Below are positions 1-34,585 of a stretch of DNA of 34,585 nt, in pieces. The stretch lies in IMG/VR virus record IMGVR_UViG_3300032286_000363, positions 1-34,585 of that record. One strand, written 5' to 3'. A model generated the notes under the pieces. That model did no database searches. It had not been told where the DNA came from and saw only the letters and a program-made list of their open reading frames with translations. A program made the position numbers and the translations under genes. Every line of letters begins with the position of its first letter. Within the stretch, counting starts at the first letter, position 1. This DNA comes from a virus (lineage: Duplodnaviria > Heunggongvirae > Uroviricota > Caudoviricetes).

Positions 1-135
1 AGCAACGATTGATTCAGTTAATCCAGTAATTGCTGCATCTTTTGCAGAAATTAAGATAGCAATTTGTTCTTGCTCAGCATCAAGAGCAGCTTGTAATTCA
101 TCTACTTTCATAGAGATTTCTTCTAATGTAGCCAT
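1..135 (-). CDS. Coiled-coil hypothetical protein, 3' end truncated by the window edge (not in ORF track)
   Basis: Hand translation from ATG at 135: MATLEEISMKVDELQAALDAEQEQIAILISAKDAAITGLTESIVA..., open to position 1. A-rich upstream region AAAAACAAATAAAC-ATG. Confidence 0.75.
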   Translation of the reverse strand, partial: MATLEEISMKVDELQAALDAEQEQIAILISAKDAAITGLTESIVA

Positions 136-154
136 GTTTATTTGTTTTTAGAGG

Positions 155-352
155 TTAAACGGTTGAATTAATATCATCTATAGATTCTTCTAACTTATCA
201 TATATTTCTTGCTTGAGCTTTGTGTTCTCAGCAAGAATCATATCAAGTTTTTTTTCTATCTGCCTAAGTCTTTTCTTAGTGTCATTATCTATAGAGTCAT
301 TTTCTATATTGTCATTATCTTTAACGTTGATAATAAAGGTAAATAGTCTCAT
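155..352 (-). CDS. Hypothetical protein, acidic with a short coiled coil
   Basis: 65-aa ORF that fills the gap between neighbours on the coding strand. Heptad-like KRLRQIEKKLDMILAENTKLKQEI. Confidence 0.6.
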   Translation of the reverse strand: MRLFTFIINVKDNDNIENDSIDNDTKKRLRQIEKKLDMILAENTKLKQEIYDKLEESIDDINSTV

Positions 353-358
353 ATTAAT

Positions 359-538
359 TTATTTTGATAATCTTTTTTGCATCATTGGTTGCATAGGTGA
401 TGTTCGTATTGCTTTGTCATCCATAGATTTATTCTTGGAAAAAGGTTTATCCTTCTTAGGAATACCAACCTTTGGAGCTTTTCTTGGAGCTCCTGATTTC
501 TTAGCTTTACCAGCTGTCATAGATTTACTTGCAGCCAT
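359..538 (-). CDS. Small Lys-rich basic protein (59 aa)
   Basis: The track ORF is 359..565. The likely start is MAASKSMTAGKAKK at 538, which overlaps the upstream stop by only a few codons. Strongly basic. Confidence 0.65.
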   Translation of the reverse strand: MAASKSMTAGKAKKSGAPRKAPKVGIPKKDKPFSKNKSMDDKAIRTSPMQPMMQKRLSK

Positions 539-752
539 ATTTACATTTTTTAGCCATCTTACCACCAGATTTCATCATAGGTTTCATAGAAGCAGCTTCA
601 CCACCATAGTTCATTTTCTTCTTTACTTTCGTTCCTTTCTTAGCTGTCTTAGGAAGAACACCTCTTCCAATTAACACATCTTTGAAAGTGGTTTTACCAT
701 CTTTATTAAGATCAAAAGAACCACCTTTTTTTGCTTTTTTTACAGTTGCCAT
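525..752 (-). CDS. Small Lys-rich basic protein with an EF-hand-like loop
   Basis: 75 aa, very K-rich. Contains DLNKDGKTTFKD followed by VLIGRGV, repeated xGG motifs, and a C-terminal KKCKYGCK. Confidence 0.75.
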   Translation of the reverse strand: MATVKKAKKGGSFDLNKDGKTTFKDVLIGRGVLPKTAKKGTKVKKKMNYGGEAASMKPMMKSGGKMAKKCKYGCK

Positions 753-755
753 TAT

Positions 756-887
756 TTACTTTTTTAAAGTGTCAACAATTTTGATTGAATCAGAGATTTT
801 AGTTGAATCAGTAGAAACAACTTCTGTAGAAGCACCACCACCACATGCTGATAACGCTACAGCTAATACGAATAACAATTTTTTCAT
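756..887 (-). CDS. Small lipoprotein (43 aa; not in ORF track)
   Basis: Hand translation MKKLLFVLAVALSA-CGGGASTEVVSTDSTKISDSIKIVDTLKK*. Has the basic n-region, hydrophobic h-region and LSAC lipobox of a signal peptidase II substrate. Confidence 0.85.
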   Translation of the reverse strand: MKKLLFVLAVALSACGGGASTEVVSTDSTKISDSIKIVDTLKK

Positions 888-907
888 TTTTATATTTTAG
901 ATTTTAT

Positions 908-1126
908 TTACAAACTTAATAACAAAACAAGTAGTCCACCAGCCATAGTCCATATGAAATCCCACCAGTCTGGTGTTCCTTTTTTAGAATAATAATCATA
1001 TGCTTCTTTACCTGCACCAATAACTATAACTGGAATCATAGACAACCAATTATTCAATACAATATTAGATAATATGTATATAATCAAACCAGCAGTAAAG
1101 TGATAAACCTTATCTATATGTTTCAT
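908..1126 (-). CDS. Small membrane protein, VanZ/YfiM-like
   Basis: DKVYHF...GAGKEAYD...G..DWWDFIWT.AGG pattern with 2-3 hydrophobic segments. Confidence 0.6.
   Translation of the reverse strand: MKHIDKVYHFTAGLIIYILSNIVLNNWLSMIPVIVIGAGKEAYDYYSKKGTPDWWDFIWTMAGGLLVLLLSL
911..918 (-). promoter_or_regulatory. Bacteroidota-type -7 promoter element upstream of the lipoprotein gene
   Basis: TAAGTTTG on the minus strand matches TAnnTTTG and lies 24 nt before the ATG at 887. No clear -33 TTG at the expected spacing. Confidence 0.4.
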
Positions 1127-1138
1127 AAATTGTATTTC

Positions 1139-1450
1139 TTAATTGATGTAAGTTGAAGCCCAAATCAGATTTACAACAGCAGATACAAAGAACATCATCC
1201 ACACTTGGTTAATTACAGGTTGTTTAGGATTGATATTTAAGTCCCCGAAATGTTTTGGATGAGTTGTATAGTTTGAAAAGCCATACGTTATCCCACTACC
1301 TATAAAAGCAGACAATAAACCTATAAATCCAAACCACCATTGGTGTGTATCAGGAATAAATAATGGAAAAGGCATTCCAATCATAAAAAACATTCCTATT
1401 AACCACTTTAATTGTTTCATATTATATTTTATTTTATTTAGCATTTCCAT
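1139..1450 (-). CDS. Hypothetical membrane protein (about 3 TM segments)
   Basis: Three hydrophobic stretches. The true start may be the downstream MKQLKW at 1420. Confidence 0.65.
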   Translation of the reverse strand: MEMLNKIKYNMKQLKWLIGMFFMIGMPFPLFIPDTHQWWFGFIGLLSAFIGSGITYGFSNYTTHPKHFGDLNINPKQPVINQVWMMFFVSAVVNLIWASTYIN

Positions 1451-1794
1451 TTTTTTCTTGCTAATCTTAATCTACTATTTGGATCTTTTGCTGCTTTAGG
1501 AAACTTTTTCATTTGCCCTGCAGATCTAGCACAGAATGATTTTTTTCTAGGGCCACCTTCTGGTTGTGGAGCTTTAAGATGTGATCCAGGATTAGCAGCA
1601 TTGTATGAAGCTCTACCTTTAGCATTTAATCCACCTGAAGGATTCTTTCCTTCTTTTCTTTGCCAAGCTGGACTGCTACCACCATTCTTTAAAGAAGATC
1701 CTTTAAATGGACCTTTCTTCTTAATAAGAGGACCATTAGATACAGGTGTAATACCGCCTTTTTTATTTACTATTGCTCTTCCCATTTCTTCCAA
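1438..1794 (-). CDS. Basic phage protein, DUF6321-like
   Basis: AWQRKEGKNPSGGLNAKGRASYN...RKKSFCARS...DPNSRL...KKWKC is a pattern recalled from aquatic phage DUF6321 proteins. The start may be MGRAIV at 1785. Confidence 0.75.
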   Translation of the reverse strand: MEEMGRAIVNKKGGITPVSNGPLIKKKGPFKGSSLKNGGSSPAWQRKEGKNPSGGLNAKGRASYNAANPGSHLKAPQPEGGPRKKSFCARSAGQMKKFPKAAKDPNSRLRLARKKWKC

Positions 1795-1972
1795 ATGTTA
1801 TATTGTTCTTAACTATAATGTCCTTGTGACAATATTGCCACATTTCTCCTGTAGAATCAATAATCACTGTATAAATTGTATCAGTTTCATGACCGTAGTC
1901 TGTAACTAACCAAATGATACCATCACCTTTAGGTGTACTAACTTCCACTCTATTGTGAGGTTCGTATATCAT
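1763..1972 (-). CDS. Conserved hypothetical phage protein (TPKG...DYG.E...TGE.W...NITFGR)
   Basis: 69-aa beta-rich ORF. The motif pattern is recalled from freshwater phage proteins; function unknown. Confidence 0.65.
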   Translation of the reverse strand: MIYEPHNRVEVSTPKGDGIIWLVTDYGHETDTIYTVIIDSTGEMWQYCHKDIIVKNNITFGRNGKSNSK

Positions 1973-1973
1973 A

Positions 1974-2972
1974 CTATAATGTATTTCTAAAATCAGTTGT
2001 AAGATCTGTCCAAGTTCCTGAGTTTCTCAACCATAATTCATTAAAGTTTATAGATGGTGCATATCCATCATCTACATTAATAAATGTTCCAGATAGGAAA
2101 TAAAGATCTTTTTGTCCTGTAAGAACAGGAATCAATGTATTCTTTAAATCTGTAAAACTTGCCACTCTTATATATTCTGTAGCTAATTTAACACCAGCAC
2201 TGTATTTAGTGGGGTCTAAAACAAAGTTATAAGGAGCAGAACAAAGTGTAGCTCTATTTGTATATAGAATACTAGCAAGTGTATAGTATTGATCATTATC
2301 AGCAAATACACCAGCACCTCTAGTTGGAGCAGAACCACCAGAACCATTTGTCATAACCCAGTTAGCAGCTGTAACAACAGCACCACAGGTATTATCACTT
2401 GTAGCAGAAGTCTTTCCTCTTCTTAACATTCTACCTACATTATCATTAGCAGTAACAAGATCAGCTTGTTGTGTAACTCCTATGTGAGGCATGTTAATTA
2501 ACAATAATGGTCCATCAGTAGGAGTCATTGTTGTAGCATGACTTTGCCAAGCTTGTAATGCTAGAGCTCCTGTATGAGGATAACCAGCTAATCCACCACC
2601 CATAAATGGTCCAAGATAGGAATTTAATGCTGGAGGATTTTGTCCTATGTTATTAATATCAGCAAACTCAGAAGCATTAACATCATCTGAACACACTGTA
2701 AGATTTAAAACTGTATCACTGGTTTTCACACCTCTATCAGAAAGGAATAATTGTAATCTTGTAGCAAGATGTTGAGCTAATACAGCATCTGGATAGGTTG
2801 TTTGTACAACATCAAGATAGTGCTGAGTAGTCTTATTAAAATATTCTATAGGTTGAACCTCTTTCCATATACCCACCTTAGGAGCATGAGTGTATAAACC
2901 AAGACTTCCTGGTACTATTTCTCCATTTCTTAGAAACCTTGCATAAGGTTTTAACTTTATACTTTTTGTCAT
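1974..2972 (-). CDS. LCIB/LCIC-family (theta-class) carbonic anhydrase with an N-terminal phage module
   Basis: Collinear LCIB-family motifs: YPDA...; C94-S-D96; PFMGGGLAGYP.TG..A...H; PH163IG; VGRMLRRG; TC196GA; C-terminal SGTFIN. The Cys/His/Cys Zn triad is at 2691-2693, 2484-2486 and 2385-2387. Confidence 0.85.
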   Translation of the reverse strand: MTKSIKLKPYARFLRNGEIVPGSLGLYTHAPKVGIWKEVQPIEYFNKTTQHYLDVVQTTYPDAVLAQHLATRLQLFLSDRGVKTSDTVLNLTVCSDDVNASEFADINNIGQNPPALNSYLGPFMGGGLAGYPHTGALALQAWQSHATTMTPTDGPLLLINMPHIGVTQQADLVTANDNVGRMLRRGKTSATSDNTCGAVVTAANWVMTNGSGGSAPTRGAGVFADNDQYYTLASILYTNRATLCSAPYNFVLDPTKYSAGVKLATEYIRVASFTDLKNTLIPVLTGQKDLYFLSGTFINVDDGYAPSINFNELWLRNSGTWTDLTTDFRNTL

Positions 2973-3130
2973 TATTTTCCTTTTCTAGCTTTGGCCATTT
3001 TCTTAAGAGTGTGAGCTAATGCTTTCCTTTTCGGTGTACAAGTGGGCTTACTTTCAGGTGTGCAAAAACCCTTATGTTTAGGATTGATTGCCTTCTGTAT
3101 CCACTTTTTATCCTTCTTAGCTGTAGCCAT
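2972..3130 (-). CDS. Small basic protein (52 aa; not in ORF track)
   Basis: Hand translation MATAKKDKKWIQKAINPKHKGFCTPESKPTCTPKRKALAHTLKKMAKARKGK*. Its stop overlaps the carbonic anhydrase ATG (TAATG). Confidence 0.85.
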   Translation of the reverse strand: MATAKKDKKWIQKAINPKHKGFCTPESKPTCTPKRKALAHTLKKMAKARKGK

Positions 3131-3132
3131 AA

Positions 3133-3486
3133 CTATTTCTTTTTAGACATTTTACCACCCATTTTTTTCTGAGGAAGACCTGGACTAGTTCCATAAGCTT
3201 TTTTAGAAAACTTAGTTTCTTTTTCTCTAGCTTCAGCAGCTTTTTTTCTAAGGCCACTTGCTTTACTAGTTCCCATTGCATTCACTGCCTTTGCACTATA
3301 ATCATCAAACTGCTTACCGTAGATTGCAACACTATCCTTATAATTAGGAGACTTTGTGCTTTCACTAGTAGTTGTACCAAGTTTAGCCTTTGTTACCTTC
3401 CCACCTGCTTTCATCATTGGAGCAGCTTTCTTAGCTGATTTTTTAACCATAGACTTTTTAGCCATGGGTTTTTTCATCATTGCCAT
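3133..3486 (-). CDS. Lys/Met/Ala-rich basic protein (histone-H1-like composition)
   Basis: 117 aa. MAMMKKPMAKKSMVKKSAKKAAPMMKAGGKV at the N-terminus and KKMGGKMSKKK at the C-terminus. Confidence 0.75.
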   Translation of the reverse strand: MAMMKKPMAKKSMVKKSAKKAAPMMKAGGKVTKAKLGTTTSESTKSPNYKDSVAIYGKQFDDYSAKAVNAMGTSKASGLRKKAAEAREKETKFSKKAYGTSPGLPQKKMGGKMSKKK

Positions 3487-3492
3487 TGTAAA

Positions 3493-3639
3493 TTATTTAG
3501 ATTTTGATTTAATCTTTTTCTCCTGTTGAAGCATTTGTTTAGTGGGCTTCTTACCACTTCCTTTATTCGCACGGAGGTTGTCCCACAACCCTCGTTGTGA
3601 GACAGAACCATCCTTACGTTTAATCATTTGCTTAGGCAT
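3493..3639 (-). CDS. Small basic protein (48 aa; not in ORF track)
   Basis: Hand translation MPKQMIKRKDGSVSQRGLWDNLRANKGSGKKPTKQMLQQEKKIKSKSK*. The GLWDN.RA...PT pattern is recalled from phage basic peptides. Confidence 0.8.
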   Translation of the reverse strand: MPKQMIKRKDGSVSQRGLWDNLRANKGSGKKPTKQMLQQEKKIKSKSK

Positions 3640-3803
3640 TAGCTAACTTTCTTTACATCTTGAGCAGAAAATCCTAAGAAGAACAATCCTACAGCTTGTA
3701 TGATTTGTCCAACAAGGTTTAACACTCCTATTTGAGTGTTTACTAAAAATGTTCCAGCAGCAGCTAAAAGGCCACCGATTGTTGTTTTCCAACTTTGATT
3801 CAT
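3639..3803 (-). CDS. Small two-TM membrane protein, holin-like (54 aa; not in ORF track)
   Basis: Hand translation MNQSWKTTIGGLLAAAGTFLVNTQIGVLNLVGQIIQAVGLFFLGFSAQDVKKVS*. SWKTT.G start, two hydrophobic helices and a charged tail. TAATG-coupled to the next gene. Confidence 0.75.
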   Translation of the reverse strand: MNQSWKTTIGGLLAAAGTFLVNTQIGVLNLVGQIIQAVGLFFLGFSAQDVKKVS

Positions 3804-3832
3804 AACTTGAAGTTTAATTGTTACAGAATAAA

Positions 3833-4069
3833 TTATTCACTAACTTCTTCAGGAGCTTCTTTAACAACACCATTTTCAACAGCCTTAGCTAATGTAGCTT
3901 CAACAATTGTGTTAGCTTGGTTTGCTAATAAGATTTTACTTGCTTCAGGTGTGCTAAGAATAGCTCTTAAAGTGTTTAAAATTACACCAAATTCTCCTCC
4001 AGATAGAGTGAAAGAATCTTCAGGTGTCCATGAGTACTTTTTGTTTGGATCGTAGGTGATCTTTTCCAT
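3833..4069 (-). CDS. Hypothetical protein
   Basis: 78-aa ORF downstream of a predicted promoter, with the A-rich initiation region AAACCAAAATAAATCAAC-ATG. Confidence 0.7.
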   Translation of the reverse strand: MEKITYDPNKKYSWTPEDSFTLSGGEFGVILNTLRAILSTPEASKILLANQANTIVEATLAKAVENGVVKEAPEEVSE

Positions 4070-4093
4070 GTTGATTTATTTTGGTTTAAAAAA

Positions 4094-4125
4094 CGAAGAT
4101 ATGTATTTGATTTGTAATTTCCAAA
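4094..4125 (-). promoter_or_regulatory. Bacteroidota sigma70-type promoter
   Basis: TTTG-N20-TATCTTCG, one mismatch to TAnnTTTG, in the intergenic gap 4070-4126. Confidence 0.65.
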
Positions 4126-4126
4126 T

Positions 4127-4411
4127 TTAATTTAGCTCTATGTCAAAAGTTATTGTTGCAGAAGTTTTAATACTCTTGCTCATATTTAATTTGATTTGGA
4201 ACATGTTGTGAAACTTTAACAACTCCTCTAATAGAAGATTGTTATATTTAGGAACAGATGTTGCTATTCTAAAATGATATGATTCTGGACCTCTGGTTAT
4301 TTCCATTGAACAAAGCTCATCTATGGAATCAATAAGTCCTTCTAAATGTGAGAAGTATGCAAGCTCATTGTCTGGCATAATCTCAGGAAAAAACTTCTTA
4401 TTTATTTGCAT
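4127..4411 (-). CDS. Hypothetical protein
   Basis: 94-aa ORF, TAATG-coupled to the upstream Dps-like gene. Confidence 0.7.
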   Translation of the reverse strand: MQINKKFFPEIMPDNELAYFSHLEGLIDSIDELCSMEITRGPESYHFRIATSVPKYNNLLLEELLKFHNMFQIKLNMSKSIKTSATITFDIELN

Positions 4412-4833
4412 TAAGACAGGGTTAACAAATACAATGTTTTAGCTGCTTCTCCAGATAGAGATTGTGCAATGTTTTCAATGTCACACATGTTATTAGCTTC
4501 TCCATACTCTTCCAACTCTTTAGCAAACATCTTAAGATCGTTCACCACAGATTTTGTTATTCCTATAGAGTAGTCTCTTAACATTTCGTGCTTCATTGCT
4601 TTAGGACGAGTTCCAGAATAGCCCATTATTTTTTCTACAATCTCATCCTTCAAGTCAAACACCTTATCATATAGTCCACCAAGAGCTTGGTGTTCTGCAT
4701 AACTAGTTGTTTGCCAATGTAATAGATGTAATTGGTCTACAAAATGTGTAAGCTTAGCAGCTATGCTGTCTAAGTTTAGAGAGCTTCCTCCCACACCTTC
4801 CATCATTCCTTCTGGGAATATTGATAATGCCAT
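4411..4833 (-). CDS. Dps-like ferritin-fold protein (DUF5856-like)
   Basis: LHLLHWQTTSYAEHQALGGLYDKVFDLKDEIVEKIMG reproduces the Dps H-W...H...D...E ferroxidase-centre spacing. Predicted all-helical, 140 aa. Confidence 0.75.
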   Translation of the reverse strand: MALSIFPEGMMEGVGGSSLNLDSIAAKLTHFVDQLHLLHWQTTSYAEHQALGGLYDKVFDLKDEIVEKIMGYSGTRPKAMKHEMLRDYSIGITKSVVNDLKMFAKELEEYGEANNMCDIENIAQSLSGEAAKTLYLLTLS

Positions 4834-4843
4834 AAAGTTTGGT

Positions 4844-5581
4844 TTATATAGATACAGTCATCGTTAATGCTTGTTGTCCAGAGCAAATAGCTTGCTTCTG
4901 AAGATCTGTCATCACTAAAGTTAAATTTGTACCACCTGTTGTAGAGAAAACTCCAAGAACAGGATATGTAGTATTTAATCTAGTAACAAGGTCTGCAACA
5001 GTAGTAGACGATTGTGAAGAAGCAAGAGTTAAAACTAATGAATTAGATTGTTTAATTGAAACTATTACAGTACCATTGAACGCTGTAAGAGGTGTGATTA
5101 CTAAGTTTCCTACTCCTGTAGCTAATACATTAAGGGTTGTAGTTGCAGCTATTGCTGATGTAGTTACACCACCAAATGCTACACTAATACTTCCAGCAGA
5201 TGCACCAGTGATTGTAATACTAATTGTATATCGTTTACCTACTACAGCAGCTAATGAATTAGATAAAGCAGCTGTTCCTGTTGCATGAGCATATCCTGCA
5301 GCAAATGAACCAGACCATCCTGTACCAGCAGTCCAACCAGTGCTAGAAAGTAATTCACTTCCTATAGAACCACCACAATACATTCTCACTTTAAAGTTAG
5401 TGATTGCTGTAGCTACAGTTGTAGTTAATGTGTGATCTGTACAACATTCATATCCTTGTACTTCTGTCCATTTACCAACTTTAGGTTTTTGTCTTCTCAA
5501 GATCAATGATCCTGCAACAACTCTTCCGCTACCATCATAGCGAACAAAGGCTCTTAAGTCTTTCTTATTGTTTCCATTCAT
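4844..5581 (-). CDS. Putative virion structural/decoration protein with a beta-sandwich (CBM-like) domain
   Basis: N-terminal module shared with the carbonic anhydrase. The Thr/Gly/Ala-rich central region GWTAGTGWS...VVGKRYTISITI...GSISV...LVITP..FNGTV.VSIK has a galactose-binding/CBM-like strand pattern. Confidence 0.6.
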   Translation of the reverse strand: MNGNNKKDLRAFVRYDGSGRVVAGSLILRRQKPKVGKWTEVQGYECCTDHTLTTTVATAITNFKVRMYCGGSIGSELLSSTGWTAGTGWSGSFAAGYAHATGTAALSNSLAAVVGKRYTISITITGASAGSISVAFGGVTTSAIAATTTLNVLATGVGNLVITPLTAFNGTVIVSIKQSNSLVLTLASSQSSTTVADLVTRLNTTYPVLGVFSTTGGTNLTLVMTDLQKQAICSGQQALTMTVSI

Positions 5582-5593
5582 AACTAATTGTTT

Positions 5594-6622
5594 TTAGGGG
5601 TTATAGGTTAAATTATATTTATTTTTTAATTCAATAAGTTGTATAACATAATGATGTGTACAATACTTTGCACTTTCTTCACTATTTAAAACAATGTTTA
5701 AATGAGAATCGTTAAAAGGATTTTTACCAGTGTGATATTTTCCTTTATAGAAAGCTGGATAACCTTTCATATAGTCTCCCACTATTCCTGCATTATGTAA
5801 AATTGTACATCTACTTAATTTCTCAATAGGATCTGAGCTCCAAGCAAATTCCATTTCTGGAACATTCTTTGTTTCTAAGTCTCTCTTCCAAAGGTTCCAA
5901 AGAACAGCCCACATATCAGCGCACCAACTTTGAAATCCTGTATCCTCATCCTTAAAAAACTCCTTATTTACATTTTGTAAATACACTCTTAAATAAAGAC
6001 AATGATTTTTAACATCTTCCCAAAAAGAAGCATCTATATTCTTAAGGAAGTATTGTGCACCTCCTGAATGTAGATTGTTCTTTTCACATGTTGCTCTATC
6101 TATTCCTACAAGACTAGTTGCATTACCAAGGATGTCATGTTTTTTATATTCCTCTAGTTTATTTGGAAGAACATCCTTAATCTTACTATCAAAATATGAA
6201 GCGTTTACATAACTATTTGTATCAGATAGATAGCAAACATCGTCATCTATAAACTTAGAAACATCAAACTTCTCTGTAAAAACAATGTCTGAATCACAAT
6301 AGAACACAGCATTATTTTTCATATCTGGATTGTCTTTAAAATATCTTTGAAGACAATAAGGTCTAAGAACAGGTATGTAAACACCAATTTTATCACTTAT
6401 ATCATTCTCTTCATCTTTGTAGAAAACAAATTCTGCTTCTGGATAGAGGTTTACAACCTTTTCCCATCTTGCAGATGCTTTGTCTCTAAAGGAAGGAGTG
6501 AACACAAGAACAATAGCCTTGTCTGACATTCCTATTTTCCTAAGACTCTCAATCCATAAATGCACTTGCCAAACATAATAATTATCATCAGGCTGGCATA
6601 CTACGAACTTTAGTTCCTTCAT
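5594..6622 (-). CDS. GT-A glycosyltransferase, resembling the peptidyl-serine galactosyltransferase / Hyp O-arabinosyltransferase family
   Basis: N-terminal C..D.YY.WQ..L..ES motif, a DxD-type FYCDSDIVF motif, WCADMWA.LW, and a C-terminal ILHNAG. Confidence 0.65.
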   Translation of the reverse strand: MKELKFVVCQPDDNYYVWQVHLWIESLRKIGMSDKAIVLVFTPSFRDKASARWEKVVNLYPEAEFVFYKDEENDISDKIGVYIPVLRPYCLQRYFKDNPDMKNNAVFYCDSDIVFTEKFDVSKFIDDDVCYLSDTNSYVNASYFDSKIKDVLPNKLEEYKKHDILGNATSLVGIDRATCEKNNLHSGGAQYFLKNIDASFWEDVKNHCLYLRVYLQNVNKEFFKDEDTGFQSWCADMWAVLWNLWKRDLETKNVPEMEFAWSSDPIEKLSRCTILHNAGIVGDYMKGYPAFYKGKYHTGKNPFNDSHLNIVLNSEESAKYCTHHYVIQLIELKNKYNLTYNP

Positions 6623-6638
6623 ATATGTAGTTTTGGTT

Positions 6639-7907
6639 TTAATCTGTTATGACTGTCCAATTTCTAGTTATCAATATACCTTTATCAATCAACCCTTGAC
6701 CTGTTGGAGGTGCTAGTGGTATTTGACTATTGATCAATAACCTACCTCTATTGTTTCCATTAGCCACTAACTGATTTAAAAGTTTATTCACTTGTGTAGA
6801 TGATAGTTTGTTTCCATAAAGTATTACAGTATTAAGATTCAATCTACTATAATCAACTTCTAATATTTGAAAATTACCATGATCACTAGTGCTATCAACA
6901 TATCCTATAACTGTTGGATCTTTCATATAAACTTTTACATCAAAGATATCATTAGAAGTAAATGTATGACTAATAATTTGAGGATGATTTGAAATATAAT
7001 ATTGTAAATTACTACCATCTCCCCAATCAATAAACATTTCAGTGTTTAATTGTACTATTCCATCATATTGTGCACCATCTGGACTACCAGCATTCCCTGC
7101 ACTATTATCTACTTTAAATGTAAACCCTAAAACGTATGAAAAATCTATAGATCCCTGTACACCTATAAATGGGTTAATTGGATCATAAACTCCTGTAACA
7201 TTTGTTATTGTATATCCACTTGCTGATTGATCTGTTATTTGAGCAGACAATGTATTTCCTTTGAATATTAATAATTTAGTCTTAGCTAATACTGTTAAAG
7301 GTGCTGTTGGTGGAGTGAAATTTAAACTAGGGATGCTATATAAATGCTCACTTGTCCATCTAAAATTAGTAATCTTGCCTTTAATTGCATTACCATTTCC
7401 TCTAGATCCTAAATATAATGGTAGACCATTTGTTGGAATAGTACCAGAGTAAAATCCATTTGCTATCGCTATACCATTTTGAAAAATCCCTATTTCATTT
7501 CTACGTCTAGTTACAGTGAAATAAGACCATGTTCCTATGTAGTTTTGTGGTAATGTAGCTGATAAAACTATACTTCCACCAATCCAATAATTCATTACTC
7601 CACCTTCTATACTAACAGCATGTGCTCCAGCAGAACCCACACTCCAAGCTCTAGGATTATTATTGTTAGAATCTATATTAGCCCACCATTCTATTGTATA
7701 ATCACTATCTGCAACAATCCCTTCTTGATATTCAGGAATGTCAAAGTTTGGACTGTTATCAATCATTAATGTAACGTTAGGAATGATAGGAACAAGAGGA
7801 CCTAAAACAACTTTAGATGTTACACTAATCAATCTTTCAAGTTGTTGAGAGATTTGATAGTATAAATTAGCCTCAGGGCCCCATCCTATTTGTTTTGATA
7901 TTCCCAT
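6639..7907 (-). CDS. Virion-associated protein with LamG/concanavalin-like, PKD-like and LRR-like domains
   Basis: DYTIEWW...WSYFTVTR....IFQNG...LYLG...G.ITNFR (LamG); FIDWGDGS...SHTF (PKD-like); L..V.LYGNKL...VNKLL..L (LRR-like cap). Confidence 0.7.
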   Translation of the reverse strand: MGISKQIGWGPEANLYYQISQQLERLISVTSKVVLGPLVPIIPNVTLMIDNSPNFDIPEYQEGIVADSDYTIEWWANIDSNNNNPRAWSVGSAGAHAVSIEGGVMNYWIGGSIVLSATLPQNYIGTWSYFTVTRRRNEIGIFQNGIAIANGFYSGTIPTNGLPLYLGSRGNGNAIKGKITNFRWTSEHLYSIPSLNFTPPTAPLTVLAKTKLLIFKGNTLSAQITDQSASGYTITNVTGVYDPINPFIGVQGSIDFSYVLGFTFKVDNSAGNAGSPDGAQYDGIVQLNTEMFIDWGDGSNLQYYISNHPQIISHTFTSNDIFDVKVYMKDPTVIGYVDSTSDHGNFQILEVDYSRLNLNTVILYGNKLSSTQVNKLLNQLVANGNNRGRLLINSQIPLAPPTGQGLIDKGILITRNWTVITD

Positions 7908-8035
7908 TATGGTATTGTAGTGGTGGTTGTTGTTAATGCTGCTGTCACCTTGATCAATCTATCTAATTGCATAGATATTTGATAAAGAAGATTTGCTTCA
8001 ACACTTTGTCCTATTTGTCTATTTGGTACTCCCAT
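7907..8035 (-). CDS. 42-aa peptide paralogous to the N-terminus of the downstream LamG protein (not in ORF track)
   Basis: Hand translation MGVPNRQIGQSVEANLLYQISMQLDRLIKVTAALTTTTTTIP*. 18/25 identity to LamG-protein residues QIG...ISVT. TAATG overlap with that gene. Confidence 0.85.
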   Translation of the reverse strand: MGVPNRQIGQSVEANLLYQISMQLDRLIKVTAALTTTTTTIP

Positions 8036-8053
8036 TTTATTAATTTTATTTTA

Positions 8054-8083
8054 CAAAAGTAAACACTTTATTATAATTAACAA
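8054..8083 (-). promoter_or_regulatory. Bacteroidota sigma70-type promoter
   Basis: TTG-N19-TACTTTTG in the intergenic region 8036-8115, 19 nt upstream of the ATG at 8035. Confidence 0.65.
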
Positions 8084-8115
8084 TGTAATTGAAAAAATTA
8101 CAATAATGTAATTAG

Positions 8116-8532
8116 TTAAATCTTTGCCAACTGGAAGTGCATACCATCAGGTTTAGACCATGTACCACCCCAATAAAAACCATTGTCTGTAAAACATTTT
8201 ACAAATCCTGCAGACAATACTGGTTTACAACCAAAACAGTTCCAAGCTGCATTGAGATCTACAGCTATTCCCCAGCTATGTAAAGACATACTAGCTTGTC
8301 CTCTTTTCTTTCTAATATTAAAACAACCATCCCATGTCTTAAGTTCTTTAACATGATCTGTTGTTATAAGAGCTTGGAAAGCTGCAGCTAAAGGAACAAT
8401 AAGATCTTTGTTACAATATATCTTCTTAGGAATAACACCTATCTCTAAATATCCTGGAACATCCCACATAATCATAGCTGATTGATTGTTGGGATCTCCG
8501 TATTTCTTTAGTGCTTGTGCTGATGTAACCAT
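8116..8532 (-). CDS. Endolysin, M15-family peptidase (L-Ala-D-Glu peptidase type)
   Basis: FNIRKKRG...SLHSWGIAVDLN...WGGTWSKPDGMHFQL gives the SxHxxxxAxD and HxQ zinc motifs. Confidence 0.9.
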   Translation of the reverse strand: MVTSAQALKKYGDPNNQSAMIMWDVPGYLEIGVIPKKIYCNKDLIVPLAAAFQALITTDHVKELKTWDGCFNIRKKRGQASMSLHSWGIAVDLNAAWNCFGCKPVLSAGFVKCFTDNGFYWGGTWSKPDGMHFQLAKI

Positions 8533-9170
8533 TATTTATTCTTTTTTAACAATGTATAATAGGAAACTCCGTATGTCAATCTTCCACCTTCCCAGAAAAC
8601 ATTTCCTCCATACATCCTATTGTGAAGATCTTTATATAAGATTCCTCCGCTTACACCAAAAGATGTTGGAGATAGGAGTCTTAATGAAGGACCAATGTAA
8701 AACTCTCTTTTGTTCACTACAACATTATTATTTACAAATGCTGTCTTTTCAGGAATCTTTATATTCTTTACAAACTCTCTTCCTGTAAGTGTGTTCTTTT
8801 GAACAGTGTCTATAATTTTCACCCAACCAAGACTGTCTAAATAAATTGAATCCTTATATATATTCCTGGATAGAAGTTCTTGTTTAAGGCTTTGAAACTG
8901 TTCTAACAGTTCAGAATATCCTTCTTGAGGATAGTATTCTACAGAACTTTCAAGTAGTGTATCTCTTATCCTCTGTATAAGTATAGGGAACGTTCTAGTT
9001 GTATCTTTATAATATACATAATGTACATATGTAATTGTATCTGATTTAACACCTCCACCACCAGCATTCTGACGTTTACATGTTTCATATAATATCATTA
9101 TCAACAATACTATTATAAGAATGTATATTATATTATTTTTATTACGCACGTTTGATATTGTAATAAACAT
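8532..9170 (-). CDS. Membrane-anchored envelope protein, spanin-like
   Basis: Lies between the holin-like gene and the endolysin. N-terminal hydrophobic segment followed by a Cys (YETC), a central helix, and C-terminal alternating aromatic beta-strands. Confidence 0.5.
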   Translation of the reverse strand: MFITISNVRNKNNIIYILIIVLLIMILYETCKRQNAGGGGVKSDTITYVHYVYYKDTTRTFPILIQRIRDTLLESSVEYYPQEGYSELLEQFQSLKQELLSRNIYKDSIYLDSLGWVKIIDTVQKNTLTGREFVKNIKIPEKTAFVNNNVVVNKREFYIGPSLRLLSPTSFGVSGGILYKDLHNRMYGGNVFWEGGRLTYGVSYYTLLKKNK

Positions 9171-9459
9171 TTACAAAATATTGTAATATTAAAGCTACCC
9201 CTACCACTATGCCAATAGTCCAATAAACTCTATTCTTGAAGTTTTCATATTGCAATTGACTCTTCTCTAAAATCTCAATCTTTTGTTTCATAATCTCAAT
9301 ATCCTGCATGAGTCCTCCAATTTTTGTAAGAGGGTTGCCAAGGATAGCATCTACCACTTGTGTAAGCTTTGTATCAATTACATCAATTTTACTCTCCATA
9401 TCGGTTAGTCTGTCCTCCATTTGTTCAAGTTGGGATGTGAAGTTTGTATTCGTTTCCAT
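9142..9459 (-). CDS. Holin-like protein (coiled coil plus C-terminal TM; XhlA-like architecture)
   Basis: Heptad-rich N-terminus and a single TM segment VYWTIGIVVGVALILQYFV. First gene of the lysis cassette. Confidence 0.55.
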   Translation of the reverse strand: METNTNFTSQLEQMEDRLTDMESKIDVIDTKLTQVVDAILGNPLTKIGGLMQDIEIMKQKIEILEKSQLQYENFKNRVYWTIGIVVGVALILQYFVNVYYNIKRA

Positions 9460-9469
9460 AGAAAAGTTT

Positions 9470-9507
9470 AAAAAAAAATATTCCCATGCTCAAGAGAGAG
9501 GGAATAT
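9470..9507 (-). terminator. Intrinsic terminator-like hairpin directly upstream of the holin-like gene
   Basis: Minus strand ATATTCCC-TCTCTCTTGAGCAT-GGGAATAT, an 8-bp perfect inverted repeat (9478-9485 / 9500-9507), running into a 9-T tract (9470-9478). Confidence 0.65.
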
Positions 9508-9521
9508 GTAGTTTAGGTTTA

Positions 9522-9553
9522 CAAAAATATATGATTGTATTGAGATTACCAAA
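9522..9553 (-). promoter_or_regulatory. Bacteroidota sigma70-type promoter for the lysis cassette
   Basis: Perfect TTTG-N20-TATTTTTG in the intergenic gap 9460-9559. Confidence 0.75.
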
Positions 9554-9559
9554 TTTATT

Positions 9560-9892
9560 TTACTCATCTTCTTCTATAGCCTTGAGAGAGTGGTTTCTAT
9601 CTAGGAGCTCCAAAACACAATCTAAAACAATACCTAATTTAGTTAATGTATTTACCAATTTGTTTTTCCCAATAACACTACTAATGGTTTCATCCTCATT
9701 TCCAAACTTATAAATACTGTAATGTTTTATTAAAGTTGAATTGAATAATCTAGCACATATAACATTTCCTAATTGGTCTATTGCTCTAGCTATATTATAA
9801 AAATACTTTCTTCTTCCTGGATAGAACATTGCAAATACAAATCCTATTGGGAAAAGAATAATTGATATTATCGTAGCAACTATAAGAATCAT
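9560..9892 (-). CDS. Conserved hypothetical phage membrane protein
   Basis: N-terminal TM segment and the IDQLGN...GNEDETISS..GK motif pattern recalled from phage proteins. Confidence 0.7.
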   Translation of the reverse strand: MILIVATIISIILFPIGFVFAMFYPGRRKYFYNIARAIDQLGNVICARLFNSTLIKHYSIYKFGNEDETISSVIGKNKLVNTLTKLGIVLDCVLELLDRNHSLKAIEEDE

Positions 9893-10323
9893 AACAAGTC
9901 TATAAAAGTTTTTCCCTGTGTTATTGCATTATCTCTAGCAGCTGTATTCAATTCTTTAGCATATGTTATACCTCTAGCTATTAGTTGCCAATATGCATTA
10001 TCAGGTATATTACCTTCTTCATCTGGACCTATACCATCTGTAATTTCTTGTATTACACCTGCTGTTATCTGTGGAGTAAGAAGATCATCCATTTCAACAT
10101 TTAGTCTATTAGCTTGACCTTCAGGTAACACTGTTAGTGTTTTGAACATATCAACAACTTCCACTACACTAGCATTTACATCAAAAGAAGCATCTAAATC
10201 ATTATTCCCATTTAATGCTGTTTTCAATCTATTGATTAATGAAAAATATTGTTGAACTGAACTATTTCTTAGATAGTGAACTATGTAATAATAATGTTTT
10301 GCTTTTAATCTAATTTGTACCAT
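9889..10323 (-). CDS. Hypothetical protein (possibly tail-associated)
   Basis: 144-aa ORF right after the tail fibre gene, with an ATGA overlap to the next gene. Confidence 0.7.
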   Translation of the reverse strand: MVQIRLKAKHYYYIVHYLRNSSVQQYFSLINRLKTALNGNNDLDASFDVNASVVEVVDMFKTLTVLPEGQANRLNVEMDDLLTPQITAGVIQEITDGIGPDEEGNIPDNAYWQLIARGITYAKELNTAARDNAITQGKTFIDLL

Positions 10324-10336
10324 GTTTTATATTTTA

Positions 10337-13300
10337 TTATTCAATGTAAATTGTTCCTCCAAATACATTATTTCCTGGAGTTACTGTATTAACAGATACT
10401 ACCTTTATTTCAAAATAATCTCCTTCTGTAACATTTATTGATAATGCATTGTTATTATAAGTCCTAAAAAGGGCTGATGCTGTTGATGTTGCAACTAATG
10501 TATCAGTTGTATTATTCAGTCTTATACTAACAGTAATTGAAGTTATTGTACCTGTTGTAGCTGAATAGTGTCCAATGTAAGCTTTTGTTATTGTGCCTGT
10601 TTTTGGAATATACACTCTTGACACATCAGGAACAATAACTGGTGATCTACCAACATTTCCAAAATAATAAGTTGTTCCATTATTTAAATTACCTACTGAT
10701 GCTACTAATGCTAATGTATATCCTTTACTATCTAATTGCGTTTGTACAGCACTTGTAGCACCCTTTACATAACTTAACTCAGTTAATGATGGATATGTAG
10801 CTGTACTAAGACTTGCTATTGTACTTCCTGTTGAATTAAAATAAGCTATCTGATTATTTGTACCTGTTCCTGTTACAGGGTTAGTTAATGTAGCTTGCTT
10901 CCCATTTAGTTGTGATTGTATACCACTTGTAACACCTGAAACATATCCAAGTTCTGTATCAGTGGTAGCACTTACAGCCACCTTACCACTTACATTACTA
11001 ATTAATGCTCTTGATGCTGTAAGATCAGCTGATGTTATTGTTGTAGCAGCTCCTGTTATAGTGGCTTGTTTTGTTCCTATTTGAGTTTGTATAGAGGATG
11101 TAACTCCTTTTACATATGCCAATTCACCTGGTGATGGATATGTTGCAGTGGGTAATCCTGTAACACTTTGGTCTGCATTTACACATAATATTAATTGACT
11201 ACCACTACTATTAGGTATTTTTATATTTGATGTAAATGTTTTTTGTCCTGCGATAGTTTGTGCTCCTGTTGTAATTAAACCCCTTGCACTTGCACCAGCA
11301 TCAGGAAGATTAAACGTATGTGTTGTTCCTGAGGAAACAATAGTAAAGTCTGTACCACTTGTTCCTGTTACCAATGTTTGTGCTGCTCCTGTAAGACTAT
11401 TAATAGCAGTGATACCTGTACCAGCCATTATTCCACTTTGTTGTGTTACTGTTAAAATTGCAGATGGTATTGCTGGATGTGGAGCTGCAGCAGCTGAAGC
11501 TACTATTTCAACATTTGTATTACTTGTTGACCACATTAATTGCACATAATCATTTTGTACTAAATCTAAAACATAGTTCCAAGCTGCTACAACTGGAGAA
11601 GCGTTTGCACTTCCTGTTAATACAACCTTTCCTGTAGTTGATGGAATATCAACACCATTTTTTCTAATCCAAATGTCTGCAATCATATTTCCACTACCAC
11701 CTGTTTTCTCAAGTTGTAATGAAAACTGTATATTGTAAATTCCAGTATTTGCTAATGTTACTCTTGTTGGATTGCTACTACCATCATTAACTACACTAAC
11801 ACCATTTGTTAAATCTGTTGTATTTAATTTTACAGCATAAGCAGTATTAATAGATGCAGCAGTTTGTGTTGTAGTATCTTGAAATGCACCATAATATCCT
11901 GTAGCTGTAGGAGTGGCTGTACTATTAAGTGTGCCACCTGTAAGAGTGAGGCCTGAACCAACAGTAATTTCTTCCATAACACCTGTTCCTGCAGAACTTC
12001 TACCAATCAATTTATTGGTAGCCATTGATGTAGATATGGTTGGTGTATTTCCACCACTAGATGTAATAGGACTAGTTGCTCCTACTGATGTTACAGCAGA
12101 TGTTAAATAAGTGTTTGTATCTAAAGCAAATGTACCAGCAGCTGTCATCTTTACAAAAGATGTAGAAGCATACGTTAGTCCTGATAAAGATGTAAGATTT
12201 GTAGCAAGAGGTTGTCCTCCTAATCCACTCAATGTATATGTAGGAACGTTCAACACTCCTGAAATTAATGTACTTGCTCCACTATTTCCTGTAACAGTTA
12301 GAGATGAAAATGTAGCTGTTGGAGGTGTTGGTATATTTAGAACATTAGCAACCAATGTTGCTGCTCCTGAACCAGTGGTTGTAAGAGATGTAATTCTATT
12401 AGTGTAAGCAGAATCCCAATTTGTATTATTGTAACTAGCTGTTGTAGGTATTAAGTATCCTGATGTAAGACTAAATACACCTGTAGTATTTGTATATGTA
12501 AGTCCTGTAGCTGTTGAGCTAAGAGATGTAAGAGTTATACCACCAAGTCCTGCAAGTGTATATGTAGGAACATTTAGTACACCACTTATTAAAGTTGAAG
12601 CTCCTGATGAGCCTGTAGTGGTGAGAGATGTGAATGCTGCAGTTCCAGGAGTAGGTATATTTAATACATTTGCTATGAATGTAGCAGCTCCTGATCCTGT
12701 AGTAGTTAGTGTTATTGGATTTTGTTTACCGTTAAACGTAGTCCAATTTGCAGAAGATAGATAACCATCTTGAGATCCACTAGCTTGCTGAATAGTTATA
12801 TTAGGAGTGGTTCCTCCTGTAGAGGATAATGGAGAGCTTGCTGTTACAGCTGATACACCACTTGTTCCAGTAGCAGCAATTGTGAAATTAGGATAGGTTC
12901 CTGTAACCGATATACCTGTTCCATTATTTAACACAACTGTTTGATCAGGAGCTGTGTTAGTTATTGTTATGTTTGGTGTTGTTGTAGGATTTGATACAGA
13001 TGCTGATATCCCTGTTCCTGGTGTAACAGAAACACTTGTTACTGTTCCAATTCCTCCACTACCTATAGCCACTTGACTAATTGATGTAATAAGTCCCTTA
13101 CTATTCACATTTATAATAGGAATAGCTGTAGCACTTCCATAAACTCCAGGTGTAGAAAGCACATTTGCTAACGTTAAACTAATTGGAGATCCTGTGTTTC
13201 CATACCCATAAACATCTCCATTAATAACAACGCTACTTGAAGGAACAGCAATCACTGTTGTTGTTACCCCTGTAATAAGTCCTTTAGCATTCACTGTTAT

Positions 13301-13798
13301 AATAGGAACTCTTGTAGCACTTCCGTATGTAGCAGGAGCATTGAAAACTGTAGATAATGTAAACACAGAACTTCCTGGTCCACTAGCTGTTCCATCTCCT
13401 GTTAATTCTGTAATATATGCACCTGGACGTTGTGCACCTCCATCATCTAAAGAACCATCACCTTTAACAAACTGGAAAGATGTTCCTCCTGTTGTTATAA
13501 ATGCACTAGCTTGAACTGTTCCAGATAGACCAAATGTAAACCCTTGACTGTTGATTGCGGTATCATTAACTAACACACCACCAAGTTTTACTGGTTGTCC
13601 AGGAGCAGTTTGTATCACACCATTTGTAAACACATATCCAAGTCCTGCATCTCTAAACTTATTATCAATCTTTTCTAATACAAGTTGAAGATTATCATTG
13701 GTGTTCACTCCTGTATATACAAGATTAGCTCCTGAGTAAAATACACAAGTGCTATCTAATATTATAGGACATGCAGGTGCTGAACAAATATTATTCAT
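10337..13798 (-). CDS. Long tail fibre-like protein
   Basis: 1153 aa, extremely T/G/S-rich, with several internal repeat families, a Cys-containing N-terminal module and a C-terminal beta-sandwich. Confidence 0.8.
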   Translation of the reverse strand: MNNICSAPACPIILDSTCVFYSGANLVYTGVNTNDNLQLVLEKIDNKFRDAGLGYVFTNGVIQTAPGQPVKLGGVLVNDTAINSQGFTFGLSGTVQASAFITTGGTSFQFVKGDGSLDDGGAQRPGAYITELTGDGTASGPGSSVFTLSTVFNAPATYGSATRVPIITVNAKGLITGVTTTVIAVPSSSVVINGDVYGYGNTGSPISLTLANVLSTPGVYGSATAIPIINVNSKGLITSISQVAIGSGGIGTVTSVSVTPGTGISASVSNPTTTPNITITNTAPDQTVVLNNGTGISVTGTYPNFTIAATGTSGVSAVTASSPLSSTGGTTPNITIQQASGSQDGYLSSANWTTFNGKQNPITLTTTGSGAATFIANVLNIPTPGTAAFTSLTTTGSSGASTLISGVLNVPTYTLAGLGGITLTSLSSTATGLTYTNTTGVFSLTSGYLIPTTASYNNTNWDSAYTNRITSLTTTGSGAATLVANVLNIPTPPTATFSSLTVTGNSGASTLISGVLNVPTYTLSGLGGQPLATNLTSLSGLTYASTSFVKMTAAGTFALDTNTYLTSAVTSVGATSPITSSGGNTPTISTSMATNKLIGRSSAGTGVMEEITVGSGLTLTGGTLNSTATPTATGYYGAFQDTTTQTAASINTAYAVKLNTTDLTNGVSVVNDGSSNPTRVTLANTGIYNIQFSLQLEKTGGSGNMIADIWIRKNGVDIPSTTGKVVLTGSANASPVVAAWNYVLDLVQNDYVQLMWSTSNTNVEIVASAAAAPHPAIPSAILTVTQQSGIMAGTGITAINSLTGAAQTLVTGTSGTDFTIVSSGTTHTFNLPDAGASARGLITTGAQTIAGQKTFTSNIKIPNSSGSQLILCVNADQSVTGLPTATYPSPGELAYVKGVTSSIQTQIGTKQATITGAATTITSADLTASRALISNVSGKVAVSATTDTELGYVSGVTSGIQSQLNGKQATLTNPVTGTGTNNQIAYFNSTGSTIASLSTATYPSLTELSYVKGATSAVQTQLDSKGYTLALVASVGNLNNGTTYYFGNVGRSPVIVPDVSRVYIPKTGTITKAYIGHYSATTGTITSITVSIRLNNTTDTLVATSTASALFRTYNNNALSINVTEGDYFEIKVVSVNTVTPGNNVFGGTIYIE
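12217..12720 (-). repeat. Internal duplication of an about 58-aa unit in the tail fibre gene
   Basis: LTTTGSGAATFIANVLNIPTP...SLTTTGSSGASTLISGVLNVPTYTLAGLGG (about 12541-12715) versus LTTTGSGAATLVANVLNIPTP...SLTVTGNSGASTLISGVLNVPTYTLSGLGG (about 12217-12390). Synonymous sites have diverged. Confidence 0.9.
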
Positions 13799-13807
13799 AT
13801 TGTATTA

Positions 13808-14749
13808 TTATGGATAAACTCTAATTTCAATTAATTGATTTGCAAATGGAAGTGCGCCAGTAGCTCCATCAGATAATCTTTTTGAAAATATACGAACTAT
13901 AGCATCTGTGTTTCTTAAACCTATCAAACAGTAACTATCTAATCCTGACCCTGGAAAATATATTCCACTTGTAGGTACTGCTGTTTTATTATTTGTAAAT
14001 GGACCAGCAGTCATTGTTGCTGTAAAAAATACGCCTGTGTAAGCCCATGCAATATCATTTATACCATCTGCAGAACCATTACCTATTGTATTCTGTAAAA
14101 CTATAGTTGTTGTAGAAGTGCCATCGTAGCTAAGAAATGCTGTATAAACCTTATATTTTTCTAACGCTAATGTACCAGTTGTAGAAGGAAAATCAATAGT
14201 TTGATCATTATTGTTGAAGTTTATCACCATTTGATCAGTATTAATTATACTATCTATCACAATACCTGTAGACTGATATGTTGTACTTGTATCAGCAATC
14301 GCACTCTCTAAGGTAATTATTCCTGAATCAATAATAGATGATTCTGTAGGAGTGGTTAATGTATTCCCAATAGTAAGTGGTGTTGTGGAAACATCTCCAG
14401 CAATTAAAACCTGATCAAGCGTTGGTGCATTATTAGCAACATATGTTGCAACAGCACTTTGTGTAGGGAATAATGTAGCTGAAGGAACTCCTGTATTAAA
14501 TGTACCATCAGTAGATTTATTAGAAGAGCTTTCTTTTAAAGCAACATTACCATTGATTGTTATAACACTTGAATTGAGTGTGGTTATACTAGTGTTCACC
14601 GCACCAACTGAACTGTTGATGTTAGTTAATATTTTATCTAAAGCATCTAATGGAGATGCGTTGATGTTTGATAAATAGGTTCCGTTATATATAACACATA
14701 AAGAATTTATATATGTTGTACAGGTTGGGCAAATTTGGGATGTTCTCAT
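13808..14749 (-). CDS. Tail fibre/spike-like protein
   Basis: N-terminal Cys module homologous to that of the 1153-aa fibre, then a short coiled coil, a TL..VL..G motif and a C-terminal KVYTA.L...LQNTIG domain. Confidence 0.7.
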   Translation of the reverse strand: MRTSQICPTCTTYINSLCVIYNGTYLSNINASPLDALDKILTNINSSVGAVNTSITTLNSSVITINGNVALKESSSNKSTDGTFNTGVPSATLFPTQSAVATYVANNAPTLDQVLIAGDVSTTPLTIGNTLTTPTESSIIDSGIITLESAIADTSTTYQSTGIVIDSIINTDQMVINFNNNDQTIDFPSTTGTLALEKYKVYTAFLSYDGTSTTTIVLQNTIGNGSADGINDIAWAYTGVFFTATMTAGPFTNNKTAVPTSGIYFPGSGLDSYCLIGLRNTDAIVRIFSKRLSDGATGALPFANQLIEIRVYP

Positions 14750-14821
14750 AATAGTAAAATTAATTGTTTTTAATGTATTTACAATGTAGTCTTATGGGAT
14801 TTTTGATATAATATAGCGTTA

Positions 14822-17800
14822 TCAACGAACAAATCCTGATTGAGATTGTGCCTTAATACCAAGATCTTTGGCCACTTCTGGAACAAACAATGGTAGATAT
14901 TGTACAATCTGATTTGATACAGGGAACTGTTTCATTAAATATTTGACTGGTTTAGCACTTTCCACCCACTCATCATTTTGAAGAACAAGTCCAAACACTT
15001 CTTCCATAAAGTTTCCTATAAGCTTTCCAAAATTAGTCAATAGCCCTATAGAAGGGAACAATCCTCCAGATACAAGTTGTAATAGATTGGCAGGATTGTA
15101 GAAATACTGAATCTCATCTTTTAGTTTATCAGCAGCTCTCATCATAAACTTGTACTGATTTTTAACCATAGGATCTTCATCATCATCAGGAGCGTTTGCT
15201 TTAAGTGCTAAAACAAGACCAATCATTGATAAGAAGAACAATGTATCAACCATTTGACTTTTAACATTCCTTCTTACAAGATCCATGAATTCAGACTCTG
15301 TCATGTTAAGAGTCTTTCCTGTTTCTCTTTCATATTCTTCTTTCTTCTTTTCCCACATCTCTCTCATGTATTTAACACCTTCTTCATTACCTGAAAGAGT
15401 GTTGCTCAATCTTTTTACACTCTTTATAAGATCTAAAGAAAGCATACCATATACAGTTCTCATTCTTCCCCACTCATAAGCATCTGATGCAGAATTGTAT
15501 TTAAGATCTCCTGCTCTAACATCCACAAGTCTAGGAATCCAACGTTTAAACATCATGAATGAATTTCCGTACACATTCATATCTATAAGCCTTCTGCTAT
15601 CATCTGTTGCATTACCAAGAGCATCCTTAGTTATTTGTTGTATCTTTCTTCTAAGTGCAACAACACTTTCACTTTTTCTTTCAACACCTGGTATGACAAA
15701 CTCATTATCAACTATTTGTCCTAATTTAAGAACACCTTTTTCTTCTATAAGTTTAGCAACATCCTCTTCAAACTTAGCTTCTCTAGTCTTTCTTTGTTCA
15801 TTTGTTCCTTCATAGAAGTTTGCATATTCAGGAGACTTCTTAAGGAATTCTCTAGCATTCACCACTTCTCCATTTTCCACTATAGAATTCTTTAGGAATG
15901 AATAGAAATTCACTGTCTGAACATGTTTATCAGATTGTCTCATCAATATAAACATTGCATCTTGAATGTTCTCCTGGTTTAATGTGTTTAATGAAAGCTT
16001 TTTAGCAAACTCTCTATTGTAGTTTTCTGTTAAAGGAAGGAAGTATTCAAGTGCACCTATTGCTTTCTTTTGAAAATCTGTATTACCAAGCCCAATCATT
16101 TTACTATTAATCCAAGCTTCTGTAGCTAAATAATCAGATTTAGTAAAATACTTACCTGAATTAATTATAGATTGAGCTGTACCACCAAATAAGTTAGAAG
16201 TTGCTGATAGTAAGTTTAATCCCATTGTTTTTGTCTGAAACATCTTGTTCAATGTATCAATAGACTTGTTCAAAGAAATTTGTCTTCCCTCTAGTCCTTC
16301 TGGGAATAATTTAAATCCTAGTTTTGCATTCACCTTCTCTCCAAACTTACCAAAGGTGGCAAGTGCTTGATCAAATGTATCATTCTGAAGATACTTCTGT
16401 CCATATATAATACCCTTCACCATACTTTCTATAAGCTCAGCATTCTTACTATTATCTGGAGAAACGTCTATTTTTCCATTTTTATATTGTGTTCTAGAAA
16501 AATTGGAGGTTCTTATTGTTTCTTTGTTCCTTTCTAAATCAATTAGTGCAAGAGCTTGATCTTCAATTTCTGATAGATATTTAAACTTAATAGCCATCTC
16601 ATTGTATAAAGACATGTTCTTAAAAAGATCTTCACTAGCTTCTTCCTGCAGTTCTGTTGTAAAGTATTTAGGAATAGTGTCTATAGGTCTTCCTGTATGT
16701 GGATCTATTTTACCAAATCCAACATCACCTTCAGACATTGATATAGATTTTAAAAACTGTTCTCCCAAGGAAATATTCCCACCCATAACAATCTTTTCTA
16801 CAAGACTCTTTCTTATCCAAGGAAGGAATGTTCTATCCTCACCTCTTCCTAAATATCCTATAGAACGATAGTATTCATTTCTTTCTCTAATGTAATTATA
16901 GAAATCCAGAGCTGCTTGATTTTGTGGAGCATGTAGTTCTTTCCATTCTGCTGTTTGCCATTTCTCTTTAGGAAACTTCTTAATAAGTTCATATTGAAAC
17001 CATCCTGCACCATCTTTTGTAGATGTGTTGTACATCTTATCCACCTTGTTTAACTCATTGTTCATCTTCTGCTCATTCTCATCAGACTGTTCTCTATCTT
17101 TATATTTCTCTGTGATTCTTGTCTTCTCACTAGCAATCTCTTCTTTTAAGAATGCGTTATATTCAGAAATGTTTATATTATCTTTAACCCATTTGAAAAG
17201 ATCTGGATCTTTACTGTTAATTCTTTTCTGTAGTTCCTTATAGAAGTCAGCTTGATATTCATCAATCAATTCGTTTGTTCCTTTCTTCTTAAGGATATTG
17301 AAATAGTTTTTACCTGTTAAACCTTTTCCTTTAGCCCAAGCATCATATTTATCCTTAAGAGTTTGAAGCTTCTTACTTTGGTCCACTGTATCCATAGCTG
17401 CAAATGTAAGAGCTCTGTTTGCTTTTCTAAATAAGACTTTTGCAGAGTTAAGCTGTATTGTTGCTGTATCACTCCACCATTTAGCAAGCCCACTAATTGT
17501 TTTTTCCTCCTTTGTAATATCTTCCACCTCTTCAGCCTTACCAATAAAATTCTTAACAAATTCAGTCTTCATTCTATCAAGCTTGCTTTCTAACGATCTA
17601 GCTATCTTCACTGTTTTAGAAAGATCATTTTCAAGATCAGGATCTTCATCTTCTATAAAAAGATCTGCAAGATCAACATCAAGAGTGGTGTATGTACCAA
17701 GTGCTTTTTCAGCATCTAATATTTCTTTTACGAAAGCATTTACATCTTCTTCAGAAAAAGATTTTGGATCATTCCCTTTCCAATTATTCTCAAATCTCTC

Positions 17801-20665
17801 CATTAGATTCTTAATGCTTGAGTTGAAAACCTTAGCTTGTTCTAACAAAGGTTTAAGGTTTTGTCTCATTTGAAGCTGTCTAATAGCTGTAAACAAAGCA
17901 TTCAATTGTTCAGCCTTACTCTTCTTCTCTGAAGGAAGAACAGTCTTTTCAGAAAGTTTTCTATAATCAGCATTAAGCTTTTTCAATAACTTATCAACAT
18001 CATCATTTCCTGTTCTTTCTTCCTCTAGTCCTACAGGAACAAGATATGCATCTGTAATATTTTTAGGATCTACAGCACCTATCTCTACACCTATTAGTTC
18101 AGGAAGTATTCTTTGTTTAATGTCTCCTTCAGAATACTTTGCTTTAATAGGAATCATTCTTGTTTGATCAAATTGTTCCTCTTTAATACCATACGCATTA
18201 ATCAACATTGTCTTATATTGATCCATTTGGTTTTTCCATGCAGCCACTTTATACCAAGGAATTTCTTCATAAGCATCAGATAGAGCCATGAACTTCCAGT
18301 CAAGAAGGTTTACTCTTCCTTCAGGAGTGATGGCCATAAGATCTATTGTACCAGCTTTGTTTGTTTTAGGATCAAATATCTGCATCTCAGAAAGAAACAC
18401 TGTTCTATTACCTTCAGCATCCACCTTATCTAACGATCTAAGTCTTTCTAAAAGATTTTCTTTAAGAGTGTTATATATGTTTCTATTAGGATCTGTAGGA
18501 TCTATTTGAGGAACATATCCTGAATCATCCAATGGAACATCTCTTAAATGTCCATTCTCATCTACTAACACACCACCACGACCATCATTAAGCCCTCTTA
18601 TCAAGTATTCAAAATCATTATGTCCTGCTGTTCCTTTCTCAGCTTTAAGATCATCAACAGCTTTAGCTTCTTGACTCTTGAGAATCTCTCCACCTCTAAA
18701 TCTTCTTGCATACCAGTCTTTAATTTCATCAGAGACTCTTCTAGCTATCTGTGTAACACCATCTAAGAAATAACGATCTTGTTTTTCTCCATCTATTATG
18801 ACTTCCTTCTTTGTAAGCTTAGCATCTATCTCTCTAATTTTATCAATAGCAGATTCTTGTCTACTCTTTTGTAAGAACACCTTGCCTTCTTCAGCCCTAA
18901 TATCCTCCACTGTACCTATTTCTTTTCCAGATATAATGTCCATAGCAGCTCTATCAAAACCACTCTTCATAAACAATCCTTTAAACCATTCCACCATAGA
19001 AGACCACCAAGACTGTGATTTTGCTAGGAGCTCTGGTTTTTCTGTACTTCCTTCATTTTGGTTAATGATTGTTTCCACTAACACTTTTGCTATAGCCTCT
19101 TCTTTAAGTTTTAAGATGTCTGGTTTACCATCCTTCCCTTGATAGTTAGGATCAGATCCATAATCAGATAACACTTGCTTATATAAAGCATAGTTATTAA
19201 TTTCCTTAAGGAGAGTTTTATAAAGACTTGGGTTTGTTTGTTTTATAATCTCAACAGCAAAGTGCATCGCTTCCTCAGAAAGAGAAACACCTTCTGTTCC
19301 TTCAACCACTTGTACAAGATTTTGTGCAATTAAAGCAGCACCATTAGCATTTTGCTTAACACCATTTATAACAATCTCTTTCATTCCATTAATATCAACA
19401 CCTATTCTCTTAAGGAATTCCTTAACAAGAGCAAGTGTTTTAGGAGATGCTGTTGAAGACACTGTACTTTCTTCATTACCTTTTTGTTCTTGTTCTATAG
19501 CTTCTTCCTCATTAATTTCTTGTAAGAAATCATTATACACTTTTATATCTTTATTGTTTACATCCTGTGTGTAATATATAAATATACTTCCATCATCATT
19601 ATATGTAGCAGCTTTATAAAGTTTACCAGATACAATGAATGGTTTTTGTGTCAGGTTTACCATTTGTTTTATAATGGGAGTGTTAAGATCAAGATCCCAT
19701 CTATCAGAATACTGAAGATAATATCCTGTTCCATCTCTACCAACCTTCATAGCATACTTACCCATTGTAGCATTTTGTTTATCCACACCTGAAGTACGTC
19801 CTTTACTAAGCCATCTATTTAAATCTTTTTCATTAAATTCAAAATCATTGAAGTCATAGATGTCTTCTCCATTATTATCAAACACTACATTACCATTACG
19901 AATAAATCCTCTACCTACATATTTGAATGTATTATGTTTTTGTGGAAGACCGTTTGATAGTGCCCAAGCATCTTCTCTCTTCTTATATTGTTCAGGAGTG
20001 ATTTCTGTAGCCCACTTTGGTATAATCTTGTTCTCCTCACTTACATTGTTAGCAAGATCATCTTCTCTCCATTTCTTAATGGTGTTGATGAAATCATTAT
20101 AATCTCTACCTACAAATAAAGAAACGAGTGATTTTTTTAATATACGTGTTTTATTGTAGTTAGCTGGAGTGAGTGCTCTATATAGAAGTTTATTGATTAA
20201 TGGTATTTTACTTTTTTGATTAGATGTAATACCATATATCTTCATCTTTTCTGCATCTTCAAATATAGGTTTTGGTGTAGCAACTTTGTTTAATTGGAAT
20301 AATGTTCCTTGTGTTGGAGTTTTTGGTAACTTATCATATTCCTGTTGAGCAATAGGATGTACACTCACAATCACTTTAGCATTGTTTCCTGCTACAGTGA
20401 GTTTTGATTTAATCACAGAAGTTCCTTCTGGAGCGTTTAAAGACTTATTAATCTTCTGAATCAGTGCTACTTGTTTCTTGTTTTGTTCTGTTCCTGGAGA
20501 AGAGAATAAATATGTAGCAGTTGGTCCACTTCCATATTTTCTGAACAATCCAGAACCAGTGATTTGTTTCCAAACATCATGATAGATGTCAGTCAGTCTA
20601 TTGGCTAACTGAGGATAGTCTCCAAACTGTCTATCTATATATTCTACTCTACAAACATTACTCAT
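14822..20665 (-). CDS. Large virion (ejection) protein with a degenerate zincin domain and a PD-(D/E)xK nuclease-like domain
   Basis: 1947 aa, directly downstream of the RNAP protein. EEAMH at 19262-19276 with downstream KEEAIAK and WW..MVEWFK helices. KGTAGH...AGTIDLMAI..EG.VNLLDWK at about 18290-18640. Confidence 0.7.
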   Translation of the reverse strand: MSNVCRVEYIDRQFGDYPQLANRLTDIYHDVWKQITGSGLFRKYGSGPTATYLFSSPGTEQNKKQVALIQKINKSLNAPEGTSVIKSKLTVAGNNAKVIVSVHPIAQQEYDKLPKTPTQGTLFQLNKVATPKPIFEDAEKMKIYGITSNQKSKIPLINKLLYRALTPANYNKTRILKKSLVSLFVGRDYNDFINTIKKWREDDLANNVSEENKIIPKWATEITPEQYKKREDAWALSNGLPQKHNTFKYVGRGFIRNGNVVFDNNGEDIYDFNDFEFNEKDLNRWLSKGRTSGVDKQNATMGKYAMKVGRDGTGYYLQYSDRWDLDLNTPIIKQMVNLTQKPFIVSGKLYKAATYNDDGSIFIYYTQDVNNKDIKVYNDFLQEINEEEAIEQEQKGNEESTVSSTASPKTLALVKEFLKRIGVDINGMKEIVINGVKQNANGAALIAQNLVQVVEGTEGVSLSEEAMHFAVEIIKQTNPSLYKTLLKEINNYALYKQVLSDYGSDPNYQGKDGKPDILKLKEEAIAKVLVETIINQNEGSTEKPELLAKSQSWWSSMVEWFKGLFMKSGFDRAAMDIISGKEIGTVEDIRAEEGKVFLQKSRQESAIDKIREIDAKLTKKEVIIDGEKQDRYFLDGVTQIARRVSDEIKDWYARRFRGGEILKSQEAKAVDDLKAEKGTAGHNDFEYLIRGLNDGRGGVLVDENGHLRDVPLDDSGYVPQIDPTDPNRNIYNTLKENLLERLRSLDKVDAEGNRTVFLSEMQIFDPKTNKAGTIDLMAITPEGRVNLLDWKFMALSDAYEEIPWYKVAAWKNQMDQYKTMLINAYGIKEEQFDQTRMIPIKAKYSEGDIKQRILPELIGVEIGAVDPKNITDAYLVPVGLEEERTGNDDVDKLLKKLNADYRKLSEKTVLPSEKKSKAEQLNALFTAIRQLQMRQNLKPLLEQAKVFNSSIKNLMERFENNWKGNDPKSFSEEDVNAFVKEILDAEKALGTYTTLDVDLADLFIEDEDPDLENDLSKTVKIARSLESKLDRMKTEFVKNFIGKAEEVEDITKEEKTISGLAKWWSDTATIQLNSAKVLFRKANRALTFAAMDTVDQSKKLQTLKDKYDAWAKGKGLTGKNYFNILKKKGTNELIDEYQADFYKELQKRINSKDPDLFKWVKDNINISEYNAFLKEEIASEKTRITEKYKDREQSDENEQKMNNELNKVDKMYNTSTKDGAGWFQYELIKKFPKEKWQTAEWKELHAPQNQAALDFYNYIRERNEYYRSIGYLGRGEDRTFLPWIRKSLVEKIVMGGNISLGEQFLKSISMSEGDVGFGKIDPHTGRPIDTIPKYFTTELQEEASEDLFKNMSLYNEMAIKFKYLSEIEDQALALIDLERNKETIRTSNFSRTQYKNGKIDVSPDNSKNAELIESMVKGIIYGQKYLQNDTFDQALATFGKFGEKVNAKLGFKLFPEGLEGRQISLNKSIDTLNKMFQTKTMGLNLLSATSNLFGGTAQSIINSGKYFTKSDYLATEAWINSKMIGLGNTDFQKKAIGALEYFLPLTENYNREFAKKLSLNTLNQENIQDAMFILMRQSDKHVQTVNFYSFLKNSIVENGEVVNAREFLKKSPEYANFYEGTNEQRKTREAKFEEDVAKLIEEKGVLKLGQIVDNEFVIPGVERKSESVVALRRKIQQITKDALGNATDDSRRLIDMNVYGNSFMMFKRWIPRLVDVRAGDLKYNSASDAYEWGRMRTVYGMLSLDLIKSVKRLSNTLSGNEEGVKYMREMWEKKKEEYERETGKTLNMTESEFMDLVRRNVKSQMVDTLFFLSMIGLVLALKANAPDDDEDPMVKNQYKFMMRAADKLKDEIQYFYNPANLLQLVSGGLFPSIGLLTNFGKLIGNFMEEVFGLVLQNDEWVESAKPVKYLMKQFPVSNQIVQYLPLFVPEVAKDLGIKAQSQSGFVR

Positions 20666-20679
20666 TGTATATTATTTTT

Positions 20680-23600
20680 TTATATTATTCCACAAGGGTT
20701 TGGTTCATCAGCACCATCAAGGTCTTCATTATTTGGATCAAATGTTTGAGGTGCACTTGGTTTTCCTCCAAGTTTTTCAAGAGCATCTACTGTAGCTCTC
20801 ACTTCAATAGCAATCTTGTCTGGTGTAAGAAGGTCTTTGCTGTTTAACCAATACACATCTTTATCATTGTTGTCAATATGACTTTGCTCATGCAAAATTA
20901 AGAAAGTATTAATTAACTTGTTAGTATTTAGCATAGATTTTATAACATCTATTGTATATCCTTGTTTAGCTAATTCACTAAGCACTTGAGCTTTCTGTGC
21001 TGATGTAGGCCCTCCTTCTTTTCCTTCAAAATAATCAAAGAACTTATTCGCATCACTCACAGGATTGATGATTATTTTACCACCATCTGTAGAAGCATAT
21101 CTAATTGATCCATCAGTATTCTTAAGAGTTTTATCTACAGTGTATTCAGGAAGTTTTAATCCTTCTTCAGCTTTCTCACTTACAGGCTGTGTAGGTTGAG
21201 CTGTTAATTGCTTTTTATAATTTTCAAGATCTTTGTAATCATTTGGACCAGCTACACCATTTTCTATACGCTCTTCTAACTTACTAATTTTATTTTCAAT
21301 CTCAGCTTGTTTAGCAAGAGCTTCATCAAGTCCTTCAGGAGATTCAAAATTAGCAGCAGTTAATCCATATCCAGGTTCTATCTCAGCTTGTCTACCAATA
21401 TCTTCAACCTTTTCTGATTCTTTCTCAATCGTTGCTATAATAGGATCTGCAAGATCTTGTGTAACTGTTTCTCCTCCATAGAAGTCAATGATTGCTTGGT
21501 CTGGTATTTCGTTGCTCACTAACGTACCCTCTATATTTTTTATATTCTTTTCAGAACCATTGTTGAAAATAGAAGGTCTTCCATCTCCATAATATTCTGT
21601 AGCATACTGACCATCACCATGCAAGTTGATAAACTTGTAAACATATGTAGGATTACCATCTTTGTCATATCTTGCTATTACAGGAGAACCATCAGCATAT
21701 TTTACTTTTTGATATCCATAATAGTTTCTAAGAGAAAGATCTCCTTTCTCAGCCATCTTAGCATAATCTCTTGCTGTAATTTCTTTTCCTGTAGCAACAT
21801 CTATACGTCCTTCTGTAACATCTTTCTTGTTTATAGGAACTGTTCTAGGAACCTTGATCACATCATAGTTAGCCACCTTACCTTGATATTTTGCACTGAT
21901 GAACAAAAGATCTCTTTGCTTTTTTAGATTTGCTCCAAGTTCTTTTACCACTGGAAAAAATCCAGGAACAAGTATTTCTTGATCATTAAATTTCCCCAAC
22001 TTTTTAGTTCTTCCTTGAAATGTTCTTGGAAGATCATTTATTATTGCATAACTGTCTTGTTCTTCTGCCTCAAATGTAGGTTCTATAACAGGAACTACAT
22101 CATTATCTTGCCACTCATTTCTTTGGAACTCATTGCTTGTAGCAAATGCTCTTATCTCATCATCTACCGTTAAGCCTGCAAGAATAGGTGTGATGTGTGC
22201 AGAATAATCCTCTACAGGAATAATATTCTTTATAGAAATAGGAGATTGGTAGGTTCCTTGAATAATAGCAAGTCTAACTATTCCTTTATATAAAGCATTT
22301 GTTCTTGGATCATCTCTTAGCTCCCTCATCATTCCTGCATACATATTCTCATTATATGCAATCTTATCGTTCACTTTAAGCTTGATGGTTTGTGCACCAC
22401 CAATTCTTCCTGAACTATCCACTTCAAGGTCTTCTAAGATTTGTACTCCTGGGAATTCTTGTTTAGCTTTCAATAACATTTGTGCTACAGACTTACGATC
22501 ATCTACCAATTGTTCTTGTAGATTTGTAGCTATGTCAGATCTTTTCTGTATAATGTAGTCTAAGAACGCAGCTTTAATCTTGTTAGCTATTCTATCAAAC
22601 TTATCTTTAGTTAAGAATCTATCTTGTTCAAAACTTTTCAACACCTCATTTGTAACATCTGTAAACTGTGGAGTTTCTAAAACCAATGCCTCACCTAGAG
22701 CATCCATACTCATATCAAGATATTCTGCTTGCACCCCTATAAAGTTATTTTGTAAAAGGTTTCCTACAGAAGAAATGATATTTTTCTTTTGGGCAGCTTC
22801 TGTTCTCCATTGTTTTAACTGGAGTGAATCACCACTTTGGAATTTAGTGGTGTCATAGTTAGATGCTTGACCAAAGTTAAAACTGTATTCAGCCATCTTA
22901 GAATATTTCAAAAACTCGTTGAATATAGCAACTTGTTCACGGTTCTTTGCATCACCAAGATCTTTTGTAGCATAATAGTTTTTAATATTAGCTTCTAGTT
23001 CTCCCTTATTAAACCCAAGTGTACTAGCTGTTTCTGCAACTCTTGAAGGAAACTTATTTTTAATTGCTGAAATCTGCCTTGTATCAAATAAAGTTTTAAC
23101 ACCTTTGTTATCAAGCATTGTTAAATACTCATTGATAATAGGTTGGTTCATAAACATTACAAGTTGTCTGCTAGGAACACCTGTTCTTCTAAGGAACATA
23201 AATGTACCAACAGCAAGATTGTTCTTTATTATTTTAAGAATGTAAGGATCTTTTGCCACATCCACGAAAGAAGTTGCATATCCAGACAATCCATCAGATA
23301 TAAATTTACCATCAGTATCAAGCCTACCAGAAAGAGATATATAACTTTTCCCATTATCTTCAATTGTGTTATGATCTAATAACATTTCTCCACCATTATA
23401 TCTTAATATGTCTCTATCTTCTTTAGAAACATTATTAAATCTAGCTGGATCAATGTATGCTTTAAACTTCTGTGTAAGAGAATGTCCTGTAATATTAACA
23501 GCAGCTATACCCACCCACTTCTTAGCTGTAACGAACGCATGTCTAAGAGAAGTCATGTAGTTTCTATCAAGAAGTCTGTTCTTAATCTTACTCTCATCAT

Positions 23601-26600
23601 ATCCTCTCAACTCATCTAATACATTAGACAAATCCTTAAGACCATCATCACTTACAGGAGATATTAATCTTTGGAAGTTTTCTGGCATTGTTACAAGTTT
23701 TTCCAGAGAATCATAGTATTCATTCTCAAGAGCACGTCTATAAGAATCTTCTACAAACTTTTCTTTAAGCAATGCTTGTGCATCCTTGTCTCCAAGTTTC
23801 TCAAGTCTCTTCATAATATCATCCAATACATCTCTTTTTTCTTCCAATGTATTAGCTTCTGCAAATAAAATATCTATTGCATCTGCATATCTATCACCAA
23901 GGTTTTTAGGATCATCAAGACCTTCCACCATTATTGTAGCTGCATCAAATAGTTCAGCTTTGTTTATTTTTTGTAACTCAAGCTTTTCATCAAACACTTT
24001 AGCATAGAAATCTTTTGTAGCTTCTTCTGTACCCTTTAATTTTATAATCCTGATTTCACCATTCTTATCAATGTATACAGATTTAAGATACATGTTTAAT
24101 TTATCTATATCAAAATCCGATCCTGATTTAGTAGTGATCTCTGAAGGAACAATCACTGTCTTACCCATGTATTTAGGAAGAAATGCTTTCACTTTAAATG
24201 CTTCTACAGAAGATAGAGATTGTGTAGGAATACGGAAACCTATTCCAGATAGCAATTCTTTTCCTTCAGCTGTAGTGTTAAGAAACTTTATAAGTTCTTC
24301 ATCTGATTTATTTGCATGTTTACCAAGCTTACTTTTAAACCAATGAGGAAGCATAACTTCACAATAACGTTTACCATCTTCATCTTCATAAAACTTAAGA
24401 GTGTCATCTGTAAGAACCACCTTCTTTTGTTCTTCAGCAGAAAGTGCATCAAATTCTTGTCTTGTGATTTGCTTATAACCATCTGCTGTTTTAATTGCTA
24501 TCTTCCTTCCAGCTTTTTCATTTTCCCATAATGTAACAGGGGCCTGTACATAAGCACCACCATTCATTTTAGGAGATGTAATTTCTTTATCTATAAAGGA
24601 ATAAAGAATACTCTTAATCTGAAGATATGCAGGGGATGCTTCGAAAGGAATTATAAACTCCTTATTCTCATCAAGTTGTATAGAATCTTTAACATTATCA
24701 GAAAGTTCTCTTCTGAACATTTCATCTTGTAATGTTTTAGCAAGTCTTGTCTTATCGTTAATTTTATATGAACCACCAAGATCTTCAATACCAAGTCTTT
24801 TTAAGAATCTTTCATAACCATTCTTATGCAGTCTATTTAGGATGTCTCTATTTCTAGCTACCTCTTTAGCTATCTCTTCTTTTCTTTGAGGAGTTGCACC
24901 AATAGGTTCTCCATTCTCATAAAGATCTAGTGTAGAAATTTTTGTAACCTGTGATCCTCTTGTTTGCATTCCAGATCCTTCATATGCAGTTTCCACCTGA
25001 ATACCATATGCTTTCCAAGGAATTTCTATATTATTGTTAAATGCAGCATCATTGAATTGACCATTCTTAGTATAAAGATCATGCAAAGCTTCAGCTCCCA
25101 CCTTTCTACCAGAGATCATGATGATATATCCTTTCTTTTCTGCCATCATCTTTAAGTATAGTTTTTCAAGGTTTGTTCCTTGCACCATACTGTAATACAA
25201 AGGCATTTGGGAAAACTTATCTAATACAAGGTTTATTCTATTAACCCCATTAGTTACACCAGATACAATAGGTTTAACTATCTCAATCTTATGATCAGGC
25301 TGTTTAGTCTTTAGAAGAGCTATGTCATGTTTCTCAAGAGCTTTTCCTCTAACATCTTCTGAATATTTAAATCCAGGAAGGTTTTGTCTTGTGTAAGCCA
25401 TTTGCCATTGATGCCAAGCTTCTTCAACACCTTTGATGTTCCATTGACCATTCTTAATTTTCATTTCTCTATATGTACCATCCATCATTATAGAAGCTGC
25501 ATCACCTTCATTTGTTTTAGCAAATGCTTTTTTTACATCTTCAGGAACATTCTTCATGTTAGTAACACTTCCTACAATATTAACATCACTCACAGTCACT
25601 GTATCCATCCATGCTTTAGCCTGATGATAACCAGGTTCTCCAGGTAGTAATTGTATATCTCCTGCATTATTCAAATCCTCATTTATGAATGTGTTTAATT
25701 CAGGACTATCAATTGTTGTTCTTCTTGGAGAGAAGAAAGATTTAAACCTTTTAGTTGCATCCAATGTTCCATCTTCCTTAATAGCAAATTGATAAGGGTC
25801 ACCAAATATAATCTTGTGAAACTCTATGTTGTTGATTATATAGTTTGCATTTGCAAAAGTTATAATATTTGTAAGATCGTCTATTGTAAGTTTGCTCTTG
25901 TTAAGTTTTTCATTTATAGCAAACTTACCATTCAACATGTCATATCTATAATAATCTATACCAGTCGCTGCATCTCTAGTAACAAATTTCACTTGATTGT
26001 TCTGTAATAAGAAGTCTTTAGTTTTTGCAACTGTTCCATCTATGTATTCTTTTATAGAAGCGTTTACATCTTCAATATTATCATCTATAAAACTTTCAAT
26101 ATCTTGTTGTGTAGCATTTTCCTCAATCATTTGATTGATCTTAGTCAATGTTTTTTCAGAAAGAATGTCCTTAAAGAAACGAAGCTCGTAAGGTTTTTTC
26201 TTAAGATATTCTAGTTGAGCATTTAACTTTTTAACTTCTTCTTTTTGAGCATCTGATTTATTAGTTACAGCTTTTAAAGTTTCTAGTTTAGATTCTATAT
26301 CAGCAATTTTACGTAAACCACCAACATTCTCTACCTGCATTCTATTATCAGCATCAAGAGCAAGAGCTACATCATCTGTTAAATATCCTCTGAAGATTTC
26401 ATTAATCTTCTTCCAACCATCTTTTCCTTGTTCAATATCCTCAAAGGCAACATGGTTCCCCATATTCATCATCCATTCTGTAGAACCATCTGCAGGAATC
26501 ATGATGTAATACTGCCCAGTAAGGTTTTGATTTATCTCTTGTGTGTAACGATCACCTTCAGTGAGAGCTGTAGAACTAGTTCCTTTGTTTTTATCTTTAT

Positions 26601-29600
26601 CTTTTGTACCCTCAATATACCCCACTTTTAATTCAAGCTTAGTTCTCTTTCCATCTTTATCAAAGAACTGTCCTCCTTTCTTAAGAAGCAAAGCTCCTCT
26701 TGAATAAAGATCTTTAAGTTCTGGCCTAATAGCAAGAAGCTCATCTAAGGTTTTAGCTTCATTAAACTCATTCTCAAATACAGAAGGAACATTGTTATCA
26801 GTGAATGAATTAGATTGCTTACCATCAATATTTATACGTGTACTTTCTTGATTAGGATGTGTTACATTTACAAGAAGCGTAGCAAGTGTATCATAGTGAC
26901 CACCAACATCTAATGTATTTTTCTGTATACTCTTAATCTCTTTAGCTTTTTGTAAATACTCTTTGATGTTAGCTACAGCAAGTGTAAATTCTATTTTTTG
27001 AGGGTCTTTTAATTTAGCCCAAGCCTCTAGTGGAAATATAATACCAAGCTTAGCTAAGAATTTTTCTTTCTCTTCAGGAGTACCTGATGGTATTCCAGAT
27101 AGATCTGTAACAGAATATGATTTGTCAACACTATCCCATTTAATAACAGAGTCTTCCTCTTTAGAAAGTCCTTTTAGATTTGACACCCAGCTGTTTACAG
27201 TTTTATTAACTATACCTGTAACTAACGCAGAACCAGAATAAACTTGTCCTTGAGAGATGTATTGTATAACAGCGTTAGGTTTTTGCTTAGTGTAAGTTTG
27301 CATAAACTCAATGAAAAATCTCCAGTCTTCAAATTTAAAATCTTTGAAGTTAATAGTTTTATTTTCCATATTACCACCAAGTCTTTGGAACATAGATACA
27401 TAATTTGCATCTTCATTACCAAGCTTTACAACTTTACCAATAAGCTTTCCTATTGATGTGGTATTTTTAAATGCATCAAGCATTGTAACAAACGCTCTTG
27501 TGTAAGGAAGAAGAGAGAAAGTTTGATACTTTTTATTAATCTTAGGTTTAGGAAGATTGAATGAATTACTATCCTCTTGATTAGTTGGAACTCTATCAAG
27601 AAGTGTAGCAGATGCAAACTTAATACCCATAGGAGCATTCTTTTTCCAATCTGTAGAGAATGGTTCTCTAGTATAGTCATTCTTGTTTGTTTCTCCTTCA
27701 TTTATGTTTACAAGATCTTCTTCATTGAAATCCACCTTCAATAATGTTTTCAATTCTTGTTTAGTTTTAATAACAAGATCTTTCCAAGCTATGTCACCCA
27801 ACTCTTGTCTCACTCCTTGTTTTGTGTAAAACTCATCAATCATGCTGAATATATCATCACTTGTAAGATTTCTAAGATTGTACAAGGCAGTCTTATCTAT
27901 TGTTCCCATCTTACCACTTCCAAATATAATATTAGAAGCAATTGCCATCATATCCTTAACATAAGCATTTGTTTCTTCTTCTGTTAAATGTCCAGCACCT
28001 CTATATTGAGGAGGTATTGATTTTGATTCAGTTGACAGTTGTCTATCTTTAAACTTGCCTGATTCAATAGCTTTAAACAATTCTTCCTTAAGAGAAGGTT
28101 TTGCTACAAAGGATTTTATAAAATCAAGTATTCTTCTAAAGAAGTTTGTAATCTTTTCTCCAAGAGTTCTTACAGGAAGTTTACCTACTCTAAAATCAGC
28201 AAAATCATCTAAGATTCTTTCTTTCACCATATCATCACTCACTGTAGGATCATCGTGATTATATTTCTTACCAGTTTCTCTATCTGTAAACTGTCCAGTT
28301 TTATTTCTAAATTCAGCAATCAGTGCTGCTCTTTCTTCTTTTGTAAGCATACCATTCCAGATGGCTTCACCCACCTCATGGTATTCTGTACCCCTAAGAC
28401 CACCTTTGACAAATTTAGCTACACCATTTTCAAACACACCCCAAGCTTTTTCTCCATTGTGAAGATTAATCATGTTCTCCAACACCTCAAAAGGAATGAA
28501 TGGAACATATTTAGCATGCCATTCTTTAAAAGCTTTAAGATCAGCTTCTGTCATTCTATCTGTTCTATCCTTACCAACCTTTCTAAATCCAACATCATCT
28601 CTCTTTCCTATGTTATTAGGATTGAATGATCCTGGTTCCTTAGGAGTAGAAACTTGACCACCTTCTAAAGCAGCTAGTTCTGCATTATAATCTTCTTTAG
28701 AAATTACTTCTGAATCACCTGTTTTTAAATTTCTTACATCTATACTATTTTCTGTAACTCTTTCAACTTGGTATTCATCTAATTGAAACTTAATAATATC
28801 TCCTCTTTTTAAACTATCAGCTTTAGCATTTGTAGAAATAGGAGCTGATGTAGTTCCTTTTAATGCATCTATCTTAGCTTGATATTCAGCTCTAATCTTT
28901 ATTACAGCAGGATTGTTATCAAATTCTTCTGTTGTTTCAGTACCAGTTATTAATTCAAATAACTTATCATCTCTTTCTTTTTCTAATTTTTCTATTTCAG
29001 TAAGAGGGGCAGGAGGAACTATAGGAGCTACAGGTGGTACAACTACTACTGGTGGTGCAGGAGCAACTACAACATCTGTTTCTAATTCCTTTTTAACATA
29101 AGTGATGATGATGCTGTTTGCTTGAGGGATTAGTTCTTCTTCAGAAAGAGGAGCTTCTCCCTTTTTAATTCTAACATCATTTAATTTCTTAATGATTTTA
29201 TCTCTTGTAGTTTTAAATGTCTTATCCTCTTGATCAAACTTAGGATCTTCTCCTTCTTTTACAGTGAATATAACATCACCAAATGGTGTTGTGAATATAT
29301 TATCTGTCTCACCATCATAATCATATTTCCTTTTTGATTGTGTTGGGGGAGCTACTGGAGGAGCTGCTGGGGGAACTGGTTTAGCTATTACACCTACAGG
29401 AAGTTCTAGTCCTACAAGAGTAGAATACTTCTGTTCATGTGTTGTAGGAACTGCATCTGTGGGTTTTGTAATTTTTGTAGAAAGAGGTGTATCTTCTACA
29501 CTCCTTGAGGAGCCATTAGGATATTTAGAAGAAAGTAGATATGTTTGATAGTTAGTCCAATCATTGCTAACTAGCACACCATCCTTCATGTAATACTCTG

Positions 29601-32600
29601 TAAAGGGCTTGCTGAAGTTCTCAGGAGTAAGAGGATCATTGTTTACATTGTGGAAAGTTTTTTCTAAAGTCTCTATTATATCATCTTTTCTTTCAGCTAT
29701 TTCAGGAATAGAATAAGTGTTTCCTGATAGAGAAATAGAACTTCCATCTTCAGAGATGTTTATTTGATTAGATTCTGCTTCTGTTTTTCCTAGTCTCCAA
29801 TATAAAACATTCTGTAAAAATCTAGAAAGTTTTTTGTTTATAATGATTCTCTTTCCAGCATTAGATTGCTCATTGATTTCTGTAGCTATCTGTTTAATAA
29901 CTTCATAAATACCTTCTGCTTGTTTCTTTGTAAACTTCCTATTGTTTAAGAATTCAACATTGTCATTATGCACAAGCATAGGTCTACCATTAGGAACATT
30001 AATCTGTCCTGTATGATGTGCTACAACACCAGCTGTAGGAATTTGAATCAGTGTTTGATCTGTAGCAAGTGTTTGAGCTTCAGTCTTTTCATCAATAAGA
30101 ACACCTGATATATGATTGTCTACATCACCCATCTTAGCAATACCTCTAGACACTTGGAATGCAAAAGGTGTTGGTGATTCATTTGGATCTATACTAAATA
30201 TTTTTGCTCTTTGTATTTTCCAAGCAGCAGCATATGCTTCAGCTTCAGCTTTTTGATCTTTTCTATGTCTTGGTGCTCCGCTTTTATAATTAAGTTCTGT
30301 TGTACGCATTGTTTGAAAAACAACATCACTTAAATTTTCCACCTGTACACCCACCTCACCTATTTGATTTCCTTCCTTATCTACAAAGAATAATCTATCA
30401 CCCACTTGTTCAACAAACACTTGAGCAATAAATCCCTTATCAACACTTTCTACATCAGGAATTTCACTAAGAGGTTTGTTGTATGATAGTTCTACAAGTC
30501 CTTCCAGTCCATAAGCTTTTGCAAGAGCAGGAGTGACAAGAATAGCTCTCATGTTCTTTCTATTAGCCATTCCTCCTACATTATTCAAAAACTCTCTTTG
30601 GTTTCTAAGATTTATTGCTGCTTGTTTTGGATCTAGTGGTTCTCCATTCTCATCAATGTAATATCCTTCAGCTTCAGATTCTGATGTTCCAGATATAAAC
30701 AATATGCTTGCAGGTGGGATTTTTCCTTCAGGAGCAACACTATCCTTATTAGGATTGTTTGTTCCTACAGTACCAGAGTTATTAACAATCTCACCTTGTT
30801 GTTTTGTTATTTCTTCCTTGTTCTTTTTTAATTTATCAATTTCTTTCTTTCGTAATTCTTCTTCTTCTGTTAATTTTTTATTTTGTTGAGCTTGACTTTT
30901 GTAAACTTTATCAATATTATTTGTAACAATGCCTACCACTTCATCAAGAGCAGTATCATCCTCTATACCAAATAATCTTCTGAAGAAAGTTTTAAGATTG
31001 TCTACAAATGTATCCCAAGTACTCCTTTGTGTATTTTTATAAGGAATGCTATCTAAATATCTTTGAAAATCTCTATTTGAAAGAGCTTCTGTTGCAAACT
31101 CTTTTATGTTCTTAAATGCATAAAATTCTCCATTTCTTATAAGACCATTTTTTGAATATTTATTTTCATCTTTTTTGAAATGTTCTTGAACAAAATTGAA
31201 TAGAGGAAGTAATTCATCATAAAAAGAATTACTTTTATCTGATAATGCGTACACTGTAAGATCGTGTCCTATTTCATGAAGTATCACATATTCAACAGGA
31301 ATTGTAGTTCCTTCATAATCATCAGCGTTGTATTCAAAGTTTATTCTACTTATAGCATCTGTTGGACTAGTTAATGTTGTAGTAGATACTCCTGGATTAG
31401 GAAGAGTTCTATCTCCAAGAATAATCTTAGCGTTTCTATCTGTAAACTTCATAAACTGAGCAGCAAGTTCTTTCTCCATAGTTGTAGCATATGGAGATTC
31501 TAATATCTTCTTAAGAACTTCATACTTACTTTGTGTTCCTTGACCATACTGATTTACAAGATCGTCATATGTTCTTTTATCACCTTTAAATGGAAGTCTA
31601 CTTTGAACAGCATAGTTAGGCCCCCCTTTTTCTGGTTCACTAGAAGGAGTTGTTCTAAATTTCTTTCCCTGCTTATTTGTTCCTTTTCTCTCTCCTGTTT
31701 CATCATAAGCATTTGGATTATTTACCATATCCTTATACTCATTTAAAAACTTCCTTCTTCTTAAAGACATTTCTACAACATCCTTAACACTTTGTTTTGT
31801 ATTAGGAGTTGATATAGGATCACCATTTTTATCAAGTTCGTTTAACTGAGAAGCTAATGCTACTGATGAATCATTTGATAATTCATCATCTACAATACTT
31901 TGTATATCAATTCCTTTAGAAATTGCTGCTGCTGCTACTTGAGGAATACGAAGATCGTAATCAGCCACTTTACTAGCTGCATAAACCATCTTATCTATAA
32001 CTTGTGGAGAATACTTTTTTTGTTGTTTTCCATCAGGAGTTAATATAGCTTCACCATTATCATCTCTTAACACTTCACCACTAAATCTAAGATCTGTTGC
32101 TTTATATATTTCTTGTGTGTTCTTAGCAACTGTTTCAAAGTTTGAAAGTCTTTGTTGATATGATTGAATAGTGTCATTAATATTTGCAAACCCTTGTTGT
32201 TTAAGTGCAGCAAGTCCTTGTTCTGTAGAACCTTCTCTTTTAAGATCAGCAATATCATCCATCACCATATCAAACCTACCATATTTAATTCTAGGAGCAA
32301 TATAGTTATGCATCATATCAGCATCAAGATCTTTTGCCTCAAGCTTATCTCCTTGAATTACAGCAGCTTGTTGTTGTTGTTGTAATACAACACCTCTATT
32401 AGCACCAGCAAGTCTTTCTTTAAATGCTTCTTTAAATGTAGGAGCAGGATCTAATTCATTTATAAAATTTTGAGTGTTTGTTTTTAAAGCTCTACTTTCT
32501 TGGATGTTTCCTTTAATTTGCATCAGTCCACCTGTTAAACCTCCAAGAGCAATACTTTCCATACCCTCTTTAGAAACAAATGTACCTACACCTTTACCAC

Positions 32601-34005
32601 TTGCATCTCTACCTACAAGTCCATATAATACACCATCTACCCAAGCATTAGCATCATTAGATTCACCTGCCTTTTTGAAATAGTTTTGTGTACCCACTTG
32701 AAGAGCATATTGCAGACCTTCTTGAGCAGCTTCTTTAGGATCAAATACATATCTAGAAACTCCAGTAACTCTATCATAGAGTTTACCAAATTTAGTAGTG
32801 GCTTCTTTAGCAACATATTTTCCTTCTTTTAAAAGAACATCGTCTGTTCTTCCCATTAAACTATTAGCAGCTTGTTTACTTGCTGAATAGTTAGATCCTA
32901 AAAGTTTTGGAAGTTGTACATATTCTGTAATAGAAAGAAGAGCCATGTTACCAAAGAATGATGTTGCTCCTACAGAGTCTGTTCTAGAATTAATACTTTC
33001 TAAATCACGACCTGTTGGTTCTTCACCATTGTGTGTAGCTTTATATTCTTCAATTAAACTCTTTTTAAATTCGTTTCCTGTTTGTATTGCTTCAAAGGAT
33101 GCTTCTCCTGCAGAGGAAAATCCTGCAACCAACGATCTTCTACCAACATCTCCAAACTTAGCAAATGAATTTGATAGTTTTGAAAGTTCAGCAATCTTAG
33201 ATGCTTTAGCAGTCACATCTGCAATATCAGATAGACCCCCCTCAAGAATGTTAGCCACCTCAATATTCTTTCCTGTAGAAAATGCCCTTGCAGTATTTCT
33301 TAATAAAGGAGTGAATAGTTTAAAAGCTTGCGATGCTTCAGTTGCTGTAGCTCCTGCCATAGCAGCTTTACCAACAGCACTTCCTAATTTTAAAAGTCCT
33401 GCATTTGCCATATTACCTGTAACCATTGCTCCTACAGCAAACCCTGCATTCTTAATTAGTTTATCAAAAAGAAAGTTTGTTTTAAACCAGTTTGTTGTAG
33501 AATACCACTCAGTATTTTTTTCTGCATTAGTGTAATAGTTTGGAAGAAATTCATTGTCCACTTTATTATTCCATTCATCCAAATCTCTTGATAATTCATT
33601 ATCCCAAATATCAGCAAGTCTTCCTGAAAATATTGATTTAACAGCACCACCTAACATTGCTCCTGTACCAGCAACAGTTGTTGCTACAAGATTTAATCCT
33701 TTAAGAACACCGTTAGCTGCCTTATCAAAATTAGATTGGGCATATGCTTTCTGATCTTCTATATCTATAATGTTAGCATCATATGTAGCATATCTTCTAT
33801 TGCTAAATAACTCACCTGCTGAAACAGTAGGTAACATTTTTGACACAATGGGACCTTTTCCAAATATAGGATCTATGTCTCCACCATTAGCTGCTTCAAG
33901 AGGTGCATAGTTAGAGGGGACAGGAGTAGCTGGATTGTCTAATTTAGGAATACTTGTTTGAGTATTTACTAAAATTGGATTTAAACCTTTATCAAAATCT
34001 GGCAT
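20680..34005 (-). CDS. Giant virion protein containing a crAss-type DNA-dependent RNA polymerase and zincin metallopeptidase-like domains
   Basis: 4441 aa. Catalytic D3297-F-D-I-D3301 at 24103-24117, preceded by GFRIPTQ (RIPTQ at 24220-24234). Also D.TKRFK...SP, DKFS..PL, SGRKVG, GIQVE, GSQVTK and GGAYVQ, recalled from crAss-like RNAPs such as phi14:2 gp66. HEIGH at 31264-31278 and HEQSH at 20878-20892. Confidence 0.9.
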   Translation of the reverse strand: MPDFDKGLNPILVNTQTSIPKLDNPATPVPSNYAPLEAANGGDIDPIFGKGPIVSKMLPTVSAGELFSNRRYATYDANIIDIEDQKAYAQSNFDKAANGVLKGLNLVATTVAGTGAMLGGAVKSIFSGRLADIWDNELSRDLDEWNNKVDNEFLPNYYTNAEKNTEWYSTTNWFKTNFLFDKLIKNAGFAVGAMVTGNMANAGLLKLGSAVGKAAMAGATATEASQAFKLFTPLLRNTARAFSTGKNIEVANILEGGLSDIADVTAKASKIAELSKLSNSFAKFGDVGRRSLVAGFSSAGEASFEAIQTGNEFKKSLIEEYKATHNGEEPTGRDLESINSRTDSVGATSFFGNMALLSITEYVQLPKLLGSNYSASKQAANSLMGRTDDVLLKEGKYVAKEATTKFGKLYDRVTGVSRYVFDPKEAAQEGLQYALQVGTQNYFKKAGESNDANAWVDGVLYGLVGRDASGKGVGTFVSKEGMESIALGGLTGGLMQIKGNIQESRALKTNTQNFINELDPAPTFKEAFKERLAGANRGVVLQQQQQAAVIQGDKLEAKDLDADMMHNYIAPRIKYGRFDMVMDDIADLKREGSTEQGLAALKQQGFANINDTIQSYQQRLSNFETVAKNTQEIYKATDLRFSGEVLRDDNGEAILTPDGKQQKKYSPQVIDKMVYAASKVADYDLRIPQVAAAAISKGIDIQSIVDDELSNDSSVALASQLNELDKNGDPISTPNTKQSVKDVVEMSLRRRKFLNEYKDMVNNPNAYDETGERKGTNKQGKKFRTTPSSEPEKGGPNYAVQSRLPFKGDKRTYDDLVNQYGQGTQSKYEVLKKILESPYATTMEKELAAQFMKFTDRNAKIILGDRTLPNPGVSTTTLTSPTDAISRINFEYNADDYEGTTIPVEYVILHEIGHDLTVYALSDKSNSFYDELLPLFNFVQEHFKKDENKYSKNGLIRNGEFYAFKNIKEFATEALSNRDFQRYLDSIPYKNTQRSTWDTFVDNLKTFFRRLFGIEDDTALDEVVGIVTNNIDKVYKSQAQQNKKLTEEEELRKKEIDKLKKNKEEITKQQGEIVNNSGTVGTNNPNKDSVAPEGKIPPASILFISGTSESEAEGYYIDENGEPLDPKQAAINLRNQREFLNNVGGMANRKNMRAILVTPALAKAYGLEGLVELSYNKPLSEIPDVESVDKGFIAQVFVEQVGDRLFFVDKEGNQIGEVGVQVENLSDVVFQTMRTTELNYKSGAPRHRKDQKAEAEAYAAAWKIQRAKIFSIDPNESPTPFAFQVSRGIAKMGDVDNHISGVLIDEKTEAQTLATDQTLIQIPTAGVVAHHTGQINVPNGRPMLVHNDNVEFLNNRKFTKKQAEGIYEVIKQIATEINEQSNAGKRIIINKKLSRFLQNVLYWRLGKTEAESNQINISEDGSSISLSGNTYSIPEIAERKDDIIETLEKTFHNVNNDPLTPENFSKPFTEYYMKDGVLVSNDWTNYQTYLLSSKYPNGSSRSVEDTPLSTKITKPTDAVPTTHEQKYSTLVGLELPVGVIAKPVPPAAPPVAPPTQSKRKYDYDGETDNIFTTPFGDVIFTVKEGEDPKFDQEDKTFKTTRDKIIKKLNDVRIKKGEAPLSEEELIPQANSIIITYVKKELETDVVVAPAPPVVVVPPVAPIVPPAPLTEIEKLEKERDDKLFELITGTETTEEFDNNPAVIKIRAEYQAKIDALKGTTSAPISTNAKADSLKRGDIIKFQLDEYQVERVTENSIDVRNLKTGDSEVISKEDYNAELAALEGGQVSTPKEPGSFNPNNIGKRDDVGFRKVGKDRTDRMTEADLKAFKEWHAKYVPFIPFEVLENMINLHNGEKAWGVFENGVAKFVKGGLRGTEYHEVGEAIWNGMLTKEERAALIAEFRNKTGQFTDRETGKKYNHDDPTVSDDMVKERILDDFADFRVGKLPVRTLGEKITNFFRRILDFIKSFVAKPSLKEELFKAIESGKFKDRQLSTESKSIPPQYRGAGHLTEEETNAYVKDMMAIASNIIFGSGKMGTIDKTALYNLRNLTSDDIFSMIDEFYTKQGVRQELGDIAWKDLVIKTKQELKTLLKVDFNEEDLVNINEGETNKNDYTREPFSTDWKKNAPMGIKFASATLLDRVPTNQEDSNSFNLPKPKINKKYQTFSLLPYTRAFVTMLDAFKNTTSIGKLIGKVVKLGNEDANYVSMFQRLGGNMENKTINFKDFKFEDWRFFIEFMQTYTKQKPNAVIQYISQGQVYSGSALVTGIVNKTVNSWVSNLKGLSKEEDSVIKWDSVDKSYSVTDLSGIPSGTPEEKEKFLAKLGIIFPLEAWAKLKDPQKIEFTLAVANIKEYLQKAKEIKSIQKNTLDVGGHYDTLATLLVNVTHPNQESTRINIDGKQSNSFTDNNVPSVFENEFNEAKTLDELLAIRPELKDLYSRGALLLKKGGQFFDKDGKRTKLELKVGYIEGTKDKDKNKGTSSTALTEGDRYTQEINQNLTGQYYIMIPADGSTEWMMNMGNHVAFEDIEQGKDGWKKINEIFRGYLTDDVALALDADNRMQVENVGGLRKIADIESKLETLKAVTNKSDAQKEEVKKLNAQLEYLKKKPYELRFFKDILSEKTLTKINQMIEENATQQDIESFIDDNIEDVNASIKEYIDGTVAKTKDFLLQNNQVKFVTRDAATGIDYYRYDMLNGKFAINEKLNKSKLTIDDLTNIITFANANYIINNIEFHKIIFGDPYQFAIKEDGTLDATKRFKSFFSPRRTTIDSPELNTFINEDLNNAGDIQLLPGEPGYHQAKAWMDTVTVSDVNIVGSVTNMKNVPEDVKKAFAKTNEGDAASIMMDGTYREMKIKNGQWNIKGVEEAWHQWQMAYTRQNLPGFKYSEDVRGKALEKHDIALLKTKQPDHKIEIVKPIVSGVTNGVNRINLVLDKFSQMPLYYSMVQGTNLEKLYLKMMAEKKGYIIMISGRKVGAEALHDLYTKNGQFNDAAFNNNIEIPWKAYGIQVETAYEGSGMQTRGSQVTKISTLDLYENGEPIGATPQRKEEIAKEVARNRDILNRLHKNGYERFLKRLGIEDLGGSYKINDKTRLAKTLQDEMFRRELSDNVKDSIQLDENKEFIIPFEASPAYLQIKSILYSFIDKEITSPKMNGGAYVQAPVTLWENEKAGRKIAIKTADGYKQITRQEFDALSAEEQKKVVLTDDTLKFYEDEDGKRYCEVMLPHWFKSKLGKHANKSDEELIKFLNTTAEGKELLSGIGFRIPTQSLSSVEAFKVKAFLPKYMGKTVIVPSEITTKSGSDFDIDKLNMYLKSVYIDKNGEIRIIKLKGTEEATKDFYAKVFDEKLELQKINKAELFDAATIMVEGLDDPKNLGDRYADAIDILFAEANTLEEKRDVLDDIMKRLEKLGDKDAQALLKEKFVEDSYRRALENEYYDSLEKLVTMPENFQRLISPVSDDGLKDLSNVLDELRGYDESKIKNRLLDRNYMTSLRHAFVTAKKWVGIAAVNITGHSLTQKFKAYIDPARFNNVSKEDRDILRYNGGEMLLDHNTIEDNGKSYISLSGRLDTDGKFISDGLSGYATSFVDVAKDPYILKIIKNNLAVGTFMFLRRTGVPSRQLVMFMNQPIINEYLTMLDNKGVKTLFDTRQISAIKNKFPSRVAETASTLGFNKGELEANIKNYYATKDLGDAKNREQVAIFNEFLKYSKMAEYSFNFGQASNYDTTKFQSGDSLQLKQWRTEAAQKKNIISSVGNLLQNNFIGVQAEYLDMSMDALGEALVLETPQFTDVTNEVLKSFEQDRFLTKDKFDRIANKIKAAFLDYIIQKRSDIATNLQEQLVDDRKSVAQMLLKAKQEFPGVQILEDLEVDSSGRIGGAQTIKLKVNDKIAYNENMYAGMMRELRDDPRTNALYKGIVRLAIIQGTYQSPISIKNIIPVEDYSAHITPILAGLTVDDEIRAFATSNEFQRNEWQDNDVVPVIEPTFEAEEQDSYAIINDLPRTFQGRTKKLGKFNDQEILVPGFFPVVKELGANLKKQRDLLFISAKYQGKVANYDVIKVPRTVPINKKDVTEGRIDVATGKEITARDYAKMAEKGDLSLRNYYGYQKVKYADGSPVIARYDKDGNPTYVYKFINLHGDGQYATEYYGDGRPSIFNNGSEKNIKNIEGTLVSNEIPDQAIIDFYGGETVTQDLADPIIATIEKESEKVEDIGRQAEIEPGYGLTAANFESPEGLDEALAKQAEIENKISKLEERIENGVAGPNDYKDLENYKKQLTAQPTQPVSEKAEEGLKLPEYTVDKTLKNTDGSIRYASTDGGKIIINPVSDANKFFDYFEGKEGGPTSAQKAQVLSELAKQGYTIDVIKSMLNTNKLINTFLILHEQSHIDNNDKDVYWLNSKDLLTPDKIAIEVRATVDALEKLGGKPSAPQTFDPNNEDLDGADEPNPCGII

Positions 34006-34012
34006 AATATTT

Positions 34013-34585
34013 TTACTTAATGTCTAGTTGAGAAAAATCATAATTTGGATATTCTATTTTCAAATATTTTAATAGAACATTGTCGGTTAAATTATCTAAG
34101 TTCTTTTTACCTTGATCAAATCCCACTCTTGATAACTTATCTGTTCCTGATAAAATAAAATTTTGATAACTACCATCCTTCTTCATTATATTTATTGATG
34201 GAATATATAATTCACGATTACTAATATCTTGATCAAAGTCTGCTGTAACATTCATTTTTTTAATTCCTGGAAAATTACCAAACGCTTTTTGCATATAAGA
34301 TTGGTTTGGATCACCTGTAACATTTGTATTACCATTTCCCATCTTAAGTCTTGTCGATTCTTGTGTATTATCATTTACATATTTTGCCCCAAAGTTAGCA
34401 ACTACCTCATCTCTTGATACTTTTATTCTTTGAACTTTTTTTGGATCAGATTCACTCTTAAGAATCACCTCATAGTTATCTCCAGATTGCTGTATAAAAA
34501 TTCTTGTATCTTTGGAGTTTTTACTTTCCAACATACTTGATGAAGTTTCAGGATCATAATCGCTATCAGCGTATGTGCCTCTAGC
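34013..34585 (-). CDS. C-terminal part of a larger protein (probably another ejection protein), 5' end outside the window
   Basis: The frame of the 173-aa track ORF stays open for 17 more codons to the window edge (ARGTYADSDYDPETSSS-MLESK...), so the annotated Met is probably internal. Confidence 0.75.
   Translation of the reverse strand, partial: ARGTYADSDYDPETSSSMLESKNSKDTRIFIQQSGDNYEVILKSESDPKKVQRIKVSRDEVVANFGAKYVNDNTQESTRLKMGNGNTNVTGDPNQSYMQKAFGNFPGIKKMNVTADFDQDISNRELYIPSINIMKKDGSYQNFILSGTDKLSRVGFDQGKKNLDNLTDNVLLKYLKIEYPNYDFSQLDIK

Follow-up and report, generated by a model that had tools for sequence, protein, structure and literature searches.

T7 gp17 and the P22 tailspike have a conserved N-terminal virion-attachment domain and an exchangeable C-terminal part that is receptor-binding or enzymatic. 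Hoc and Soc of T4 are non-essential proteins of the capsid surface and have been used for display. Phage fibres and spikes have an intramolecular chaperone, Peptidase_S74 (PF13884). The LCIB/LCIC family consists of theta-type, structurally beta-type, carbonic anhydrases. In the Bacteroides phage crAss001 the N-termini of the head fibres gp21 (a trimer) and gp29 (a dimer) sit in capsid hexon pockets, whereas that of the tail fibre gp22 is bound at the tail hub; the virion-bound segments are residues 1-38 of gp21, 1-58 of gp29 and 1-26 of gp22 (Bayfield et al. 2023, PMC10172136). In this phage the fibre hubs are held firm by disulfides, and other crassviruses are expected by the same authors to have analogous proteins that are still uncharacterised (PMC10172136).

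The DNA analysed here, a stretch of 34,585 nucleotides referred to as the window, is part of the 113,975-bp genome of an uncultured freshwater crAss-like phage lineage. TerL, portal and MCP PHROGs were matched in this genome, and the portal is about 25% identical to Crassvirales portals. An earlier note on the window had claimed that a carbonic anhydrase and a putative structural protein share a gapless N-terminal module of 35 residues, possibly a beta-hairpin tag docking varied cargo to the capsid or another assembly.

Two proteins with a common N-terminal module

The features of the locus are as follows.

1974-2972, minus strand: gene of the 332-aa protein, in which the N-terminal module precedes an LCIB/theta-type carbonic-anhydrase domain (open reading frame and PF18599)
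1986-2825, minus strand: LCIB fold proper with the conserved Zn-site residues C94, D96, H163 and C196 (residues 50-329, VIA-align)
2850-2954, minus strand: module copy 1, in the 332-aa protein (residues 7-41; hmmsearch 74-84 bits)
4411-4833, minus strand: DUF5856 gene, the conserved neighbour that bounds the module-gene slot downstream (PF19174, E 1.5e-14; synteny)
4844-5581, minus strand: gene of the 245-aa module protein, module plus split alpha/beta domain plus CBM-like insertion (open reading frame)
5042-5371, minus strand: variable beta-sandwich insertion of the 245-aa protein, carbohydrate-binding-module-like (residues 71-180, VIA-align)
5441-5446, minus strand: vicinal Cys-Cys (C46, C47) right after the module, invariant in 119 homologues
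5453-5557, minus strand: module copy 2, in the 245-aa protein (residues 9-43; hmmsearch 82-88 bits)
5594-6622, minus strand: candidate GT-A-like glycosyltransferase of 342 aa, directly upstream of the module-gene slot (phrog_4417, E 4.5e-55)

Both module genes are on the minus strand, and the coordinates given in the earlier note were correct; translation of the plus strand meets only stops. The two copies are identical in 16 of 35 residues without a gap. None of 2000 composition-preserving shuffles of both proteins reached 16 identities (best 35-residue window: mean 10, maximum 13), and BLASTP between the 332-aa and the 245-aa protein yielded 20 identical residues of 47 with E 4e-8; the common module is thus real. 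The length of the BLASTP segment indicates that the similarity extends slightly past 35 residues, to about 42-47, and by hmmsearch the 42-position profile match of copy 1 extends to residue 48 (coordinate 2829). BLASTP of the pair gave no second significant segment, in agreement with the claim that the remainder of the two proteins is unrelated. The DNA beneath the two copies is identical in just 56 of 105 positions (53%), so the conservation is old and at the protein level, not a recent duplication. Six-frame hmmsearch detected no copies beyond these two, either in the window or in the whole genome.

AF2 predicted three short strands for the module in both proteins (residues 8-13, 25-27 and 35-38 in copy 1, with pLDDT about 90; 10-15, 27-29 and 38-41 in copy 2) instead of the beta-hairpin that had been supposed. 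In both models the confidently predicted module is followed by a low-confidence linker, which in the 332-aa protein comprises residues 41-50. The module is basic (mean net charge about +3), and no family match to it was found in Pfam or PHROG. With its length of about 40-45 residues it forms a discrete, phage-restricted domain at the N-terminus that previously had no name.

Two trivial explanations were considered. The possibility that the module simply belongs to the LCIB fold as its N-terminal end, which the earlier note had named as fatal to its claim, is excluded: the solved LCIB chains align from about residue 50 of the 332-aa protein and contain no counterpart of the module, and the PF18599 match begins at residue 65. 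Chance similarity was rejected on the shuffling and BLASTP results and on a profile match to more than 1000 clusters (see below). Even jointly, these two explanations deserve practically no credence. What speaks for chance is that there are only 16 identities in 35 positions, in one pair.

Heads carried by the module

The 245-aa protein has no Pfam or PHROG family match. It has 494 homologues, among which the N- and C-terminal parts are conserved and the CBM-like insertion between them is variable; homologues of 135-200 aa are without the insertion. In the AF2 model (pLDDT 89) the insertion, residues 71-180, resembles the C-terminal domain of Vip3A (VIA-align Z 10.3), the CBM 8xmz (Z 9.6), the CBM16 2zew (Z 9.5) and many CBM6/35/36 domains (Z 8-9). 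The CBM-like head is probably glycan-binding.

A profile built from 25 diverse modules was used to search 1.84 billion cluster representatives, and it matched 1043 clusters (50% identity clusters) with a threshold of E<=1e-3 and 533 with one of E<=1e-10. Of these, 147 representatives were read, and every one has its first module beginning no later than residue 30; 57 of the 147 have two tandem modules, 125 have Cys-Cys directly after the last module and 77 contain a poly-Thr/Ser linker. The heads found among 83 module proteins were Fib_succ_major (9), LCIB (6), LRR_5 (4), DUF285 (3), Lcl_C (3), Ice_binding (2) and Laminin_G_3 (2), plus PKD, Ig and PQQ. Such heads are typical of surface proteins or adhesins (lectin-like, LRR, PKD/Ig, ice-binding-like), and the catalogue bears out the idea of varied cargo on one tag, since it contains a constant tag with many different heads. 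One module protein of 193 aa (P0327) ends in Peptidase_S74 (residues 117-172, E 2.2e-8, 34.7 bits with a cut-off of 22), which marks the module family as fibre-associated; the Pfam scan found no C-terminal PF13884 in the 332-aa and 245-aa proteins.

The module is nearly confined to phage DNA. There are 303 module loci in IMG/VR, and cellular genomes (one genome for each of 185,579 species) gave only four matches, three on contigs shorter than 4 kb and one on a phage-sized contig of 112 kb in a Sediminibacterium MAG. A search of 50,697 deposited phage genomes gave no match. Which tag a protein carries depends on the phage and not on the head. In one LCIB subclade the modules are 86-100% identical to those on non-LCIB proteins; the value for the two copies in the window is 46%. 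T4-like phages carry the same LCIB domain on a different fibre-type N-terminal tag of their own. This tag is shared with 24 proteins at 63-90% identity across a stretch of about 30-45 residues, and runs of short Ser/Thr/Ala-rich repeats are present in many of the 24.

These properties bear on the question of where the module binds. It could bind or oligomerise off the virion, for example at the host envelope or on extracellular polysaccharide, in soluble lectin-like factors released at lysis. Tandem modules are typical of avidity-type binding repeats, and the basic charge, the position of the genes after the lysis cassette and not among the head and tail genes, and the lack of anchor homology in HHalign (see below) point in the same direction. 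On the other hand, what stays constant is the N-terminus and what varies are lectin or adhesin domains, so that the head already supplies target binding; moreover, one member has the fibre chaperone. That the tag type tracks the phage lineage, with T4-like phages using their own fibre tag, is easier to reconcile with a partner on the phage side than with one on the host side. Off-virion binding is rather unlikely in our judgement. Factors of this kind might bind matrix, or cover the receptors present on debris, with the carbonic anhydrase sent to the same surface.

The carbonic anhydrase head

Residues 50-329 of the AF2 model of the 332-aa protein aligned with PtLCIB4 (5b5y_B) with Z 25.8 and rmsd 2.2 over 234 residues, with 6kfs at Z 25.5 and with CrLCIB at Z 20.0 (VIA-align). 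The scores within the LCIB family ranged from 25.8 to 19.7, whereas ordinary beta-CAs reached just Z 10-12. The match to PF18599 (LCIB_C_CA) covers residues 65-228 (E 1.9e-17, 63.7 bits with a cut-off of 25), and phmmer retrieved 6kfs (1.5e-7) and 5b5y (3.4e-5) in alignments that match up the CSD, PH(I/V)G and CG motifs. There are at least 120 homologues of the protein among the matches listed, all with PF18599, and C94, D96, H163, R184 and C196 are invariant across 113 phage homologues. C94, D96, H163 and C196 correspond to the zinc-binding Cys/His/Cys and the Asp of the C-S-D motif, which Jin et al. 2016 reportedly identified as the ligands in PtLCIB4. Compared with the LCIB/LCIC carbonic anhydrases (PtLCIB4 5b5y, 6kfs, CrLCIB 5k5w), residues 50-329 have the same fold, the PF18599 domain and the Cys/Asp/His/Cys site, and the phage protein adds an N-terminal module that the solved cellular homologues lack.

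The head is apparently an intact zinc carbonic anhydrase of the LCIB/theta type, with predicted activity. Intact active-site residues suit an ordinary intracellular enzyme equally well, and we know of no rationale for a virion-borne carbonic anhydrase. We found no paper on phage LCIB homologues in the literature. The LCIB copy in the window is without the Cys-Cys pair and without the Thr stalk, and the ATG of its gene overlaps the stop of an upstream 52-aa ORF at 2972.

Gene neighbourhood and possible docking to the virion

A single strand carries every gene between TerL, at about 71 kb, and the LCIB gene, both included. The module genes come after the lysis cassette (holin and endolysin genes), without a terminator-like site on the coding strand, and occupy a conserved slot of variable content where the string of late and lysis genes ends. 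The post-lysis region, with its small genes of unknown function, could hold non-structural accessory genes too. In about 80 related loci the order is conserved: a GT-like gene is followed by one to three module genes (60-864 aa) and then by the DUF5856 gene. The LCIB gene occupies a second slot, 2.6 kb away.

This arrangement raises the question whether the upstream GT-like enzyme recognises the module as a handle, marking Thr-rich stalks for O-glycosylation, a role that would be compatible with docking. With few exceptions the loci have the GT-A-like gene immediately upstream of the slot, the Atlas structural neighbours of its 342-aa product (galactosyltransferase, TM 0.86; HPAT, 0.71; O-FucT/GlcNAc transferase, 0.70) include peptide O-glycosyltransferases, and poly-Thr/Ser linkers are frequent, as described above. 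However, a Thr run is absent from the LCIB protein of the window and from many short members, the LCIB gene is in the distant slot, and action of the GT-like enzyme on proteins is putative. We consider such a role decidedly unlikely.

The T4 capsid-targeting sequence is a signal that loads cargo into the capsid. By analogy with this sequence or with the cargo proteins of crassviruses, the module could be a packaging signal for cargo that is carried inside the capsid and ejected, in which case the newly infected cell would be the place of action of the carbonic anhydrase. A cell could make use of an intact enzyme, the module genes are on the late strand together with 4441-aa and 1947-aa ORFs of unknown family, and storage and ejection of cargo proteins is documented for crAss-like phages (PMC10172136). 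In contrast, the lectin, LRR, PKD, Ig, CBM and ice-binding-like heads, the Cys pairs, the Thr stalks and the fibre chaperone are features of exposed proteins and fit poorly with proteins that must unfold through the tail channel, which makes packaging very unlikely.

Since the same domain precedes many adhesin- or fibre-like proteins in related phages, a handle for swappable heads is the most likely function. With moderate confidence we propose that the module would be a virion-docking anchor, comparable in its mode of action to the segments by which the crAss001 head fibres bind the capsid at their N-termini. This reading draws on the protein architecture, the gene position, the kinds of heads, the restriction to phages and the analogy with the crAss001 head fibres; that the partner of the module is a virion component is inferred. 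The constant handle would dock proteins with exchangeable C-terminal heads as small fibres or decorations on the virion, and the Cys-Cys pair and poly-Thr stalk, where present, would staple and space the head. In the window one handle would bear the CBM-like head and the other the LCIB carbonic anhydrase, which, being on a docking handle, would ride on the particle. More tentatively, and with the odds in our view against it, the whole could be a natural 'plug-and-display' system, consisting of a 40-residue anchor, often stapled by a Cys-Cys pair, a poly-Thr stalk possibly O-glycosylated by the adjacent glycosyltransferase, and interchangeable heads on the virion, an active carbonic anhydrase among them; T4-like phages would have reached the same arrangement by way of their own fibre tag.

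The likeness to the crAss001 fibres lies in a short N-terminal segment (the module at residues 7-48) followed by a linker and a head, which in gp29 is an Ig-like sandwich that projects outward, in a crAss-type genome. The genes are also near the lysis genes in both cases, that of gp29 within the cassette, between holin and endolysin, and the module genes just after it. Unlike the crAss001 fibres, the module forms a large family with tandem copies, Cys-Cys, Thr stalks and many heads, including an enzyme. Hmmsearch of the module profile with gp21, gp29 and gp22, whose segments are very short, gave 1.9 bits at best, and HHalign with six gp21 N-termini, equally short, a probability of 1.4% (P 0.036, 24 columns). 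With segments of this size the lack of signal is compatible with kinship.

Should docking on the particle prove true, the anchor would represent a large domain family, of more than 1000 clusters, without a Pfam or PHROG match, would explain surface diversification in an abundant group of lake phages and would offer a ready-made display handle. A supposed 'auxiliary metabolic gene' would then shift from the cytoplasm of the infected cell to the virion, and phage carbonic anhydrases, perhaps also other AMG calls beside structural genes, would have to be re-read. If the plug-and-display arrangement is true, the virion surface would have an enzyme that converts CO2/bicarbonate.

The module proteins would resemble T4 Hoc and Soc in concept, one invariant part attaching to the capsid and another being displayed, with binding domains held off the capsid. 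In contrast to the module, the capsid-binding part of Hoc is C-terminal, and neither Hoc nor Soc has a family of swappable heads or an enzyme head. As in T7 gp17 and the P22 tailspike, the N-terminus is constant, the C-terminus is swappable and one member has S74; the Pfam and PHROG scans, which covered homology to these families, gave no match, and the module differs in being about 40 residues long, sometimes tandem, and located on proteins of 60-250 aa, with heads that are mostly lectin or LRR rather than depolymerases. A further likeness to these two proteins is that paralogues of the same genome share the N-terminus only. Two more paralogue sets of this kind are present in the genome, an 861/451-aa tail-fibre-like pair (E 2e-22) and a LamG/42-aa pair (E 3e-9). 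In the T4-like phages the LCIB gene lies between the genes of gp23 and gp13, in the structural block.

The module in the two window proteins

The module, an N-terminal domain of about 40 residues, is encoded by two genes of the window:

1974..2972, minus strand: 332-aa protein, module followed by an LCIB domain
4844..5581, minus strand: 245-aa protein, module, alpha/beta domain and beta-sandwich insertion

The likeness on which the earlier note was built was borne out: the quoted peptides are residues 7-41 of the 332-aa ORF and 9-43 of the 245-aa ORF, and they are identical at 16 of 35 positions without gaps. When both proteins were shuffled 2000 times, the best 35-residue window had on average 10 identities, with a maximum of 13. 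The coding strand for both peptides is the minus strand, translation of the plus strand at the same positions yielding only stops. The remainders of the two proteins are indeed unrelated, as had been claimed; BLASTP aligned the module (20/47 identities, E 4e-8) and found no second significant segment. The DNA beneath the two copies is 53% identical; the likeness is therefore old and conserved at the protein level. In a six-frame profile search these were the only two copies in the window and in the 113,975-bp genome, and the close homologues of either protein carry it too. Pieces of the module and short family members matched nothing in PHROG or Pfam scans, and an atlas feature search with the module gave no usable one.

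Both AF2 models give the module with confidence as a unit of three strands, after which comes a linker of lower confidence. Of the small beta-hairpin envisaged earlier, the compact N-terminal unit stands; the hairpin gives way to three predicted strands.

In the 332-aa protein the Pfam LCIB_C_CA match begins at residue 65 (E 1.9e-17). Residues 50-329 of its AF2 model (pLDDT 82) superpose on PtLCIB4 with Z 25.8 and rmsd 2.2 over 234 residues, and on 6kfs, CrLCIB and LCIC with Z 25.5-19.7, ordinary beta-carbonic anhydrases reaching Z 10-12 only against the same model. The solved LCIB chains align from their own residue 1-2 and thus lack any equivalent of the module; on these chains, the concern that it might be part of the LCIB fold on cellular homologs fell away. 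Similarity by the fold of LCIB was likewise rejected as an explanation, since the module lies outside that fold, which spans residues 50-329. C94, D96, H163, R184 and C196 are invariant in 113 homologues, and the conserved residues pair with the CSD, PH(V/I)G and CG motifs of the solved enzymes; judged from these residues, the zinc site of the predicted carbonic anhydrase looks intact. The LCIB start codon overlaps the stop of the preceding ORF.

The 245-aa protein belongs to no Pfam or PHROG family. Its own family is conserved in the N-terminal 70 and C-terminal 60 residues, with C46, C47 and C69 invariant and C233 nearly so, and the insertion between these ends is absent from short homologues. 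The AF2 model (pLDDT 89) places the module strands at 10-15, 27-29 and 38-41, followed by a weaker linker, an alpha/beta domain and, inserted at 71-180, a beta-sandwich that resembles carbohydrate-binding modules (Z 8-10). A Foldseek search of the whole model against the PDB gave no match at E<=1e-3. Prediction of a homo-trimer (three copies, alignment A1) scored 0.02 against a mark of 0.42, a value that weighs neither way.

The module family and its heads

A profile of 25 diverse module copies (A3), searched against 1.84 billion cluster representatives, matched 1043 proteins at E<=1e-3 and 533 at E<=1e-10. In all 147 representatives that were read, which measure 68-860 aa, the first module begins at most 30 residues from the N-terminus. 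Two modules stand in tandem in 57 of the 147, Cys-Cys immediately follows the last module in 125, and a poly-Thr/Ser run lies no more than 45 residues away in 77; the ten longest module proteins are all of the tandem form (10/10). Among 83 proteins, Pfam matches in the heads were to Fib_succ_major (9), LCIB_C_CA (6), LRR_5 (4), DUF285 (3), Lcl_C (3), Ice_binding (2) and Laminin_G_3 (2), and also to PKD, Ig and PQQ-propeller domains. The family member P0327 carries Peptidase_S74 (residues 117-172, E 2.2e-8), an intramolecular chaperone in phage fibres and spikes. All of these head domain types except LCIB are of the surface-binding kind. Single-linkage clustering of the heads was set aside because of chaining through low-complexity linkers.

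In the module slot of many loci (L041, L047, L058, L065, L073 and others) sit very short ORFs of 55-90 aa that consist of the module alone, some of them overlapping one another in different frames. They may be true 'blank' anchors or genes broken at Thr-codon repeats.

A pattern scan with a closer module set (A4) gave 303 confirmed module loci in IMG/VR and only four matches among 185,579 prokaryote species, each represented by one genome. Three of the four lie on contigs below 4 kb; the fourth (L013, JBBAJS010000010.1) is a phage-genome-sized contig of 111,986 bp with two module genes, binned with a Sediminibacterium MAG, which offers a lead to Sediminibacterium as a possible host of this phage group. 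Against 50,697 deposited phage genomes, tblastn with both window proteins, two tandem-module N-termini and the T4-type tag described below gave no significant match, the 'MSTLKTNNIEP' type tag reaching a non-significant E of 0.07 with a Synechococcus phage tail fibre. Runs from five studies besides the probable source study (P1), all labelled freshwater metagenome, contain the stretch itself at shares of 0.22-0.61. Among RNA libraries, a contig of a lake metatranscriptome spans 2324-2544 in the LCIB gene and differs from it at 1 of 221 positions, and a fish-gut metatranscriptome covers 1990-2696 at about 90-96% identity; as RNA libraries may contain DNA, the covered parts are no proof of transcription and the uncovered parts are meaningless.

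Genomic setting and a putative anchor function

The genome is crAss-like, with PHROG matches to TerL (E 1.7e-89), portal (1.1e-103) and major head protein (8.9e-33), the last being 517 aa long and encoded at genome 63363-64916. Along its whole length the portal shows about 25% identity to those of Crassvirales. Every gene from TerL (at about 71 kb) to the LCIB gene (at 2 kb) is on the minus strand, in this order:

minus strand, first part of the run from TerL to LCIB: head genes, then tail and tail-fibre genes
minus strand, middle: ORFs of 1585, 1373, 854, 4441, 1947 and 1153 aa
minus strand, lysis: holin-like gene and M15 endolysin gene
minus strand, end: LamG protein, GT-like gene, 245-aa module gene, DUF5856, small genes, LCIB gene

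No terminator-like site was found on the coding strand in 1-10,400. The Bacteroidota-type promoter pattern had 4 matches in the window against 2.4 expected; the only intergenic one (9522-9553, minus strand) precedes the lysis cassette, and none was found that would give the module genes a promoter of their own.

As side observations, no PHROG or Pfam family could be assigned, at the thresholds applied, to the ORFs of 4441, 1947, 1153 and 313 aa in 10337-34005 (minus strand); their sole signal is that the 1153-aa protein resembles BppL_N over 14 residues, with a score under the Pfam cut-off. Several small ORFs of 48-117 aa, very basic and rich in Lys, starting with MAT.KK or similar, lie at 2972-3639, between the two module genes, and at 359-752, downstream of the LCIB gene (minus strand).

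In Bacteroides phage crAss001, residues 1-38 fix the trimeric head fibre gp21 in a planar hexon pocket, residues 1-58 fix the dimeric head fibre gp29, which carries an Ig-like sandwich, in a winged hexon pocket, and the tail fibre gp22 docks in the tail hub via residues 1-26 (PMC10172136). Its fibre hubs are stabilised by disulfides; most crassviruses are without gp21 and gp29 homologues, and uncharacterised proteins may serve the same role (PMC10172136). The gp29 gene lies between the holin and endolysin genes, a position close to that of the module genes here. Taken together, these data make us lean towards the module being the anchor with which this lineage mounts small fibres on its head or tail. 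The chains would be stapled together, or fixed where they dock, by the Cys-Cys pair, with the Thr stalk serving as a spacer. A dimer of the beta-CA type would go well with a dimeric fibre, and on monomeric solenoid heads tandem modules would provide the same anchor number; from this we infer that module number might be matched to fibre oligomer. Neither hmmsearch nor HHalign gave a significant signal between the module and the N-termini of gp21, gp29 and gp22, and as no homology to gp21 or gp29 is shown, the relation is one of working mode and not of family membership. That a conserved anchor at the N-terminus can be combined with a choice of heads is a familiar principle; the putative anchor family itself is matched by no Pfam or PHROG entry, and none of the papers searched described an LCIB-type enzyme as such a head.

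With the lysis genes preceding the module genes, the module could instead be a non-virion binding domain on proteins released at lysis, which we consider unlikely. Another alternative concerns the adjacent gene:

5594-6622, minus strand: protein of 342 aa, phrog_4417, GT-A-like by its structural neighbours

These neighbours are a galactosyltransferase (TM 0.86), HPAT (0.71) and O-FucT/GlcNAc transferase (0.70). Nearly all related loci have this gene immediately upstream of the module genes; many of them encode poly-Thr stalks, which the enzyme may O-glycosylate. That the module is a recognition handle for it gains from the protein O-glycosyltransferases among its neighbours, and is nevertheless judged quite improbable.

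Around the putative fibre anchor, gene order is conserved in about 80 related loci: GT-like gene, one to three module genes (60-864 aa), DUF5856, g94 and g78. The LCIB-module gene occupies a second slot, between g52 and g118, in six loci. In a relative's contig, 4773-5494, the body of the 245-aa gene, is replaced by 448 other letters with the DUF5856 side and the module-coding end kept, and relatives' DNA contigs skip 1749-3848, the LCIB slot with the LCIB gene and four small neighbours. Both cassette exchange and presence/absence can thus be read directly from public assemblies. Between the GT-like gene and DUF5856 lies a variable cassette whose tag stays constant; the LCIB gene counts as accessory.

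Tags and phage lineage

Over about 40 residues, the modules of one LCIB subclade show 86-100% identity to those of small non-LCIB proteins (P0248, P0253 and an ORF of L004); in the window's LCIB clade the best non-LCIB module match is 52-60%. By these identities the tag tracks the phage lineage rather than the head. Some two dozen LCIB homologues, roughly 360 aa long, lack the module and start with one of two other tags instead, among them:

L001:10001-11092, T4-like contig of 159,730 bp: LCIB homologue with fibre-type tag, between gp23 (with PhoH) and the gp13 neck gene

This gene sits in the structural block of its contig. One alternative tag is common to 24 proteins (63-90% identity over 30-45 residues), many with runs of short Ser/Thr/Ala-rich repeats that we regard as fibre-type; the source of one protein names it a trimeric autotransporter adhesin. 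The best named cluster for the T4-type tag in the atlas feature search was the T4 gp9/10 N-terminal domain (score 0.90), no more than a lead. Two unrelated phage lineages thus put the same LCIB domain behind tags of their own, and non-enzyme paralogues have these tags too, as is expected for a tag that has to fit a partner specific to the lineage. That the module is instead a signal which packages cargo for ejection ranks below the other alternatives and is very improbable.

Two further pairs share N-termini in this phage:

7907-8035 and 6639-7907, minus strand: 42-aa ORF and 422-aa Laminin_G_3 protein, shared N-terminus
genome 52266-56226 (L008:266-4226), outside the window, minus strand: adjacent tail-fibre-like pair of 861 and 451 aa, shared N-termini

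The 42-aa ORF ends in a Thr run, and 19 of its first 30 residues are identical to the LamG protein (E 3e-9); this pair adds a second family of N-terminal tags to the cassette. The 861/451-aa pair, 44% identical over the first ~130 residues (E 2e-22) and with a common C-terminal stretch, is a third set with a shared N-terminus.

Follow-up and report, generated by a model that had tools for sequence, protein, structure and literature searches.

Gene content of the tagged region

The window analyzed here, a stretch of 34,585 nucleotides, belongs to an uncultured freshwater phage with a genome of 113,975 bp, which is crAss-like based on a portal protein homologous to gp20 of ΦcrAss001 (E = 6e-34). 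Megablast of the tagged region found nothing, no cultured relative was found, and the sole match of the giant 1947-aa protein of this phage was cr108_1. All tag, cargo, and glycosyltransferase genes of the region lie on the minus strand, and promoter and terminator scans gave signals at or below chance.

The region encodes proteins that share, in pairs, a short N-terminal module (hereafter, tags A, B, and C) followed by a C-terminal part that differs between the two members (hereafter, cargo). The tag A pair consists of a 332-aa protein (1974–2972, tag at about 2835–2957), in which a divergent variant of the tag precedes an LCIB-type carbonic anhydrase (PF18599), and a 245-aa protein (4844–5581, tag at about 5440–5569) with a beta-sandwich cargo. 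Tag B is found on a stub of 42 aa (7907–8035), whose amphipathic helix leads into a tail of six threonines with IP at its end, and on a 422-aa protein with LamG-type cargo (6639–7907, tag at about 7806–7907). Tag C, which contains the motif C..C.......C.V.Y.G..L, heads a short fiber of 313 aa (13808–14749, tag at about 14570–14749) and a long fiber of 1153 aa (10337–13798, tag at about 13619–13798). The tag B genes are separated from those of tag A by a gene for a GT-A fold glycosyltransferase of 342 aa (5594–6622; phrog_4417, PHROG E = 4.5e-55).

When only N-termini were compared (BLASTP), 20 of 47 residues were identical in the tag A pair (E = 4e-8), 20 of 34 in the tag B pair (E = 1e-10), and 14 of 42 in the tag C pair (E = 0.008). 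Tag profiles built from these pairs were searched against all 799 ORFs of the genome, and strong matches (E = 1e-30 to 1e-36) were restricted to the paired ORFs themselves. The initial annotation had proposed three unrelated modules, each occurring exactly twice; this holds within 1974–14749, and genome-wide for tags A and B, which lack a third copy in the 113,975 bp (next best match E > 0.2), but not for tag C, of which additional N-terminal copies exist about 45 kb away (57677–56232, E = 2e-7; 58781–57696, E = 1e-3). The stub genes are under protein-level constraint (pN/pS 0.29–0.43), including that of the 42-aa tag B protein (pN/pS 0.43), whose ORF is kept in relatives with a poly-threonine tail of variable length. 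These results support the tags as real, independent modules at the protein level.

Distribution of the three tag families

Public data contain more than 1,000 members of every tag family, and none of the three is represented in Pfam. Iterated profiles matched 145 ORFs per tag, nearly always at the N-terminus: those with tag A come from 81 related loci and are 50–1292 aa long, and those with tag B come from 78 loci and are 32–996 aa long. In the database, at least 1,647 proteins carry tag A and at least 1,902 carry tag B. The tag C profile matched 1,294 representative clusters; among the best 150 of these, the tag almost always occupied residues 1–59 of proteins of 60–2057 aa. Because a locus search from the C-terminus of the 1947-aa protein recovered only three loci, our view of tag C variation is drawn from few loci together with the representative search. 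No match to the tag A or tag B consensus was found by tblastn in 50,697 GenBank phage records, and a profile search of PDB chains yielded nothing for tag A and only designed coiled coils for tag B. Tag A occurred on only four MAG contigs among 185,579 prokaryote genomes, one of them a Sediminibacterium-binned contig of 112 kb that is probably phage, which argues that the tags are not a bacterial protein family. Candidate hosts are Chitinophagaceae or Sediminibacterium as well as further Bacteroidota of fresh water. A RiPP-leader reading of the tags was ruled out, since the cargos are large folded domains.

Cargo exchange at the tag boundary

The comparison proposed in the initial annotation, in which tags and gene order should persist among related phages as cargo varies, was carried out with 155 related viral loci and gave this pattern. 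Gene order is maintained (tag B genes, then the glycosyltransferase, then tag A genes), and clustering of the cargos gave 60 groups behind tag A and 66 behind tag B. In near-identical relatives, with 89–95% DNA identity in the flanks, similarity is lost precisely at the junction of tag and cargo. In L002 and L003, tags and flanking sequences retain 87–97% DNA identity to our phage and similarity in the cargo is undetectable. For the 422-aa protein, the cargo (6650–7790) has no DNA similarity to either relative, with tag and flanks at 93–95%; for the 245-aa protein, the cargo (4826–5439) has no DNA similarity to L003, with flanks at 87–93%. Among the fibers, the short fiber is 96% identical to L002 at the DNA level across its N-terminal two-thirds and its C-terminal tip lacks similarity, and the long fiber, which is 1465 aa in L002, shares the first ~240 residues (97.6% DNA identity) and differs in its distal part. 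Swaps break cleanly at the boundary between tag and cargo, and 3' of each tag the gene is a cassette, its cargo being exchanged through recombination at this junction.

Different copies of a tag carry different cargo, as had been proposed, and the cargo families also recur under different tags, with homologous cargos behind tags A and B, the most similar of which are 53% identical across 194 aa (E = 6e-59). Cargo types include LamG, BspA-type LRR, DUF285, Lcl_C, Fib_succ_major, C1q, small Cys-rich domains, and the carbonic anhydrase, which is fixed. In the database listing, PF13306, PF03382, PF07603, and PF13385 occur with both tags, PF09603, PF18911, and PF13884 are among the tag A cargos, and PF13855 is among those of tag B; Fib_succ_major (PF09603) was also found under tag B in related loci. 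For the proteins of our phage, Pfam confirmed the LamG domain of the 422-aa protein (E = 1.6e-9) but not the PKD and LRR domains that had been assigned to it. For the 245-aa cargo, whose predicted model is a beta-sandwich, Foldseek gave weak matches of CBM type only (best E = 0.037), so its 'CBM-like' label is tentative.

The tags differ in what follows them. Of 184 tag B proteins, 28 contain runs of at least six G-X-Y triplets, as do 13 of the 150 proteins with tag C and none of 214 with tag A. Collagen repeats behind tags B and C, and never behind tag A, are a new finding. Among 47 tag B cargos, 9 matched Pfam Collagen and one matched C1q, and the Cys content of tag A cargo is elevated (2.5 per 100 aa, background 1.5). 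Tag B (~35–40 aa, an amphipathic helix), which often leads straight into collagen triplets, probably nucleates and anchors trimeric fibers. In the predicted model of the 245-aa protein, tag A forms three beta strands (residues 10–41) followed by a low-confidence linker; this mini-domain of ~41 aa, which ends in E-C-C and has no collagen behind it, probably anchors non-trimeric decorations. The Cys-rich tag C (~55 aa) heads four proteins of tail-fiber type and is a probable plug for a tail-fiber hub; tail-fiber PHROG matches were obtained for one tag C protein (E = 9e-19), and almost no matches were found when ten database tag C proteins were compared to Pfam and PHROGs.

A short N-terminal anchor with exchangeable C-terminal parts is a known design, which occurs here in three unnamed tag families of very wide distribution. 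The receptor-binding proteins of Klebsiella and other phages likewise keep an N-terminal module and exchange the C-terminal module horizontally, with breakpoints at the module boundary (Latka et al. 2019, PMC6872550; Latka et al. 2021, PMC8262889). Those anchors, however, are larger and sit on tail spikes with depolymerases, whereas the present tags measure 35–60 aa, with two of the families encoded away from the fiber cluster, and their cargo includes lectin-like domains, an enzyme that has nothing to do with adsorption, and poly-threonine tails on their own.

A carbonic anhydrase with a fixed tag

The 332-aa protein is confirmed by sequence as an LCIB-type carbonic anhydrase, with predicted enzymatic function. 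Its match to LCIB_C_CA (PF18599; residues 65–228, E = 1.9e-17) scores 63.7 bits against a gathering cut-off of 25, and the LCIB structures 6kfs and 5b5y have identical residues at the positions aligned with C94-x-D96, H163, and C196. Following the LCIB literature, these residues would be Zn ligands. The protein resembles the LCIB/LCIC theta-type carbonic anhydrases (PDB 6kfs, 5b5y) in its score above the family cut-off and in the Cys-x-Asp, His, and Cys residues, and differs from them in being phage-encoded, in having an N-terminal tag A variant, and in its occurrence in ~10% of related phages (10 of 104 loci with enough downstream sequence).

According to the initial annotation, pairings of tag and cargo that are fixed across relatives would speak against the anchor-and-cargo proposal. 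Such a pairing was found for the carbonic anhydrase, a single protein only, which always carries its own divergent tag A variant (13/13 in loci, 22/22 in the database). The initial proposal stands with respect to the protein-level modules and, across the 155 loci, the swapping of cargo, but not for the carbonic anhydrase, which is an old fixed fusion and not actively swapped cargo.

The enzyme also bears on where tagged proteins might reside. Surface display of a carbonic anhydrase has no obvious role, which counts against a display function of the tags, and an enzyme is easier to explain inside the cell, as would be expected if the tags were packaging signals that load cargo such as the carbonic anhydrase into the head for ejection, like the internal proteins of T4. 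The T4 IP loci have the same design, in which hypervariable cargo is preceded by a conserved N-terminal tag of short length, the T4 capsid-targeting sequence being an N-terminal signal of ~10 aa followed by a prohead-protease cleavage site. Inspection by eye alone revealed no conserved cleavage motif behind the present tags, and their cargo is mostly of exposed type (collagen, C1q, LamG, LRR, Lcl_C, poly-threonine linkers, and Cys-rich mini-domains). Even though crassviruses carry internal cargo proteins (PMC10172136), we regard packaging as very unlikely.

Poly-threonine tails flank a conserved glycosyltransferase

The initial annotation overlooked the glycosyltransferase gene between tags B and A, as well as the poly-threonine 'blank' cargo. 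The 42-aa tag B protein, described as having no cargo, in fact carries its six-threonine tail as cargo. Poly-threonine runs are present in 68% of tag A and 49% of tag B proteins and are rare behind tag C (0/11 in loci, 4/150 in the database). A poly-threonine tail is the default and most frequent cargo behind tags A and B, and the genes that encode it flank a conserved GT-A gene, also a new finding. A 389-aa poly-threonine protein encoded outside the window had no match in the ESM Atlas or PDB.

The assignment of the 5594–6622 product as a GT-A fold glycosyltransferase, of predicted activity, is based on an AlphaFold2 model (pLDDT 92) for which Foldseek matched GT8 glycogenin and UGGT as well as GT6 (probability 1.0), with an invariant DxD motif (D110, D112); the ESM Atlas gave HPAT and Glyco_transf_7C as a lead. 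The position of the gene, with tag B genes on one side and tag A genes on the other, is conserved, and among the 75 loci recovered with tag A as the query, 73 have it next to this tag. Since the 155 loci seemingly represent one phage lineage, this adjacency could reflect inherited synteny instead of a functional link, and phage glycosyltransferases also modify DNA or host glycans. A homologue was also identified in five Firmicutes phages (phiFL1A, iLp84, 1706, phiCTP1, and RQ1), where it follows the gene for the major tail protein; this annotated protein ends in a run of 5–9 threonines in all five, as does the major head or capsid protein in four of them. Poly-threonine tails are shown to accompany both this glycosyltransferase family and tags A and B, and we infer that the tails are glycosylated: they would be the probable acceptors of the enzyme encoded between the tag loci, in which case the 'blank' stubs would form a glycan coat.

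In mycobacteriophages, glycosyltransferase genes next to virion proteins with Ser/Thr-rich C-terminal tails have been read as providing a glycan shield (Freeman et al. 2023, as cited in PMC11256854). The arrangement described here is similar in placing a glycosyltransferase beside proteins with threonine-rich tails, presumably also of the virion, but differs in that the tails are on small dedicated tag proteins and not on a capsid or tail-tube subunit, and in being known from sequence only.

Tags A and B might alternatively be recognition handles, comparable to leader peptides, that present poly-threonine to the adjacent glycosyltransferase and have no part in docking. The flanking position of the tag genes (in 73 of the 75 loci recovered with tag A), the runs on most tag A and half of the tag B proteins, and stubs that are hardly more than a tag and an acceptor would all fit. 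However, the five Firmicutes phages have the same enzyme family and poly-threonine on head and tail proteins without such tags, many tagged proteins (including the carbonic anhydrase, LamG, and 245-aa proteins of the region) lack a poly-threonine run, and collagen, C1q, and LRR cargo indicates fibers in need of an anchor. We consider such handles quite unlikely.

Candidate docking sites on the virion

The reading that we prefer is that the three N-terminal modules are address tags, i.e., short plugs that would fix accessory proteins to three sites of the particle. We infer virion attachment, docking sites, and oligomeric states from the analogy to plugs of ΦcrAss001, the fiber- and adhesin-like cargo, and the link between poly-threonine and the glycosyltransferase. 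In ΦcrAss001, residues 1–38 of gp21 (trimer) and 1–58 of gp29 (dimer) are plugs in two kinds of capsid hexon pocket, and residues 1–26 of gp22 are a plug in the tail hub (Bayfield et al. 2023, PMC10172136). Both systems have three types of short N-terminal segment, which in our phage are 35–60 aa long and include that of the fiber proteins, and the trimeric and non-trimeric fiber classes of ΦcrAss001 parallel tag B with collagen and tag A without it. The tag profiles show no detectable sequence homology to gp21, gp22, or gp29 (best E = 0.019, off the N-terminus). A further difference is that each ΦcrAss001 plug has one cargo, whereas here each tag has dozens to thousands, along with poly-threonine blanks and a linked glycosyltransferase.

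Tags A and B are located downstream of the lysis cassette, after the endolysin and outside the fiber cluster; the capsid hexamer and tail-hub proteins are putatively encoded at about 59–67 kb of the genome. The placement of tags A and B, together with the resemblance of tag B to designed coiled coils, would agree with tags that only serve the folding or oligomerization of non-structural proteins, active inside the infected host or once it has lysed, such as soluble adhesins and enzymes released with the burst. However, the head fiber gp29 of ΦcrAss001 is likewise encoded within the lysis cassette, tag C is found on proteins with tail-fiber PHROG matches, and the poly-threonine tails that accompany the glycosyltransferase family are on virion head and tail proteins in the Firmicutes phages. 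A non-structural role is unlikely on this evidence.

We assign a probability of roughly 60% to the tags being plugs for accessory proteins on a crAss-like virion, including the cassettes and the glycan coat. A more specific version is tentative, and we would sooner expect it to fail than to hold: it envisages three sockets (two kinds of hexon pocket and the tail hub) at which glycosylated poly-threonine blanks compete with cargo-loaded versions, so that single cassette swaps would re-dress the capsid with lectins, adhesins, or the carbonic anhydrase, and cargo could move between sockets.

Should the tags prove to be virion plugs, they would supply three short, portable, naturally validated address peptides for crAss-like phages of fresh water, a large and uncultured group. 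These would offer a direct means to tell which of the many uncharacterized proteins sit on the particle, and a natural display scaffold. A capsid-borne carbonic anhydrase, if real, would be without precedent. To our knowledge, virion glycosylation has been shown so far only in mycobacteriophages, and the poly-threonine stubs with their glycosyltransferase would, if this reading is correct, extend it to phages of Bacteroidota. The plugs would also help to explain how these phages diversify their surface, in host adhesion and glycan coat, and leave the core structural genes untouched.

Tags and their cargo in the genome

The viral record of 113,975 bp has terminal repeats, and the window covers its first 34.6 kb. 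All long ORFs lie on the minus strand (G+C ~33%), where the gene order comprises two giant proteins (4441 and 1947 aa), two fibres, a lysis block including an M15 endolysin (8532..8116), the tag A and B genes, and small basic proteins. The sole match of the 1947-aa protein was the uncultured phage cr108_1, and the portal (69445..66848) matched ΦcrAss001 gp20 (E 6e-34); judged by sequence, the phage is distantly crAss-like. No close cultured relative was found in the GenBank phage set.

Three short modules (tags A, B and C) each occur on a pair of minus-strand proteins, with BLASTP alignments confined to the N-termini: tag A on a 332-aa (1974..2972) and a 245-aa protein (4844..5581; 43% identity over 47 aa, E 4e-8), tag B on a 42-aa ORF (7907..8035) and a 422-aa protein (6639..7907; 59% over 34 aa, E 1e-10), and tag C on a 313-aa (13808..14749) and a 1153-aa fibre (10337..13798; 33% over 42 aa, E 0.008). 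Searching every genome ORF with pair profiles recovered no further copy of tags A or B (next best E >0.2). For tag C, an iterated profile found two more N-terminal copies in adjacent genes (57677..56232, E 2e-7; 58781..57696, E 1e-3), which brings the genome's total to four, in two clusters ~45 kb apart. This second cluster (56232-58781, minus strand, outside the window) encodes 481-aa and 361-aa proteins, of which the latter (58781..57696) matched PHROGs for tail and tail-fibre proteins (E 9e-19).

In the model of tag A, residues 10-41 form three short beta strands (pLDDT ~85-89), after which comes a linker of low confidence; the tag usually ends in E-C-C. The only PDB matches of tag B were designed proteins of helical or coiled-coil type, and tag C has a V-x-Y-x-G core with three conserved cysteines. 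In some relatives, a single protein contains two copies of tag A in tandem (L053:9267-9971, L041:8540-9403, L058:11515-12063). Scores of the top database matches to tag A exceed 130 bits, pointing to two or three copies per protein.

Regarding cargo, the carbonic anhydrase identified in the initial annotation, carried by the 332-aa protein, was borne out (PF18599, 63.7 bits; C-x-D, H and C motifs aligned with 6kfs and 5b5y), and the LamG domain of the 422-aa protein is solid, but its proposed PKD and LRR domains were unconfirmed. The 245-aa protein, described as CBM-like, has a beta-sandwich with only weak CBM matches, and the supposedly empty 42-aa protein in fact ends in six threonines. Between the two tag A genes lies a DUF5856/starvation-inducible (Dps-like) protein of 140 aa (4411-4833, minus strand; Pfam E 1.5e-14, phrog_858). 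Several very Lys-rich small proteins (48-117 aa; 359-752 and 2972-3639, minus strand), two of which start with M-A-T-x-K-K, may be DNA-binding or internal proteins.

Conserved tags and exchanged cargo

Related loci were collected in two ways. Anchoring on the conserved gene 6622..5594 gave 80 viral loci (63-92% identity). Iterated profiles detected tag A in 145 ORFs from 81/81 sources (50-1292 aa) and tag B in 145 ORFs from 78/81 sources (32-996 aa), nearly always at the N-terminus, and the order of tag B genes, anchor gene, and one to three tag A genes was kept. Among 75 loci retrieved via tag A alone, the anchor gene lies ~1 kb upstream of tag A in 73 (contig ends cut the remaining two), and 66 contain tag B. 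Cargo fell into 60 similarity clusters under tag A and 66 under tag B. Thus the comparison bore out the proposal of tags and gene order that persist while cargo varies, and the modular organization of tag plus swappable cargo is demonstrated.

The sharpest evidence for swapping is the DNA comparison with the two nearest relatives (L002 and L003), in which identity is 87-97% across tags and flanks and undetectable within cargo (tag B, 6650-7790, against both; tag A, 4826-5439, against L003). The distal parts of both window fibres differ as well. Cargo also moves between tag families: some tag A cargo is homologous to tag B cargo, at identities as high as 53% across 194 aa (E 6e-59) and 65% across 83 aa (E 5e-31).

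The carbonic anhydrase follows another pattern. In every such ORF (13/13 in the loci, 22/22 database matches) the tag is a single divergent version of tag A without the C-C end, and of the 104 loci that extend far enough downstream, only 10 encode the enzyme. The gene is therefore accessory, and the fusion old and fixed. Recruitment by fusion, as suggested, agrees with this, but active exchange of the cargo does not.

In profile searches of 5.8 billion proteins, those longer than the tag numbered at least 1,647 for tag A and at least 1,902 for tag B; the tags themselves fall under no Pfam family. Cargo domains common to both lists were LRR_5, DUF285, Lcl_C, and LamG_3. Fib_succ_major, PKD_4, and S74, a chaperone domain typical of fibres, appeared in the tag A list and LRR_8 in that of tag B; in related loci, tag B carries Fib_succ_major as well. 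The tag C profile matched 1,294 representative clusters (319 at E <=1e-10), and in the best 150 of these the tag is nearly always at residues 1-59 of proteins of 60-2057 aa. Across 185,579 prokaryote genomes, tag A was found on four MAG contigs only. One of them (JBBAJS010000010.1) is a phage-sized contig of 111,986 bp from a Sediminibacterium (Chitinophagaceae) MAG, and its binning is possibly a host hint or an artefact.

Poly-Thr tails and the adjacent glycosyltransferase

The commonest tag A and B cargo is a poly-Thr tail, with runs of ~7-9 Thr and short A/V/P/E spacers between them, and in many longer versions the same runs form a linker ahead of small Cys-rich domains. Of the tag A proteins, 68% have such runs, as do 49% of those with tag B, against 0/11 tag C proteins in the loci and 4/150 among the database matches listed. 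The genes for stubs (tag plus poly-Thr tail) have pN/pS values of 0.43 and 0.29 with pS saturated, and are under protein-level constraint. Collagen-type G-X-Y runs are present in 28/184 tag B proteins and in 13/150 of the tag C matches listed, whereas tag A has none (0/214); Pfam found Collagen in 9/47 and C1q in 1/47 tag B cargos. From these repeats we infer that tags B and C would head obligate trimers, whereas tag A apparently does not.

The anchor gene between the tags (6622..5594, minus strand) belongs to phrog_4417 (E 4.5e-55) and has no match in Pfam or NCBIfam. Its model (pLDDT 92) shows a GT-A glycosyltransferase fold with an invariant DxD motif and best PDB matches to GT8 glycogenin, the UGGT catalytic domain, and GT6 enzymes (probability 1.0, E ~2e-6); the ESM Atlas gave Glyco_transf_7C and HPAT-type peptide glycosyltransferases as a lead only. 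The family is present in 77 GenBank phages, mainly of Firmicutes. In phiFL1A, iLp84, 1706, phiCTP1, and RQ1, the homologue is directly 3' of the major tail protein gene, whose annotated product ends in runs of 5-9 Thr in all five; a major head or capsid protein ends likewise in four (the exception is RQ1). Thr-run proteins also adjoin a family member in Chryseobacterium phage MA9V-3. In other phages, then, this glycosyltransferase family accompanies poly-Thr tails borne by surface proteins. The tails are thus its likely acceptor, and by the same argument the tagged stubs are probably surface proteins as well. A less probable alternative is that tags A and B, which flank the gene, serve as a recognition handle for the glycosyltransferase.

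Outside the window, a 389-aa protein with a Thr/Ser-rich tail (60983..59814, minus strand; L166:9815-10984) is encoded with a ΦcrAss001 gp34-like gene on one side and the second pair of tag C fibres on the other. It ends in T6 then KIP, a T6-(K)IP terminus that the 42-aa stub shares, had no match in the Atlas or PDB, and is a possible candidate for a capsid-associated glycosylation target.

Docking plugs as the probable role of the tags

In ΦcrAss001, residues 1-38 of the trimeric head fibre gp21 occupy a planar hexon pocket, residues 1-58 of the dimeric gp29 a winged hexon pocket, and residues 1-26 of the tail fibre gp22 enter the disulfide-stabilised tail hub (PMC10172136). The tags show no detectable sequence homology to these plugs; the resemblance lies in design rather than in family membership. 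The gp29 gene (15040-15408 of ΦcrAss001) sits between holin-like gp28 and endolysin gp30, a decoration gene beside lysis genes as tags A and B are here. Lysis-adjacent position is thus no argument against a structural role. Two other readings, both less probable, are that the tagged proteins are soluble and non-structural and that the tags are an internal packaging signal. Virion docking plugs, to which the nature of the cargo also points, are the best-supported explanation (probability about 0.6).

The same principle of tag plus cargo is already known from modular receptor-binding proteins (PMC6872550, PMC8262889) and ΦcrAss001. What is new are three unnamed tag families, for each of which public data contain >1,000 members or representative clusters, their blank poly-Thr forms next to a glycosyltransferase, the movement of cargo between tags, and an enzyme as cargo.
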